The position numbers were made by a program, and so were the translations under genes. DNA of 64,000 nt from Candidatus Woesebacteria bacterium (GTDB lineage Bacteria > Patescibacteriota > Microgenomatia > UBA8517). Each line of letters opens with the position of its first letter. Position 1 is the stretch's first letter. The notes beneath the pieces are model-generated. The model did not search any database and was not told where the DNA came from. It saw only the letters and a program-made list of their open reading frames with translations. The stretch spans positions 2,996 through 66,995 of the forward strand of contig JAGUYM010000011.1 of NCBI GenBank assembly GCA_020061305.1. Reading direction: 5' to 3'. Shown one piece after another: positions 1 through 64,000 of this stretch.

Positions 1-102
1 CGGTATCCCAGAGAAGTAGTTTATCTATGTGGTCAATTACGGATGTTACAGAAAACCACAACCATCTTTCTTCATTTTTAAATAATGTATGTGCCCAAAT
101 TT

Positions 103-1380
103 TCATTTTTGTCTGAAATAATGATTGAAAACGATAACAAAGGCATAAATTGCAAAAATCGTATTTGAAATTAAAAGGGCAATAGCAGGGCCCAACCCTC
201 CAAAAAGTTTAGTAAAGTAAAGATTAAAAATAAAAATCAAGGCAATTTGAATAAAGGAAAAGGTACCGATAAAAACTGGTTTCCTCATCGAATGGACAAT
301 TGCAGTTACTGCGGGAGTTGAAAAAATAAATGGTATCAAAGATACTAACAAATATTGCAATATTTTAATTGATTCAAAATATTTTTGCCCAAAAAGAACT
401 AGAACAAAAGGCTTGGCAATTATTATCCAAACAATAATCCCAAGTATTATTGGTATTGTAAACAATGTGGACTTAACTAGATACCTTCTCTCATTTTGTT
501 TATCATTAAACCTAGCAAATCTGGTTGAAAGAACCGAACTTAAACTTGAAGACAAAACAATTATAAAAGATGAAAGACGCGACGCTATTGAATACTCTCC
601 AACTACAACCGCGTTAGTTAAGTTGGCCAGCATGGTTACATCAAGTCTGCCTGAAATTGATGAAATTATTCTATTTACCCCCAACCAACCTGAGAATTTA
701 ACTAGTTCTATATATTTTCTTTTCTCAATTTTTACTTTTAAAAATTTAATTCCAATAACACTAAATCCATAAATAATTGGTAATATTGTACTTAAACCAT
801 AAGCTAAAAGGGCGGTATTTAAATTTGTAGGTAAAAAAATTATCAACGCTAAAAAGTATAAAATTCTGGGAATCCCCAAGGACCAATCAAGAAATACCGA
901 AGGCCAAAACTTTTTATAAGCCATCATTATATATGGAAAAGTTAGCCATGCAGTTAATCCGATCGAAATAAAACTAACCCAATAGGAAACACTTATATCG
1001 TTTGTGGATAAAAAATTAACTGCAACATATTTAGGTATTAAAAGTACAATCCCAGAAACAATTAATATTGATAGAAATCTAAGTATAAACGAAGCTTTAA
1101 GATATTTTTCTGCACCGGCTCTATCATTTGCGCCCAATTTAACTGAGATAAAATTAATCATCGCAGTTGTAATCCCAAGATCAGTAAAAGAGGAGATTAT
1201 AATAATTAAGTTTGCAGCAGCAGAAAAAATTCCAAATTCAGCAACAGTTAGTTTTTGAGTCAAAATATAAACAAAAATGAAACCAAAAAAGGCAGAAAAA
1301 CTATTTCCTATAAATAGTGTAAAAGTATCTTTTGATGTACCATTAAACAGAATTTTTGTGGCTTTTTCTACTAACTGCAT
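103..1380 (-). CDS. Polysaccharide biosynthesis/export protein, Wzx-like flippase (MOP superfamily)
   Basis: 425 aa and about 12 predicted TM helices. The hydrophobic pattern and layout resemble oligosaccharide flippases. It sits in a glycosylation cluster. Confidence 0.55.
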   Translation of the reverse strand: MQLVEKATKILFNGTSKDTFTLFIGNSFSAFFGFIFVYILTQKLTVAEFGIFSAAANLIIIISSFTDLGITTAMINFISVKLGANDRAGAEKYLKASFILRFLSILIVSGIVLLIPKYVAVNFLSTNDISVSYWVSFISIGLTAWLTFPYIMMAYKKFWPSVFLDWSLGIPRILYFLALIIFLPTNLNTALLAYGLSTILPIIYGFSVIGIKFLKVKIEKRKYIELVKFSGWLGVNRIISSISGRLDVTMLANLTNAVVVGEYSIASRLSSFIIVLSSSLSSVLSTRFARFNDKQNERRYLVKSTLFTIPIILGIIVWIIIAKPFVLVLFGQKYFESIKILQYLLVSLIPFIFSTPAVTAIVHSMRKPVFIGTFSFIQIALIFIFNLYFTKLFGGLGPAIALLISNTIFAIYAFVIVFNHYFRQK

Positions 1381-3721
1381 GCCCTAAGTATGACATAAAA
1401 AGTGTTAAAACTGAAACCAAACTAATATTGACTGCAGTATCTAAAATTTCTTGATCTTTAAAATAAATTTTGGAATTTATATTACTTTCATTTACCTCAA
1501 AACCATTTGTTATGGAATTAATTGGAAACGGATGACTCTCCCCCAACCGCCAGGATTTATGATAACTTTGATTTAATATCAACCATCCATTCTTAGGCTC
1601 AGAATTTATTTTTGAAACAGGCAATTTTGAATCTGAATTATATATTTTATAATTATCCAGCTCATTCCTAACTTTTTTGTAATATTGCTGATATTCATCT
1701 TCTTCAATTATTAAAATGTTCCCAATTACATTAAAACCACCATTATTTTTCAACACGAAGCCTTCAGTATCTTGACCAAAAACAATATCCTGACTAAACC
1801 ATCTAAAAATGTTTCCATCCGGAATTTTTAACTGCTTGTCATCTATTGATATACCCCTTGAATTTTTGCCAGCCAATCCTCTTATAAAGATTTTGTACTT
1901 TTTACCCCCTTCGAAATCATGTCTAACCTTTACAACTTCATTTTCTTGAGTCGATAGAATAATCCCGCTATCAAAATTTATTTCTTTAGTATCCACATCA
2001 CGAATTAAAAGTTGATACTTCCAAGTTAAATAATCATCCTTTAAATATTTACCCCAACTATTCTCCGCCAATAAAGATGGATCAATAAACTTATTTTTTA
2101 GACCTGCAATTATCAAATCATCTAAACTTTTATTATTTAAGATAAAGAAAAGTTTTTCATTTGAAATTTGTAATAGCCGTCCCAAGTCAGTTTTTCCATC
2201 TTCGATAAAAATTACTCCATACTCAGGAACTAACTTTTGTGCACCAATTGGAGAACCAACAACTACCGCCATTTTATCAATATAATATTTTTCAGGCACT
2301 GTATTTTCTAATGTAGCAATTTCTGGTTTTTTTGAAGATAAATAGACTAAATTTTTGATGCCCAAACTTCTAAAAAAGTTAAGATAATGATCTCTCTGCA
2401 TGAAATTGAATCTATCCTCTGATCCATAATTATCTACTGCAAATGGCAAATAACCGGCAAGTACTCGCCCGTCTACTGCTTGATTATTTTCTGTTTGATA
2501 GGCAAGCTGTGGCTTATGGGGAATGTATATTGTCCTTGAAAAGTTATTATCTTTTACTATATTTTTTAATTCTAAAAAATTATTAATTTCTGATTCACCT
2601 TTTAAATTATTATTTGTCCCAAAAATTAATCCGGGCACAAGAGGTATTATCAATGAGACTGGTATTAAATATATTAATAATTTATTTTTAATTCCGTCAT
2701 AATATTTAGCAACCACAAGTGAAAAAGCTAATATAAGTAATGGGAAAAATTTTGTAGAATCACGAAAGACAGATGCAAATGGAAAATTATTAATAACATA
2801 AGAATAAATTTCTCCAAAAGGACGGGATTCACCCTTAGCTAAAAATGCAAAAGACAAGAATAATATGCTTAAATAAACTTTTACCTTACTAGGCTTAATT
2901 AGATTTGACAGAATAAGTAATATCGGAAATACCAAGAATAACACATTTGGTTCAATTGTCTTGCCAAATTCATTAAATGGCCAGTGAGGTTGATATAGAA
3001 GTAATGAATCTTTTAATGTAACTAATTTTAAATTTGATATAAATGTCGGTGCCTCAATAGTGACTAGTTTAATTATTGGATATATCCAATAAAAATTTAT
3101 TAACATAACAAAGGTTAAGGTTAAGACTAACTTAAAAATTTTTGAAAATTCAAATTTTGACAATAATAATCCAAGAGTTAAAGACAGCATCAAAAAACGC
3201 GGATCAAAAATTGCAATTAGTGACAAAAATGAAAGTGTCTTAAAAAATTTAAAATTAGTAATTGCCTCAACTGCCAGTGGCAGTATTGAATAGGCAAGCA
3301 TGACACCCAATTGTCCGCCATCAATCAAAAGAATAAAATAAGTATTGAAAACATATATTAAACCCATTAGAAATTGACCGTTATTTTTATACCCCAATGA
3401 TTTAGCTAATTTCTGCGCTGAATAAATTGATAAAAATATGCCGGGCAAGTAAAAAAACAATCTAACTAATATATTCCAATCAAGATTTAACAAGTTACCC
3501 ACAAAACCGGCAAGATAAGTCACAGGATATAACCATAAAATTAGGTGCAAGCCACCGAATGGAGTGTCGTACGATCCCCAAATATTTATTTTATTTGTTA
3601 AATCAAAATAAGCTTCTTTGTAAAAATAAACCGAATCCAAATCTACTAAATAATTGAATGAAAATATACCTGAAAAAACCAAGGTTGACAAAACAACCAA
3701 AATTAAATTTTTGTATTTCAT
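1343..3721 (-). CDS. Large polytopic membrane protein with a C-terminal soluble domain; putative GT-C-type glycosyltransferase
   Basis: 792 aa. The N-terminal half is multi-TM and the C-terminal roughly 400 aa are hydrophilic. This is the layout of extracytoplasmic polyprenol-P-dependent transferases. I did not recognise a family. Confidence 0.35.
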   Translation of the reverse strand: MKYKNLILVVLSTLVFSGIFSFNYLVDLDSVYFYKEAYFDLTNKINIWGSYDTPFGGLHLILWLYPVTYLAGFVGNLLNLDWNILVRLFFYLPGIFLSIYSAQKLAKSLGYKNNGQFLMGLIYVFNTYFILLIDGGQLGVMLAYSILPLAVEAITNFKFFKTLSFLSLIAIFDPRFLMLSLTLGLLLSKFEFSKIFKLVLTLTFVMLINFYWIYPIIKLVTIEAPTFISNLKLVTLKDSLLLYQPHWPFNEFGKTIEPNVLFLVFPILLILSNLIKPSKVKVYLSILFLSFAFLAKGESRPFGEIYSYVINNFPFASVFRDSTKFFPLLILAFSLVVAKYYDGIKNKLLIYLIPVSLIIPLVPGLIFGTNNNLKGESEINNFLELKNIVKDNNFSRTIYIPHKPQLAYQTENNQAVDGRVLAGYLPFAVDNYGSEDRFNFMQRDHYLNFFRSLGIKNLVYLSSKKPEIATLENTVPEKYYIDKMAVVVGSPIGAQKLVPEYGVIFIEDGKTDLGRLLQISNEKLFFILNNKSLDDLIIAGLKNKFIDPSLLAENSWGKYLKDDYLTWKYQLLIRDVDTKEINFDSGIILSTQENEVVKVRHDFEGGKKYKIFIRGLAGKNSRGISIDDKQLKIPDGNIFRWFSQDIVFGQDTEGFVLKNNGGFNVIGNILIIEEDEYQQYYKKVRNELDNYKIYNSDSKLPVSKINSEPKNGWLILNQSYHKSWRLGESHPFPINSITNGFEVNESNINSKIYFKDQEILDTAVNISLVSVLTLFMSYLGHAVSRKSHKNSV

Positions 3722-4074
3722 TTTTTCTTTACAGTTTCAACAATTAAAAGCACCAGACCAACAATCAAGCTTTCGAATGTGTAAACTGCGGTTCTTTCTG
3801 CCCAAATATCAATTTTTAGTAATTTAATTAAACATGCAAATATCCAAAATAATAATGATATAAAAAACATCATCCTACTATTAAAATTTAGCAAAAATAT
3901 AGACAAAATAAGTATTAAAAATACAATAAAATTAACTGAAATTTCAAAAAATGGGTGAAAATATCCAGCAGACCTCATCAAGACCATAAACACAAGTAAG
4001 GTGTTCAAAATAAGCATATTAAATAAATACTTTTCTCCCCATTTACGCACTTTATTTTTTATTTTTGTAGCCAT
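3718..4074 (-). CDS. Small 4-TM membrane protein, possible GtrA-like flippase component
   Basis: 118 aa with four predicted TM helices. The segment LLNFNSRMMFF loosely resembles the GtrA-family N(R/K)xWTF motif. The assignment is weak. Confidence 0.3.
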   Translation of the reverse strand: MATKIKNKVRKWGEKYLFNMLILNTLLVFMVLMRSAGYFHPFFEISVNFIVFLILILSIFLLNFNSRMMFFISLLFWIFACLIKLLKIDIWAERTAVYTFESLIVGLVLLIVETVKKK

Positions 4075-7000
4075 ATCTTAAATAGAGATAATATTATTGT
4101 AAAAATAGTAAATGTTGAAATAGCAACTCCTAAAATAAAATGTCTTTGTGGGAAATAGATTATCTCAAATCTATAATCTATTCCTCCGGTATCGATAAAC
4201 CAGGCATTGGAATATGAATCAATTGTAAAATGTTCCTCTACGAATCTAATTTTTGAACCATTCAAATCCGTCACCTCAAGTTTCCAGTCAGGAGAATAGT
4301 TTTCGGCAAAAACCAAAACATTCGGACCAGTAACTTTTGTTACCTGGCCAGTATGTTTTACGGGGGTTGAGCTGGTTAGATTAACTTTCGGTTGCTGACT
4401 ATTGTCATCAATTACACTAGGTTCTGATATAAAAAATAAATCATTCATAAAAAGTTTGTAAACTCTTAAATTGTCATAAGCAACTCTAGTACCCAAGGAA
4501 TTATTTATAAAAGGAGCAGCTAAAGAAATTGTCATTTTGGATTCTGTTTTTACGGGTTCATAATAAAAATTAAAATTTGTTCTGTCTAAATAACTGGGTA
4601 GGTTTTCTGTTTGAGTCTTAATCAAATTTTCACTTCTCTGTTGATAGACATAGACAGTAGACATGTTTCCATGACTCCATTCATAGTCTAATTGGATAAA
4701 ATAAGGATTATTGAAATCAAAATCTTCTAATTCAAAATCAGCTGAAACATCAATGTCCCCCCTATTTAAAATACTTAATTGTTTATTGCCATTATTTTCA
4801 GTGATTGTTAACTCAGCTTTATCATTTTGGTGTGTTTTTTTATAGTTAATTTGTCCCTCAAAATTTTCGAATTTTATTAAATTTGAGGAGGTATCATACA
4901 CCACTTCGTGTAATCCTTTACTTAAATATATTTTATTAAAAAATATGTGAGAATCAGTTATTTTTTGTACGGGCCAGCTTTCATCAATAGAATTATGAAC
5001 AACATCGATTTTAGTCAAATTTTCTGATAAATCATAATTTTCTATAATTGGTAAATAATAACCATCTTCATCTATACTGAATGTAAACTTAACTTCTGTC
5101 ATGTTTTGTGCCGTAATTCTGTTTAAAGTTATATTTGGAAGTTTTTGGTGCTTGTTGTAGTTATCTTTTTGTGAGTTATTTGAAACAATAATTTTACCCG
5201 CAGGAATCTTATTAGGAAATATTTTCGATGTAACATTATCCTTGCTATTTAATAAATGTTGATCTATACCCAAAATTGATAACGCCTTTACAGCGTAATC
5301 ATTATTATCACCGCTAAACCGATAATAAAAATTATTAGCCAAAAATATTTTAGGTAAACTGATTGTTTTTTCATTTAAAAAATAAATGTTCCATTTCTCG
5401 AAATTAACTTTTTTAAGCCGGTCAAAAGAACCAGATAGCTCAGGTGATAAAGTATGCTGATCTTTCTTTTCAAGGATAATTGTTGCGTTTAATTTATTGG
5501 CCAAATTAAAAACAGAGCTAAACCTGTCTTTTCTGATATTTTCATACAAAAGTTGAATAATTTGATTTATTTCTGTACCAGTGTTGTTAATTCCCGAAAA
5601 CAAAACTTCTTTATCTATAAATAAACTCACTACCGGCTCAACACCCGTATAACCCCATTTGTATTTTTCCAGCTGGTCATCGGGATAAGTTATAATTCTA
5701 CCAGAATTTAGATTTTCCAAATAATTTGCACTATCAAAAAGATAGTCAGGAAAATTTACAAAAAAGCCATTTGAACTGTTTGGTCTAAATATTTTTCCAG
5801 TTATCAGGGGGTAACTGTAAAACAAATTACCAACAATTAAAATCCATGCAATAAATTTGATATAAATACTATTATTGTGTTTTTCAATCAATAATGCTAT
5901 TAGCCCCGCCATAGATAGTGTTACAAAAAGGGTAAAAATATACCAAGGGCTTCTAAAAAGAGAAAAATAAGGAAGGTGTTCTGCTAACCATTTAAAAATT
6001 ATTCCTGTGGGTTCGTGAGTTCCAGAACCTAAAAATATCCCTAGCATCAACATTATCGCAAAAGGAATATAAAATCTTAATTTCTTTTTATCTATGTATA
6101 CTAATGAAATTAGAGCTAGTGATGGAACAATAAAACTAAATATCAAAAATGGAAATCTATAAAAATAATTTACTACATAAGGCAGATATATTGGCAATTT
6201 TGACACACTATCAAATGTATACCAATCCCAAGCTCCCTGTAGTCTCATAATATTTAATATACTGGTATTAGCAGAAAGAGAATCAATCCAATTATTAAAA
6301 CCAATTGAAGTAATACTTGAATTTTGTGTAACACTTCTTAATACAAAGCTTATTGTTGGAAATATCCAATAAGAACTGATCGCGAAGATAATTCCGATAA
6401 TAAAAGTAAGTATCTTACTAACTTTCTTAATATTGTTATCGACAATGGCAAAAGAAATTGCGAATATAATAAAGGTTAATAGTGCAGTTATAAAATAGGC
6501 AGGGTTGATGCCGGCACCAGATAATATCAAACTTGTAAAAACCAGCAAAACAGACGCTTTGGATTTACTCATTGAGTCCAGATACAACCCCATGAAAATA
6601 TGTAAAAGCAATGGAACTCCCGCCACCAATGATAAATTCGACACTTTTACATTTTCCCAACTATTAAACATATAGATATTCAAGCTATATAAACAGACAA
6701 AGAGAATTCTAGTTAGTTGTGCTTTAAATAAATTCTTTGAAAAAATGTAAGAACTTACAACAATTGTGGCAAACCAAAACACTAAACTGGTTTTTTCAAC
6801 CATCTGAAGAGATAATCCTATTATATATGGGACAAACTGTACTAAATGGAAAAATATTCCAGCTGGAGCAAACGAAAAATCAGATCCACCATTGCTCAAA
6901 TTATTCCACATATAAAATCTCCTAATTAGCCATAGCTTAGGGTTAAGTGGAAAATTCGTATCAACTCCGTTGATAATTGCGTCCCCCTTACCAAAAAACC

Positions 7001-7085
7001 AAATTATTGGTATAAGTGACAACAAAACCAGCACAAAAACATGCCAATATTTCTTACATAAATTAATTAATTTATTTTTTAACAC
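4059..7085 (-). CDS. Large GT-C-like membrane glycosyltransferase, AftD/DUF3367-like (putative)
   Basis: 1008 aa. The N-terminus GVDTNFPLNPKLWLIRRFYMWNN...GGSDFSFAPAGIFF loosely matches the start of AftD-family arabinofuranosyltransferase-like proteins. It has many TM helices and a large C-terminal domain. Confidence 0.35.
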   Translation of the reverse strand: MLKNKLINLCKKYWHVFVLVLLSLIPIIWFFGKGDAIINGVDTNFPLNPKLWLIRRFYMWNNLSNGGSDFSFAPAGIFFHLVQFVPYIIGLSLQMVEKTSLVFWFATIVVSSYIFSKNLFKAQLTRILFVCLYSLNIYMFNSWENVKVSNLSLVAGVPLLLHIFMGLYLDSMSKSKASVLLVFTSLILSGAGINPAYFITALLTFIIFAISFAIVDNNIKKVSKILTFIIGIIFAISSYWIFPTISFVLRSVTQNSSITSIGFNNWIDSLSANTSILNIMRLQGAWDWYTFDSVSKLPIYLPYVVNYFYRFPFLIFSFIVPSLALISLVYIDKKKLRFYIPFAIMLMLGIFLGSGTHEPTGIIFKWLAEHLPYFSLFRSPWYIFTLFVTLSMAGLIALLIEKHNNSIYIKFIAWILIVGNLFYSYPLITGKIFRPNSSNGFFVNFPDYLFDSANYLENLNSGRIITYPDDQLEKYKWGYTGVEPVVSLFIDKEVLFSGINNTGTEINQIIQLLYENIRKDRFSSVFNLANKLNATIILEKKDQHTLSPELSGSFDRLKKVNFEKWNIYFLNEKTISLPKIFLANNFYYRFSGDNNDYAVKALSILGIDQHLLNSKDNVTSKIFPNKIPAGKIIVSNNSQKDNYNKHQKLPNITLNRITAQNMTEVKFTFSIDEDGYYLPIIENYDLSENLTKIDVVHNSIDESWPVQKITDSHIFFNKIYLSKGLHEVVYDTSSNLIKFENFEGQINYKKTHQNDKAELTITENNGNKQLSILNRGDIDVSADFELEDFDFNNPYFIQLDYEWSHGNMSTVYVYQQRSENLIKTQTENLPSYLDRTNFNFYYEPVKTESKMTISLAAPFINNSLGTRVAYDNLRVYKLFMNDLFFISEPSVIDDNSQQPKVNLTSSTPVKHTGQVTKVTGPNVLVFAENYSPDWKLEVTDLNGSKIRFVEEHFTIDSYSNAWFIDTGGIDYRFEIIYFPQRHFILGVAISTFTIFTIILSLFKIWLQK

Positions 7086-8700
7086 TTTTTAGTTTTAATC
7101 TAATTTCGTTAGTTATATTTACTAACTTTTCTTGTTTACTGTCCCAAGAATAGGCAACAACTGATTCTACTGGCAGATTATATTCTTTAATTGTGTCTTT
7201 TAGCAAATCAAAATCTCTAAAATACCCAAATCCACGACCGTCAATTTCTTTGTATCCCTGACTATCAATTGGCCACAGATAGGCATTGTCAAAAAATTCA
7301 ATGGGGAAATTTTCATAGTCATTAAACCAAACCAAAAGTGTTTGACCAAATCCTGATTGAAAAGGTAAAATTTTTACTGCATCTGGCAAGCCATAATAAC
7401 TGGTATCACTTTCTATATAAAATATCTGTCTATCTTTAAGTTTCAAATTATCTCTGGATATTTGATTTAAAATGTTTAGTCTATTTTTGCCAACTTCTGA
7501 TATACCCTGCAACTCAATCCTTGTGATTAACATATTAAAAACTACAAATATAGATAAAGTCGCCGCCGACCATTTCCAATTTTTGAATAAAGAGGCAATA
7601 GAAACAATAAAAAAGATCATTCCAATTGAAGGCATATATAAATTTCTCGAATCAATTATTGGCACAAAGCCAGATCTCCCCGGTGATAATGCATAAATTG
7701 CACTATTTGCACCTACAAACAAAAGGCTTAGTAATGCAATCACTGCAAGATTTCTTTTCTTATACTTTATGGCAAAGATAGATATTAGAACTGTAAATCC
7801 AAACACTATATTGGTTAACAAACTAAGAATATATTTAAGATAAAAATTATCAAAATATGTAGTTCCGGGTGCACCTGCAATACCATCTGGTAATTTATCT
7901 GCGATAAATTTTGATGTTTCCAAAAATACATATGGAGGAATAAATGTTTGAGAAATACCCTTTATTGGGAATGTGGCAATATTAAATAATATTTCAGATT
8001 GTGATTGCGATTCAGTTACAACTGGTGCCGTAATATCTGAGAATATTCCAAGAAAGGTAAGATAACGAAAAACAACATAAAACAAGGCAACAGCTACAAA
8101 ATATATCATTCGTTTATCAAAAAGTCTTTTTTTGGCAAAGTAGTTTTGGAATAATATTAAAATCGGATAAAATGCAAACATACCAATTGCAATTTCTTTA
8201 AACAACATCGATAGTATTAGCATTAAAATAGAAAGGAATAGCTTCGCTTCAAGGAAATAGATTAAAGACAATAAAACCAAAGTTGTCGCCCCCTGTGTTG
8301 ATCCATTTGCAACAACCCATGACGTAGCCTGTTGACCTGAAGCAAAAACAGCAAACAAAATGCCACTAAAAACTGCCTGCCAATCCTCCTTGAACATCTT
8401 CTTTGCTAAATGAAAAACAAGATACGAATTTAAAATATGCCAAACAATACTAACCATGGCCCAATTAAAATAATTAAATTTAAAAAAATATGTCAACACA
8501 GCAAATAAAATTCGGGTAAAAGGAACATAGTGGCCAGGATCAGGTATCAGGGCTTTAAAAATATAATTGTCATACCCTGATAAATATATTTCAGCAAAAG
8601 CAGACCATTCATCTTGCTGAAAGAAGTTATTAAAAATTGGAATATAAAGTAAAACAACTAAAATGCTCAAAATTAAAAATGGTAATATTTTTTTAATCAT
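7072..8700 (-). CDS. Polytopic membrane protein, GT-C-like glycosyltransferase (family not resolved)
   Basis: 542 aa and about 12 TM helices, with a hydrophilic C-terminal roughly 150 aa. It has an N-terminal QQDEW motif. Its start overlaps the upstream gene. Confidence 0.4.
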   Translation of the reverse strand: MIKKILPFLILSILVVLLYIPIFNNFFQQDEWSAFAEIYLSGYDNYIFKALIPDPGHYVPFTRILFAVLTYFFKFNYFNWAMVSIVWHILNSYLVFHLAKKMFKEDWQAVFSGILFAVFASGQQATSWVVANGSTQGATTLVLLSLIYFLEAKLFLSILMLILSMLFKEIAIGMFAFYPILILFQNYFAKKRLFDKRMIYFVAVALFYVVFRYLTFLGIFSDITAPVVTESQSQSEILFNIATFPIKGISQTFIPPYVFLETSKFIADKLPDGIAGAPGTTYFDNFYLKYILSLLTNIVFGFTVLISIFAIKYKKRNLAVIALLSLLFVGANSAIYALSPGRSGFVPIIDSRNLYMPSIGMIFFIVSIASLFKNWKWSAATLSIFVVFNMLITRIELQGISEVGKNRLNILNQISRDNLKLKDRQIFYIESDTSYYGLPDAVKILPFQSGFGQTLLVWFNDYENFPIEFFDNAYLWPIDSQGYKEIDGRGFGYFRDFDLLKDTIKEYNLPVESVVAYSWDSKQEKLVNITNEIRLKLKSVKK

Positions 8701-8739
8701 TTACTAATTGTTAATTGCATTACATTATATATATAAAAT

Positions 8740-9432
8740 ATGAATGAATCTACCAGACGAAAGGTTAATTTAGATTTTGATCAAGAACCATCATTTCATC
8801 ATAAATTCAATTTAAAATTTGCACTTCCATATATAAAACATAAGAAGGTTTTAGATATTGGATGTTGGACTGGACAATTTGAAATGTTGGCTGCTTCACA
8901 TGCCAAAGAAATTTGGGGTATTGATCCTGGTGTAGAGGCTATAAAAATGGCCAAAAAATTGATCCCGAAAGCTAATTTCAAAACAGGTAATGCTCTAGAC
9001 CTTAAATTTAAAAACAAATATTTTGATACTGTAACACTAATGGATGTAATTGAACACATTCCAAAAGGGACTGAAGAAAAGTGTATAAAGGAGATTAATA
9101 GGGTTTTAAAACCAAACGGACATTTGATCATTTCAACACCTCACTCTCACCCACTCTCTACATTTTTAGACCCCGCATATTATTTAATAGGCCACAGGCA
9201 CTATTCTGAAAATTTTTTAAAAATGTTACTAGAAAATAATAATTTTAAAATAGTTAAAATTAAAAAAACTGGAAGAGTTTATAGAATACTAACAACTTTG
9301 ATGGAATATTTTTTTAAACATATATTAAAAGCTAAATTTAATATTCCAAAATGGCTCAAAAATAAAATTAAAGATGAATATAAAAGTAAAAATGCCTTTG
9401 CTCAAATAAATGTCGTTGCAATAAAAAAATAA
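8740..9432 (+). CDS. Class I SAM-dependent methyltransferase
   Basis: Motif I VLDIGCWTGQF, and a post-motif block LKPNGHLIISTPHS typical of Methyltransf_11/23-type enzymes. Confidence 0.7.
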   Translation: MNESTRRKVNLDFDQEPSFHHKFNLKFALPYIKHKKVLDIGCWTGQFEMLAASHAKEIWGIDPGVEAIKMAKKLIPKANFKTGNALDLKFKNKYFDTVTLMDVIEHIPKGTEEKCIKEINRVLKPNGHLIISTPHSHPLSTFLDPAYYLIGHRHYSENFLKMLLENNNFKIVKIKKTGRVYRILTTLMEYFFKHILKAKFNIPKWLKNKIKDEYKSKNAFAQINVVAIKK

Positions 9433-9434
9433 TT

Positions 9435-10190
9435 TCATATTTTTTTGCACTCAGCCACAAAAGAGTATGATAAATTGCTCAGCTTTATTTTTTGGTCAAC
9501 GCGTGCCAACCAAATAATAAATTTGCTCTCTTTCTTAAAAAGAGCAAAATATAGAAAATCAATTGCCAATATAATTGGCAATGTTAATGAATATAACCAA
9601 TGTCGTGTTAATTTAAACTTATTTCCCAAAAGTTTTATTAGATCTTTTTTAGAATAATGAGTATGAGAATCCCTCCCCAATGTAATATCGCCAATCATTC
9701 CTTGTTTCTTTTTTAACACAAATTCTTTTCTATATTCTTTTTCACCATAAAAATATTTATATAAAATCCGATGTAAATTAGGGAACAAAAACTTAATATT
9801 TCCAGTGTCTAAAAATCCAAACAAACCTTTGTTCAAACCATATATATATAAAGTTCCATTCTTTTTTAAGACCCTATGGATCTCGGACAATGTTTCTCTC
9901 TCATCTAAAACATGTTCTAAAACCCCCATCATCGTCACACAATCAAAAAAGTTTGACTTATATGGAATTTTTTCTCCTATACCAACTAATGAATAGTTTG
10001 CTTTTTGCTGTTTGTTTTTTAGTTTTTTAATAACAAGTGCATCTGCGTCACACGCATAAACTATTCTATTCTTTGAACACAAATTCTCAGAAAAACTACC
10101 ATTTCCACACCCAAAATCCAATATTTTTTTAGCACTATTAGGAATAGCTTTCATCACAATTTCTTCGCATAAAAAATCTTTATTATTCAT
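9435..10190 (-). CDS. Class I SAM-dependent methyltransferase
   Basis: Motif I ILDFGCGNGSF, followed by LKKNGTLYIYG. Confidence 0.7.
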   Translation of the reverse strand: MNNKDFLCEEIVMKAIPNSAKKILDFGCGNGSFSENLCSKNRIVYACDADALVIKKLKNKQQKANYSLVGIGEKIPYKSNFFDCVTMMGVLEHVLDERETLSEIHRVLKKNGTLYIYGLNKGLFGFLDTGNIKFLFPNLHRILYKYFYGEKEYRKEFVLKKKQGMIGDITLGRDSHTHYSKKDLIKLLGNKFKLTRHWLYSLTLPIILAIDFLYFALFKKESKFIIWLARVDQKIKLSNLSYSFVAECKKI

Positions 10191-10192
10191 AA

Positions 10193-10933
10193 TTAACTTT
10201 TCTGCGCAACAACAAACAAATCTGATGAAAGGCTTGGGAAATTTGAAAAAAGCTTGTCAAACAACTTCATATATTTAGGCAAATATTCGACCTCACCACC
10301 TCTTACTAAAACAGGATTAAATCCATAATATTCCAACAAATCGATTAAAGCTTTTAAAGTGAAAACTCTAATATGACCCAGCGAGGCTCTATTTTTAGTT
10401 AAATTTTGTGTAAACTTTAACCCCAAAGTTTTATCTTCATTGCTTACTTCTGTAAAAAAGGGTTGATAGCCAAACATAAAAATTATTCTATTAAACCATG
10501 CGGCCATGTTTGGGGTAGACAAATATAGTAATCCATCATTTTTTAAAACCCTTTTGGATTCTCTAATAAAATTATCAGTATCAAAAATGTGCTCTATCAC
10601 CTGTGAACTCACAATGTAATCGAAAGATTTTGATTTATAAGGCCATTTCTCATTAAGGTCGCCTCGTTTTACCAGTATTCCGTTTTGTCTAGCCTTTGAA
10701 ATTGCTACATTAGACAATTCCATCCCAAAAACATCAACCTTAAATTTATTTTTAATAAACGACCCCAATACACCTATTCCACATCCAGGTTCAAAAACCT
10801 TTGAATTCTTTTTTGGATTAAATTGTGTCTTGTAAAGAAAATATTCTGCTTGCTTACTTTTTTGTTTAACTATAATTGGATCGTTATAGTGCTTATCGTA
10901 AATATCTAAGTTTGTTTGATTTTTATTCGTCAT
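10193..10933 (-). CDS. Class I SAM-dependent methyltransferase
   Basis: Motif I VFEPGCGIGVLG, followed by LKNDGLLYLSTPN. Confidence 0.7.
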   Translation of the reverse strand: MTNKNQTNLDIYDKHYNDPIIVKQKSKQAEYFLYKTQFNPKKNSKVFEPGCGIGVLGSFIKNKFKVDVFGMELSNVAISKARQNGILVKRGDLNEKWPYKSKSFDYIVSSQVIEHIFDTDNFIRESKRVLKNDGLLYLSTPNMAAWFNRIIFMFGYQPFFTEVSNEDKTLGLKFTQNLTKNRASLGHIRVFTLKALIDLLEYYGFNPVLVRGGEVEYLPKYMKLFDKLFSNFPSLSSDLFVVAQKS

Positions 10934-10965
10934 ACATCTAGTATATCAAATATATTAAAGGTATT

Positions 10966-11994
10966 GTGAACAATATGAGTAGAAAATCATTACTTTCAAT
11001 TTCTGTAATTATCTATGCCAGAAATGAGGAATCCAATCTAAAAAGATTGTTTTCATCGCTTAAAAAACAGAATTACCCAAAAAACAAAATTGAATATATT
11101 TACATTGATGATAAATCTACAGACAGAAGTGTTTCGATTGCAAAAGAATTTGGAGCAAAAATATTTAGAGTTAATACCGGTGACATTGAACTTAACAAAG
11201 GCATTGGCATGCATAAGGCAAAGAACGACCTCGTCTATTGGATGGATGCAGATATGGAAGTTATTGATAAAGATTTCTTTCTAAAACTTTCTTATCCATT
11301 GCAAAAGGATCCAAAGATGTTTGCATCTTTTACAAACGAATTTGCGTTAGATAAAAAACATCCAGTTAAAAACTCATTTTTAAGATTTATTTCATACGAC
11401 CCACTCCAAAGGGACCCACTCTATCAAGTTTTCTCACCTTCTATTCAAGAAACTATTATCAGAAAAGGGGATGGATATTTTGTATGCAAATTTGTTCCAA
11501 AAAGAATTCCACCTGCAGGAAGAAGCATGTACAGAAGATTAAAGTTATTAAAAACTGATGTTAGCAAAAATGAATCCTTTATAGATCTTGAAACTTTAGA
11601 GATTGTCTCACGAGCAGGGCATCAACACTTCGCCTATGTTCCTGGTGCAAAAATAAGGCACTTCCATGCAGAAAATATAAATGTACTTATCAAAAAACGA
11701 TTAAGAAATTTAAGTCGCGATTACCTTCCAAATCTCGGAAATAAATACTACACATGGTTTGACCTCAAGAACCCAAAAGATGTTATCAAAATAATATCTT
11801 GGATTATTTGGGTTAATCTATTAATACCCGAGTCAATTGTCGGACTTTACAAGTCTATTAAATTTAAAGACCTTGCATTTTTATGGCAACCAATCGTTTC
11901 AGTAGTTACAACTGATTTAATTATTTTTTCAATTTTGACTTCAAAAGGAGGTTGGAAACTTATCTCTTCAATTTTTGGATCATCAAACCATTAA
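10966..11994 (+). CDS. GT2 family glycosyltransferase
   Basis: ISVIIYARNEESNL near the N-terminus, then IYIDDKSTD and a DxD-type segment VYWMDADMEV. It has a C-terminal hydrophobic tail. Confidence 0.7.
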   Translation: MNNMSRKSLLSISVIIYARNEESNLKRLFSSLKKQNYPKNKIEYIYIDDKSTDRSVSIAKEFGAKIFRVNTGDIELNKGIGMHKAKNDLVYWMDADMEVIDKDFFLKLSYPLQKDPKMFASFTNEFALDKKHPVKNSFLRFISYDPLQRDPLYQVFSPSIQETIIRKGDGYFVCKFVPKRIPPAGRSMYRRLKLLKTDVSKNESFIDLETLEIVSRAGHQHFAYVPGAKIRHFHAENINVLIKKRLRNLSRDYLPNLGNKYYTWFDLKNPKDVIKIISWIIWVNLLIPESIVGLYKSIKFKDLAFLWQPIVSVVTTDLIIFSILTSKGGWKLISSIFGSSNH

Positions 11995-12955
11995 GAAAGA
12001 AGATTCCATAGGTTAAATGGGTTGCAATTATTCCGATCGATACGATAAATGCATCTTTGATGCTAGCTCTCTTTATTACAGAAAGCATACCAAGTATTAC
12101 AAAAAATATAATTAAAAAGGTATATAAATAGAAAATTGTTAAGTTGTAAATTGATAGTAACAATCCAAGCAAAAATCCAAGTGCAAGAATTGAGGGTATA
12201 AAATAATCAAATCTTCTTGATGTTTCAGGAAATTTTTTTGCGAAATACCCTCTATGTGTTCCTATGTTTGAAATCTGTCTTAGATAGGGTAAAAACAATG
12301 CCCTTCTATGATGGTGCACCACGACTTCTGGATCATATATTATCTTATGTCCACCCTTGATTAATTTTAAACAAAGAAATGTATCCTCACCACCATAAAA
12401 ATGTGTCCCGTAACCACCGATTTTTTTCAAAACATCTTTTCTAACGACTAAATTATATGCAGGGTAATCATCAACAAACATCGCATGTTTTTTGACAAAT
12501 CGATGTTGTGCTTGGCCACCGCAAAAAAAAGAGCTATAAACAAGCCCTGTCAATTGCTCCCAATATTTGTCTTCTTTTGGAGTAATCCCCGGACCTCCAA
12601 CTGCAACAATTTGTGGATGGTTAAAATGAACTACCGCATTTTTCAACCAGTTTTTATCGGGGTAGGCATCATCGTCTATAAATGCACATATTTCTCCTTT
12701 TGCCGACTTTATTGCAATATCTCTTTTCTCAGCAGGTCCTGTTGTCTGTTTACCGGTAATTAAAACTCTAGTTTTTGGATTTTTAATCTCAATCTTTTTG
12801 TCGCTAACAATAATTATCTCATAATTTTTATAATTTAATTTATTAAATTTTTTTAAATCTACAAAAAAACGTTTTGTGTCAACATAATAAGGGATGATAA
12901 TTGATACTTTTGGATTATTTCTTGTGATTGAGCGCATCAAACGAGTATTTTTCAT
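11960..12955 (-). CDS. GT2 family glycosyltransferase with C-terminal TM segments
   Basis: VSIIIPYY near the N-terminus and DDD in ICAFIDDDAYPD. The C-terminal roughly 80 aa are hydrophobic. Confidence 0.6.
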   Translation of the reverse strand: MKNTRLMRSITRNNPKVSIIIPYYVDTKRFFVDLKKFNKLNYKNYEIIIVSDKKIEIKNPKTRVLITGKQTTGPAEKRDIAIKSAKGEICAFIDDDAYPDKNWLKNAVVHFNHPQIVAVGGPGITPKEDKYWEQLTGLVYSSFFCGGQAQHRFVKKHAMFVDDYPAYNLVVRKDVLKKIGGYGTHFYGGEDTFLCLKLIKGGHKIIYDPEVVVHHHRRALFLPYLRQISNIGTHRGYFAKKFPETSRRFDYFIPSILALGFLLGLLLSIYNLTIFYLYTFLIIFFVILGMLSVIKRASIKDAFIVSIGIIATHLTYGIFFLNGLMIQKLKR

Positions 12956-12987
12956 TTTTGGATATCATATCATCCAAAATTGATATT

Positions 12988-13641
12988 TCATAATTTTTTA
13001 ACGGCTAATAGTGAATATGCTTTCTTTGGATTTTTTCGAGTATATAATAAATTGGAAATTTCTGATATCAAACCCCAGATTATCTTTGGTTTGTATTTTA
13101 GTTCTGCTTTTTCACCTCTTAGACCTTTTAACCCATATCTTCCAAAAACTTTGTATCCTAACTTTTTGAAGTTGGAAACACCCCAACCAGACAGATGTTC
13201 TTGCAAGCCATTACCTTCACCTGTTTGATTAACAAAACCATTTGGAGTTAATAGAATTACTTTTTTGGAAGCAATGTGCTCCATTATTTTCAATAATTTG
13301 TAACCATCTTTTTTAGGTAAATGCTCAATAACATCCAATGCTATTACTGCATCAAAACTATTTTTCTTGAAATCTTCTTTAACTTCTAAAATGTTTTTGT
13401 GTAAATATTTGTCATGAATATTTAGTTTTTTACTTATATCAATTGATTTTTTAAAACCATCAACACCAACTAAATATTTTTTTCTATCTATAAACCCAAT
13501 TGGAGAATTATCACCACAACCTAAATCTAAAACAGAATCGCAATCAGAAAGTATATAATCAAGTTCCAAAGAAAACGTGAACAATGCAAGATTTGGAAAT
13601 GTCTTTTTGATTGTATTTACAAAATTCATATATTGATGCAT
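12988..13641 (-). CDS. Class I SAM-dependent methyltransferase
   Basis: Motif I VLDLGCGDNSPIG, acidic VGVDG, and KVILLTPNG. Confidence 0.65.
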   Translation of the reverse strand: MHQYMNFVNTIKKTFPNLALFTFSLELDYILSDCDSVLDLGCGDNSPIGFIDRKKYLVGVDGFKKSIDISKKLNIHDKYLHKNILEVKEDFKKNSFDAVIALDVIEHLPKKDGYKLLKIMEHIASKKVILLTPNGFVNQTGEGNGLQEHLSGWGVSNFKKLGYKVFGRYGLKGLRGEKAELKYKPKIIWGLISEISNLLYTRKNPKKAYSLLAVKKL

Positions 13642-13662
13642 CCAATATTCATATTATTTAAT

Positions 13663-15696
13663 TTACATATTTCCATGACTATTTGGAAATATTACGCCAT
13701 CTTCTAACTTTACAGGATTTAGCATAAAGCCTGATAAGTCTTCAATGACTTCTGCATTATATATATTAATTTCTAATAATTCATCGCTGGATTTATAGGA
13801 TTCAAATGTATCAAAACCAATGACCATATATTTTGCATCTTTTGGAATAGACCCAATAATGTCTTTGTTTTTATTTCTAGAGGAGAGTCTAACAGCAACT
13901 CTTTTAGTTATATCATCTATATCTTCTATTTTTTTATAAAAATTAACATAAACATAACCTCTTCCTTTTTCACTTGTCTTTGGATTTATATAAAAGCCTT
14001 TCCAATCTGAAACTTCGATTGGATCAGATGTCCAGATATTTGGTTTGTCATCAAACAATATTTTTTTAGCAAGAGTCTTCTTGATTATTTTGTATTTTGG
14101 AATTTTAGCAACTATGAAATTTGATTCAGGCGCTTGCCATTCTTTAAGCACTGAATAAACTGCATAGTCTGATAATTCACGAACAGACATCGCAGAATAT
14201 TTATTCTCAAGCATTTCTACTGGCTTATTCCAATACAACAAAGATTGTTTAGTATCTTGCGTCATCCAATCGTAAAAATCTGTTGTAGACCAGTCAAGAC
14301 TTGAAACAACCAAATCGGCACCTTTTTCGCTAAATTCTCGCATACTAAAATCGTCTGACACAAAGTTATATGGAACTACCTTTTCAATAGTATTTGGTAG
14401 AGGAACTGATGCGTGAGCTGCCACAACTGATTTGTCAGGAATATTTTTGTTAACCCAAGCGCCTAATATTTTATAATTCCATGGTTTGATATATTCTCTT
14501 ATCACAACAAATGAATTTAATAGACTTTCGTAACCTATAAATCCAACTACAATTAATATAAATAAATTATTTTTAAAAACTTTAGAAACAAAAACGCTAG
14601 TAAAAATTAGAATAAGGGGAATTATTGTTACAAAGTTTCTGGTATAAAACCCTCCACCTGTATAAACAGTTGTTATAAATAAAAATGGAAGTATTACAGA
14701 TAAAATTAATATGGTGTTTAGTTTTTTGTAATAAAAAGCTACAATAATGCCAAGAATTGAAAGTATCGATGCAATTTTCCCTATTCCAATGTGATAAAGA
14801 TAGGAGTAAGGAAAAAAATCAAATTCCATTCTTCCCGTTCGATACTTACCCGAAACAGACGAAAGCCAGGCTCTTGTCTCATCTAATTTTATTAAATGGT
14901 AAGGATTTAAAACTACAAATAAAACAGCAATGATGACAGGTATCATCATCGCCATCGGTTTAAACAAAAACTTTAATCTTAATTTATTATCTTTTTGTTT
15001 ATACACATTTACTAAATGGGCCAAAAGTAATGGTGTAAATGCAAAAAATTGATATTTTGTTGAAAATGACAAACCCGCAAAAATTGCTGACCAAAAATAA
15101 TTTTTGTTAGTTGGTTTTTCAAAAACATTTAAAGTAAACCATAAAGAAAGAAGCAAATAAAATGAATTATAAATATCAGGAAGACCTAAATGACTATTCA
15201 AAACATGCCTATAATTAATAGCAACAAAGAAAGCACTTAAAAGTCCCGCTTTTGTGCTATACAACCTACGTGTTATCATGAAAGTTAAAATAACTATTAA
15301 AACTCCAATGGTCGCGGTAACATACCTACCCCAAAACAACGCATTTATCCATCTGTCTCCCAATGTAACACGGTAAAAAAAATCATGAAATTTTTCTGCT
15401 TCTTTTGGTATTTCAAGGTGCCCGGCAGGATAATTTAAATAATTTCTAACTAAAAATTTTGACCATTCAACTGGGATAAAAAATGTTTGATATGCAATAT
15501 AATTAGTAAGCGGTGTCATAATCGGATAATCGTAACGAAGAGGATCAAAATTTCCGTTAACTATCATTGAAGAAGCTGCAGAATATGAAATTCCATCATC
15601 AGAATGATAAGGTGGATAACCTGGATTTATACCAACAAAACGAAGTATTACTGCTACGATAAGTATAACAAAAAACAATTTAGTATTAGTCTTCAT
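13663..15696 (-). CDS. GT-C-like polytopic membrane glycosyltransferase (ArnT/PMT-like)
   Basis: 677 aa. The N-terminal roughly 400 aa have many TM helices and an early conserved acidic loop (YHSDDG). The C-terminal roughly 250 aa are soluble. Confidence 0.45.
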   Translation of the reverse strand: MKTNTKLFFVILIVAVILRFVGINPGYPPYHSDDGISYSAASSMIVNGNFDPLRYDYPIMTPLTNYIAYQTFFIPVEWSKFLVRNYLNYPAGHLEIPKEAEKFHDFFYRVTLGDRWINALFWGRYVTATIGVLIVILTFMITRRLYSTKAGLLSAFFVAINYRHVLNSHLGLPDIYNSFYLLLSLWFTLNVFEKPTNKNYFWSAIFAGLSFSTKYQFFAFTPLLLAHLVNVYKQKDNKLRLKFLFKPMAMMIPVIIAVLFVVLNPYHLIKLDETRAWLSSVSGKYRTGRMEFDFFPYSYLYHIGIGKIASILSILGIIVAFYYKKLNTILILSVILPFLFITTVYTGGGFYTRNFVTIIPLILIFTSVFVSKVFKNNLFILIVVGFIGYESLLNSFVVIREYIKPWNYKILGAWVNKNIPDKSVVAAHASVPLPNTIEKVVPYNFVSDDFSMREFSEKGADLVVSSLDWSTTDFYDWMTQDTKQSLLYWNKPVEMLENKYSAMSVRELSDYAVYSVLKEWQAPESNFIVAKIPKYKIIKKTLAKKILFDDKPNIWTSDPIEVSDWKGFYINPKTSEKGRGYVYVNFYKKIEDIDDITKRVAVRLSSRNKNKDIIGSIPKDAKYMVIGFDTFESYKSSDELLEINIYNAEVIEDLSGFMLNPVKLEDGVIFPNSHGNM

Positions 15697-15724
15697 AGAT
15701 GTTACAATATGCTTAAATCATATC

Positions 15725-16912
15725 ATGAATTTATTTTCTAAAACATATCACAAATATTTAAATCTACTAGTTAAAAATTTAGTTCCAACTAAAGAAGCAA
15801 AAAATTATATAGTTTTTAAAAACTCACTTGCCTACTCTGAAGACATACAAAAAGATATAAAAGAAACCTATAAAAAAAGTCGTGGGGACACTAGAGTTTT
15901 GGTAATTTATTTTAATTTTTTGTGGAAACCCATACTTGATTTGGCACAGTTCCTAAATTTAAGAAGTCCCAAAGAAACAAAGGAACCAAATTGGCTTTCA
16001 CCAGATGATATAAATAATATATTTTATCTTGAAAACTTTGAAAAAGTTAAAGAAGGCAAATATTTAGTCTTCCCATTCCCTGGAAAATTATTTGAAATAC
16101 TAAATAAGATTATCTCGAATTTGCCACTAATAAAGGAGTTATCACTTATTACCTATCAAATTTATCGACCATTATTTAAACCTAAAAAATATAGTGTCTC
16201 AATAATTATCCCGGCCAGAAATGAATCAGGAAACATTGTGGGATTAATTTCAAAATTACCTAAATTTAATACAAAAACTGAGGTTATCTTTGTTGAAGGT
16301 CATTCAAAAGATAATACTTACGAGAAAATTATTAATGAAATAAAACAAAACAAAAGAAAAGATATTGCAAGTTATGTTTTTAAGCAAAATGGAATTGGAA
16401 AAAATGATGCAGTTAAGCTGGGCTTTGAAAAAGCAAAAAATGATATTTTAATAGTTTTGGATGCTGACTTAACAGTTAAACCAAAAGAACTTAAAAAGTT
16501 TTACGATGCTATTTGTGAGGGTAAGTCCGATTTAGTAATAGGGACACGGCTTGTTTACCCAATGGAAAAACAAGCAATGAGACTTTTAAATTATTTTGGC
16601 AACAAAATGTTCAGTATTTTATTTAGTTTTATAATTGATCAAAAAATCAAAGATACACTTTGTGGTACAAAGGCAATTTTAAAAAGTAATTATTTAAAAA
16701 TAAAATCAAATCAAAGATACTTTGGGAATTTTGACCCATTTGGTGATTTTGATTTAATATTTGGAAGCGCAAAATTAAATTTTAAAATAACGGAAGTTCC
16801 GGTTAGATACGGTCAAAGAAAATATGGCCAGACAAATATTGATAGGTTTAGACACGGATTGTTGCTTTTAAGGATGGTTTATCTAGGCTTATTAAAATTA
16901 AAATTCGTATGA
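15725..16912 (+). CDS. GT2 family glycosyltransferase (DPM1/polyprenol-phosphate-sugar synthase-like) with a 150-aa N-terminal extension
   Basis: YSVSIIIPARNESGNI, VIFVEGHSKDNT and ILIVLDADLTV in the C-terminal two thirds. Confidence 0.65.
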   Translation: MNLFSKTYHKYLNLLVKNLVPTKEAKNYIVFKNSLAYSEDIQKDIKETYKKSRGDTRVLVIYFNFLWKPILDLAQFLNLRSPKETKEPNWLSPDDINNIFYLENFEKVKEGKYLVFPFPGKLFEILNKIISNLPLIKELSLITYQIYRPLFKPKKYSVSIIIPARNESGNIVGLISKLPKFNTKTEVIFVEGHSKDNTYEKIINEIKQNKRKDIASYVFKQNGIGKNDAVKLGFEKAKNDILIVLDADLTVKPKELKKFYDAICEGKSDLVIGTRLVYPMEKQAMRLLNYFGNKMFSILFSFIIDQKIKDTLCGTKAILKSNYLKIKSNQRYFGNFDPFGDFDLIFGSAKLNFKITEVPVRYGQRKYGQTNIDRFRHGLLLLRMVYLGLLKLKFV

Positions 16913-18369
16913 AAGTGAATGGTCAAATCCATAGAATATATATTCTGTTAATTGTACTGATCTCACTTCTTATTTGGAAACCAATATTTGACCAGGTGCC
17001 AATGGGTGAGGGTTATTATTATTTCGACAAATGCCAAAACAAATTTATAGTCCCAAGTGACTGTCCAACAACAATTTGGCAATATGATAACTTAGCCAGA
17101 ATTTCCTTCCAAATAATGATTCCGCTTTTCAAGGATAATATTCATTTATACATGTTTGCTCAAATCGGCATGATGTTACTTCTATATATAACTTTTTATC
17201 TTGTCATGTCAAAAGTCACAAAAAATCCGATGCTTGCTTTTTTTACCGTTCTCGTCTTTCTAACAAACCATACTGGTTCATTTTCAATGATGGCTATCGG
17301 CAATTATCAGAGATTTGTTCAAAGAGTACCCAATTTAATACCCATACTAATTTCATTTTACTTTATATTTAAATATTTCGATACTAAAAAGTATAGTAAC
17401 TTAGTAAAATCAATCATCCTTTATGCATTGGGTTTCTATTTAGCACATCACAGTATTTTTATGCTTCCCCTTTTTGCCGCATTTATATTTTTAAATACAA
17501 TTTCTCAGAAATTGAGCTTCAAATCGGTAATCATAAATATAGGAATTATAATAATCCTATCAGGAATATCAATCGTTTTATCTTTAACTGATCACTTTGT
17601 GCCAAAACAGGGATTAATGAGCTTTATTATAACAACACCTCAAATTATTGAAAAAACAATGCTTCAGGTGCCCAACCTACTAGTCCCAACTGAAATTGTA
17701 AGGTTAATTGCAAGAAATTGGCCTATCTCACCTATTCCCTATCCATTTTCTTTTGTGCTTGAGCTTTTCGCGGTACCTTTATTTTTAATATTAATAATTT
17801 CACTATTCTTAGTTAAAAACAACACAAACGCAAAATTAATTCTTAAAAGTGCAATTCTTGCATTGCCCGTAGTTTGTCTATTAAACCTCTATTCATACGG
17901 AGATGGAGCACCACATCCATTACGAGATTTTGGTGAAGACAGAATATACTTTATACCATCAATTTATGGCTCAATCCTGCTAGGCTACTTTATAAACTCA
18001 ATTTATGTAAAAGGGAAAATACTAAGCAAGTTTATAGCTATTGCAATATTAATAACTTATGTTTTCTATAATTCGCATTTAATCCAAAGGGATTCAAAAA
18101 AACTAACTCCAACTTCAACTAAAATGGAGCAATTTATTGAATATGTAAAAGCCAAGACACATAACAGAGATGCAAAAATTATGATTGTTGGACCCTCACA
18201 TCTACTTTGGCCAATTCAATTTGTTACATTGTTTTATAATACCAACAACAATTTATCATTTGCACTTGATTCATCAAGTTGGGGTGAGACAATTAGTAAG
18301 TCGGATTATGATGAGATTAAATCAATAGATTATATTGATAACAAAATTTTAGAAAAAACAATTAAATGA
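16909..18369 (+). CDS. Polytopic membrane protein of unknown family (possible GT-C-like)
   Basis: 486 aa and about 11 TM helices. It is start-overlapped with the upstream GT2 gene. Confidence 0.35.
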   Translation: MKVNGQIHRIYILLIVLISLLIWKPIFDQVPMGEGYYYFDKCQNKFIVPSDCPTTIWQYDNLARISFQIMIPLFKDNIHLYMFAQIGMMLLLYITFYLVMSKVTKNPMLAFFTVLVFLTNHTGSFSMMAIGNYQRFVQRVPNLIPILISFYFIFKYFDTKKYSNLVKSIILYALGFYLAHHSIFMLPLFAAFIFLNTISQKLSFKSVIINIGIIIILSGISIVLSLTDHFVPKQGLMSFIITTPQIIEKTMLQVPNLLVPTEIVRLIARNWPISPIPYPFSFVLELFAVPLFLILIISLFLVKNNTNAKLILKSAILALPVVCLLNLYSYGDGAPHPLRDFGEDRIYFIPSIYGSILLGYFINSIYVKGKILSKFIAIAILITYVFYNSHLIQRDSKKLTPTSTKMEQFIEYVKAKTHNRDAKIMIVGPSHLLWPIQFVTLFYNTNNNLSFALDSSSWGETISKSDYDEIKSIDYIDNKILEKTIK

Positions 18370-19115
18370 GAGATCTAGACGCCAAGGAATCGCTACTGGA
18401 ACACAAGAAGATAATTAATTCAAAGTTATTTTTGAAAAATGTATATATCGATTTCTACAAAATATTAAAGAGTCATAAAGCACCAAAAAAAGGATTATTA
18501 ATTGAAGTTGGCTCTGGTGGAGGATTTTTAAAAAGATTTATTCCAAAAGTTATAACAACAGATGTTTTAAAAGTAGATGGTATCGATAGAAAACTTGACC
18601 TCGAAAATATCAAATTAAAATCCAATTCTGTATCTGCATTTTACATGTTGAATGTTTTCCATCATATTAAAAATCCAAAAAGGGCACTTTCCGAAATGGA
18701 AAGGTGTCTCGTTGATGAAGGAAAAATAATCATGATCGAGCCATGGCCAACTATTTTTTCTAAATTTATATACAAAAATTTTCACCACGAAACATTTGAT
18801 ACCAATTCTGATTGGAAAGTTAGAGGAACAGGAAGAATGTCAGACGCAAATGGTGCACTCCCTTGGATAATTTTTAAAAGAGACAAACAAAAGTTTGAAA
18901 AGTTATTTCCTAATTTAAAAATCGAGATTGTAAAACCACACACCCCATTTAAATATCTGCTTTCAGGAGGACTGTCACATAAACAAGTGCTCCCTAGCTT
19001 TTTTTACCCCTTTTTAAATATTATAGAAATCCCATTAAGACCATTTAATAAATTTCTTGCCATGTTTGCAACAATTATCATTTCAAAGGCAGGCATTCAT
19101 ATAGAACATGACTAA
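18366..19115 (+). CDS. Class I SAM-dependent methyltransferase
   Basis: Motif I LLIEVGSGGGFL, acidic VITTDV, and LVDEGKIIMIEP. Confidence 0.6.
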   Translation: MRDLDAKESLLEHKKIINSKLFLKNVYIDFYKILKSHKAPKKGLLIEVGSGGGFLKRFIPKVITTDVLKVDGIDRKLDLENIKLKSNSVSAFYMLNVFHHIKNPKRALSEMERCLVDEGKIIMIEPWPTIFSKFIYKNFHHETFDTNSDWKVRGTGRMSDANGALPWIIFKRDKQKFEKLFPNLKIEIVKPHTPFKYLLSGGLSHKQVLPSFFYPFLNIIEIPLRPFNKFLAMFATIIISKAGIHIEHD

Positions 19116-19833
19116 ATGGTCGGCCCTTGTGTGGGTATGTAGTTTTTACCTTAAAACCATAACTTTTGAATAATTTTTTCCATTCACTATCACTTCTATA
19201 ATTTACATTCGTATCTATTAATTTGTTATTAAAAATAATTGGTAATATCAATACATCAGTAATGTAGGTGAAAATATATTTTAATAATGGCTTTTGGATA
19301 ATCTCTGCAACAACTAATTTCCCGTTCGGATTCAAGTTTTTCTTGCAAGCATCAAGTACTCCTTCTTGAGCTTCTCTACTGGGCAAGTGGTGAAAAACAT
19401 GAATTAACAAAATTGCATCAACTTTCTCTATTTTCTCTTTTAAAATATTGCCTACCTTAAATTTTACATTCTTAAGTCCTTTGTTACTCTCAACAAGTCT
19501 TGATTTGTTTAGTTCTATACCAAATACTTTTCTACTTTTTGATGATAATCCTAAATAATTTGCCATTAAGCCATCACCACTTCCCAAGTCTATTATTTGT
19601 CCTTTTTTAGGAACAATTTTTTCAATTTCCTGATATGGAGCATCCCAAACTCTAATTAATTTAAAAAGTGAAGAGAATCCTTGTCCTTTGTATAGATCTA
19701 TCGTTTTTTTCAAATCATTACTCATTTTTGGTTTACCAAAAATATTAAAATAAACATTAAAAAACATTTCGATTAAAAACAACAAAAATTGCTTAATGGT
19801 TTTCATTCTTGTATTATACTGCCATGAAGACAA
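19078..19833 (-). CDS. Class I SAM-dependent methyltransferase
   Basis: Motif I IIDLGSGDGLMANYL, followed by LNPNGKLVVAEI. The true start is probably the internal MKTIKQ methionine. Confidence 0.65.
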   Translation of the reverse strand: MSSWQYNTRMKTIKQFLLFLIEMFFNVYFNIFGKPKMSNDLKKTIDLYKGQGFSSLFKLIRVWDAPYQEIEKIVPKKGQIIDLGSGDGLMANYLGLSSKSRKVFGIELNKSRLVESNKGLKNVKFKVGNILKEKIEKVDAILLIHVFHHLPSREAQEGVLDACKKNLNPNGKLVVAEIIQKPLLKYIFTYITDVLILPIIFNNKLIDTNVNYRSDSEWKKLFKSYGFKVKTTYPHKGRPFSHVLYECLPLK

Positions 19834-20753
19834 AAATATCAGTCGTAATCCCAGTTTGGAACGAAGAAGGTAATATTAATATTCTCTATTCCAAACTCCG
19901 CGAAACACTACTTAAGATTGATAAAAATTTTGAAATTATTTTTATCAACGATGGTAGTTTTGATAATTCGTACCAACTACTTAAAAAAATCGCAAAAAGG
20001 GATAAAAAAGTAAAGTTAATTTCTTTTTCAAGAAATTTTGGCCACATGTCTGCCATAAATGCTGGACTAGAACACTCAACCGGTGAGAGAGTTGTTGTTA
20101 TGGATGCTGACATGCAGGACCCACCATTTGTAATTGAAAAAATGTACAAAAAATCACTAGAAGGTTTTGATGTCGTATATGGTGTTAAAAAGAAAAGAAA
20201 AGAAAATTTTATACGGGTTTACATGATGAAAGTTTTTTACAGGTTACTAAGTAAAATTTCAAACATTAAAATTCCACTTGATGCCGGCACATTCTCCCTA
20301 GTTACACGAAAAGTTGTTAATCACATAAATGAGCTGCCCGAGAGAAATAAATACTACAGCGGTCTTCGGGCATGGGCTGGCTACAGCCAAACTGGAATAA
20401 CCTACGAGAGAGCCAAAAGATACAAAGGTAAAGAAGCAAGCTATGCAAGGCTTTTTAAACTTGCAATGGATCAAATTGTTTCATTTTCATTTGTCCCACT
20501 TAAACTTGCAAGCTTTTTAGGATTTATATTTTCTTTTATTGCGTTCTTAATGATCATTGTTTTATTTATCTTAAAGTTCTTTGTAAATCTTGGAATCGTT
20601 GGATGGACTTCTACCATTACAACAATTTTACTAATTGGCGGAGTTCAACTTATTACACTTGGAATAATTGGTGAATATCTAGCTAGAATTTATGATGAAG
20701 TAAAACACAGACCTGAATATATTGTTAAGGAAAAAATAAACTTCAAAAAATAA
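19809..20753 (+). CDS. Polyprenol-phosphate glycosyltransferase, GtrB/ArnC/DPM1-like GT2 with two C-terminal TM helices
   Basis: ISVVIPVWNEEGNI...IIFINDGSFDNS...VVVMDADMQDPP, plus a C-terminal pair of TM helices. This is the canonical layout of bactoprenol-P sugar synthases. Confidence 0.75.
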   Translation: MYYTAMKTKISVVIPVWNEEGNINILYSKLRETLLKIDKNFEIIFINDGSFDNSYQLLKKIAKRDKKVKLISFSRNFGHMSAINAGLEHSTGERVVVMDADMQDPPFVIEKMYKKSLEGFDVVYGVKKKRKENFIRVYMMKVFYRLLSKISNIKIPLDAGTFSLVTRKVVNHINELPERNKYYSGLRAWAGYSQTGITYERAKRYKGKEASYARLFKLAMDQIVSFSFVPLKLASFLGFIFSFIAFLMIIVLFILKFFVNLGIVGWTSTITTILLIGGVQLITLGIIGEYLARIYDEVKHRPEYIVKEKINFKK

Positions 20754-21434
20754 TTATATCTTCTTAGCAACAATAAAATGTGTATGAAGGCCTTTATTTT
20801 TACTCAAAAACTCTCCCGCTTCCTTTTTTTCTAAAAACCTGTTTCTTGGTAAAAAGTCTCCTGTAATTCTTTTTGTGATATATAACCAAATTAGATAGAA
20901 ACTAAACCAAAGCCCTCCTTTGATTGTAAACTTTAAAATTTTAAAGCCATTATCTTTTAGTAACCTCTGCAATCTTTCAAATTTATAATGTCTATGTCCA
21001 AAATAAAAAGCTGGATCAAGCAAATTCATAAAAAAGTTTGAATTTGGGGTTGATAAAAATAGTAACCCATCGGACTTTAAAATTCTATTAACTTCCTTTA
21101 GGGCTTTCGCCTCAGTGTTCTTTGGAACATGTTCAATTACGTCAAAAAGCGTTGCAATATCTGCAAAATTATTCTTTATTGGAAGTTTTAAAGCATCGCC
21201 TACCAAGAATTTAGCTCCTTTAATTTCCTTGTTTGAGAATGCTACAGCATTTTTATCAGGTTCAACTCCAACAATTTTGATAGTTTTATCAATTGTTAGT
21301 AATTCCTTTTCCAACCATCCAAAAGAAGAGCCAATATCAACGACTGTTTTGTTTTTTAATTTGTATTGTTTAAGCAAATTAAGACAGGCCAAGACTCGTC
21401 CCGAAACTGACATATCCAAAGTGTATTTTTTCAT
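20754..21434 (-). CDS. Class I SAM-dependent methyltransferase
   Basis: Motif I VVDIGSSFGWL, followed by LKSDGLLFLSTPN. Confidence 0.7.
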   Translation of the reverse strand: MKKYTLDMSVSGRVLACLNLLKQYKLKNKTVVDIGSSFGWLEKELLTIDKTIKIVGVEPDKNAVAFSNKEIKGAKFLVGDALKLPIKNNFADIATLFDVIEHVPKNTEAKALKEVNRILKSDGLLFLSTPNSNFFMNLLDPAFYFGHRHYKFERLQRLLKDNGFKILKFTIKGGLWFSFYLIWLYITKRITGDFLPRNRFLEKKEAGEFLSKNKGLHTHFIVAKKI

Positions 21435-22471
21435 TGTTTATCTCGCTTTGCGGAAAAATTTGCTTCTACTTTTAAAAAGTGTTTAAACATTTCACTAAAA
21501 TTAAATGCCTTCATTACTTTTTCAAAAATCTGATCGTCACTAACAACTCTATATTCTTGTATTTTTTTTCTTTTTTTATTTAACTTACCAACATTTTTTA
21601 CATTCCAATCAATGGCATTGATTATCATCGAAAATTTTTTAAACTGCAATCGTAATAAATAATAAATAGATAAACATTGCAAAATTAATATATGAGGTAT
21701 CAGAATTATAAATAAATTTTTTGTTTCTAAATTTTTATATAAGCTAGATATCCTATTTTTAAATGAATTGTAATTTACTGTTTCAGGGCTTAATTTACCA
21801 TAACTATATCCAACTTTATGATAAATGAATGTCGTTGGTAAATAATAGACCTTGTAACCTACAAGCCACACTCTAAAGCAAAAATCAGACTCCTCCATGT
21901 AACTTATAAAGTCATCATCAAATAATCCTATTTTGTCTGTTATCTTTTTTCTGGTCATTAAGCATGCCCCTTTTGCCGAAAAGATTATTTTTTCTTTGTC
22001 GTACTCTTTAGAATCTTTCTTATCAAATCCCCAATGTATCAGAAAGCCGCTTTTAGTTATAAAGGATCCGGCATTATCGAGAATATTTGGGCTATCCATC
22101 ATTTTAATTTTGGGTTGAATAACACCAATCGATTTGTCACTTTCCATTTTCTTAACCAACTCTGCTAATAAATTTTTACTTACTTTAGTATCATTATTTA
22201 AAAGTAAAATATATTTACCCGTCGCGTGCCTTAATCCTTCATTATTTGAGCCAACAAAGCCTAAGTTTTTTTTGGTTTTAAAACCAAACAATTTTAAACC
22301 ACCTTTATTTTTAATTGCTTTGTCAAAACTATTATCGGTTGAGCAATCATCAACAAGTACAACCTCAAAGTTTGGGTAATCAAGTTTTTTTAACGATTCA
22401 ATGCAGTCAATTAAAACCCGTCCTCCATTATAATTTGTAATAATTATTGATACTTTTGGATACTTTATCAT
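21431..22471 (-). CDS. GT2 family glycosyltransferase
   Basis: VSIIITNYNGGRVLIDCIESL...VVLVDDCSTDNS...ILLLNNDTKV. Confidence 0.7.
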   Translation of the reverse strand: MIKYPKVSIIITNYNGGRVLIDCIESLKKLDYPNFEVVLVDDCSTDNSFDKAIKNKGGLKLFGFKTKKNLGFVGSNNEGLRHATGKYILLLNNDTKVSKNLLAELVKKMESDKSIGVIQPKIKMMDSPNILDNAGSFITKSGFLIHWGFDKKDSKEYDKEKIIFSAKGACLMTRKKITDKIGLFDDDFISYMEESDFCFRVWLVGYKVYYLPTTFIYHKVGYSYGKLSPETVNYNSFKNRISSLYKNLETKNLFIILIPHILILQCLSIYYLLRLQFKKFSMIINAIDWNVKNVGKLNKKRKKIQEYRVVSDDQIFEKVMKAFNFSEMFKHFLKVEANFSAKRDKQ

Positions 22472-23343
22472 TTAAATAAATTAAATGCTGTACTAATAAA
22501 TTTTTTTAAGCCCACCTTATTTATAAATCCCAAAACTGCAGAGATTGTTTCAAGTGTTCTAACAAATAAAAAGGCTAATCCCAAAAGCGGACTTGATAGA
22601 AACTTCCTCCAATTTTTTAAATATACTCTTCTAAATAAAATTGTCCCCTGAGTTTTAATCAGTTCTGGGTGTTTTTCGGCATATATCGCTCCTTGACCTG
22701 AGTAATAATATTTTTTCTTTAATAAACTTGAAAGTGTTACATTTTCCTCGTGATGATAGATATATTGATTAATACGCGAGGCTATATATTTTTTACTAAT
22801 TCTAAATGGTAAATCGTAGTCTTCGGGTCCGGTCAATTTTGTATCATAGCCTCCAAATTCAAAAAAAACTTTTCGATCAAAGAACCTTGGAACTTCATAT
22901 TTAGGGTCTTCCATATACATTTCACGCTCAAATTTTCTAACTTTAGAAACCCAACTATTTCCAACTGTAGTTTCTGCAATAGTTATCATCTTTGCCTTTG
23001 ATGAAAGTATCTGCCTAACACAATTTTTCAAAACTGATCTAGAAAGCTCCATGTCTGCATCCAAAAATAATAAATATTGTCCGACAGACTTATTGGCGCC
23101 AAAATTGCGTTGTGCGCTTCTTTCCGGACCTTTAGTATAAATTTTTACCCTAAAATTTTTAGCAATCTGCAATGTTTTGTCTGTCGATTTATTGTCAACA
23201 AGTATGACCTCGTAGTTATGATAAGTTTGATTAAATATACTTTTTAGAAGCCTGCCAATCACCTTCTCCTCATTTTTCGTAGTTATAATCACCGATACCT
23301 TAGGCCAATTGTTTTTTTGCATACTATTGTCAAATGATAGCAC
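22468..23343 (-). CDS. GT2 family glycosyltransferase
   Basis: VSVIITTKNEEKVI...VILVDNKSTDKT...YLLFLDADMEL. Confidence 0.7.
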   Translation of the reverse strand: MLSFDNSMQKNNWPKVSVIITTKNEEKVIGRLLKSIFNQTYHNYEVILVDNKSTDKTLQIAKNFRVKIYTKGPERSAQRNFGANKSVGQYLLFLDADMELSRSVLKNCVRQILSSKAKMITIAETTVGNSWVSKVRKFEREMYMEDPKYEVPRFFDRKVFFEFGGYDTKLTGPEDYDLPFRISKKYIASRINQYIYHHEENVTLSSLLKKKYYYSGQGAIYAEKHPELIKTQGTILFRRVYLKNWRKFLSSPLLGLAFLFVRTLETISAVLGFINKVGLKKFISTAFNLFK

Positions 23344-23843
23344 AAATCGTATACTACTACTGCATGAAGATATTATTTTTAAGTTTAATTATCTTTGTTT
23401 TTAGTATTTCTCAGATCTATGCAAAAACTCCAGAAGAGTATCATTTGACTTATCAAAAAACTCTCCCCAGCTCCCCTTCATACTCTTTTAAAAGATTCAA
23501 AGAAAAAGGATTGATGATGTTAAAAATTACTCATAAATCTAAATATAAATATTCAGAGGTGTTACTTGAAAAAAGACTTTCTGAGCTAGTATCGTTGGTT
23601 GATGTTAAAGATCCAAATCTGGTTACAGGTGCTTCCCAGCGTTTTTCATACCAAGCAGGTATACTTGCTGATCTAAATTCAAAATTAAAAATTAGCAACA
23701 AAGAAAATATTAAAAACAGATTTGAAGATTATAAAAAGATTCTTTCAGAACTTCGTGATAACTATCCAGCCAATTCAGCCTACTGGCTACTAATTCAACA
23801 AAATATTGATACTCTTAATATTCTTTTTGACAAAATGAAATAA
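23334..23843 (+). CDS. Small secreted protein of unknown function
   Basis: It has an N-terminal signal-peptide-like segment MKILFLSLIIFVFSISQIYA (the real start is probably this internal Met). The remainder is hydrophilic and helical. Confidence 0.4.
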   Translation: MIAQIVYYYCMKILFLSLIIFVFSISQIYAKTPEEYHLTYQKTLPSSPSYSFKRFKEKGLMMLKITHKSKYKYSEVLLEKRLSELVSLVDVKDPNLVTGASQRFSYQAGILADLNSKLKISNKENIKNRFEDYKKILSELRDNYPANSAYWLLIQQNIDTLNILFDKMK

Positions 23844-23845
23844 AT

Positions 23846-24793
23846 ATGAGAACCCCTAAAATTTCATTAGTGATCCCAGCTAAAAATGAAGAAGACACAA
23901 TTAACCTGATCTACAAGAGAATCGATGCTGTCATGAAAAAAATAAAGAAAAGTTATGAAATTATCTATATAGATGATGGCTCAACTGACACTACCTATCA
24001 AAAGATGAGAGAACTAAATAGCAAGTATCCAAAAAAAATTGCCGTAGTTAAACATCGTGGTAATTGGGGAAAATCAATAGCATTACAATCTGGATTCAAA
24101 CTTGTCAGAGGTGAAATCACTATTACCATGGATGCAGATCTCCAAGACATCCCTGAGGAAATTCCAAATTTCATTAAAAAAATTGAGGAAGGATTCGACT
24201 TGGTTTCTGGTTGGAAAAAAATTAGACATGATCCAATTTCAAAGACATTTCCCTCCAAAATTGGCAATTGGTTAGCATCATCTTTAACTGGTGTTAAACT
24301 TCACGACTTTAACTGTGGTTTTAAGGCTTACAGATCACAAGTTGTTAAAAATTTAAATCTATATGGCGAGCTATATAAATTTATTCCAATTATTGCCGCA
24401 AAGAAAAATTATAAGTTAACTGAGATTGTTGTTAAACACAAAAAACGAGAGTTTGGTAAAAGTAAATTTGGCTGGGAAAGAAATGCAAAAGGATTTTTAG
24501 ATATTATGACAATCTTTTTCATAACTGGATACATTAAAAAACCGGGCCATTTTTTTGGAACTTTGGGACTTCTATCATTTTTATTTGGTTTTATTGTCGG
24601 ACTCTATATAACATACCTCAGAATAACCACGGGTGGAATAAATTACAGATACCCACTTCTGTTTTTAGGAATACTTGCGATGATAATTGGTATTCAACTA
24701 GTTACAACAGGACTCCTAGCAGAACTGTTTGTCTACTACATGTCTCCAAGAGATAAAGGTGATGACAAAATCGAAGAAACCTTAACTATTTAA
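23846..24793 (+). CDS. Polyprenol-phosphate glycosyltransferase, GtrB/DPM1-like GT2 with C-terminal TM helices
   Basis: ISLVIPAKNEEDTI...IIYIDDGSTDTT...ITITMDADLQDIPEE, plus two C-terminal TM helices. Confidence 0.75.
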   Translation: MRTPKISLVIPAKNEEDTINLIYKRIDAVMKKIKKSYEIIYIDDGSTDTTYQKMRELNSKYPKKIAVVKHRGNWGKSIALQSGFKLVRGEITITMDADLQDIPEEIPNFIKKIEEGFDLVSGWKKIRHDPISKTFPSKIGNWLASSLTGVKLHDFNCGFKAYRSQVVKNLNLYGELYKFIPIIAAKKNYKLTEIVVKHKKREFGKSKFGWERNAKGFLDIMTIFFITGYIKKPGHFFGTLGLLSFLFGFIVGLYITYLRITTGGINYRYPLLFLGILAMIIGIQLVTTGLLAELFVYYMSPRDKGDDKIEETLTI

Positions 24794-26840
24794 AAACGAA
24801 TACTTTATAGGTTTGAATATTCGTTAAACAGGTGTCAATTGGATCTAATACTAATTTTATATATCTAGCCTCTTGACCAACAAAAGGCTCAACAAATTTA
24901 CCATTTTTAGGCTGTTCCCCCGCAGTCGCCACTCTCCAATCATCAGGTAAGTATCCACCTACTAATTCCCAATTGTTTGCATCTTTTGATATATAAACCA
25001 TACCTAATGATAAAGGTTTACACTTAATATCATTATATTTAACTTCAAGCTTTGATAATTTTTTGATTGAATTTAAATCAAAAATTAAGTTATTCTTATC
25101 TTTTTTGTAAGTTACATTTGAATAAACTTCTGAATTAAATGTTGGTTTTAAATATTCTTTATCATTTTTCCAAATTTTAAGTATTGCTACACCATCAACT
25201 TTGATTTCATAAACAGGATCAACAAAATTTTCTAAAAATTCATCATAGTATGACCGCTCAGCTGACCCATCGTATGTCAATCCCATTGCATACTCACCTT
25301 GTTGCAAGTATCCGCTTCTATGACCGTTATATAAATTCAAATCCTGTCTAAGCCAAATTCTTGGTAGGTTTGGTATTAAATCATAGGTGTATGCAATTTT
25401 TGCACCTTCTGGAGCATTTTCATTTAACCATTTTGCAGCTTGTCTATATGGTGAACCAAAACTAAAGCCCCAATATTTGATATCTTTTTCCTTAGCCCCA
25501 CTTAAACCACCGATTAAGTTGTTAAAATAGACATTTTCATTCGGGTGGATAGAAACTATTTTGAGAAAAATCGGTATAAATATTAAAAATGAGAGAATGA
25601 TTGCAAATTTCGAACTCAATTTGCTTGTAATTTTTGAAAAACCATATGCTGAAACTAAGGCTATTGCAGGAATAAATTCCATAATTTGCCTAACCCCTCC
25701 ATAAATACTTGAGCCGGGGATCATCACTCGCACGATTGGAATAAATAGCCATAAAATAAAGAGTATTGTTGTATAATCTTTATCTTTTTTGAAACTAAAA
25801 ACATAAAGAAATAGACCTAATGTAGTTAGGATTAATGTTACAATTGGTGTTGTAAATAATATCCATTTTAAGGCAAACATATTTAAACCAAATAGTGAAT
25901 AACTAACAACTTTAGTTGTCCCAATTGTTTGATAAAAACCAAGCATCTTAAAAAATCCTCTTAATGGATCTTGCCATAAATATGGCCAAAAAGCGTAAAT
26001 TATTGCTAATCCAATAACAGGAATTAGAATTAGAGAAATAATTATTTTTTTCTCTTTTAGGTAAAACCTAATATTTGAAACAAGACCTTTGTTACTAAAC
26101 AAATAGATTACAAACCAAGGAATAATTACTAAACTTGCAAATATAATATTAAGTTTTGTTCCAAGTGCTAGTCCAAAAAAAACACCAGTTGCTATTATCC
26201 ACTTCCAATTTTTTGTGGTAATTCCTTTCCAAAATGAATACATAAAGAATGTCCAAAAAGCAGTCTGTGGTACATCTTTTTCTGTATTGAAGTGGCTCTC
26301 CGCCCAATAAAGTGGGTAAAGTGATATGGCAAGAACTGCAACTAAACCAGACGCTATACCATAGAGTTTACTAACCCAATAGAAAATTAAGCCTACTGTT
26401 AATGAAGCTAGCAATATTCCATAAATCCGATATGAATCAATATCATTAATTAAACCCAGTCTTCGAAAGAAAATTTCATTAGAGAGTGCCGCCATGATGT
26501 CACTTAATGGAGGATGGCCATCGCCATCTTTTTCCATAAAATATTTAAAATCCATATCCTCAACTTGATACATACTTCTCTGAAAAAAGTTATTGTTTGG
26601 AAGATCTGTTTTTATAGTTAAATAATTAGGATCTTGAAAATACCATTGGCCCTTTTGTTGCCAACCATTAAAATGAAGTGGCAAATCAGAGTAGTCTTTG
26701 TTGCCGGTTAAAAAATAATGTAAATAGGCTTGCCCTCTTGGAAGATGATTGATAGTATCCCAATTGATTCCATAATTTTTTAGAGTAAAAAGAGAGATAA
26801 TAAAAAACACAAAACCTACCAATATTGCTGTTTTTTTCAT
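24786..26840 (-). CDS. GT-C-like polytopic membrane glycosyltransferase with a C-terminal beta-rich domain
   Basis: 684 aa. The N-terminal roughly 450 aa are multi-TM. The C-terminal roughly 200 aa are hydrophilic and rich in W/Y/G, ending ...ARYIKLVLDPIDTCLTNIQTYKVFVFK. This is plausibly a carbohydrate-binding domain. Confidence 0.45.
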   Translation of the reverse strand: MKKTAILVGFVFFIISLFTLKNYGINWDTINHLPRGQAYLHYFLTGNKDYSDLPLHFNGWQQKGQWYFQDPNYLTIKTDLPNNNFFQRSMYQVEDMDFKYFMEKDGDGHPPLSDIMAALSNEIFFRRLGLINDIDSYRIYGILLASLTVGLIFYWVSKLYGIASGLVAVLAISLYPLYWAESHFNTEKDVPQTAFWTFFMYSFWKGITTKNWKWIIATGVFFGLALGTKLNIIFASLVIIPWFVIYLFSNKGLVSNIRFYLKEKKIIISLILIPVIGLAIIYAFWPYLWQDPLRGFFKMLGFYQTIGTTKVVSYSLFGLNMFALKWILFTTPIVTLILTTLGLFLYVFSFKKDKDYTTILFILWLFIPIVRVMIPGSSIYGGVRQIMEFIPAIALVSAYGFSKITSKLSSKFAIILSFLIFIPIFLKIVSIHPNENVYFNNLIGGLSGAKEKDIKYWGFSFGSPYRQAAKWLNENAPEGAKIAYTYDLIPNLPRIWLRQDLNLYNGHRSGYLQQGEYAMGLTYDGSAERSYYDEFLENFVDPVYEIKVDGVAILKIWKNDKEYLKPTFNSEVYSNVTYKKDKNNLIFDLNSIKKLSKLEVKYNDIKCKPLSLGMVYISKDANNWELVGGYLPDDWRVATAGEQPKNGKFVEPFVGQEARYIKLVLDPIDTCLTNIQTYKVFVFK
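24795..24825 (-). terminator. Candidate intrinsic terminator hairpin at a convergent gene junction
   Basis: An 8-bp stem AACGAATA / TATTCGTT with a 15-nt loop. On the minus strand it is followed by the T-run TTTTTAAATAG, which overlaps the last codons and stop of 24786..26840. The stem is weak and AT-rich. Confidence 0.25.
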
Positions 26841-27883
26841 GATATCTGGTTTAAGAATTTACGAACTGACGATTCGAGGCCGTAATCATTAACAGCTAAT
26901 TTAAATTTACCCTTCAATCTATATTGTTTATATTTAAAATTGTTAATTTTTTTGATTATTTGATTAACATCGCCTGGTTTAAATGTTTCTCCGATTTTAT
27001 ATTTTGTTAAAACATACTTGCAATCCCCAACATCACTAGCCAAAACAGGTAATTTGTAATTTGCAGCTTCCAATATAACTAAAGGCAAACTCTCATTCCT
27101 TGATGGGATAATCAAAAAGTCAGACGCTTTCATGTAAGAAGTCATTTCATACAAATCAAGATAGCCTAAAAAGTTGACATTACTACTCCTATTTTTTTCC
27201 AAATTATTTCGCATTGTTCCATCCCCAACGACATTAATTACAAATTTACTATTTACTTTCTTGGCTGCCTCAACTAGTAAATCTGGACCTTTTACTTTTT
27301 CAAGCCTCCCTACAAAAAGTATATTGACCTTTTTATTATTTAATTTAATTTTTTTTGTAGTATTGATTACATCTTTAAGTTTTGTTGATGCGGGCAACAT
27401 TAAACACTTTTTATATTTATGAGAGGCGATTTTTGCCAAAGCGTAACTATTTGCAAAAAGATGATCGGCCCTTATTGATATAAAATGTATAATTGTACTT
27501 AAAATTGGAATCTTTGAATATATATTTAAATCCGATCCTAAGTACCAAACTCCATATGAAGTCCCATGCTTAAACTTTGAAACTAAACCATAAATTCCTG
27601 ATGGTATGGCCCAAGCACAAAGTATGTAATCAATTTTATTTTTTTCAACAAATTTCAGCGACTCTCTAATGCCAAAAAAAACATTTTTGAAGAAATTGAC
27701 TGCGCTTAATGGATTAAAAATTGACCAATTGCTAAATTTTTTGTCATTTCCATAATCTGGACAAAATATAAAAACTTGATGATGCTTTTTCAATTCGTTA
27801 GCAAAATCATGAACAAAAATCCCGGCATCTTTTCTATCCTTTTTATATTTTGGATAATTGTGGGTAAAAATTGCAATATTCAT
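26837..27883 (-). CDS. GT4 family (GT-B, retaining) glycosyltransferase
   Basis: C-terminal E-x7-E region VILEAANYKLPVLASDVGDC, as in group-1 glycosyltransferases. Confidence 0.65.
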   Translation of the reverse strand: MNIAIFTHNYPKYKKDRKDAGIFVHDFANELKKHHQVFIFCPDYGNDKKFSNWSIFNPLSAVNFFKNVFFGIRESLKFVEKNKIDYILCAWAIPSGIYGLVSKFKHGTSYGVWYLGSDLNIYSKIPILSTIIHFISIRADHLFANSYALAKIASHKYKKCLMLPASTKLKDVINTTKKIKLNNKKVNILFVGRLEKVKGPDLLVEAAKKVNSKFVINVVGDGTMRNNLEKNRSSNVNFLGYLDLYEMTSYMKASDFLIIPSRNESLPLVILEAANYKLPVLASDVGDCKYVLTKYKIGETFKPGDVNQIIKKINNFKYKQYRLKGKFKLAVNDYGLESSVRKFLNQIS

Positions 27884-27905
27884 ATAGTATAATTGTACTA
27901 CTTAT

Positions 27906-28628
27906 ATGTATCAAAATGAATACGCCTCAACCAGGCCTCAAATGTATGACAAAAAATCTAGAAAACTTAAGGCTTTAAACATTAAAAATATTTTGACAAA
28001 TTATTATGGTAAAGAGAAACTAAAGAAATTATCTGTTTTAGATGTAGGCGCATCTAGCGGAATAATTGATTTTTACATATCAAAATATGTGGGAATGCTA
28101 ACTGGAATTGATATTGATAATGGAGCAATTAGTTACGCAAAAAAGAAATTTATAAGAAAAAATTTACTATTTAAAAAAGGTGATGCCTTAAAATTAAGTT
28201 TCAAAAACAACAGATTTGATATTGTAATATGTACCCATGTATATGAGCATGTTGAAAAACCCAATAAATTGTTTCGTGAAATTCACAGAGTTTTAAAACC
28301 TGGTGGAATTTGCTATTTGGCTGCTGTAAACGCATTGTGGCCGATTGAACCTCACTACTATTTACCATTCTTATCATACCTACCCAAGAAGATTGCGAAT
28401 TTTTATTTAAGAATTTTTACTGGTAAGAAATATTATTATGAAACATTATTTACTTACTGGAGATTAAAAAGTCTCGTTACAAAAAATAATTTTTCAATTA
28501 GAGACTATACACCGATGGTTTTATCTGAACCAAAAAAATTGGGATTTAAACATAAAAAAATTAATAAAACTATTGCCAATTTACTTAAATATTTTACACC
28601 TACCTTTTTTTGGATATTAAAAAAATGA
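27906..28628 (+). CDS. Class I SAM-dependent methyltransferase
   Basis: Motif I VLDVGASSGIIDFY, acidic GIDID, and LKPGGICYLAAVN. Confidence 0.7.
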   Translation: MYQNEYASTRPQMYDKKSRKLKALNIKNILTNYYGKEKLKKLSVLDVGASSGIIDFYISKYVGMLTGIDIDNGAISYAKKKFIRKNLLFKKGDALKLSFKNNRFDIVICTHVYEHVEKPNKLFREIHRVLKPGGICYLAAVNALWPIEPHYYLPFLSYLPKKIANFYLRIFTGKKYYYETLFTYWRLKSLVTKNNFSIRDYTPMVLSEPKKLGFKHKKINKTIANLLKYFTPTFFWILKK

Positions 28629-29392
28629 ACAAGGGAATTTTTTGTATATCAATAGATTTTGAATTACTTTGGGGCAGGCGTGACATGCCAAATTTAGACT
28701 ATTTTAAGAAAAGAATACCTGAAGAAAGAAAGGCCATAGACAAACTACTTAAACTTTTTAAGAAATACAATATCCCCACTACTTGGGCAACGGTCGGAAA
28801 AATATTCGAAAAGGGTAACCCAAACTATTCGGGATTAGATATAATAAAAAAAATTGAAAAAGTTAAAAATCAAGAAATAGGAAGTCATTCTTATACCCAT
28901 CCCGAATTTACAAAGATTTCTAAAGAGAAAGCGATTTTAGAATTTAATAATTTTAAGAAAAAAAGCTTTGTCTTTCCAAGAAATAAAATTAGATATTTGG
29001 CCGAATTAAAAAAAACGGGATTTAAATGCTACAGAGGAAAGGATAGAAATGAATATGAGCTTTTGATGCCTAGAATTCCACCAGTTTACGAACCGAAAAT
29101 GAATTCTGGATTATTAAATATCAATGGATCCATGTACTTTGTTTCTGGAAGAGGTTTAAAGCAATTCATTCCAAAAAATGTTAGATATTTAAAATCTATT
29201 ATGGGTATTAACAACGCGATAAAACAAAAAAAGATTTTTCACCTTTGGTTTCACCCAATTGACTTTGTAGATGACAAAAAAAAGTTATTTTCTGATTTCG
29301 AAAAAATATTAAAATTTGCAGACGAAAAGCGTCAATTGGGACAACTAAAAATATTAAACATGGGGCAAATTTCAAGGGTAGCTAAAAAATAA
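28610..29392 (+). CDS. Polysaccharide deacetylase-like (CE4-like) protein, putative
   Basis: CISIDFELLWG near the N-terminus and a histidine motif IGSHSYTHPEF that resembles the NodB H-S/T-x-x-H motif. I recognised it only weakly. Confidence 0.45.
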   Translation: MDIKKMNKGIFCISIDFELLWGRRDMPNLDYFKKRIPEERKAIDKLLKLFKKYNIPTTWATVGKIFEKGNPNYSGLDIIKKIEKVKNQEIGSHSYTHPEFTKISKEKAILEFNNFKKKSFVFPRNKIRYLAELKKTGFKCYRGKDRNEYELLMPRIPPVYEPKMNSGLLNINGSMYFVSGRGLKQFIPKNVRYLKSIMGINNAIKQKKIFHLWFHPIDFVDDKKKLFSDFEKILKFADEKRQLGQLKILNMGQISRVAKK

Positions 29393-30117
29393 TGAAAAAT
29401 CTCTGGAACATATTTACTGATAAATTGGGATTAACAGTTCTCCACCCTCAGTATTATATGAATAAATATAACAGGTTTGCAATTAAACAAATTAAAAATT
29501 TTTCAAAAGATAAAACTATTGTTGATTTCGGTTGTGGAAGGATGAGTTACAAAAAATATCTTCTTGAAACCTGCAAATCATACTTCGGGATTGATCATCC
29601 AACAGAAAGCAAAAATTACATATCTAATGAAAAACCCGATCTACTTACACACTTTGAGAAGACGAAATTAAAAAATAATAGCTATAATACTGCGATGATG
29701 TTAGAGGTTTTAGAATATCTGGAGAGACCATCAACCCCAGAGGAAGTTTTAAAAGAAATACACAGGATATTAAAAAAGAACGGTAAAATCTTTCTAACAT
29801 CTCCTTTCATGTATCCAATTCATGACAGGAAAATTGATAGGAATAGGTTTACGGCCCAAAAAATAAATAACTTACTAAAAGATGCAGGGTTTAAAAAAAT
29901 CAAAGTAGCCCAGCAAGGAAATTTTTATGTCTTTGTGACCACTTCAGTACTAGTCTATATGTTTAAGAAAATTAACAATTTAAATAAAATGTATCAGTTA
30001 TTTTTAATACCGGCTGGACTTTTATTATCACTAATTTTAAATATTTTAACTTTATTTTTTGAGAATAATAATGACGACGACTTTCCAATAAATATATTAG
30101 CTATTGCAGAAAAATAA
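29392..30117 (+). CDS. Class I SAM-dependent methyltransferase with a C-terminal hydrophobic tail
   Basis: Motif I IVDFGCGRMSY, followed by LKKNGKIFLTSP. The C-terminus LFLIPAGLLLSLILNILTLFF is TM-like. Confidence 0.6.
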   Translation: MKNLWNIFTDKLGLTVLHPQYYMNKYNRFAIKQIKNFSKDKTIVDFGCGRMSYKKYLLETCKSYFGIDHPTESKNYISNEKPDLLTHFEKTKLKNNSYNTAMMLEVLEYLERPSTPEEVLKEIHRILKKNGKIFLTSPFMYPIHDRKIDRNRFTAQKINNLLKDAGFKKIKVAQQGNFYVFVTTSVLVYMFKKINNLNKMYQLFLIPAGLLLSLILNILTLFFENNNDDDFPINILAIAEK

Positions 30118-30118
30118 T

Positions 30119-31243
30119 TTACTTCAGAATTCTTTGAATCAATCTTTCACTCATCTGAGAAGATTTTTTGTAGCTAAATTGTAAAGCCCATTTTTTGGCA
30201 CTTTCAGACAACTTGTTATATTTATTTTTATCATTTACAAGTTTCATAACTTCATTTGCAAGTTCTTCAGGTTTACTTTCTCTGGTTAATATTCCACTAT
30301 AATTGTCTTTGACAGAGTCAACCAACCCTGGTGATGGATAAGCAATTACAGGGGTACCTACTGCATTGGCTTCAATATTGACCAAGCACCACCCTTCCCT
30401 AATTGAAGGATTTATTAATACAAAAGATTTGGAAAATATTTCAAACTTTTGAGGATCACTAGGGTTAGTTACAAACTCAATCTTTTCTCCAAGACCTGAC
30501 CTTTTTACTTCAGATCTCACAGTTTGAAAGTATTCCTCTGTTTCAATCCTACCAGCAATATAAAACTTAAAACTCCCTTGTTTATTTAATATAGCAAATG
30601 TTTTTACAGCATCCATTACTCCCTTATCAACCGTCATTCTGCCAAAAAATGTAATAATTTTTGGATTAGTTGCTTTACGATTTGGAATCGTTTTAGGCAA
30701 AACTACTCCATGGGGAACGATAGTAATATTTTTATTTGTAATTCCAAATTTTATTAAATCTAACTTTGCAGAGGCAGAACCTACCATAAAGTGTGTATTT
30801 TTGTAAAAGAGAAAAACAATTGGTTCCGTAATAAAACCAATAAGTCCAATTATTAAATTTAAAGGAAATTTAAGCGGATTTTTGAACCAAACTTCTTTGG
30901 CCACTTCTTGAAGAACTGCAAGTTTTGGCTTATTTACATAAAGTGGGGTAAAAAATGGAATTCCATGAAATTGGTCTACAACAAAATCTATGTTATTTTT
31001 ATTTTTAAGATAGAATAAAAATCCTGCTATCTGAACTCCGATATATTGGAAACTTTTTCTTATTATTCTTACACCATCAAGATATTCCTCATTTTTTAAA
31101 CCAATGACCCTAGACGCAAAAAGACTAACCGAATGACCAGCTTGTACCCAACCCTTCATGTGTTCATGCATAGACTGTTCTGCACCTCCAGCTAAAGGAT
31201 GTTTAGGATCTCTCCAAGAGAAAACAAGTATATTCATATCCAA
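30119..31243 (-). CDS. GT4 family glycosyltransferase
   Basis: The segment EGWCLVNIEANAVGTPVIAYPSPG shows the E-x7-E signature. Confidence 0.65.
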   Translation of the reverse strand: MDMNILVFSWRDPKHPLAGGAEQSMHEHMKGWVQAGHSVSLFASRVIGLKNEEYLDGVRIIRKSFQYIGVQIAGFLFYLKNKNNIDFVVDQFHGIPFFTPLYVNKPKLAVLQEVAKEVWFKNPLKFPLNLIIGLIGFITEPIVFLFYKNTHFMVGSASAKLDLIKFGITNKNITIVPHGVVLPKTIPNRKATNPKIITFFGRMTVDKGVMDAVKTFAILNKQGSFKFYIAGRIETEEYFQTVRSEVKRSGLGEKIEFVTNPSDPQKFEIFSKSFVLINPSIREGWCLVNIEANAVGTPVIAYPSPGLVDSVKDNYSGILTRESKPEELANEVMKLVNDKNKYNKLSESAKKWALQFSYKKSSQMSERLIQRILK

Positions 31244-32043
31244 TTATTTTGTTTTTTGTCATCATAAAAATGAAGAATTTTAAGACGATAAAAAACGGCC
31301 AAGGTGTCCCATGCCATATTAAAACTTGTTTGCCATTTTATGGCGCTAGTATTTTTATTGAATGTTACCTCTATCGGACCCTCAAAAATTCGGTCAAAAC
31401 CAAAGTACTTAGCAACTGCCAACATTTCTATATCCATAGCGTAAGTTTTGACAAGTAATTTTGGCAATATCTTTTCAACCACTTCTCTTCTAAATATTTT
31501 TATTCCACTTTGCGTATCTGCCAAATCAAGATTAAATAGTATTTTAATACCAAGATGGTACCCAAAACTTAAAACTTTTCTCAAAAATGGATAGTTTACT
31601 CGAGAAACTGGATGTCTTTTACTGCCCACAATTATATCCGCATTGTACCAATCCATGTGGGCCATGAGCATCATTATACCTTTAGGCGAGATATCCATCC
31701 CGGCATCTAAAAACGATATTAAATCACCCCTAGCTTTAGACATACCAAATCTTACAGCATAACCCTTGCCTTGATTTTTTTCGTAATTAAATATTTTTAA
31801 CTTGTTCGAATTAACTTTTTTTGCCTGAAAAAATGTTTTATCAACATTTCCATCAACTACACAAATCACTTCAAAGTCCATGTTTGTTAAACCTTCATTT
31901 AGAGTATTTATAATATTCATCAAATCTCTTTTGATTGTTTTTTCCTGTTTATATGCAGGCACGATAACAGATAGAAATCTATTGGTATTATTTGTTTTTT
32001 TCTTCATTTTACTTGCCTTCGTCATAAAGTAAATTATATCCAC
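31234..32043 (-). CDS. GT2 family glycosyltransferase
   Basis: LSVIVPAYKQEKTI...VICVVDGNVDKT...LISFLDAGMDISP. Confidence 0.65.
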   Translation of the reverse strand: MDIIYFMTKASKMKKKTNNTNRFLSVIVPAYKQEKTIKRDLMNIINTLNEGLTNMDFEVICVVDGNVDKTFFQAKKVNSNKLKIFNYEKNQGKGYAVRFGMSKARGDLISFLDAGMDISPKGIMMLMAHMDWYNADIIVGSKRHPVSRVNYPFLRKVLSFGYHLGIKILFNLDLADTQSGIKIFRREVVEKILPKLLVKTYAMDIEMLAVAKYFGFDRIFEGPIEVTFNKNTSAIKWQTSFNMAWDTLAVFYRLKILHFYDDKKQNNWI

Positions 32044-33259
32044 AGTAAAACCCTAAGCAAATAAGCAATCCAAGAGTTGTAAACAACGATACATGAATTA
32101 TCTCTGTGACGCTATCATGATAAAACCATATAATAATTGCTTGCGTAAGAGCTGAAAACAAGGGTAATATTACAATTTTTACTTTACCGATTGAAAGATA
32201 AAAGTTAACTAACAGGTTTGAAAGTGTATAAAAAAGCATGAAAAAACCCATCCAAACTAAATCTGTTTTGGCTGATAAGTAGTCCTTTCCGTACAAAACT
32301 CCGATGGCAATGTTTGGAAATAGCCAAAACAGTAAAATTGCAGACGATGCAATACCTGCTGTAATCGCAAGTGAAGCAAAAAAAACTTTTAGATATCCTT
32401 GACCTAATGATTTTCTTTTTGAGATCACAGGAAACATAGTAGCTGCGACCGGGGATGCAGCAAAAAAGACAATCTTACCCAATGTTGAAAGAGCTGCATA
32501 AATACCTGCAGAAAAAGGGTCTAGAAAATGTTTCGCTAAAACTACATCAATAGTAAAAATTGAAGTAAAGGCCAAGGCTTGAGCCAAAACTGGGCCTGAG
32601 TATTTTACAAAAGGTGTCAAATCTATTTTTTTAAGCTTAGTAACCCGAATTTGTTTAGTGATAAATTTATAGCTATAAATAAATGAAACAATAGCTCCCA
32701 AAACAACCGCAAACATTGCTCCCATGACAGACCAGCCAAGATATACAAAAGCTACTCCCAAAACAAATTTCAAAAATGAAGATATTAAAGTTGGGATGAC
32801 ATAACCTGAAAACTTTAAAAGTCCTTGAGATGAAGACTGGTTAACTAAAGTCAACAAAGAAAAAAACAATATTGGTGCTACTAATAAAACAGGGGACGTA
32901 TTTTTAAGATGTAAAAATTTTGAAATTACAGGCGATGTTAATAATATGACAGCCACCAATACAACAGATATTCTAAAAACAAATTTGTTAATCGCATCAT
33001 AAACTGAGTAGACCTCACTGTCCTTTATTGAAGAAATAAATTTTACTATTGCAACGCTTGCGGAAGATGGAACAATACTAACCAAATATAGTATTGAGTA
33101 TAAACTGGCGAGAACACCATATTCTACAGGTCCCAACATTCTACCCATTACAAGATGATAACCATAATTAATAACATTTGCGGTCATATTGCCTACAAAG
33201 ACTATCGCGCCACCTGAAAATAGCGGATGGTTAACAAGATTTATGATTTTTTGCTTCAT
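32009..33259 (-). CDS. Polysaccharide biosynthesis protein, Wzx-like flippase (MOP superfamily)
   Basis: 416 aa and about 12 TM helices. It is the second flippase-like gene in the island. Confidence 0.55.
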   Translation of the reverse strand: MKQKIINLVNHPLFSGGAIVFVGNMTANVINYGYHLVMGRMLGPVEYGVLASLYSILYLVSIVPSSASVAIVKFISSIKDSEVYSVYDAINKFVFRISVVLVAVILLTSPVISKFLHLKNTSPVLLVAPILFFSLLTLVNQSSSQGLLKFSGYVIPTLISSFLKFVLGVAFVYLGWSVMGAMFAVVLGAIVSFIYSYKFITKQIRVTKLKKIDLTPFVKYSGPVLAQALAFTSIFTIDVVLAKHFLDPFSAGIYAALSTLGKIVFFAASPVAATMFPVISKRKSLGQGYLKVFFASLAITAGIASSAILLFWLFPNIAIGVLYGKDYLSAKTDLVWMGFFMLFYTLSNLLVNFYLSIGKVKIVILPLFSALTQAIIIWFYHDSVTEIIHVSLFTTLGLLICLGFYCGYNLLYDEGK

Positions 33260-34405
33260 TTATGATATAAAATAGCCTCTTAAAAAAAGAGATTGGGCAA
33301 TAAATAGAATTATAGACATAACGACAAAAATTCCAACTACTAAAGATTTCTTCATCTTGGAAAAGGTTTGTGCCAGAAAAAAGAACATCGGGAAAAGCAA
33401 AATTACATACCTGGGCATTGAGGAAAAACTTCCCGAAATAGTAGGAATTAGATAGCCCAAAACTGAAAAAATCCAGTAATCCCAACGGATTTTCCTTATA
33501 CTAATAATGATTAAGTATAAAAACAGAGTACCAGTAGCCATTTCAAGTAAAACTGTAAAAACAAAGGGGAAATAATCCCAAGTAAGATTCGGTATTATTT
33601 TTACGATGTATCTATAAAAAACTTGCGGCAGCAATACAACATGGTCAGCTCTTTGTTCACCAAACAATGTATAGGCACGGTAGAGTTTGATAGGTCCACC
33701 CCAATTTATAATTAAATAATATATATAACTTAAAAGTCCGATAGGTATTAAAAACAAGGATAGTAAATCCCTTTTTAATGGTTTTTGATTAACAAACATG
33801 CCTATCAAAAATGCGGGAAGTAAGGTAATACCAACCGCACGAGATCCAGAAGCAAACATTGCTAGAATAGAAGCCAAAAGAAACTCATTTTTTCGAAATA
33901 AGTAAAATGACCAAACGGCTAGAGCTAAAAATAAACTTTCTGTATAAACTGCACCAAAATAAAATGAGGTGGGGAAAAATAAAATTAAGATAACTGTTAG
34001 TTTTGAAATTTTTTCAGAATAATCTAACCGTGCTAATTTATATAGTCCAAATAAAGCTAACAGAAGCGCAATATTTGATATAAATATTCCACTCCAAACA
34101 TAGTTTATTAATTCTTGGCCAAATAATGCTGAGACAAAACGAATTAGAAGTGGATATAATGGAAAATAAAATTGCTGTAAATTTTTGTATCCATAAAGTG
34201 CAATTGAGGTAAAATGCTCACCATCAAAATTTGACCAACCCCATACTAATGGGTTATTTAAATAATTGACAAGTTTTCCTCCAAAAAAATTTTCACCCAA
34301 CAACGGAACGAGACGAACAGACAAAACTGCAATAATAATTGTACCAAATCGCCAAAATAAATAACTTTTTAATATGAATTGGATATCTTTTTTCATACTC
34401 TTCAT
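33260..34405 (-). CDS. Polytopic membrane protein, GT-C-like (PIG-V/DUF2029-like mannosyltransferase-like)
   Basis: 381 aa and about 9 TM helices. The N-terminal pattern FGTIIIAVLSVRLV...SNFDGEHFTSIALYGY resembles PIG-V-like membrane glycosyltransferases. Confidence 0.35.
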   Translation of the reverse strand: MKSMKKDIQFILKSYLFWRFGTIIIAVLSVRLVPLLGENFFGGKLVNYLNNPLVWGWSNFDGEHFTSIALYGYKNLQQFYFPLYPLLIRFVSALFGQELINYVWSGIFISNIALLLALFGLYKLARLDYSEKISKLTVILILFFPTSFYFGAVYTESLFLALAVWSFYLFRKNEFLLASILAMFASGSRAVGITLLPAFLIGMFVNQKPLKRDLLSLFLIPIGLLSYIYYLIINWGGPIKLYRAYTLFGEQRADHVVLLPQVFYRYIVKIIPNLTWDYFPFVFTVLLEMATGTLFLYLIIISIRKIRWDYWIFSVLGYLIPTISGSFSSMPRYVILLFPMFFFLAQTFSKMKKSLVVGIFVVMSIILFIAQSLFLRGYFIS

Positions 34406-34415
34406 GTATCACTGT

Positions 34416-35465
34416 TCAGATCATTTTTTTGTATATCTTCAATGTTTCTTTGGCTGCTTTATCCCAACTATATTTTTTGACTTGCTCATATCCTCTTTTA
34501 ATACATTCATTTCTTTGTTTGTTGTCTGACATTAGTATTTTTAACTTTTCTACCAAATCATCAACACTATTAGTATCAAAATAAAGGCAGGCATCACCAC
34601 ACACTTCAACCAATGCCTGAGTTCTCGAACATATTACAGGGCAACCCAATTTCATGGCTTGAATGGGTGGCAAACCAAAACCTTCGTAAAACGAAGGTTG
34701 AATACAGATGTAAGCTAAATTATAAATTTTATTAAGCTCGTCATCAGTTACATATCCCGGTCTAATAACTTTGGAAAAATTTACTCCCTTTAAATGTTTT
34801 AATTCTGGGTGATTTAAGTCCAAATTATTAATATTTTTAGTATCTTCATCAATTGCAACAAGTGGAAAATTTATTTTATTGCAAGCCTCAATAAGTGTTT
34901 TTAAATTTTTATTGTAATTTAAACCATGATCAAATAATATAAATTTATCCGGTAAATTAAATTTCTTTTTGGTTTCCTCAATCCATTTTCCTTTTTCTAA
35001 TTTTTTAATAGCTGATTTTGGAGCAAGATAAACTACATCAACAATTTCAGGTTTAACACCTAAAAATCTACAAATGTCTTTTTTAGAAGTTTCAGAAATT
35101 GTAATAACCCTATCTACATATTTTTTGATCAAAAATTTATTAATATAAAATCTAATTTTTCCTTTAATACCTGACGGATAGTGTTCTGGATATATAAGTG
35201 GTATCAAATCATGAATTGTTAATATCCACTTCTGGCTAGCAGTTTTAAAAAATGGCAAATCAACAAAAAATGGTCTAAATTTAGTGAAATGCACTATATC
35301 TGCGTTTGATCGATCAACAACTATGACTTTTGACTTTTGACTTTTGACTTCAAGAGCTTTTACAAGCTCGCTCGTATTAACACCTATGCCACGCATTGAA
35401 TCTAACTCGCTATGTGCTCCAGATGAAAAATAAACTTTCATTGTTTTATTATACTGCAGAGCCAA
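34416..35465 (-). CDS. GT4 family glycosyltransferase
   Basis: The segment EGFGLPPIQAMKLGCPVICS has the E-x7-E-like signature. The CDS contains a (GACTTTT)n tandem repeat. Confidence 0.7.
   Translation of the reverse strand: MALQYNKTMKVYFSSGAHSELDSMRGIGVNTSELVKALEVKSQKSKVIVVDRSNADIVHFTKFRPFFVDLPFFKTASQKWILTIHDLIPLIYPEHYPSGIKGKIRFYINKFLIKKYVDRVITISETSKKDICRFLGVKPEIVDVVYLAPKSAIKKLEKGKWIEETKKKFNLPDKFILFDHGLNYNKNLKTLIEACNKINFPLVAIDEDTKNINNLDLNHPELKHLKGVNFSKVIRPGYVTDDELNKIYNLAYICIQPSFYEGFGLPPIQAMKLGCPVICSRTQALVEVCGDACLYFDTNSVDDLVEKLKILMSDNKQRNECIKRGYEQVKKYSWDKAAKETLKIYKKMI
35324..35349. repeat. Heptanucleotide tandem repeat (GACTTTT) x3.7 inside the GT4 CDS 34416..35465
   Basis: Read directly: gacttttgacttttgacttttgacttc. 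On the coding strand it encodes KSQKSKV. Confidence 0.9.
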
Positions 35466-36984
35466 CCACTTGACTAATGTTTTTGAGGCCTTTTTCCTCT
35501 AACTTTTGTGACAAATCTCTATTTATTTGAGCAATTAGCTGAGGTCCTTCATAAATCATACCTGTAATAAGCTGAACTAGACTTGCTCCATTTTCAAATT
35601 TTACCCAAGCATCATCAGCATTAAACACCCCACCTGTACCCACTATTACAAACCTATCTTTGAAATTTTTGTAAGCTAATTTTATTCTAATATTCGAATC
35701 TTCAAAAGTAGGTTTGCCTGAATACTTACCCATTTTAAACTTTTTAACTTCATCTTTATCCAAAAGCCTATGTTTTTTATTTGTCTGTAGATTGCCAAAT
35801 ATCACACCTACTATTTTGTGTTTCGCAATAATTTTTAACATACTTAAGGTATGTTTTTCTGTCTGATCAATCGGCATTTTTACAAAAATAGGTTTTTTTA
35901 TTTTTAATTTGTCAATCTCACTTAATAATTTTTCTAAATTTTTTAAATCGTAGAAATCAATATTTAAACTATGAATCAAATTTGGACAACTAATATTTAA
36001 TTCATAATATGCATTATTAAGATTTATTTTTTTGGCTTCTTTAAAACCTTTAACAATATCACTAATTGTTTTATCAACTGTATCCAGTTCGGAAGAATTT
36101 GTTCTACCAACGGAAATTCCAACAGGATATCTAAATTTAGATTTATTGAATTTCTTCAAAGTTTCGTGTATCCCAAAATTTTTAAATCCTTTGTTTACTA
36201 AAAGTGATTTAGAATTTGGAAGACGGCCAAGCATTGGTTTCGGATTACCTTCATAGGATGAATAGCTTAAAGTCCCGATTGTACCAAATCCAAAACCCAA
36301 ATTGGGAAGAATCTTTGTTAATCTCGCCTCATAATCAAAACCGGCAGCTAAACCAATTGGAGACTTAAAATTGACACCCACAATATTTTGGACTAAGTTT
36401 TTATAATATTTACCAAATATTTTTTTGAATAAGATGAGTATTGGTTTTGGTAAATTTTCCCCAAATTTGACCATCCACTCATGAACTGCTTCAGCATCAA
36501 ATAAAAATAAAATCGGTTTTAGTAAATATTTGTAAGCATATCCAAAACAGTCCAATACAAGTGTTTTAAAATCTTTCTCAAAAAAGATTAAGGTGAAACC
36601 AAAATTAAAAAAAGATACAAAAGCAGAAAGCAGGCAATATAAACAAAACAGTTTAATTGCAAACATTTGTATTCCTATTAAATAAAGTGAAAATAAAACC
36701 CCAAAACTGGATGTAATTATGTAAAAATGGCGAAACATTTTATTGCTTCTACCGAAATATAAAAATGATCCCAAAAACATGTAATAAATTACACCTAAAA
36801 GGGCCAATGGAATTCCAAAAATTTCAGAATATTTGGAAGTAGTTACTACCAAGCAGTTTATCCAAGTAGAAACAGGGCAACCAATTGAAGTTAAGACATA
36901 ATGTTCATATGTCAAAAATACAGAATCAGTCAAGCCAACTAAAATTAGAAATGAAAGTATATATATTTGAACTTTTTTCATCAA
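35449..36984 (-). CDS. pyrD: Fusion protein: N-terminal VKOR (vitamin K epoxide reductase) domain plus dihydroorotate dehydrogenase (PyrD-like, class-2 architecture with a catalytic Cys)
   Basis: The N-terminal roughly 160 aa have a loop Cys pair 7 residues apart (GCPVSTWINC), a SKY..IFGIP motif and a CxxC (CLYC) in the last TM, which is the VKOR signature. The C-terminal roughly 340 aa carry GLAAGFDYEARL, GFGFGTIGT, NISCPN, VGTGGV and GASLVQLITGMIYEGPQLI, which align to E. coli PyrD blocks. Confidence 0.7.
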   Translation of the reverse strand: MMKKVQIYILSFLILVGLTDSVFLTYEHYVLTSIGCPVSTWINCLVVTTSKYSEIFGIPLALLGVIYYMFLGSFLYFGRSNKMFRHFYIITSSFGVLFSLYLIGIQMFAIKLFCLYCLLSAFVSFFNFGFTLIFFEKDFKTLVLDCFGYAYKYLLKPILFLFDAEAVHEWMVKFGENLPKPILILFKKIFGKYYKNLVQNIVGVNFKSPIGLAAGFDYEARLTKILPNLGFGFGTIGTLSYSSYEGNPKPMLGRLPNSKSLLVNKGFKNFGIHETLKKFNKSKFRYPVGISVGRTNSSELDTVDKTISDIVKGFKEAKKINLNNAYYELNISCPNLIHSLNIDFYDLKNLEKLLSEIDKLKIKKPIFVKMPIDQTEKHTLSMLKIIAKHKIVGVIFGNLQTNKKHRLLDKDEVKKFKMGKYSGKPTFEDSNIRIKLAYKNFKDRFVIVGTGGVFNADDAWVKFENGASLVQLITGMIYEGPQLIAQINRDLSQKLEEKGLKNISQVVGSAV

Positions 36985-36998
36985 ATGTATTTTACCAC

Positions 36999-37718
36999 TT
37001 AATATTCAACCCTAACATCATGAAGCCAAATCTGTGCTGGGCGGGAGAGCATGTAGACGATAACATCAGCCAAATCTTCTGGTTTTATGAATTTATTTTG
37101 GTCAAAATGCTCATTTGTTTTATTAAACAATTCAGTATTAGTACCACCTTGATGGACCGTAGCAACTCGAACTTTTGTATCTTTACATTCTGTTTTTAAA
37201 ACCTCGGTAAATCCTGTTACTCCCCATTTACTTGCACTATAAATAGTTTGGCCTTCTTGAGCAGTAATTCCAGACCGACTAGAAACATTTAGAATAATGG
37301 CATCTTTATCTTCTTCTTTAAAATATTGAAGTAAATATTTTGACATATATACTAAACCTTTAAGGTTTATGTCTATAACTGAATCTATTTCGTCATCATC
37401 TATATCTTGAAGTTTGTTTAGTTTTTGCCAAACACCTGCAATATTTAATAAAATATCTATGCCATCAAAATCTGTAATTATTTTATTTACAGTTTGTTTA
37501 ACTTCATCTCTTTTGGAAATATCACAAACATAAACCTCAACCTTTGGAGAACCAATTTCTAAGCATTCCGCTTTAACTTGATTTAACCTATCTTTATTTC
37601 TAGCAACTAAAGCAAGAGAAACTCCTTCACTTGCAAGTTTTAAAGCAACTTGCCTTCCTATTCCATCACTTGCACCAGTTACAACGGCAGTTTTTCCTTT
37701 TAGATTCATATTTTCCAA
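36999..37718 (-). CDS. Classical short-chain dehydrogenase/reductase (SDR)
   Basis: The segment KTAVVTGASDGIGRQVA has the TGxxxGxG motif, and the YSASK catalytic Y-x3-K is present. Confidence 0.75.
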   Translation of the reverse strand: MENMNLKGKTAVVTGASDGIGRQVALKLASEGVSLALVARNKDRLNQVKAECLEIGSPKVEVYVCDISKRDEVKQTVNKIITDFDGIDILLNIAGVWQKLNKLQDIDDDEIDSVIDINLKGLVYMSKYLLQYFKEEDKDAIILNVSSRSGITAQEGQTIYSASKWGVTGFTEVLKTECKDTKVRVATVHQGGTNTELFNKTNEHFDQNKFIKPEDLADVIVYMLSRPAQIWLHDVRVEY

Positions 37719-38164
37719 ATTCTTACTTCATTTTCTTCAGGCTGGTTTTCATCAAAAAGTTGAATATCAGTTAACTTAATTTTATAAAATCTTGATTTCC
37801 AAGCTTTTTTAAACTCTCTATATGTAACTTTGACAAATCCTCTTTTATTCCAAGCTTTAATAATCTCTTTTACTTCGAAGGCGGAGGTAACCTTAGAAGC
37901 AATTCCTCTTGCTTGAAAGCCTTTCTTTTTACCTTCTGGGTCTTGTTCACTGTTTACAATAACTATAGAAACTTTAGAATTTTTAGAAATATTTACACAG
38001 TGTTTAGTTTTTGGATTGCTTACAAAGTACAAATTAAAATTATCATCAAACAAATAATAGACACATGCAGACCAAGGAAGTTTGTAATATGTCCCTATAG
38101 ACATCAATTTATGTTTACTTAAAAAATCCAAAACTTCTTTTTTGTCTTTTTCCGTTAATTTCAT
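37706..38164 (-). CDS. Pyridoxamine 5'-phosphate oxidase-like FMN-binding split-barrel protein (putative)
   Basis: 152 aa. The pattern KEVLDFLSKHKLMSIGTY...LYFVSNPKTKHCVNISKNSKVSIVIV resembles the PNPOx / general-stress-protein-26 family. Confidence 0.4.
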   Translation of the reverse strand: MKLTEKDKKEVLDFLSKHKLMSIGTYYKLPWSACVYYLFDDNFNLYFVSNPKTKHCVNISKNSKVSIVIVNSEQDPEGKKKGFQARGIASKVTSAFEVKEIIKAWNKRGFVKVTYREFKKAWKSRFYKIKLTDIQLFDENQPEENEVRIWKI

Positions 38165-39090
38165 ATACTATTTTGTTTATTATATTCCTCATCAAAAATA
38201 TTTGGAAGCATAAAAATTGGTTGTCCATCCCCAGTTTTATACCAATCAATTTTAGGAGCCTTCCAACCCTTTGGTCGAAACTCATCAATCTTTAAATAAT
38301 CTTCCTGACTCATGACAAAACCTATCGAACCAATAGACTCATCAATGTGTTCAATATTTTCAGATTTGGTTAGTGGAATGCAACCTTTCCATATTAACCA
38401 ATTTAATATAATTTGGTTTTGAGTTTTGGAATATTTTTCTGAAAGTTCCATCAACAAAGGCCAGTTTCGTAAGACAGTTCTGTTTCGTCTTAGTGGTTGA
38501 AAAATAAAATTTTTGATATCGTTTTCTTTAGCGAAATCTATTATTCCTAAATCTTGGTTTTCTCTAATCTCAAAGTTTAGAATAACTTCATGTGAGAATA
38601 ATTTCTCTCCGAATTCCTCCTTAAACTCCCTTAAACTTTCTAAATCAAAATTCGTAACGCTTACATATCTAACGATATTTTCACTAAGCCATTTTTTGAG
38701 TATTTGTTTTGATTCATCTCTCCCCCACTGAGGAAGTGATGAAAGCAAAAACTGAACAGTATCAATATAATCAGTTTTTAGTGTATTTAATAATATTTCC
38801 ATCTCTTTTTCAGCTTCCTTCAGCGTTGGATTTCTATAAGGGTAAATGGTTGAGGTTATAAATATTTGGTCTCTTTTCTTGCTTGATTCATCTAAGGCTA
38901 ATTTAATCAATTCTACAGCTTTTCCCTCAGCATACCAATACGTCGCCTCAATTAAATTAACCCCGTTATTGAATGTGTATTTCAAAGCTTCTATTTGTTT
39001 TCTATCGTCATTTTTGGGGTCTCGCTCAGCAAAACCTCCAATTCCCCATGTACCAATTCCAATTTTAGAAAGATCATCTTTATTTACCAT
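38161..39090 (-). CDS. Aldo/keto reductase family oxidoreductase
   Basis: N-terminal IGIGTWGIGG and a NLIEATYWYAEG block resemble the AKR (beta/alpha)8 barrel motifs. Confidence 0.55.
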   Translation of the reverse strand: MVNKDDLSKIGIGTWGIGGFAERDPKNDDRKQIEALKYTFNNGVNLIEATYWYAEGKAVELIKLALDESSKKRDQIFITSTIYPYRNPTLKEAEKEMEILLNTLKTDYIDTVQFLLSSLPQWGRDESKQILKKWLSENIVRYVSVTNFDLESLREFKEEFGEKLFSHEVILNFEIRENQDLGIIDFAKENDIKNFIFQPLRRNRTVLRNWPLLMELSEKYSKTQNQIILNWLIWKGCIPLTKSENIEHIDESIGSIGFVMSQEDYLKIDEFRPKGWKAPKIDWYKTGDGQPIFMLPNIFDEEYNKQNSI

Positions 39091-39092
39091 GT

Positions 39093-39977
39093 TTATTTGG
39101 AATTATTAGTCAAATACTTAAAATAAGCAATTGGGAAGTGCCAAGATGAAAACAAACTCCACAAAAATCCATTTACTCCATCGAGAAAACCAAGGTGACG
39201 CACATACAATGAAAGAAAAGTGACTAGTGGCTTGTGAATTGTGAACAACAAAAACGAAAATAAATTTTTTGGAACATTTTTAACTTTCAGTTCTTCAGCA
39301 TGAAGATCAGTATATCTATTTAATCTCGAAAAATAACGCTTTAATGTTGGGGAATCAAAATGTAACAAATCTCCATTTAACCAGCCAACCCTGCCATCAA
39401 GAGTTATTTGTTCATGAACTGATTTTTGGGGAAACCTAGCGTATCCATTTTTAACAAGTCTAATAACTCCATCAGGATAAACACCTGCATGTACTAAAGG
39501 TTTTCCTAAAAACATGTTTCTTCTGGGAATAAAGTAACCCACAATTTCTCCTGTTGATTTACCAATTGGACCATCACGTTGTTCTATTAGTTTTTGGTGG
39601 CGAGCAAATAGTGGATTGTGATTTGTGACTGGTGATTGGTGAGATACAACAGAAACAATTTCTTTGGCAAGTTCGGGAGTTACGACTTCGTCTGCATCAA
39701 GTTGTAATATCCATTCACCTTTTGCTTTTTCAAGGGCTTTCTGTTTTGTTATATGAAAAATATCATGATGTGGTTCTAAATAAACTTTGGCTCCTAGTTT
39801 TTCTGCAATTTCTCTTGTTTTGTCAGTTGAATATTCATCAACAACAATCATTTCACCCGCAATGTCTTTTACGGATTCCAAACACCTTTCAATATTTTCT
39901 TCTTCATTGCGCGTCGCTAAGACGACAGATAACTTCAGTGATTGGTGGCTTGTGATTGGTGATTTGTAAATACTCAT
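39093..39977 (-). CDS. GT2 family glycosyltransferase (small WaaE/KdtX-like type)
   Basis: LSVVLATRNEEENIERCL...MIVVDEYSTDKT...ILQLDADEVVTPEL...IPRRN. It is a paralog of 60449..61165 and 61129..62046. It contains three TCAC-heptamer arrays, one at codons 4-13. Confidence 0.7.
   Translation of the reverse strand: MSIYKSPITSHQSLKLSVVLATRNEEENIERCLESVKDIAGEMIVVDEYSTDKTREIAEKLGAKVYLEPHHDIFHITKQKALEKAKGEWILQLDADEVVTPELAKEIVSVVSHQSPVTNHNPLFARHQKLIEQRDGPIGKSTGEIVGYFIPRRNMFLGKPLVHAGVYPDGVIRLVKNGYARFPQKSVHEQITLDGRVGWLNGDLLHFDSPTLKRYFSRLNRYTDLHAEELKVKNVPKNLFSFLLFTIHKPLVTFLSLYVRHLGFLDGVNGFLWSLFSSWHFPIAYFKYLTNNSK
39220..39246. repeat. TCACNNN heptamer array (copy D): gtgactagtggcttgtgaattgtgaac
   Basis: It lies inside the GT2 CDS 39093..39977, in the C-terminal part. 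Confidence 0.7.
39611..39643. repeat. TCACNNN heptamer array (copy C): gtggattgtgatttgtgactggtgattggtgag
   Basis: It lies inside the GT2 CDS 39093..39977 and encodes SHQSPVTNHNP in a loop between the DxD-E block and IPRRN. Confidence 0.75.
39938..39966. repeat. TCACNNN heptamer array (copy B, reverse orientation): gtgattggtggcttgtgattggtgatttg
   Basis: It lies within codons 4-13 of the GT2 gene 39093..39977 (peptide SPITSHQS) and immediately 3' of the four-helix-bundle gene. It shares an 18-mer gtggcttgtga(t/a)ttg(g)tga with copy D. Confidence 0.8.
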
Positions 39978-40342
39978 TTTTTACTTAAAATATTAATTAA
40001 TGCATTTATTGACATTGACAAATATTCATATTTTTGTCTTAACATCAAATACTTTTCATTACTAATATAACCTAAGTCTTTCGAAACTAACAGATGATAA
40101 ATTACTTCTCCTGAAGAACCACGAGATGTATATAAAAATTGAACCAATTCTTTGGTTGTATGACGATAAAAACCTTCTAGGATATTAGTAGGTATTGATA
40201 GAGCCGACCTTCGAATTTGTGAAATAAGTCCAAACAATTCTTCTTTTGGAAATTTTTTAGTTATTGTATAAATTTCCATAGCAAGTTTATGTGACCCTTG
40301 CCATATCTTTAAATCTTCAAATTTAGTTATTTGTTTTTTCAT
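39974..40342 (-). CDS. Four-helix-bundle protein of the Avd / 23S rRNA intervening-sequence protein family (TIGR02436-like)
   Basis: 122 aa. FEDLKIWQ...A..IY..TKKFPKEELFGLISQIRRSALSIPTNILEG matches the family consensus well. Confidence 0.75.
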   Translation of the reverse strand: MKKQITKFEDLKIWQGSHKLAMEIYTITKKFPKEELFGLISQIRRSALSIPTNILEGFYRHTTKELVQFLYTSRGSSGEVIYHLLVSKDLGYISNEKYLMLRQKYEYLSMSINALINILSKK

Positions 40343-40354
40343 TTGTTTTTGTTC

Positions 40355-40392
40355 TCACTAATCACAAGTCACTAATCACTATTGTTGTTCAC
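40355..40392. repeat. TCACNNN heptamer array (copy A): TCACTAA TCACAAG TCACTAA TCACTAT ... TTCACTG
   Basis: It lies in the 46-bp gap between the four-helix-bundle gene start and the end of the GT39-like gene. It is the reverse complement of the copy at 39938..39966, identical at 21 of 24 positions (three pyrimidine transitions). Confidence 0.8.
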
Positions 40393-41966
40393 TGCGCATG
40401 TCCTGTAACAATGTAGAATGCATCTGTTTTATTTGGGTATTTGATCTGTTTTACTACATCAAATTGCTGCGCGAATCTAAGCCCCGTATAATAACTTGGT
40501 GTTATGACATATAATATTCCCTCGCTAGGATAGCTGTCTATAATATTCCAGCTTCCAAATTGATATCGACCAAAAGACAAAATGGTGTTAAAACTTTTTG
40601 AATTTGATCTGTCATATTTGACAGTTTTAAGTAACTCAGGAAGTGCTACTTTTTGATAATATAAAAAGTATATATACGGCTGCTGTCTGATATTATCAAC
40701 ATACATTTTTTGAAAATTGTCATTATCTTTTGCATATTCAACAATTTCTTTCATTCCATATTGCCATTCAATAGCCTCTTTAACGGGGTAAACTTTCGAA
40801 TAATAATTTAAATAATATATTACCTCTTTACCTAAATATACTAAAATTAAAATTGCAACAAGTATTTGAACTATTTTATACTTAAATGTTTGGATTAATG
40901 CTGATGCTCCAAAAGCAGATAATAAAATGATGGGGCCTATCATAAATATACCTCTGATTGCACTTGGGTCGATTGATGACACTGAGCTTGGAATTGGTGA
41001 GAGAAACAACCACAATAAAATAACTGATAATGCTTGCCACTTTTTTCTTAATATAAGTGCAAGTAAACCAACCATCAGTAAAATTAAATCTATTTTATAA
41101 AATTGCCCCACAACCTTAACTGATGCTCTTGGTCCTTGATCTCCACTTACAAATAAATATTGATAATTAAAATGTTTTATATAATTAGAGGCAATAAGTT
41201 TTAATTTTCCACCTGCATTTTTAATTTGTTCGTCAGAAAATTTTGTCTGATTTATTCGTGCAAAACCTAAAATTCTAGTATCTTTTATAATTAATATTCC
41301 AAAAAATAATATGATTAGTACCGAAAATGTCAGCGCAACTCTTTTTTGCAATAGAGACTTAATATTTAAGATACAAACCAATATTACAACAATTGGGACA
41401 ACAACTTTGGCAGAGTGATATGAGAAAAAGGATAATCCAAAAGACAAAAATGATATTGGCAACAAATAATTTTTGTTTAGTAAACCAACATAGAATGTAG
41501 ATAACCCCGTAACCAAAAAAAACAATGCAAAGTTATTCTCCCAAAGTCCTCTGGAAAAATGAATATGATATGGAGAAACAGCCAAAAAAAGTGATGCAAG
41601 TAGTCCTGCCAAATCGCTTTTGAATAATTCACGGGCTAAGAAAAAAAATGCAAATACAGATAATGTTCCAATCACTGCACTGACCGATCGAATATTAAAA
41701 TCGGACAGTCCAAATATTTTTACTATTACAGCAGTTAAATAAATGTGAACAGGATGTTTGTCATCACCAAAAGAGGTAAAAGTAATTGGAAATTTATTTC
41801 CATATTCATCTGCTCCCCAATTTGCAATTGTATATGCATTATACCCTGCCGCCACTTCATCCCAATTTAATGAGGCTGGAATTTGGTCAAGTTTGTAAAA
41901 TCTTAAAAAACCTGCCAGTATTACAATCAAGAATAATGTAATATATATTAGTTTGTCTTTCCACAT
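40389..41966 (-). CDS. GT-C polytopic membrane glycosyltransferase, GT39/ArnT-like (tandem paralog 1 of 4)
   Basis: The N-terminal loop SLNWDEVAAGYNAYTIANWGADEYGNKFPITF is shared with the three downstream paralogs. It has about 11 TM helices. Confidence 0.6.
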   Translation of the reverse strand: MWKDKLIYITLFLIVILAGFLRFYKLDQIPASLNWDEVAAGYNAYTIANWGADEYGNKFPITFTSFGDDKHPVHIYLTAVIVKIFGLSDFNIRSVSAVIGTLSVFAFFFLARELFKSDLAGLLASLFLAVSPYHIHFSRGLWENNFALFFLVTGLSTFYVGLLNKNYLLPISFLSFGLSFFSYHSAKVVVPIVVILVCILNIKSLLQKRVALTFSVLIILFFGILIIKDTRILGFARINQTKFSDEQIKNAGGKLKLIASNYIKHFNYQYLFVSGDQGPRASVKVVGQFYKIDLILLMVGLLALILRKKWQALSVILLWLFLSPIPSSVSSIDPSAIRGIFMIGPIILLSAFGASALIQTFKYKIVQILVAILILVYLGKEVIYYLNYYSKVYPVKEAIEWQYGMKEIVEYAKDNDNFQKMYVDNIRQQPYIYFLYYQKVALPELLKTVKYDRSNSKSFNTILSFGRYQFGSWNIIDSYPSEGILYVITPSYYTGLRFAQQFDVVKQIKYPNKTDAFYIVTGHAQ

Positions 41967-43345
41967 ATTTTTTCAAAAGTATAATTACCAAACGATTTGA
42001 CAGTTGAGAAACCCCAGTCAGAAACAGGATTTAGTTGTCTTGTCTTGATAAACTCATTTGGATCTATTTTTTGGTAGAACAAGGCAAATATATAAGGTTG
42101 GGCAAATTTATCACTAACACATCCTTCTTTTTGTTTTTCAAATATTTCTTTGTATTCATATTGCCATGCACTTGAAGACAACTTGTTGTATTCAGTTCCA
42201 AATTTATAAAAATAATTTTCAAATGAAAGTGCATAAATAAGGATTATCCCTGTCAATATCCAAGCCCTACCTTTTTTGAAGAGAGTAGAAAAAAAGTAAA
42301 TTCCCATTGCAGAAACAACTGATAAAATTGGGCTCATTAAAATTGATCGAAGTGCATGTGGATTTTCGCGAGTTAAAGCAGCTGGAATTGGTGCCAACGT
42401 AATAAGAATTAAGATTGGCCAATATTTTGAATTTTTCAAAATATAAATTATTCCAATCACTAAAAACAAAACATCAACGTAATATAATTGCCCAATATTA
42501 GGTATCTGGCTTCTCGGATTTGTATCTCCCGTCTTAATTAAAAAATCGTATGAAAAGTTTTTAAAGTAATTATTTACAATATTTTTTGTATCACCAACTG
42601 TTTGGAATCTACCTAGTCCTGAATCCAGTTTATATAATTTATATATGGGAATAATGCTACCAATCAATAAAATTATTGAAATTGTAACCACAACAAATTG
42701 TTTTTTTGTTAAAAAATAAAATAAAATTGGCCCTAAAATAAACGGTGTTAATATCCTAAAACTATTATAACTGTAAATAGATAGAATAAATAAAATCGTC
42801 GAACCAACAATTAGCCATTTGTTTCTTTGACTATACAAAATTAAATATATTGCCCATATAAAAAATGCTAGACCTGCTACTGCCTCATGCCCTGTTCTTG
42901 AAAAAACATAAAACCATGGGGTTATTGAAAACAAGAATGAAGAAAAAAGAGATAATAATTTCTGGTTAGTCAATTTGAAAACTACGAAATACAAACCAAG
43001 AATTGATAACAATCCGTACAATACTGCGGGCAGACGGACAGCCAGCGTAGATAATCCAAACACAGACTCTGTAACAAGTACAGAGTATATATATACAGGC
43101 AACTTAAATTCGCCAAAAGCTCTAAAATGCAAAGGCAATGTTTCTCCCCATTCATCTTTACCTGTTGTTAGTACAGAGTAGGCATTATAACCAATTGAGG
43201 CTTCATCCCAATAAACTGATGATGGTATTGAATCAATTTTATAAAGTCTGGTTATTAAAAATAACAAACAGATTAATAACAAAAAGAAGTTGATTTTTAC
43301 AAAATTAACACTAATTTTCAACAATTTCAAAAGCTGGATCGCCAT
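41948..43345 (-). CDS. GT-C polytopic membrane glycosyltransferase, GT39/ArnT-like (tandem paralog 2 of 4)
   Basis: Carries the shared loop SVYWDEASIGYNAYSVLTTGKDEWGETLPLHF. Confidence 0.6.
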   Translation of the reverse strand: MAIQLLKLLKISVNFVKINFFLLLICLLFLITRLYKIDSIPSSVYWDEASIGYNAYSVLTTGKDEWGETLPLHFRAFGEFKLPVYIYSVLVTESVFGLSTLAVRLPAVLYGLLSILGLYFVVFKLTNQKLLSLFSSFLFSITPWFYVFSRTGHEAVAGLAFFIWAIYLILYSQRNKWLIVGSTILFILSIYSYNSFRILTPFILGPILFYFLTKKQFVVVTISIILLIGSIIPIYKLYKLDSGLGRFQTVGDTKNIVNNYFKNFSYDFLIKTGDTNPRSQIPNIGQLYYVDVLFLVIGIIYILKNSKYWPILILITLAPIPAALTRENPHALRSILMSPILSVVSAMGIYFFSTLFKKGRAWILTGIILIYALSFENYFYKFGTEYNKLSSSAWQYEYKEIFEKQKEGCVSDKFAQPYIFALFYQKIDPNEFIKTRQLNPVSDWGFSTVKSFGNYTFEKICGKTN

Positions 43346-44972
43346 TAAGGAAATTTATCCTTTCTAATACTTCTTTATATTCTGGGAAGTCTCCCTTTTT
43401 ACCAATAAATAATATTTTTTTGTTTGGATTTGCTTTTACTATATCATCATATCTTGTTCCTTCATCTCTCAAATCTGGGAAATAATACTTATCAAATCTT
43501 AATACTCTAACCCAGTCAAAAGTTTCAAATCTCTCTAAATTATTTAGAGATTGAAATTTTGTAGGATCATATTGCAAATTAAAAAGTGTAAAAATATGTG
43601 GTTCACCATAATGTCTAGTGAAAACAACCAAATCATATTTGTCTTGATTGTTTTTAATGTACTCAACTGCTTGTTTGTTACCATACTGCCAATCTCGAGA
43701 ATATTTAATTGGATAATTAGTAAAATAATTAATTAAATAAATATAAAAATTAATTATGAATAACACTAAAACAAATAGTATTACCTTGATCTTAGATCTT
43801 GGATCTTTGATCATAGACAGAACTTCAAACAAACCAATTGCGGTAAATATTTGATAAACAGGAACTGCAATTAAAGTACGAAGTGCATTTGGGATGCTGT
43901 CGTTTGTCATGGAAACGGGAATAAATGCAATTAATAGCCATGGAATAAGAATTTTTAAAGAACCATGTTTTCTTTTAATTAAAAAATTTAAACCGTACAA
44001 CAAAAATGGCAACTGAATCCAATATAATTCCCCAATCCCTTGTACATGATGTTGTCTGTGCCCTGCACCATTAATAAATAAAAAGTTAGGAGTAAAATGA
44101 GCAACATAATTTTTACTAAAGTAAAAGGTATTATATGTGTATCTATTGTGAATTAATCTTGTCAAGAGTGGTGGCAATTTAGATAAGTTTCTTCTTTCTT
44201 CAATTCTAGGTATTAACCCCTTGTCATCTGTAATACTTACTAATTTATATCTAGCTACAGCACCGCCAGAAAAAACAAAGGGCACAATCGGCAAGACTAA
44301 AACAACAAAGGCTAAAAAGCTAAATGCTAAATATCTAAAATTCTTTAGCAAAAACTTAATATTAAGAAGATAAACAACAAACAAAAAGAGAGGTGTAAAC
44401 ACCCTTGCGGTATTGTATGTGTAAACCGATATTACAAATGGTATCATCGATACAATAAGCAGCTTGGGCTTATTGTTAAACCCTCTAATCAGGAACCAAG
44501 ACCCCATTACAAACCAAAAAAGTGAAAATGAAGATTCAAAAGAAGCTCGGGTAAGTTGAATGTGCCAAGGAGAAACAGCAAGCATAAAGGCAGTGATTAG
44601 TGAATAGTGATTAGTGAATAGTGACTTTGCAAACAATTCTCTGGTTAAAAAATAAAGTAGTAAAACTGTTAGTGTCCCATAAACAACCGGCGTTATCCTA
44701 ACACCAAATTCATTTAATCCAAATATGGCAATTGCAGGAATTGAAGCATAGATTTGAGTAGGTAATTTATACTCACCAAATGATTTAAAATGAACCGGCA
44801 TAAACTCGCCCCATTCGTCTTTTCCAGTTTTCATTATTGAATATGCATTGTAACCAATAGAAGTCTCATCCCAATTTAAAGATGGTGGAATTGTCGTTAC
44901 TTTAAAAATTCTTAAAGCAAATGCAAGGACTAATATTAATATCAACCAATAATTATAATTATTTTTTAACAT
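43311..44972 (-). CDS. GT-C polytopic membrane glycosyltransferase, GT39/ArnT-like (tandem paralog 3 of 4)
   Basis: Carries the shared loop SLNWDETSIGYNAYSIMKTGKDEWGEFMPVHF. It contains a TCAC-heptamer array. Confidence 0.6.
   Translation of the reverse strand: MLKNNYNYWLILILVLAFALRIFKVTTIPPSLNWDETSIGYNAYSIMKTGKDEWGEFMPVHFKSFGEYKLPTQIYASIPAIAIFGLNEFGVRITPVVYGTLTVLLLYFLTRELFAKSLFTNHYSLITAFMLAVSPWHIQLTRASFESSFSLFWFVMGSWFLIRGFNNKPKLLIVSMIPFVISVYTYNTARVFTPLFLFVVYLLNIKFLLKNFRYLAFSFLAFVVLVLPIVPFVFSGGAVARYKLVSITDDKGLIPRIEERRNLSKLPPLLTRLIHNRYTYNTFYFSKNYVAHFTPNFLFINGAGHRQHHVQGIGELYWIQLPFLLYGLNFLIKRKHGSLKILIPWLLIAFIPVSMTNDSIPNALRTLIAVPVYQIFTAIGLFEVLSMIKDPRSKIKVILFVLVLFIINFYIYLINYFTNYPIKYSRDWQYGNKQAVEYIKNNQDKYDLVVFTRHYGEPHIFTLFNLQYDPTKFQSLNNLERFETFDWVRVLRFDKYYFPDLRDEGTRYDDIVKANPNKKILFIGKKGDFPEYKEVLERINFLNGDPAFEIVEN
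44593..44625. repeat. TCACNNN heptamer array (copy E): perfect (gtgattagtgaata) x2 plus gtgac
   Basis: It lies inside the GT39-like CDS 43311..44972 and encodes SLFTNHYSLIT. Confidence 0.8.
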
Positions 44973-46422
44973 CTGTTATTGTAATATTGCCATATACTTT
45001 AGGAAAAGTACCATATTGTGATTGTACTAATTGAGGATCGATTTTTGCATATACTGGATAGGCATATTCAATATTGTCAATATTAGTTGAGAGAACAACC
45101 TTTTTATCTTTTGGTTTACTGATTGCTTCAATTGATTTTTTCTTCGCCTCCTCCGACCAAAAAGATCCAAACTTATTAGGAGCAAAATAATAAATCGTTA
45201 TCAAAACATGGATCAACTGAACAATTATTAAACTAACAAATATTAACTTTGCTTTTTTTGGAATACTAGATAGAGCATATGCAGATATTAAAATAAAAGG
45301 CGGTAACATTAAATTATTTCTAAGCGCATGGGTTTGACCAAGAAACATAGTTGCAAGTGGGGTAATTAGAATCCAACAAATGATTAATGTTAAATACTTT
45401 TTGTTATTATTTGCCAAAAAGTATAAACCAACAAATAATAGCCCCATTTCAGCCAAATATAACATGCCCCATTCAGCAGGATTTGCTCTAGGATTTCTGT
45501 CGCCTCGCAAAAATAAAAACTGGGGGGACAAATTTTCAATATAATTTTCGAAAAGTATTCTTGAATATAATAGCGGCCGATTATAAATGTATGGCTTGAT
45601 TGCTTCGGGTAGTGTCGAAAGTGTGCGTTTCTCATTAACTTTTTGTATCACTTCTTCCCTCAGCTGTGCATCTGATAAAACATTTAATCTTAAAAATCTT
45701 TCCTCCGATGTCCCTTTAAAACTTTCGTTCAATGAAAATAAAGCAAACAGAGACAATATTAAAAGTGACAATTTAAATTGATTGTCTTTAAACATTTCTT
45801 TAATTCCAGAAGTTATCGCCAAAATTGGAAATAGTAGCGGTAGTGTTAACTTAAATGTTGGATATGTAAAAATTGTCAAACCAAAAAAAACAGCCATTGG
45901 TATATATTTCTTGTACAAAAACGAAACTACGCCCAAGAGTGATAAAAATAATGCAAGATGAGCTTCAAATCCTGCCCGAGATAAATATATATCCCACAGT
46001 GAAATTGAAGTTAAAAAACTTGCCCATAAACCGACATTATTATCAAAGAGCTTTTTTCCGATAAAATACATAATCAATACTATTCCCATTCCAGATAGGA
46101 ATGATAATCCCCTAACTCCCCATTCAGTTGGTCCAAATAGCGCAACAAACGGTATGCTACCGTAAACATACCCCGCGGGCCTGCCTGCACCCATTTTAAA
46201 AGTTATAGGCAGTCTTTCACCTGTTTGATCCATTCCGGTTTTCAATAATGAATATGAATCGTACACAATAGTTAATTCATCCCCATACATTGGAAGTGAA
46301 GTTATTTTATATACTCTTAAGAAGAATCCTAATATTAATATTCCAATTAGTATATAATTTGAGTATGGAAGTTTTGCTGATGGGATCAATTTTTGGATTT
46401 TCTCTCGCAACATTAATTTCAT
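44959..46422 (-). CDS. GT-C polytopic membrane glycosyltransferase, GT39/ArnT-like (tandem paralog 4 of 4, more divergent)
   Basis: Carries a divergent version of the loop: YGDELTIVYDSYSLLKTGMDQTGERLPITF. Confidence 0.55.
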   Translation of the reverse strand: MKLMLREKIQKLIPSAKLPYSNYILIGILILGFFLRVYKITSLPMYGDELTIVYDSYSLLKTGMDQTGERLPITFKMGAGRPAGYVYGSIPFVALFGPTEWGVRGLSFLSGMGIVLIMYFIGKKLFDNNVGLWASFLTSISLWDIYLSRAGFEAHLALFLSLLGVVSFLYKKYIPMAVFFGLTIFTYPTFKLTLPLLFPILAITSGIKEMFKDNQFKLSLLILSLFALFSLNESFKGTSEERFLRLNVLSDAQLREEVIQKVNEKRTLSTLPEAIKPYIYNRPLLYSRILFENYIENLSPQFLFLRGDRNPRANPAEWGMLYLAEMGLLFVGLYFLANNNKKYLTLIICWILITPLATMFLGQTHALRNNLMLPPFILISAYALSSIPKKAKLIFVSLIIVQLIHVLITIYYFAPNKFGSFWSEEAKKKSIEAISKPKDKKVVLSTNIDNIEYAYPVYAKIDPQLVQSQYGTFPKVYGNITITDVKK

Positions 46423-48152
46423 ATATCTTAATTGTACTAAATATTCCTTATTTAATCATTCCTGTTTTACTTACATCTTTAATCTTAAATCTTAAATCAA
46501 TAATCAAAGTAATAAAAACAGTTAAAATCAAGCTCGACATTCGTCTATTGGTGATATTTATAGTATTCACTCTCGGCATTGTTGGTCAATTATTAGTCGT
46601 CTCTCCTAGCGGTACTTACAAATCAGGGGATCTTTTATTCTGGAGTGCACATGGCCACGATGGATCATGGCATATAGCTCTAATGGAAGAAATTAAAAAG
46701 GGATATCCGTTCCAAAACCCAATCTTTGCGGGTGAAAAACTGATAAACTACCATTTTTTCTCTGATATTTTGCCTGCGGTAATTAGTAAATATACACCGC
46801 TATCTAACGAAAATTTATACTTTAGAATTTTTCCATTTTTTTATTCTTTATTTTTGGGTACATCAGTTTACTTTCTAACTAAAAAAATAACTAGTAATTT
46901 TAGTGCCAGTATTTGGGCAGTTATTTTTACTTATTTTACAGGAAGCTTTGGTTATTTAATAGGCAAAGGTGAGAGTGTCTTTTGGGCTACACAAATTCAA
47001 AGCTCAAGTGGCAACCCACCTCAAATAATTTCAAACTTTTTATTTTTAACTGCAATATATTTTGTTTTAAAAAAACGTTTTTTTATTTCACTTATTCTTA
47101 TTGGTACCATCTCAGCATTTAAAATATATGCAGGAGTAATACTACTTGGAACTCTTTCAATTATCGGTATCTGGAACTTAATATTCAAAAAAGATATGTG
47201 GCTATTTTTACTTTCTTTATTTTCAGGAATAATTGCGCTAGCACTTTATCTACCCAATTCTTCCAATTCTTCTTCTTTTCTAATATTTGAGCCTTGGTGG
47301 TATATCAGAACAATGATTGTAGAGCCTTCAAGATTAAATTTATTAGATTGGGAACTTCGCCGTCAAACTTATATTTATGAGCATAATTGGAAAAGAGTTA
47401 TTTGGCTTGAGGGAATGGGTTTTTTAATATTTTTCTTTGGAAATTTAGGAATGAGATTTTTGGGGTTATGGGAATTTGTCAAAACTAACGCTATTTTTAA
47501 AATATCAATTTTATTATCCCTAGTCTTTCCACTTCTCTTTCTACAAAAAGGGGTTGCCAGTAATACGGCTCAATTTTTGCAATACTTTTTGTTACTTTTT
47601 GGAATTTTAGCTGGAATTGCAGTTTCCAAAATTCCAAAAACTTTATCTTCATTCCTCTTTCCTCTTATCTTTCTTTTGATGATCCCAACACAAATTGATT
47701 TACTTCGAAATTTTTACCAAAGACCAGCATTTGCAAAAATTAGTTCTCAAGAGCTAGAAGCTTTGAATTTTATTAAAAACAACACGGATGAAAACGCAGT
47801 AATTCTAACACCCCCATATAATCAACATTTAGATCAAAAACAAGTTACACCAAATATTTGGGATTGGTTTGATACATCGTATGTTTCAGCATTTTCATCA
47901 AGAAGAACTTATTTTGATGACTATGAACAAGTTGACATAATGGGCTATGATTATAAACCTAGATTAAAAATAAAGGAAACAATTTTTAATAGTAGAGAAA
48001 TTGAAGAAGTTAAAGGGGCCCTAAAATCAACAAATGCAGATATTTTATATTACCCCAAAGAGACAGCTCCTAAAGTTAATCTAAATGAACATGAACTTGG
48101 GCTAACAAAAATATACGAAAACTCTAATCTAGAAGTTTGGAAAGTAAATTGA
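46290..48152 (+). CDS. Polytopic membrane protein, paralog of 62015..63718 (GHDG-WH...NP-FAGE family); probable GT-C-like
   Basis: Shares the motif WSAHGHDGSWHIALMEE...QNPIFAGEKLINYH with 62015..63718. The annotated start overlaps the divergent gene 44959..46422, so the real start is probably downstream: ATG at 46365 or 46380, or a TTG/GTG near 46545. Confidence 0.45.
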   Translation: MEVKLFYILLRRILILIFQLVYNLSMEVLLMGSIFGFSLATLISYILIVLNIPYLIIPVLLTSLILNLKSIIKVIKTVKIKLDIRLLVIFIVFTLGIVGQLLVVSPSGTYKSGDLLFWSAHGHDGSWHIALMEEIKKGYPFQNPIFAGEKLINYHFFSDILPAVISKYTPLSNENLYFRIFPFFYSLFLGTSVYFLTKKITSNFSASIWAVIFTYFTGSFGYLIGKGESVFWATQIQSSSGNPPQIISNFLFLTAIYFVLKKRFFISLILIGTISAFKIYAGVILLGTLSIIGIWNLIFKKDMWLFLLSLFSGIIALALYLPNSSNSSSFLIFEPWWYIRTMIVEPSRLNLLDWELRRQTYIYEHNWKRVIWLEGMGFLIFFFGNLGMRFLGLWEFVKTNAIFKISILLSLVFPLLFLQKGVASNTAQFLQYFLLLFGILAGIAVSKIPKTLSSFLFPLIFLLMIPTQIDLLRNFYQRPAFAKISSQELEALNFIKNNTDENAVILTPPYNQHLDQKQVTPNIWDWFDTSYVSAFSSRRTYFDDYEQVDIMGYDYKPRLKIKETIFNSREIEEVKGALKSTNADILYYPKETAPKVNLNEHELGLTKIYENSNLEVWKVN

Positions 48153-48705
48153 GATAGACCAATTTAACCGTTTTTAATCTACTTTCTGGTTTATGGAAAG
48201 TTACAATAGGAGCTCCACCTAGGTGTTTTTCATCATCATATATGTATTCAACTATTTCATCTGTTGGTTCGGTCAAAAAGACTTCAATTATTTCGTCTTG
48301 TTTAGCGTCAGGCGATGCTAAATTAAAATAATACTTTTTGTTTTGAGAGTCAATAATTGGTTCAAAAACTATTTTTATAAAATCTCCATCTCCAATATTA
48401 AAACCGTTCAAATTTACTGTTCTAATTAAATTATTATCCTGATCATATAAATTAAATACAATATCTTTTTTATTTTTTAAATTTGGGTTTTTAATAGTTG
48501 TTCCAATTGCTGTTAAATTTTTATTTTTTGAGACAAAATATTGAGTAAATGTTCTTTCCCCATAGACTGAAACACTTCCCCCGCTCCCATATCCCGGCTG
48601 GTCATTTGCAGGGATCATTTTTATTAAACTTGCGAGTATTGCTGGGACTATTAACAATACAAATAAAATAAAGGTGGTTGTAAAAACTACAAGTTTGTTA
48701 TTCAT
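48124..48705 (-). CDS. Small membrane-anchored protein of unknown function
   Basis: 193 aa. It has an N-terminal TM/signal anchor and then a Gly/Ser-rich hydrophilic domain. Confidence 0.4.
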   Translation of the reverse strand: MNNKLVVFTTTFILFVLLIVPAILASLIKMIPANDQPGYGSGGSVSVYGERTFTQYFVSKNKNLTAIGTTIKNPNLKNKKDIVFNLYDQDNNLIRTVNLNGFNIGDGDFIKIVFEPIIDSQNKKYYFNLASPDAKQDEIIEVFLTEPTDEIVEYIYDDEKHLGGAPIVTFHKPESRLKTVKLVYLNLLSKLLD

Positions 48706-49913
48706 GATAGTGCCTCCTCTTTTTTAAACATCATATATGTAATAAGTACAGATACTCCCGCTAAAGCAGAATGGATTATACTTTGTACTCCAAATGGATC
48801 GTAAAACTTTTGAACTACTGTAAATGGAACAGGCAATAAATCAAACCAAGTTGAGTAAATTCTAAAAAGGGATATTGTCATAGATCTATCTGAATAAAAC
48901 ATAGGGATTGATACAGCCAAAAGTGACCACAAAAATACCAGCCATATTAGCTTTGGCTGTTTAATTACCAAAATTATTAAAAAAGGCGCTATCCATAAAA
49001 GCCAAGAGATATGAAAATGCGAAAAAGAAAATAATATCAATAGTAAAATCACAAATAGTTTTAGAAGATTAATTTTTTTCTCATATCTTGCTACATATAA
49101 AAATAATATTGTCAATAAAAATATTCCAATAATCATTGATTCACCAAACCCTATTAAAAAGTTTGGGCTAAAAATACGAGTTGAAAGTCCCGAAACAAGT
49201 GCTGAATCGATAAACGCTGACGACCAAAAAGGAATTAATGAAACAACAAATATAGAAATTGGAATAACTATCGTTAACATTTTTTCTTTAATATTTTTGG
49301 CACTAACAAATAAAAATGGTACAAAAAGTAAAGAATACAGTTTAAAAGCAATAGCAAGCCCAATAAAGACAGAGGCTTTAATTAATTTTTTTTGTCTGAT
49401 ATACAAAAAGGCAATTACAGTTAGTAAAACTGCATATAAATCTATATTTGAAAATGCATAAATTAAAATTATCGTAAATGGATTAAACAACCACAATTCA
49501 AAAGCCTTTTGACTTAATTTTCGGTCCTTGAAAAATTTTAATAATAAATATGCAATCACCACATCCATAATAAGTAGTGGTAATTTAAGTACAATTAAAT
49601 ACCAAAATATATTTGGGTTATTTACAACCGAATTTGCTCCAGCATCTTTAAGCCAACTATCAAATCCATCGCCCAAAAATGGGGCAGCCAACGCTTGATA
49701 ACTTCCGATTGTAAAATAAGTCAATGGGAAATAAACAAATTCCTCTTTTAGGGTTAGATTTGCTTTGTTCTGGATTAAATGTCTATATATATCAGTTACA
49801 CCATCTCTTAAAAAAGATGTTTGAAAAGCGATTATTTTTATATCCGGATGAAATAACAACCCAGAAACTAGTAATCTAAGAATAGCTGCCAAAATTATCA
49901 AATTAATTTTCAT
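48702..49913 (-). CDS. Polytopic membrane protein, DUF2029/GT87-like (tandem paralog 1 of 2)
   Basis: 403 aa and about 11 TM helices. It resembles 49903..51156 in N-terminal pattern and length. Confidence 0.4.
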   Translation of the reverse strand: MKINLIILAAILRLLVSGLLFHPDIKIIAFQTSFLRDGVTDIYRHLIQNKANLTLKEEFVYFPLTYFTIGSYQALAAPFLGDGFDSWLKDAGANSVVNNPNIFWYLIVLKLPLLIMDVVIAYLLLKFFKDRKLSQKAFELWLFNPFTIILIYAFSNIDLYAVLLTVIAFLYIRQKKLIKASVFIGLAIAFKLYSLLFVPFLFVSAKNIKEKMLTIVIPISIFVVSLIPFWSSAFIDSALVSGLSTRIFSPNFLIGFGESMIIGIFLLTILFLYVARYEKKINLLKLFVILLLILFSFSHFHISWLLWIAPFLIILVIKQPKLIWLVFLWSLLAVSIPMFYSDRSMTISLFRIYSTWFDLLPVPFTVVQKFYDPFGVQSIIHSALAGVSVLITYMMFKKEEALS

Positions 49914-51156
49914 TTATTCTTTTAGGGAAATAATGGTAAATATAGTATAAACTGGTTCCTACAAAAATGGTATGAAATATGCTTCTCGCCATATTTATAT
50001 CAATATTCAAACCCAATTGTTGCCATATTCCCACTTGACTATATAGATTTGGACTAATTGGTGCAAATAGCCAAACAGTAAGACCCGCATCGAAAAACGA
50101 GACTAAAAATATAAAACTGGTTAAGACGACTATAAAAAGTGGCCAATGTCTAAATTTTGTAACCACAAGGTCAATCACATAAAAGGGCGTCATCCACAGC
50201 AACCACTGTGGATGAAAATGAGTAAAAATAAAAAAAATTAATAACATCAAAAAGAAATCCTTCCAAATATTTTCATTATTTATTTTTTTGAAGTAAAAAA
50301 CAAAATATAAGAAGACAACTACAGCTAAAAATAAAATTATTGATTCGCCACCAGAAACAGGAATGTTTGCATAAAAACTTTTTGTTGTTTGGTTAGCAAG
50401 AGCAGCTGTCATCCTAAATCCATTAGAGAAAATAAATGGATAAGCAAACAAGACATAAGTTATTCCAGAAATCAAAATTAATTTCACCCTTTCCCAAAAA
50501 CCCGATCTTATTAATGCGAGTGGAATAATTAATAGTAATGGAAATATTTTAAATCCTGCACCGACACCAAGTAGAATCGCACTAATGTATAAATTTGTAT
50601 ATTTGCTTTTAGTTGCCAAAAACATTGCCAAAACAGTTAAAAATGTGGGAATAATATCAAATTGACCAATCATGTAAGTTGCATAAAGATTTATAGGATT
50701 AAATATCCAAAGCGCAAAAACCCATAACTTTTCTTTTTTCTCTTTAAACATTGCCATTAATAGATAGGCAATGGCTATATCAAAAAAGAAATATGGCAAT
50801 TTTAGTAGAAACAACAACAAATTTAATTGAACATCACCGAGAGTAGATTCAAAATCTAGAATAAAATTACTATGTACTACAGGATTCACAACCCATGTTG
50901 TCAAAAGCGATGTTCCACCTAAAAAAAAATAGGGTAAGGGTGGATAATTAAATAAATTTCTTGGATAAATTTTTAAGTATGGATGATCTTCTGGTAAATT
51001 CCAAAGATAATCGTAGAAATTAAAAATATTCCCACTACCAATAACTTTTCCGGCAAAATCAAAGGGTGCAGTATCAGAATGGTATGTTGTTGAAGCTAAA
51101 AATATTCTTAATATTATTCCGATTATTAAAATTGTTGATAAAATTCTATTTCCCAT
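49903..51156 (-). CDS. Polytopic membrane protein, DUF2029/GT87-like (tandem paralog 2 of 2)
   Basis: 417 aa and about 11 TM helices. Confidence 0.4.
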   Translation of the reverse strand: MGNRILSTILIIGIILRIFLASTTYHSDTAPFDFAGKVIGSGNIFNFYDYLWNLPEDHPYLKIYPRNLFNYPPLPYFFLGGTSLLTTWVVNPVVHSNFILDFESTLGDVQLNLLLFLLKLPYFFFDIAIAYLLMAMFKEKKEKLWVFALWIFNPINLYATYMIGQFDIIPTFLTVLAMFLATKSKYTNLYISAILLGVGAGFKIFPLLLIIPLALIRSGFWERVKLILISGITYVLFAYPFIFSNGFRMTAALANQTTKSFYANIPVSGGESIILFLAVVVFLYFVFYFKKINNENIWKDFFLMLLIFFIFTHFHPQWLLWMTPFYVIDLVVTKFRHWPLFIVVLTSFIFLVSFFDAGLTVWLFAPISPNLYSQVGIWQQLGLNIDINMARSIFHTIFVGTSLYYIYHYFPKRINEN

Positions 51157-52762
51157 TTTTCTTAATTAATAAATAAATTACTGAGACAAACGAGGTAAGT
51201 GATATCAAATCAAATATAAATCTCATTAATGACTCGCCATATTTTACTTCTACTAAGTGACTACCACTAGGTACCAAAAATGAAATCTGGCCGTATGGTT
51301 TACTTGAGATCATTTCAACTTTTTTCCCATCAACTGTAACTTTCCAGCCAGGATAGCTGTATTTATTATAGCTTAATACAAAATCGATATCACTTTCTGT
51401 AATAATCTTTGCGTTTAGTGGATTTAATTCTTCAATCACAAATCTTACATCCTGTTCATTAGTATATGCTCTTGGATAATTTCTTTCAGGTCTTTTTTCT
51501 GCTTCTTTTGGCAATCTTAAATATTCTTCAGATGTTTTTTTATATTCTTCACTTGCAGTCGGAAATGGAATGTATCTATTAATATAGTAGTCATCTTTCC
51601 TCCCTAAGTATTCGCTTGTTTTAAAATAATTAAAGTTTAAACATATACTTCCGGCAATAACTATAAATGGTAAATATTTATAACTTTTAAACTTTGAAAA
51701 AGCAATTAAAAAAAATGGGCTCACTAAGGTAATCATCGCCAAAAATCTCCAAGGAAACTGAAAATAAGGAAGAAATGGCAAGTTTTGCCAAATCCATGCA
51801 GATCTAAAGTTCATCATAAATATACTTGTTAAAGCCACAGCGGTACTCCACAACAAAATTATTTTTTCAGAACCTATATATTTTTTGAGTCTAATCAAAA
51901 AGATAGTTGAACCTAATAGTATTACAGCCAAGCCTACCATACCCACATAAAACGACATTGTGTCATAATTTCCAGGAACAGAGGCCCCATATCCCCAATA
52001 TGGAGTAATAAATTGTTTCAATGCAGGAAAATGATCATAAAAGTTGAACACTGTATCATATTTCATCAACCGACTTTCAATTATTGCCGGTACCCAAAAA
52101 TAACTAGATACTAAAAGTCCAAGTAGTATGCCTTTTAAAGAAACCCAAAATGACTTGTTTAGGATAACAAATAATAATAAAAATGACATGAACATATAGG
52201 CCATAATATTGTGAGACAGAACCAAACCCGCAACAGATAATGCCAAAATATATGGATTTTTCTTAATAACAGAAAGAACAATCATTGGAAAGAAAACAAA
52301 AGCCACAATCTCACCTATTGTTCCCCTAACAAACATCTCCAATGCGCGATACGGTGCGTAGACATACAAAACTGCACCAGCCAGTGCCCAGTCTTCTTTC
52401 ATATAAATTTTTAAAAGTTTATACATGAAGTACATAGAAAGAGGGATAGACAATCCAAAAACAAGTTTTACACTATTAACTAGTGAGAAACCAATGAGAT
52501 GAAATAGCTCTGCTACATAAAACGGGAGCGGGTAAACAAAAGTAAAAAGCGGATAACCAAAACCATAGCTTAAATCAGGAACAAAGCGTGGTGGGAATTG
52601 TCCCATTTTAACCACCCTATCCATTTCAAATAACCAGCCGATATGAAGATCATCTGAAACTCCAAAATAGCCTTGCACAAAAAGGTACCTAACAGCAGGA
52701 ATTGAAAGCATAATAACTATGTAGCAAATATATTTAGATATTAATTTTTGTATTTTCTCCAT
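51146..52762 (-). CDS. Polytopic membrane protein with C-terminal beta domain, PTPS-related/YfhO-like GT-C family (tandem paralog 1 of 3)
   Basis: Carries the shared motif GYFGVSDDLHIGWLFEMDRVVKMGQFPPRFVPDLSYGFGYPLFTF. The C-terminal roughly 120 aa are soluble, followed by a terminal TM. Confidence 0.45.
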   Translation of the reverse strand: MEKIQKLISKYICYIVIMLSIPAVRYLFVQGYFGVSDDLHIGWLFEMDRVVKMGQFPPRFVPDLSYGFGYPLFTFVYPLPFYVAELFHLIGFSLVNSVKLVFGLSIPLSMYFMYKLLKIYMKEDWALAGAVLYVYAPYRALEMFVRGTIGEIVAFVFFPMIVLSVIKKNPYILALSVAGLVLSHNIMAYMFMSFLLLFVILNKSFWVSLKGILLGLLVSSYFWVPAIIESRLMKYDTVFNFYDHFPALKQFITPYWGYGASVPGNYDTMSFYVGMVGLAVILLGSTIFLIRLKKYIGSEKIILLWSTAVALTSIFMMNFRSAWIWQNLPFLPYFQFPWRFLAMITLVSPFFLIAFSKFKSYKYLPFIVIAGSICLNFNYFKTSEYLGRKDDYYINRYIPFPTASEEYKKTSEEYLRLPKEAEKRPERNYPRAYTNEQDVRFVIEELNPLNAKIITESDIDFVLSYNKYSYPGWKVTVDGKKVEMISSKPYGQISFLVPSGSHLVEVKYGESLMRFIFDLISLTSFVSVIYLLIKKNGK

Positions 52763-54357
52763 ATTATTATTCCCAATATTAAACTGGCCAGTGTTGTTAT
52801 ATTTGCAAAAGTTCTAATCAATGTATTTCTAAATTTACCCAAAACTTCATATTCTCCTTCTTTCAAATCAAAAGATATTCTACCTAATGGATTATCATGG
52901 TTAGATGGATATAATTTTCCATCAACATAAACTTCCCAATTAGGGAAATAATAAATTGGAACTTCGATTTTTGATTCTTCACTAACTTTTATCTTAAAAC
53001 TAAAACTATTTGATTTGATGGCAAAGTCTTTAACTTCCGCTTTTCCTGACACTACAATCGGGGTTTTCTGAGCGGCCTCTCTTGGTTCTAAAGCTGTTTT
53101 TGGCAAATAATCTAAAATGGCTCCCCTCTTTTGCAAATCCCATGCTTCACCTGTTATTTTTTGTTGCTCGCTAATATTATAAACTTCTCTTGGTTTAAAA
53201 TAACTCCAGTTCAATACCATTGTTGTAAATATAATAATAGTTGCCAAATACAACTGCATTTTTTCTTTAAAAGATAATACTACGAAACCACCTAAAATAG
53301 AGGATGTCAAAATAGAAAGTGATAGAAATCTCCAAGGAAACTGAAAATATGTAAGTATTGGAAACATTTCCCAAATAAAAGTTGACTTGTTGTGTGTCAT
53401 GAAGATAGAAAATACAAACAGTAGTAAGCAGAATATAGCAAGTAGCCTGTTTTTTTTGTTCTTATTAAACGGAATAAACAGTAAGGATAAAAACACAAGA
53501 ACCCAGTGTGGCCAGCCAATAGAAAAATTCATCCCGCCTTCAGGTCCAGGTATTGATGTTCCATAGCCCCAGTCCCTATCTAAAAAAAGCTGCTTTACAC
53601 TAACAAAATTAGCTCTATAGTCCAGCTCAAATCTAGTTAGACTCTCAGTCTGAACTAGATCTTTTTCCAAAAACGCAGGTAGCACAAAAAAAGCTGACAA
53701 TCCAAACGCTATTACAATAGCGATTGTAAAAGACTTTATGCTTTTTAAATTATCATTAAATACTAAGTAAATAACCCACAATACAACAACAGGTAAAAAT
53801 ACTATTGTCATGATATTGTGTGTTATCAGAAATATAAATAAAAATATTGTAAATAGCTTGAAATTTTTCTTGTATGCAAAATACAATACAAATGGAATTA
53901 TAGTTAACGCCATGCTTTCGGCCAAAGCACCTCTGACATAAACATCCAAAGCTTTATATGGTGCAATCATGTAAAGAACTGCAGAAGTTAATCCTGCATA
54001 TCTACCCCACAATTCCTTAATCAAAAGATATAATCCAAAACTACCAGCAATTAAGCTTAAGAAAAATAAAATTTTAGAAGCAACCAAATAACCCGTTAGA
54101 AAACTAATAACTGCACCTAAATAGTAGGTAAATACCCCGTAAAAGTTAAAAAGCGGAAATCCATTTCCCCATCCCATATCAGGAACCCAACGGCAAGGGA
54201 TTTGAAAATCAGCAAAACACTTCCTCATCTCCACAAGTCTTATAACCTGCAAATCGTCTTGATGAGAAAAATAACCACTTTTAAACAACGGCCACGAAAT
54301 TGATAGCCCCAAAATAAAAATTAATATTAGTTGCCAGTGTTTAAGTATTTTTTCCAT
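52741..54357 (-). CDS. Polytopic membrane protein, same family (tandem paralog 2 of 3)
   Basis: Carries the shared motif GYFSHQDDLQVIRLVEMRKCFADFQIPCRWVPDMGWGNGFPLFNFY. Confidence 0.45.
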   Translation of the reverse strand: MEKILKHWQLILIFILGLSISWPLFKSGYFSHQDDLQVIRLVEMRKCFADFQIPCRWVPDMGWGNGFPLFNFYGVFTYYLGAVISFLTGYLVASKILFFLSLIAGSFGLYLLIKELWGRYAGLTSAVLYMIAPYKALDVYVRGALAESMALTIIPFVLYFAYKKNFKLFTIFLFIFLITHNIMTIVFLPVVVLWVIYLVFNDNLKSIKSFTIAIVIAFGLSAFFVLPAFLEKDLVQTESLTRFELDYRANFVSVKQLFLDRDWGYGTSIPGPEGGMNFSIGWPHWVLVFLSLLFIPFNKNKKNRLLAIFCLLLFVFSIFMTHNKSTFIWEMFPILTYFQFPWRFLSLSILTSSILGGFVVLSFKEKMQLYLATIIIFTTMVLNWSYFKPREVYNISEQQKITGEAWDLQKRGAILDYLPKTALEPREAAQKTPIVVSGKAEVKDFAIKSNSFSFKIKVSEESKIEVPIYYFPNWEVYVDGKLYPSNHDNPLGRISFDLKEGEYEVLGKFRNTLIRTFANITTLASLILGIIIWRKYKN

Positions 54358-56014
54358 TTTTCTTGATTAGTAATACAACTAATATAATTATACTAATTAA
54401 TGTAATATAATTTCCCAATCTTCTAACTGGTGTATCTGTTAGTTCTACTTCAATTTTATACTCTCCTTTGGGTAATTTAAATGAAATTAGACCATAACAA
54501 AAATCATGCCCCCTGCAGTCATTGTTATAATGTTCTATTTTTTTACCATCTACCCTAACCACCATTCCTGGGAAATCAAAAAGTGGAAGTCTAATCGAAG
54601 CATCTTCTTCGACATTGATTACCCCATATTGAAAATCACTTCCCTTTTTGTATTCCAATACCTTAGCCTTACCATCCATAATTTCAGGAATTGCGGGAGC
54701 CTCATTAATGGGGGGTAAACTTGCTGATTTTGGTAAATAATCAAAAATTGAAATTGTCATTTGTTTTTGCCAACTAACGCCAGAGAATTTATCCCTATCT
54801 GTGATATTTAACCAATCTTTAGGTACAAAAAAAGAGATATTGGTAAGTATTGCAATTATGATTACAGCCATCCCTAATATGTATTTATACTTTCCCGATT
54901 GATATATAAAATAGCCTGCAAGCAAACACAATAAAAATATACTGATGGCTAAAAATCTCCAAGGAAATTGCATATACCATAAAAATGGCAATTTGGCCCA
55001 TATAAAACTTGATTTCATATGAATCATAAAAATTGAAAACATGGTAGTAAGTAATATGTAGAATGTAGTAAGCGATAAAACTTTATTTTTTTTGAAATTA
55101 AAGACTGATAAAATTCCGGCACCGAGTCCAACTACCCATTGCACAATTCCGAGTGATAGATTTAATTTTTCGTTAGGAAAGCCAGAAGATCCATACCCCC
55201 ATTCTGTTGATATAAATAATTTTTGCAAACTAACAAAATGTGCACGGTAATCAAAATAACCAGAAAGCATACTCTCGATATGCACAAATTGGCGTTCAAA
55301 AGCAACCGGCAAAAGATAGAATGCAGAAATCCCTAAACCCAGCAATCCCGCCCAAATAATTTTTACCAAATTTTTCCATTTTTCAAGATATAACCAGTAC
55401 AACGCCCAGATAACTGCAACAGGCGCAAAAATCAAGGTCATCAAGGTGTGAGTTGTCGTAAGAAGTCCTATCGCCATACCAAGTAACAATACAAAAGAAG
55501 TTTTGTTGGTTTTGATTACTTTATATATTAAATAAAAAATTAAGGGAAAAAATATTTGTGCCCAAAATTCACTTAATGCACCACGAACATAAACCTCAAC
55601 AGCTTTGTAGGGAATGTATGTATATAATACTGCTGATACAAATCCAGCCCATTTGTTTTTAAGCAATTCGCTAACTAGCAAAAACATTGTTAATGCGGAA
55701 AGCAAATAACCCGCAATAAATAGTATTTTTACAGTATCAATGTATTGGATTCCAAATCTATGTAAAATTGCCCCAACATAATAAGGTGTCGGTGGGTAAT
55801 AATTAAACTGAGGGTAACCATAGCCATAACCGGCGTCAGGAATCCAACGACAAGGAATTTGAAAGTCCTCAAAACAATTGTTCATTTGTTGAACACGAAA
55901 CGCCTGCAAGTCATCCTGCATTGAAAAATAACCGGGTTTCATCAAACTCCAAATAGAAGGCAATGTTAATACAACAAGAAGCAGATACCACCCAAATTTT
56001 TTAAACTTAACCAT
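54341..56014 (-). CDS. Polytopic membrane protein, same family (tandem paralog 3 of 3)
   Basis: Carries the shared motif GYFSMQDDLQAFRVQQMNNCFEDFQIPCRWIPDAGYGYGYPQFNYY. Confidence 0.45.
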   Translation of the reverse strand: MVKFKKFGWYLLLVVLTLPSIWSLMKPGYFSMQDDLQAFRVQQMNNCFEDFQIPCRWIPDAGYGYGYPQFNYYPPTPYYVGAILHRFGIQYIDTVKILFIAGYLLSALTMFLLVSELLKNKWAGFVSAVLYTYIPYKAVEVYVRGALSEFWAQIFFPLIFYLIYKVIKTNKTSFVLLLGMAIGLLTTTHTLMTLIFAPVAVIWALYWLYLEKWKNLVKIIWAGLLGLGISAFYLLPVAFERQFVHIESMLSGYFDYRAHFVSLQKLFISTEWGYGSSGFPNEKLNLSLGIVQWVVGLGAGILSVFNFKKNKVLSLTTFYILLTTMFSIFMIHMKSSFIWAKLPFLWYMQFPWRFLAISIFLLCLLAGYFIYQSGKYKYILGMAVIIIAILTNISFFVPKDWLNITDRDKFSGVSWQKQMTISIFDYLPKSASLPPINEAPAIPEIMDGKAKVLEYKKGSDFQYGVINVEEDASIRLPLFDFPGMVVRVDGKKIEHYNNDCRGHDFCYGLISFKLPKGEYKIEVELTDTPVRRLGNYITLISIIILVVLLIKKNGKNT

Positions 56015-56045
56015 GTATATATCTTACTACAATTAGGCAGAACGA

Positions 56046-56933
56046 CTAAATCTTTAAAAAGACCGCCTCATCGCTGACTATTGACGCCTTCTTTTGCTTC
56101 TTTCGTTCTTTTATAAGAACTGATAGTTTAAGTAAGGCAAAAAAAACAATTTTAATGTAGCCCGGGTGCTCAAATACTCTTTTTATAACCCCTCGCAAAT
56201 GTTTTTTAAACATATTTGGACTATGAATGTTCTTCCAAATCATCAAAAGCTGATTCCTTTCCCTTATTATATCAACCTTTTTTTGATTTAATTTGGAAAT
56301 AGTAGATTCATGTTTATGATTTACTTTTGAATCAGGATCCCATAAACAATAGTAGCCTTGTTTGTATGCTCTATAACATAGATCTAAATCTTCCCAATAA
56401 TACGGTGATAATAAATTCTCGTCCAGCCCTCCCAATTCTTTCCACACTTCTTTTTTAAAAACTCCGCTTCCACCACTGACATAAAAGGATCTTTTAGATT
56501 TATTGTCTTCTTTTCCCATTGAAAGCTCTATGTAACCGTCCTTAAAATTGCCAACGGCAGGACCATAACCCCTCTCGTGCATTGATATTCCAAATAATTT
56601 TTTGTCATCGTTAAATAATTTTTGAATAGAAATTAAAAAATCATGACTTGGAGAAACATCGTTATTTAATAAAACTAATAAATCTCCCTTAGCAGATCTT
56701 GCTCCAGTGTTGGTTGTGGCTGAAAAGCCCCTGTTTTTTGTGTGTTTAATTAGATTAATTTCTGATTTAAGACTATTTAAGTAAATCAAACTATCATCTG
56801 TTGAAAAATCATCAACGACAATTATTTCCTGTATATTATTTTTTGGATTATTTTTTGCAGATATTACTGCAGGTAAGTTTTTCTCAAGTAGTTCTTTACC
56901 ATTGTAATTTGTAATTATTATTGATGCTTTCAT
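56046..56933 (-). CDS. GT2 family glycosyltransferase
   Basis: ASIIITNYNGKELL...IIVVDDFSTDDS...LLVLLNNDVSP. Confidence 0.7.
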   Translation of the reverse strand: MKASIIITNYNGKELLEKNLPAVISAKNNPKNNIQEIIVVDDFSTDDSLIYLNSLKSEINLIKHTKNRGFSATTNTGARSAKGDLLVLLNNDVSPSHDFLISIQKLFNDDKKLFGISMHERGYGPAVGNFKDGYIELSMGKEDNKSKRSFYVSGGSGVFKKEVWKELGGLDENLLSPYYWEDLDLCYRAYKQGYYCLWDPDSKVNHKHESTISKLNQKKVDIIRERNQLLMIWKNIHSPNMFKKHLRGVIKRVFEHPGYIKIVFFALLKLSVLIKERKKQKKASIVSDEAVFLKI

Positions 56934-57583
56934 TGTGTTTTTCTAACCTTAATTAAGTGTAACATTCCAAGATTAAATTTTTTATTAACCTCAATCTTAA
57001 AACCTGCTTTTTTGACGGCAGTAACTAGATAATTATTCCTATATGTTTGAATATGTGTATCTCTCCAAACCCACCCTCTTGGATAGAAATGAAGCCACAA
57101 CCACCAAACAATTTTGAATAAATTATTATCAGACGGAACCAAAAATACTCCATAGCCGCCCTTTTTCATAACCCTCTTAAACTCTTTAAAGACTTTCATA
57201 GGATCAGCAACATGCTCTAAAGCCTCAAGACAAAAAACTGCATCAAAGTAATTGTTAGCAAAAGGCAATTTGTGTGCATCACCTACTGTAAATTTCATTC
57301 TTTTATTTTTTGCCCAATGCTTTTTTGCCCAAGCTATCGAAGTCTTAACCACATCAAGACCAATAAATTTTTTAGGATTAATTTTCTTAAAAATAACGTT
57401 TGAAAAAACTCCATCCGCACAACCTACATCTAATACAAATTCTGCAGGTGTCGCCACTTTCCTAACTTCTCTAAACCTGGTGTTATGCCAGATTCTTTGG
57501 AAAAAATCTTTTTTTAAACTTTGATGGTACCAATCAGCAGGTACATGTTCATGTAAATTTTCTGCAATCTTTTTTGTATCCAT
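56930..57583 (-). CDS. Class I SAM-dependent methyltransferase
   Basis: Motif I VLDVGCADGVFSNVI, acidic GLDVV, and MKKGGYGVFLVPS. Confidence 0.7.
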   Translation of the reverse strand: MDTKKIAENLHEHVPADWYHQSLKKDFFQRIWHNTRFREVRKVATPAEFVLDVGCADGVFSNVIFKKINPKKFIGLDVVKTSIAWAKKHWAKNKRMKFTVGDAHKLPFANNYFDAVFCLEALEHVADPMKVFKEFKRVMKKGGYGVFLVPSDNNLFKIVWWLWLHFYPRGWVWRDTHIQTYRNNYLVTAVKKAGFKIEVNKKFNLGMLHLIKVRKTQ

Positions 57584-57607
57584 AATTTAGTAATCTTAAT
57601 TGGCAGT

Positions 57608-59146
57608 TTACCTTATTTTGATTCTTTTTTGTATTATGATTCCGTCAAACACTTTTTGTTCAAGAACTTTTGATCTTGAATTTTCTTCGTCCATTGATTC
57701 TTTAATATATTTTAAGGGTATCCCGCCCGATGGTTCTATTATCAAATAATATATTTTTGTATCCCTTGGTGTTTTTTCAAGATTGTCTCCCCAATATCCA
57801 ACCTGATCTTTACCGTGCCAGTAAGGTAGATAGCCATATTTTTTGTAACCATATTGATTATAAAGTGCCGACCAAGTTGTATTTAACCAAAGCGGTGCGG
57901 TAACAGTATTAATACTAAAACTTTTTCCTTCCGCTGTAGTGTAAGTATAATCAATAGCTTGAAATAAATTTGAGAGTAACATCTGCTGACGAACGGCAAA
58001 AATAGTTTGACCCGATCCGTTTTTGTTTACAACTGTTCTAATATTTGAAAATATGATTAAACCGGTCAAAAGAAGAGATAAAATTTTGCTTTTTAGATAC
58101 AATTTTGATAAAAATATGGCCATTAATATGCAAGCCGCACTCCCAATTCCTACTGCAATATATGGGGTCATTAATCCACCCAAGTAAAATAACCAAATAT
58201 GAGAGGTTAGAAATAAAAACAAAAATAGTTGATAACTCGATTTTTTCTTTTTGGCCTTAGCCAATGACAATAATAAAAATAAAATCAAAGAAACTGTAAT
58301 TAGTTTACCAACAGCCAAGCTAATGGGGAATAAATTCAAATTAAAAACATTTGTAAGTTGATTAAAATAGATTTCTACAAAATCAAAAAATGTTTTTGAG
58401 CTAGCAATTTTGTCACCCCCAGTCAACAAATATTCAAGACCATGAATACCCTGAAAGCCAAACTTAATCTCAGAAATGATTAGTGTAGAAACGCCAACTA
58501 CCAATCCAAAAATGCTCTTTAAAATTTCCTTTAATTTCAAACTATTTCTGTTTAAAAAAATCCAAATAATAATTGGAAACAGATGGTAAATTAAAAATAA
58601 ATCAGATTGCACACTTAAACCCAAAAATAAACCCGTTAAAAACGAGAAAATTCTTTTGCTTTTAATTGTCCAAAGCCATAATGATAAATATGTTAAAGGA
58701 ACAAACCAAACAGCCATGGCAGGGTTTGATAACCAAAGCGCATATTGTGAAGCCTCAAACGAAAAGGTAAAAAGTAAAGATGATAGAAACGAAGCCCGCC
58801 TGTCCCTGGTTAGATAGAAACAAAGAAAGTAAATAATAATTATTGTGAAACTACTAAATAGAGAAAGCCACACAAATGGGGCTGTTAAACTACTATCCCA
58901 AACCAAATATGGAATAAGTAAAAAGTATAAGAACAAGACTCCATGATAAAGTCCCGGAGCGTTAGCAGGAAGTCCTTGAATTTTGAAATCTCCATTAATA
59001 ATTTCTTTTACTACAAATAAATCTCTAGCTTGATCAAACATAAAATTAACTGCAAACTTATTTGTATATAGATTTCGAATAAAAAAACCTAGTATAAATA
59101 AAGAGATTAGAATTAAGGTCGTTTTGCTTGAAACAAACTTTTTCAT
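57608..59146 (-). CDS. GT-C-like polytopic membrane glycosyltransferase (ArnT/PMT-like)
   Basis: 512 aa and about 12 TM helices, with an N-terminal acidic loop FMFDQARDLFVVKEI. The C-terminal roughly 120 aa are soluble. Confidence 0.45.
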   Translation of the reverse strand: MKKFVSSKTTLILISLFILGFFIRNLYTNKFAVNFMFDQARDLFVVKEIINGDFKIQGLPANAPGLYHGVLFLYFLLIPYLVWDSSLTAPFVWLSLFSSFTIIIIYFLCFYLTRDRRASFLSSLLFTFSFEASQYALWLSNPAMAVWFVPLTYLSLWLWTIKSKRIFSFLTGLFLGLSVQSDLFLIYHLFPIIIWIFLNRNSLKLKEILKSIFGLVVGVSTLIISEIKFGFQGIHGLEYLLTGGDKIASSKTFFDFVEIYFNQLTNVFNLNLFPISLAVGKLITVSLILFLLLSLAKAKKKKSSYQLFLFLFLTSHIWLFYLGGLMTPYIAVGIGSAACILMAIFLSKLYLKSKILSLLLTGLIIFSNIRTVVNKNGSGQTIFAVRQQMLLSNLFQAIDYTYTTAEGKSFSINTVTAPLWLNTTWSALYNQYGYKKYGYLPYWHGKDQVGYWGDNLEKTPRDTKIYYLIIEPSGGIPLKYIKESMDEENSRSKVLEQKVFDGIIIQKRIKIR

Positions 59147-60177
59147 TTTAGAATTTCAGTAATATTTTTTTTGAAGTTATCGTAACCAAACTTTGAAGAT
59201 GTTTCTATTGCATTTGTTGATATGTTTCGCATTTCTCCAGTTTTTTGTACTACGAATTTTGTTAAATTAATAAGTTCTTTTTCAGACTGCCATAGAAAAC
59301 CATTCCTTCCGTTATCAACAACCTCTTTATAACCACCTCCACCATAGACTATTGGTACACAGCCTGCAGACATTGCTTCTACTAATGTAATTCCAAAATG
59401 CTCAACTCTCTCTGGACTTTTTACTTCATCTTCACCAAAACCAGCACCGGACCAAAATATTTTTGATTTTCCAAATATGTCTTTTAATACTTCTAAAGAA
59501 GGGCTTTCTACAAATTCTATATTGGCACCACTAGCAAGTTTTTTTAAGTTTTTTAAATTTACATCAGAACCTACTTCTACCCCACCAGCTAAAACCAGCT
59601 TCCAATCCTGGAATTTTTTTTCCTTAACCAGCTTCTTAAATTGCTTTATCAAAACATCGTGGCCTTTATTCTGGGTTAAATTTGAAAATCTAGCCACATA
59701 ACACAATTGATTGATTTTTCTTTTTGGTTTATATATATCTGTTCCAACCGGTGGGTATAAAACCGTAGAATCAACTTTATATTCCTTATCTATTACATTT
59801 TTAGTAAATTTAGAATTGCAAATTATTTTATTAACTCTAAATAATTTCATTTTATTTAAAAGGGAAGATCCGTTAACATCATGAAAAGGAAATTGAAAAT
59901 GGATATAATTTTTGATAGCCCGAAGTGTTGGAATACTGCCGTCACTTACCCAAAAAATAAGATTATAATTTTCGCCTCTATTTACAGAATCGACAATTTT
60001 TAAATTTGAAGGGAATTTTAATCCAAATCTTTTGGATAACTTATCTAAAATACTCTTTTCTTTCCATTCAATATCTACATCATAGCCAATCTCTGCCAAA
60101 ACTTTAGCAAAAGTTAGAGTATACCTTTCCCCCCCACCCAAGGTATCTAAATACGGATTGTATATCGCAGCTTTCAT
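59143..60177 (-). CDS. GT4 family glycosyltransferase
   Basis: FGITLVEAMSAGCVPIVYGGGGYKEVVDNGRNGFLW, with the E-x7-E region. Confidence 0.65.
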   Translation of the reverse strand: MKAAIYNPYLDTLGGGERYTLTFAKVLAEIGYDVDIEWKEKSILDKLSKRFGLKFPSNLKIVDSVNRGENYNLIFWVSDGSIPTLRAIKNYIHFQFPFHDVNGSSLLNKMKLFRVNKIICNSKFTKNVIDKEYKVDSTVLYPPVGTDIYKPKRKINQLCYVARFSNLTQNKGHDVLIKQFKKLVKEKKFQDWKLVLAGGVEVGSDVNLKNLKKLASGANIEFVESPSLEVLKDIFGKSKIFWSGAGFGEDEVKSPERVEHFGITLVEAMSAGCVPIVYGGGGYKEVVDNGRNGFLWQSEKELINLTKFVVQKTGEMRNISTNAIETSSKFGYDNFKKNITEILK

Positions 60178-60231
60178 TTCATCATTTTAAACCATCTAAA
60201 TATTTTTCAGAAGATACAATTGGCTTGGAGT

Positions 60232-60345
60232 TACACCAAATGTAGCTTTTGATATTTCTGCAGTTAAAATTTTACTCACATCTACAACAGAAAACCACCA
60301 TTCTTTTTTAAATATTACAATTCTTGTTTCCTTTGGAGAGATCAT
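60232..60345 (-). pseudogene. 37-codon ORF with a BRO-N/KilA-N-like motif; probable remnant of a phage-type antirepressor gene
   Basis: The translation MISPKETRIVIFKKEWWFSVVDVSKILTAEISKATLV* resembles the BRO-N N-terminal consensus (..vRvv..dgepWFvakDvakiL..) and then stops after 37 aa. It lies in the only large intergenic gap, 271 bp long. Confidence 0.3.
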
Positions 60346-60448
60346 TAATTAATGATGAACCAAAACTTCACCGAAGTCAAATTATTTTTGAATATAGTCT
60401 TTCAATTTTTGAAATGCTATTTTTCTCATGCTAATTTTATTTTTCACT

Positions 60449-61165
60449 TTACTTTTCTTTCAATTGCATTTCCCACAACTTAGAATATGAGATGAGCTTA
60501 CTATAAATTTGGTAAATCCCATATATTATTCCCATTTTTCCATCAAGGAATGCTTTTTCTGCTATAAATCTTTTCCAAAATTCCCTAAAACCTGCACTAA
60601 AAAATCTGAAACCATTCATTGGGGGATGATTTGCATCAAACATGAGTTTAGCCTCAATTTCAGACCATTTATTTGTTTTATCTATCATCTCAGAAAGTGT
60701 CATGTTTTTGTGGTGAATCATTGGATTTTTTAAATGTCCAATCTCGCCTTTATAGATTGGTTCTTCATGGACATCACCCACCCATTTTTTTAAACTAATT
60801 CTTTTAAAAAATCTCTTTTGATAATCTGGATATTGGCCTGAATATTTAAATTCTTTGTTTAAAATGAAATTTCTACGCGGTATTGCGTACGCGCTTACTT
60901 TTGGCTGTTGGCTGTTGACTGCTGACCAAAGCTCTGCGTGAAGCGCAGGCGTAATTTCTTCGTCTGAATCTAAATATAAAATCCAGTCGCACTTGGCTTT
61001 TTTTAATCCTTCATTTCTCCAATCACTAAAGCTTCCCTTTTCTCCAACAACCAAAACCAATTCATCACACCAAGAAACTGACTTTTTGGCAACTTCTAGA
61101 AGTTTTTCATTATAATATCCGCCATAAATTATAACGGCAGATATTTTCTTTTTATTTTCAACCAT
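60449..61165 (-). CDS. GT2 family glycosyltransferase (small WaaE/KdtX-like type)
   Basis: ILYLDSDEEITPAL...IPRRN. It is a paralog of 39093..39977 and 61129..62046. It contains a GC-rich repeat-derived insert. Confidence 0.6.
   Translation of the reverse strand: MVENKKKISAVIIYGGYYNEKLLEVAKKSVSWCDELVLVVGEKGSFSDWRNEGLKKAKCDWILYLDSDEEITPALHAELWSAVNSQQPKVSAYAIPRRNFILNKEFKYSGQYPDYQKRFFKRISLKKWVGDVHEEPIYKGEIGHLKNPMIHHKNMTLSEMIDKTNKWSEIEAKLMFDANHPPMNGFRFFSAGFREFWKRFIAEKAFLDGKMGIIYGIYQIYSKLISYSKLWEMQLKEK
60901..60927. repeat. Short GC-rich direct repeat ttGGCTGTTGGCTGTTGACTGCTGACC inside the GT2 CDS 60449..61165
   Basis: GGCTGTT occurs twice, followed by degenerate copies. It lies within an atypically GC-rich patch of about 80 bp (60870-60960) that includes a small hairpin CTGCG-TGAAG-CGCAG. 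Confidence 0.7.
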
Positions 61166-62046
61166 AATTTTCTAAATATGTTTTTTTCTTCCTTTAATTT
61201 GCTTTCAAAAATCCACCACACAAAGTCCTTGTAACAATTTTTAAATATGCCAGATACTTCCTCAACTGACATTTTCTTCTTATAAAATCCTTGTTTCTGC
61301 CAAAGTTTCAAATACAAAACAAGTTCTGATGCAGATTGTAAAAGTGATAAAGCCAAACCATGTAAGCCGTCCTTATATCCTTTTTCTGCAAAATATCTTC
61401 TTAAAAATTCGGCTGTAGGCTTAACTATCAAATCAATCCAACTAAATTCTTTTCCACTCTTAACCAAATCTCTAACTTGGACAGTAGTGTATCTATTCAT
61501 TCTGGTTATATATTCCTCAAGTGATGAATAATGCATATGTTTAATTGCAAACTTTCCATCAATAGGTAAATCTATTCCGACCCCCGTAGTTATTGGAATT
61601 GAATGTATCTTATTGCCCCAAGAAACATTTCCCTTCCTAAAAAATCTTATGTTAAAATCAGGCCACCAACCCGAATACTTCATCCATTTGCCAAAAATTA
61701 TATTCTTTCTAGGAATTCTATAATAATCTCCTTTTGGCGTCTTTATTTCCTTTTTAAAAAAATTTTTAAGCTCAGGTTTGACTTCTTCGTCGGGATCCAA
61801 TATCAATACCCACTCGTTTTTGGCCTTTTCTATGGCAAAGTTTCTCGCCGGCTCTACATAATTTATTTTTTTATGCTTGAAAACCCTAGCCCCGAAACTT
61901 TTAGCCAGTTCTCTTGTCTTATCTGTAGACATCATATCAACCACAACAATGTCTTTAGAAAAATCACGGACAGAAGCCAAAGTTCTGGGAAGTTTTTTTT
62001 CTTCGTTTAATGTATTAATCACTACCGAAATCTTGGCCATATTCAT
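61129..62046 (-). CDS. GT2 family glycosyltransferase (small WaaE/KdtX-like type)
   Basis: ISVVINTLNEEKKL...IVVVDMMSTDKT...VLILDPDEEVKPEL...IPRKN. Confidence 0.65.
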   Translation of the reverse strand: MNMAKISVVINTLNEEKKLPRTLASVRDFSKDIVVVDMMSTDKTRELAKSFGARVFKHKKINYVEPARNFAIEKAKNEWVLILDPDEEVKPELKNFFKKEIKTPKGDYYRIPRKNIIFGKWMKYSGWWPDFNIRFFRKGNVSWGNKIHSIPITTGVGIDLPIDGKFAIKHMHYSSLEEYITRMNRYTTVQVRDLVKSGKEFSWIDLIVKPTAEFLRRYFAEKGYKDGLHGLALSLLQSASELVLYLKLWQKQGFYKKKMSVEEVSGIFKNCYKDFVWWIFESKLKEEKNIFRKLWLKIKRKYLPL

Positions 62047-63718
62047 ATATTATACTTTTTTTATTCTCAAAAATCTTCTTTAGATCTAAATCACTGGGGC
62101 CCAATTTTAATAACTCACCCACAAGTGGTGAGTTTTCCTTAACTAGGTATAAATATTTAATTTTATTCTTTTTTAAAAAATCCTTACCTGCTACAGGATC
62201 TAAATTAGAGATAAACCAAGCAACTTGATTTCGCCTTTTTCTCCAATCGTAACCCATGATATTTAAATTAACCTCGTCTTCAATAAATACCTTTTTACCA
62301 GAAATTGCCGATACATATGCTGTCGAATCATAGTAATAAAGTGATCTGGGCGGGTTAGCATTTTCAACTTTCGCCTTATCTGAATCAAATAAATAGGTCA
62401 AAACAATTCCACCTGGTTGCTCTTCCAAAAAAGTTAAAGCTACTATTTCTTCTGCAGAAACAATAGCCTGCGGCATTTTTGGTAAATAATGTTGAAGTGT
62501 CGACCAAACCGAGAAAAGCGAAAAAAATATGAATATATAATATTTAATATTTAACTTAATTCTGCTAAATGAAATTCCTGCAAAAATTGCAAAGAAAAAT
62601 AAATAATAATAAAAAAATTGAATTGTATTCCATGGCGTACCTTTTTGCACAAAAAGTAGAGGAATTGCCATTGCAGACATCATAATGGATATAATAAATA
62701 CAAATACGAGTTCTATCTTAACTTTAATCAAATATAAGAAACCAACAATTCTTAGACCCATGTTGCCTACAACAAATATTATAAAGGCTATTAAATAAGC
62801 CAAAATTCCTTTAAACCAAATATGTCCCATTTTATAAGTAGTCATAGCTGAATAAAACCTTTCCCAACCCAATCGATCTGAATAGCTCATCATTGTTTCC
62901 AAAAACCAAAACGGTTGCCAAACAAAAGTGGACAGACCATCATTTTTGGTTATTGCAAATAAAACTAAGTTAAGAATAAGTGAACCTAAAAATACACGCA
63001 GGTAGTATGTAGTATGTAGTATGTAGTATGCGTATATACAAGTAATAGCTAAACTACCTAAAACTAAGATTGCGGCGTAAGCCTTAATTTGTATTAATAA
63101 ACCAAAAAATAAAATACTAAAAAATAGATTCTTTTTTTGTAAAGCAATTAATCCAGATAAAATAAAAATTAAAGATAAGGCAAATGGAGGATTTATAAGT
63201 GTAGAAACTGCTTGCTGTGACCAAAACATTGATTCACCTGTAATTACTCCATCTCTTAACAAAGTAACTAAAAAACCAAAACTTCCACTAAAATAAACAA
63301 ACATGGTTGCCCACAAAGCCTCAGTTTTGGAACCACGCCAACTCCAAACGAACCAATAAACCAATAAACCAATTCCTAATGCAAACAACGGTGGGAGAAT
63401 CTGGAAATATAAATTACTAACAGAAATACCAGTTAATTTATGTAGTAACGCTAAAAATAAATCGAAGCCAATGTGATAATTTTTGATTGTCTCACCAGCA
63501 AAAACTGGATTTTCAAAATTTCCTGAAGCCAAACTTCTAGCAAGTGCTAAGTGCCATATACCATCATGGCCGTTTGCTCCCCAAAATCCAAAGCCAAAAT
63601 AATATAACAGCCCACTCCTCACCATTGTCAAAGACCAAATTATTGTACCCAATGATATTACAAGGATGTGTTTCCAGTATCTAACAATTTTGTTCATTGG
63701 CACTATTTTTCTCCCCAA
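62015..63718 (-). CDS. Polytopic membrane protein, paralog of 46290..48152 (GHDG-WH...NP-FAGE family)
   Basis: Carries the shared motif GANGHDGIWHLALARSL...ENPVFAGETIKNYH. It contains a (GTAGTAT)4 tandem repeat in the CDS. Confidence 0.45.
   Translation of the reverse strand: MGRKIVPMNKIVRYWKHILVISLGTIIWSLTMVRSGLLYYFGFGFWGANGHDGIWHLALARSLASGNFENPVFAGETIKNYHIGFDLFLALLHKLTGISVSNLYFQILPPLFALGIGLLVYWFVWSWRGSKTEALWATMFVYFSGSFGFLVTLLRDGVITGESMFWSQQAVSTLINPPFALSLIFILSGLIALQKKNLFFSILFFGLLIQIKAYAAILVLGSLAITCIYAYYILHTTYYLRVFLGSLILNLVLFAITKNDGLSTFVWQPFWFLETMMSYSDRLGWERFYSAMTTYKMGHIWFKGILAYLIAFIIFVVGNMGLRIVGFLYLIKVKIELVFVFIISIMMSAMAIPLLFVQKGTPWNTIQFFYYYLFFFAIFAGISFSRIKLNIKYYIFIFFSLFSVWSTLQHYLPKMPQAIVSAEEIVALTFLEEQPGGIVLTYLFDSDKAKVENANPPRSLYYYDSTAYVSAISGKKVFIEDEVNLNIMGYDWRKRRNQVAWFISNLDPVAGKDFLKKNKIKYLYLVKENSPLVGELLKLGPSDLDLKKIFENKKSIIYEYGQDFGSD
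63002..63029. repeat. Heptanucleotide tandem repeat (GTAGTAT) x4 inside the membrane-protein CDS 62015..63718
   Basis: Read directly: gtagtatgtagtatgtagtatgtagtat. It encodes ...ILHTTYY... on the minus strand. Confidence 0.9.
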
Positions 63719-63969
63719 GCCTCGATTTCTCCCGTATATGCTTTAAAGGCAAAGTTCTTAAGTTTGGGAAAGAATGAAATTAGTTTAATTAGGTTATCAA
63801 ATACGAATGGTGAATAATATCTTAATCTACTTAAGACATATTCCACACTCAAAACATGATAAGTAATTCTTGTTTCAACATTTTTAAATCCAGATAATTC
63901 AAGGGCCAACTTCAAATTTGATTGAGAAAAGTACATAATATGTTCTCCTGGCTTGTAGTGATACCACAT
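63703..63969 (-). CDS. Hypothetical protein, possibly truncated by the window edge
   Basis: 88-aa ORF at the window end whose upstream part may lie beyond 64000. I recognised no motifs. Confidence 0.2.
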   Translation of the reverse strand: MWYHYKPGEHIMYFSQSNLKLALELSGFKNVETRITYHVLSVEYVLSRLRYYSPFVFDNLIKLISFFPKLKNFAFKAYTGEIEAWGEK

Positions 63970-64000
63970 AGACTTTAAGAGCTTGTGCCAATATCCTCCA

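Follow-up and report, generated by a model that had tools for sequence, protein, structure and literature searches.

Intervening sequences (IVSs) of bacterial 23S rRNA genes, as in Coxiella burnetii, Leptospira, Brucella, Haemophilus and Azospirillum lipoferum, share with the locus described here a gene of the S23p family (PF05635), which is very large, structurally solved and related to Avd, a protein of DGRs. The Coxiella IVS is 444 nt long with a 28-bp terminal stem and is cut by RNase III in vitro, and both the function of the S23p protein and the origin of IVS elements have been described as undetermined (PMC4990558). Avd is a pentamer, all five protomers of which grip an RNA stem-loop (bioRxiv 10.1101/2023.10.23.563531). 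Heptanucleotide arrays form a separate literature: the GGGAATC arrays of Xanthomonas and the GGGGAYT arrays of Nostoc have been interpreted as G-quadruplex-forming regulatory repeats, with no link to four-helix-bundle (4HB) genes drawn (Rehm et al. 2015, PMC4692102). In the literature on TIGR02436/PF05635/S23p, heptanucleotide repeats and STRR, we found no link between this protein family and flanking heptamer arrays. Small genes bracketed by inverted short repeats that are also dispersed in the genome are familiar from REP/RAYT (REPtron) and MITE/transposon pairs, and in the former the gene product, the RAYT, is an HUH transposase of known chemistry.

Here, we describe a 444-bp segment, positions 39937-40380 of the window (the whole 64-kb stretch of DNA analysed), that is probably one copy of a widespread class of cassette: an S23p ORF between terminal inverted repeats that consist of tandem heptamers, the element type of the ORF-bearing 23S IVSs, here seated in a protein-coding operon. 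The rRNA IVS would then be just one of the places where a general type of cassette is found, with inverted ends made of lineage-specific heptamer arrays, and the locus would tie together two unexplained things, bacterial heptanucleotide repeats and Avd-like genes that stand alone. The features of the locus are as follows.

39093..39977, minus strand: GT2 glycosyltransferase gene (PF00535), the downstream neighbour of the cassette
39618..39642, minus strand: solo TCAC heptamer array in a length-variable loop of GT2, encoding SHQSPVTNH; a similar stretch occurs in the related locus L010
39937..39962, minus strand: downstream (3′) arm of the cassette, reading TCACCAA TCACAAG CCACCAA TCACT
39974..39977, minus strand: ATGA overlap of the TGA stop of the 4HB gene with the ATG start of GT2
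39974..40342, minus strand: 4HB gene, 122 amino acids, TIGR02436 / PF05635 (S23p, '23S rRNA-intervening sequence protein')
40355..40380, minus strand: upstream (5′) arm of the cassette, reading in gene sense AGTGATT AGTGACT TGTGATT AGTGA
40389..41966, minus strand: PMT_2/PMT (GT39-like, GT-C) glycosyltransferase gene, the upstream neighbour, after the stop of which the 5′ arm begins 8 nt on
44593..44624, minus strand: solo TCAC heptamer array in a PMT_2 paralogue, at a 4-residue insertion (TNHY) that the orthologue and the paralogues lack

The 4HB protein matches PF05635 with 125.5 bits (cut-off 33.8) over model positions 1-105 of 106, and TIGR02436 with 118.3 bits (cut-off 24), far above both curated cut-offs; it thus belongs to the TIGR02436 / 23S-rRNA-IVS family of four-helix bundles, as an earlier note on this DNA had proposed. 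The Pfam matches of the neighbours, PF00535 and PMT_2/PMT, likewise agree with the GT2 and GT39-like genes named there. The nearest solved structure is 2GSC (XCC0516), chain A of which is matched over its full length (residues 8-121, E = 3.5e-18). XCC0516 is a homopentamer (PMC4990558), and by this match the window protein would also adopt a four-helix-bundle fold and assemble as a homopentamer. The 4HB gene, the only one within the 64-kb window, has a dN/dS of 0.09-0.26, and its protein is under purifying selection; the Coxiella IVS protein, in contrast, is reported as probably not made. None of the PADLOC defence-system families gave a match at E ≤ 0.01.

The two arms are 26 nt each, lie 392 nt apart and are complementary at 23 of 26 positions (88%). 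Their repeat unit is the heptamer RGTGAYT, in imperfect copies; the inverted copies identical at 21 of 24 positions in the earlier note are this same repeat, counted slightly shorter. Chance origin of the inverted arms is excluded, because TCACNNNTCACNNNTCAC, with an expectation of 0.00, is found seven times in the window and because the inverted-repeat score of flank against flank is 17 at the 4HB gene, compared with a maximum of 12 among 130 control genes. The 5′ arm, which finishes 12 nt ahead of the 4HB ATG, contains six stop triplets and closes all three reading frames; the 3′ arm is free of stop codons in every frame. This second array had been placed between genes, but it is in fact coding, and corresponds to GT2 residues 6-14 (SPITSHQSL).

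Folding of the cassette places the arms in a terminal stem in both the minimum-free-energy and the centroid structure (z = -3.69; none of 100 shuffles was as stable), so that the S23p ORF is enclosed, as in an IVS, by terminal inverted repeats that can pair into a long stem. The pairing does not betray a strand. If the stem served in the mRNA alone, mismatches in sense would be expected to be G·U and not A·C; across 30 cassettes there were 28 G·U and 30 A·C, with no asymmetry in favour of sense pairing and no signal either way. The window copy has three A·C mismatches in sense, and in 15 of 21 cassettes the antisense duplex has the greater stability.

The cassette is joined closely to the gene that follows it. 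The PMT_2, 4HB and GT2 genes are co-oriented, and the ATGA overlap is kept in all relatives compared but one (L121, TAA-gt-ATG), which suggests translational coupling of 4HB and GT2. The start codon and first ~15 residues of GT2 come from the cassette, and in relatives with an empty site GT2 begins directly at MKLSVV. The cassette thereby explains odd, repeat-encoded N-terminal extensions in annotation, such as the SPITSHQS stretch of GT2. A scan for promoters and terminators showed the cassette to have neither signal of its own: around it lie 12 promoter-like sites, where 7.5 ± 3.0 would be expected, and none of them is placed to serve it; scans of the whole window with Rfam and for tRNAs gave zero matches. 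The segment does not lie inside a 23S rRNA gene, at helix 45 or helix 25, but is flanked by the PMT_2 and GT2 coding genes. Mimicry of a Shine-Dalgarno or anti-Shine-Dalgarno sequence by GGTGAT/ATCACC was considered and dropped; the units of other lineages (TAATGAC, GCAAGTT, AAGGGAA, GGAGATA) are unrelated.

Empty sites, which the earlier note had suggested seeking in relatives, are common: of 64 loci with an orthologous GT2 gene, five carry the cassette, and in the other 59 neither it nor its arrays are present, the upstream stop lying a median of 10 nt from the GT2 core. Relatives either have the 4HB gene with both arrays or lack all three, a presence/absence polymorphism at orthologous sites of the kind expected of a transposable element with terminal inverted repeats, and every relative checked with the gene at the PMT_2/GT2 place also has the inverted arrays, which settles the check set in the earlier note in favour of the bracketed structure. 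Footprints remain in two empty loci (L056 and L076), and the 4HB gene is truncated in L052 and frameshifted in L028. The PMT_2 stop of several filled loci (CAGTGA) itself resembles the first unit of the repeat. The 4HB fragment of L052 is 43-46% identical to the others and has the N-terminal KITKFEDLxIW motif in common with them; independent insertion of another 4HB subfamily and decay in place are equally likely for this locus.

Filled loci fall in at least seven separate clades of the GT2 tree (neighbour-joining, without support values), and all 4HB genes at the PMT_2/GT2 site form one clade. Between L005/L006 and the window and L010, the 4HB proteins are 75-77% identical, GT2 just 52-53%, and the upstream gene differs; the 4HB gene and its host genes have incongruent histories. 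The window and L004, the nearest relative compared, are separated by a dS of ~0.95, yet their 5′ arms differ at only 1 of 31 positions, and by this dS the insertion is old. One ancient insertion, with many losses and transfer by homologous recombination, would explain much of the distribution, and orthologous cassettes are to be read as non-independent data points. The cassette has no transposase, the 4HB gene being its sole ORF, and comparison with empty sites revealed no evident direct duplication of the target at its boundaries, which are resolved to a few nucleotides. The description of the segment as a small mobile module therefore holds in part: the joint presence or absence of gene and arrays, filled loci in at least seven clades, discordant histories and footprints speak for it, whereas the age of the insertion and the absence of any observed transposition do not. 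What comes and goes at an orthologous site is a cassette whose protein stays under selection.

The same architecture recurs far from this operon. The 29 other 4HB cassettes that we examined, from CPR bacteria, Bacteroidota, Proteobacteria and Cyanobacteria, have matched inverted arms, each with its own repeat unit; in one Nostoc copy (L126) the arrays look direct, not inverted. Flanking arrays were found at 21 genome loci and 5 plasmid loci (cultured Nostoc, Riemerella, Geminocystis, Picosynechococcus), and other cassettes sit in operons between dnaK and dnaJ, a thiolase and a reductase, tsaE and an epimerase, and cas10 and cmr3. One locus (L024) holds two tandem cassettes with different repeat units. 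The asymmetry of the arms is also general: stop triplets number 89 in 5′ arms and 28 in 3′ arms, and the 5′ arm is rich in G in 24 of 25 cassettes. Arms of one cassette match each other better than those of other cassettes, the pairing energy averaging -37.4 kcal/mol within the same cassette and -23.7 across different ones. The Azospirillum lipoferum 23S rRNA gene (L129; Rfam LSU, 2147 bits) contains an IVS of 469 nt, in which a 4HB ORF lies between 36-nt arms that are 86% complementary, 397 nt apart and built of the heptamers CAGAGGA/CGGATGA.

These comparisons bear on whether gene and arrays form a unit at all. Heptamer arrays might be generic genomic repeats that gather in spacers, the 4HB gene merely lying between two of them, and such arrays are indeed found without the gene: 16 of 23 stringent period-7 arrays lie away from 4HB genes, and Xanthomonas has 186, far above what one gene family accounts for (PMC4692102). 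The window itself contains solo arrays, namely the two TCAC arrays at 39618-39642 and 44593-44624, both inside coding sequence, and two further period-7 arrays away from the 4HB gene, at 35321-35352 and 62998-63032. However, period-7 arrays are ~21-fold enriched at 4HB gene ends, arms match within a cassette and not across cassettes, both arrays are missing from empty GT2 sites, and a true rRNA IVS (L129) has such arms too. Coincidence is already largely refuted by these observations, and we regard it as very unlikely.

The cassette of the window resembles the 23S IVS in several further respects. Its length is the 444 nt originally reported for Coxiella, the Azospirillum IVS having 469 nt; in both, the ORF occupies a loop of ~390-400 nt closed by terminal inverted repeats of 26-36 nt; the ribosome-binding site is poor or absent in both; both have a patchy distribution with evidence of lateral transfer; and the arms of the Azospirillum IVS are heptamer-built like those of the window. 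Unlike the IVS, it sits between protein-coding genes of an operon, and its 3′ arm is read as codons of the gene that follows. We propose that the cassette is co-transcribed with the operon and that its arms would pair in the transcript into a ~26-bp stem with the ORF in the loop, a structure of the type that RNase III cuts in rRNA IVSs. A pentameric, Avd-like protein may then act on the ends of its own cassette, where the nucleic acid is structured or repeated, and the element would have spread by insertion and lateral transfer and been lost by deletion. Predictions follow for the binding of the protein to the arms and for RNase III processing; in contrast to the situation in rRNA, any such cut in the stem would sever the GT2 start codon from the body of the gene, which seems costly. 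We know of no catalytic activity in the 4HB protein family, and this counts against the cassette reading.

Kinship with Avd raised the alternative, put forward in the earlier note, that the gene is an orphaned Avd left by a degraded DGR after loss of the reverse transcriptase (RT) and the TR/VR pair. Avd-like proteins occur in most DGRs, and the window protein has distant homology to Avd (NF033474, E = 2.3e-4); like Avd, it would be a four-helix bundle in a pentameric barrel, which in Avd binds structured RNA through all five protomers. The score against the Avd equivalog model, however, is 21.5 bits for a cut-off of 80, and among solved structures the best match is XCC0516, a stand-alone protein, rather than Avd. 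The earlier note's observation of no RT in the window is borne out: no ORF of at least 280 amino acids in the 64 kb matched PF00078 at E ≤ 1e-5, positions 32009-34405 being covered only through the Pfam matches of an identical contig (L001). Nor do the called-gene Pfam tables of related contigs show an RT beside the gene, and the locus has no TR or VR. Unlike Avd, the 4HB gene stands alone with its own inverted arrays, its protein is under purifying selection, and the RT-less architecture recurs in many phyla, all of which makes descent from a decayed DGR highly improbable.

The same note had also suggested an invertible module. A segment bracketed by inverted repeats could in principle be flipped by recombination between its 26-bp arms, switching the 4HB gene, but all copies, from more than 25 contigs of ~12 diverged lineages, share a single orientation, and the ATGA coupling is possible in that orientation only. 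No recombinase gene lies nearby, and four assemblies with an identical gene share both their 70-nt flanks and its orientation. We consider such a switch scarcely credible.

A domesticated cassette is harder to dismiss. Repeats placed just past the start codon are a classical phase-variation design in glycosyltransferase genes, and the cassette might be retained to control GT2 expression, either through the ATGA coupling or through slippage of the 7-nt repeats, which, 7 not being a multiple of 3, would shift the frame. The overlap and the in-frame fusion are kept in nearly all filled relatives, the copy has long been retained under purifying selection, and L005 has four perfect TCACCAG units directly after the ATG. 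Against this, repeat length does not vary among 10 L010-type and 5 L005-type contigs from different samples, a constancy on which we rejected phase variation, and the units of the window are imperfect. Identical architecture also stands beside unrelated genes and within rRNA, and most GT2 orthologues lack the cassette; a regulatory role for GT2 as the reason for its presence is therefore unlikely.

Within the cassette reading, we tentatively suggest a more specific function, by analogy with Avd. The S23p/TIGR02436 pentamer could recognize the arrays of its own cassette, each protomer contacting about one repeat unit, or one periodic irregularity in the stem that the two arms form, much as Avd grips its RNA stem-loop. 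Gene and arrays would then be a self-recognizing selfish unit for any highly transcribed RNA, including rRNA and operon spacers, and derivatives without the gene would be the heptamer arrays and array hairpins (STRR-like, GGGAATC-like) that are scattered through the genomes of many bacteria. Insertion would be tolerable by design, as no reading frame passes the entry arm and none is blocked by the exit arm. This proposal, rather unlikely as it stands, would if true supply both a function for a protein family that since 1993 has had none and an explanation of where bacterial heptamer repeats come from.

The likeness to REP/RAYT suggests a gene servicing its own repeats, although the 4HB repeats are tandem heptamers with a unit specific to each cassette, not palindromic REPs. 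Cyanobacterial STRR, GGGAATC and GGGGAYT arrays resemble the cassette arms in having a period of 7 and ~4 units, whereas the RGTGAYT units of the window, unlike G4-type arrays, are not G4-prone. The Xanthomonas arrays often form convergent inverted pairs and lie mostly between co-directional genes, and one of them, a fourfold GGGAATC array, falls on the start codon of XCC0516, the crystallized homologue (PMC4692102 supplement). Among the relatives of the 4HB protein, the named close ones come mostly from CPR bacteria, and the plasmid-borne copies are mostly cyanobacterial.

The four-helix-bundle (4HB) protein matches both PF05635 (125.5 bits; cut-off, 33.8) and TIGR02436 (118.3 bits; cut-off, 24), which bears out the family membership proposed in an earlier note. 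Its nearest named relative is a Candidatus Woesebacteria protein (72% identity) and, among solved structures, 2GSC (Xanthomonas campestris XCC0516; E = 3.5e-18) comes nearest. The gene is the only 4HB gene in the window (G+C content, 30.7%) and lies, as the note had it, between GT2 and PMT_2/PMT (GT39-like) genes, enclosed by two inverted arms that we treat together with it as one cassette.

Features of the cassette and related arrays (window coordinates)
39974..40342, minus strand: 4HB gene, 122 residues, PF05635 / TIGR02436 match
39937-39962 and 40355-40380: inverted-repeat arms, 26 nt each, 88% complementary, 392 nt apart
39618-39642: TCAC array inside coding sequence
44593-44624: TCAC array inside a PMT_2 paralogue, at a 4-residue insertion (TNHY) missing in the L010 orthologue and in the paralogues

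Units of 7 nt, set in arrays, make up both arms, which read, in gene sense, AGTGATT AGTGACT TGTGATT AGTGA upstream and TCACCAA TCACAAG CCACCAA TCACT downstream. The TCAC-array pattern occurs seven times in the window against 0.00 expected, and the inverted-repeat score between the 4HB flanks is 17, the highest among 130 control genes being 12; the flanking arrays are therefore unexplained by chance. The complementary arms noticed earlier are thus real, but the downstream one is not a spacer: the stop of 4HB and the start of GT2 overlap in an ATGA, which places this arm within the GT2 coding sequence, where it encodes residues 6-14 (SPITSHQSL). Nor are such arrays confined to the cassette, as the two further TCAC arrays show, and the one at the TNHY insertion indicates that coding loops, too, see seeding or expansion of heptamer arrays. 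Period-7 arrays of other units occur in long minus-strand ORFs distant from any 4HB gene (35321-35352, CTTTTGA x4; 62998-63032, GTAGTAT x4). In the predicted minimum-energy and centroid folds of the sense transcript (39917-40400; z = -3.69), the arm-arm stem closes the ORF. No promoter or terminator signal of the cassette rises above background, which fits a passenger reliant on host transcription.

The window as a whole (1-64000) is a glycosylation and envelope island of GT2, GT4, PMT_2 and polysaccharide-synthesis genes. PMT_2-type GT-C genes number at least seven, including a tandem run of four at 40389-46422; there are roughly a dozen GT2 and several GT4 genes, and numerous large ORFs lack a Pfam match. 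A 511-aa ORF (35449-36984, minus strand) is an unusual fusion of VKOR (PF07884) and dihydroorotate dehydrogenase (PF01180), as assigned by precomputed Pfam matches on the identical contig L001.

Kinship with Avd, a diversity-generating retroelement (DGR) accessory protein, had raised the idea of a degraded DGR. This is very unlikely: no reverse-transcriptase domain was found in ORFs of at least 280 aa across the 64-kb window, in agreement with the earlier scan; the Avd equivalog model gives the protein only 21.5 bits (cut-off, 80); and dN/dS is 0.09-0.26 in all comparisons with estimable dS, showing that the protein is under purifying selection.

The architecture is instead common to the intervening sequences (IVS) of 23S rRNA. 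The S23p family is named after ORFs in these sequences; IVS with an S23p ORF and inverted ends were described as early as the 1990s, and annotated stand-alone members of the family are ubiquitous. On Azospirillum lipoferum 4B plasmid AZO_p2 (NC_016586.1, about 14336-14804; L129:1154-1622), we find a 4HB ORF that interrupts a 23S rRNA gene (Rfam LSU_rRNA_bacteria, 2147 bits), enclosed by 36-nt arms that are 86% complementary, 397 nt apart and built of heptamers (CAGAGGA CGGATGA CAGAGGA CGGAGGA). This interruption is a true IVS, and it shares its anatomy with the window cassette (444 nt; 26-nt arms 392 nt apart). The IVS of Coxiella was first reported as a 444-nt element and measures 428 nt by RACE (PMC4990558). 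The Azospirillum ORF is unannotated: the PLSDB gene table, which omits RNA genes, shows no feature there.

Matched inverted arrays extend across the family. Scanning species-representative genomes yielded 21 loci with family members, from Woesebacteria, Levybacteria, Paceibacter, Bacteroidales, Rickettsiales and Burkholderiales, most of which carry a short-period array just upstream of the 4HB gene and its reverse-complement type just downstream, in lineage-specific units (TAATGAC, GCAAGTT, CGTGGTT, AAGTGAC and others). Plasmids of the cultured organisms Nostoc punctiforme, Riemerella, Geminocystis and Picosynechococcus also have inverted heptamer arrays on both sides of their 4HB genes; the exception is one Nostoc PCC 7120 copy with apparently direct arrays. 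Arms from the same cassette pair with a mean duplex energy of -37.4 kcal/mol, compared with -23.7 kcal/mol for arms from different cassettes. Between tsaE and an epimerase gene, two tandem cassettes (L024:2860-4160) use different units (TAATGRG/CYCATTA and GCCAGNN/NNCTGGC), and the arms match within each; the long second array contains an assembly gap (run of N). A chance association of 4HB genes with generic heptamer repeats is contradicted by this matching within cassettes, by the existence of empty sites (see below) and by enrichment: under a stringent definition, the stretches up to 120 nt from a 4HB gene end make up 1.4% of 575 kb and hold 7 of 23 period-7 arrays, about a 21-fold excess. 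For the crystallised XCC0516, a GGGAATC x4 array overlaps the start codon (Rehm et al. 2015 supplementary table, PMC4692102); that study found such arrays often to be convergent pairs and did not connect them to the 4HB family. That IVS-type ends are lineage-specific heptamer arrays, in rRNA and operons alike, and that operon-borne cassettes are the same type of element as IVS, both appear undescribed in the open-access literature searched.

Cassettes also occupy short spacers between co-directional genes (dnaK/dnaJ, thiolase/acetoacetyl-CoA reductase, tsaE/epimerase, dprA/Mur ligase), a site upstream of UDP-GlcNAc 2-epimerase and, with GGAGATA/TATCTCC arms, the interval between cas10/cmr2 and cmr3 in a type III-B CRISPR operon (Picosynechococcus sp. 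PCC 7003 plasmid, L130:1186-1542), which may be why the family appears in CRISPR-neighbourhood surveys. The arms are polar with respect to reading frame: of 25 cassettes, 24 have a G-rich upstream arm and 24 a C-rich downstream arm, and stop triplets number 89 upstream versus 28 downstream (orthologues included, so counts are non-independent; 51 versus 24 by hand count with one Woesebacteria copy kept). Upstream arms close all three frames in 12/25 cassettes and downstream arms are open in all three in 13/25; as each arm is the reverse complement of its partner, both strands show this polarity. In the window cassette, all frames leaving PMT_2 meet a stop in the upstream arm, and the downstream arm forms part of the GT2 reading frame.

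By homology, the arms would pair in the transcript, serving as a predicted RNase III substrate, and an Avd-like pentamer would bind structured nucleic acid; in the DGR complex, each of the five Avd protomers touches a single 11-bp stem-loop via flipped-out bases (bioRxiv 10.1101/2023.10.23.563531). A purely mRNA-level role is argued against by the lack of strand preference among arm mismatches (28 sense G.U versus 30 sense A.C), by the three sense A.C mismatches of the window cassette, and by the consideration that an RNase III cut in the stem would part GT2 from its start codon.

Orthologous loci show that the cassette is an insertion/deletion polymorphism. In contigs with the identical protein and in relatives at 89, 83, 82, 75 and 72% protein identity, the 4HB gene lies directly upstream of GT2 in one orientation, nearly always with the ATGA overlap, and in every such contig the arrays are of GTGA type upstream and of TCAC type downstream, with unit number and filler bases varying. 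The window and contig L004 differ with a dS of 0.95, yet at only 1/31 positions of the upstream arm and leader. An invertible module, another possibility raised by the earlier note, is very unlikely given the single orientation of all copies and the absence of a nearby recombinase. Empty sites, which that note had proposed looking for, predominate: a metagenome scan with a GT2-orthologue alignment returned 80 loci (54-79% identity), 64 with at least 450 nt upstream, of which 5 have the 4HB gene at the GT2 start (one truncated) and 59 are empty. In empty loci, the conserved LSVV codon follows the stop of the upstream gene by a median of 10 nt (93 nt or less in 58/59), GT2 starts directly at MKLSVV, and arrays are lacking, apart from solo arrays or footprints in L056, L075, L076 and L116. 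The gene, both arms and the GT2 N-terminal extension are therefore gained or lost as one unit. A cassette that is present or absent at orthologous positions and translationally fused to the gene after it likewise appears unreported in the open-access literature searched.

Filled loci occupy at least seven separate places in the GT2 neighbour-joining tree, each beside empty sisters. The cassette always adjoins the GT2 start, whatever lies upstream (the window PMT_2, a 28%-identical PMT_2 paralogue or an unrelated gene, by lineage). Pairwise identity in 4HB shows no correlation with that in GT2 (Spearman -0.07 and -0.22), and the L005/L006 type shares 75-77% identity with the window and L010 types in 4HB and only 52-53% in GT2, which points to lateral movement of the cassette, alone or with the 5′ end of GT2. 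Loss probably also happens: L056 and L076 lack the gene, and the N-terminal part of their GT2 retains one or two heptamers, those of L056 matching the right arm of L063, a related filled locus, and the gene is truncated in L052 and frameshifted in L028. The 4HB genes at this site are one another's closest relatives (at least 58% identical, versus at most 55% for those elsewhere), indicating a single origin of the GT2 association. A role in controlling GT2, as a domesticated regulator or through phase variation, is improbable: array length is constant among samples, and cassettes of this type are not restricted to glycosyltransferase genes.

In L045 (2597-2701), an in-frame insertion of about 105 nt in the 4HB gene carries two G+C-rich hairpins, CTCCGCAG...CTGCGGAG and CCCCGCTC...GAGCGGGG, and resembles a miniature repeat element within the cassette. 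A Bacteroidales locus (L031:2900-3430) has a complete array hairpin on each side of the 4HB gene (a GTGAT array, then an ATCAC array) and a second, decayed copy about 1.2 kb upstream (1210-1876). On Nostoc punctiforme pNPUN01 (L125:1000-1800), the cassette closely follows a tyrosine integrase gene. The 3′ end of the 4HB ORF has apparently been changed by a distinct repeated element, some 180 nt long (query positions 498-675). Numerous Nostoc plasmids have a match to the 3′ end of the integrase gene and none to the cassette, a further case of presence/absence.
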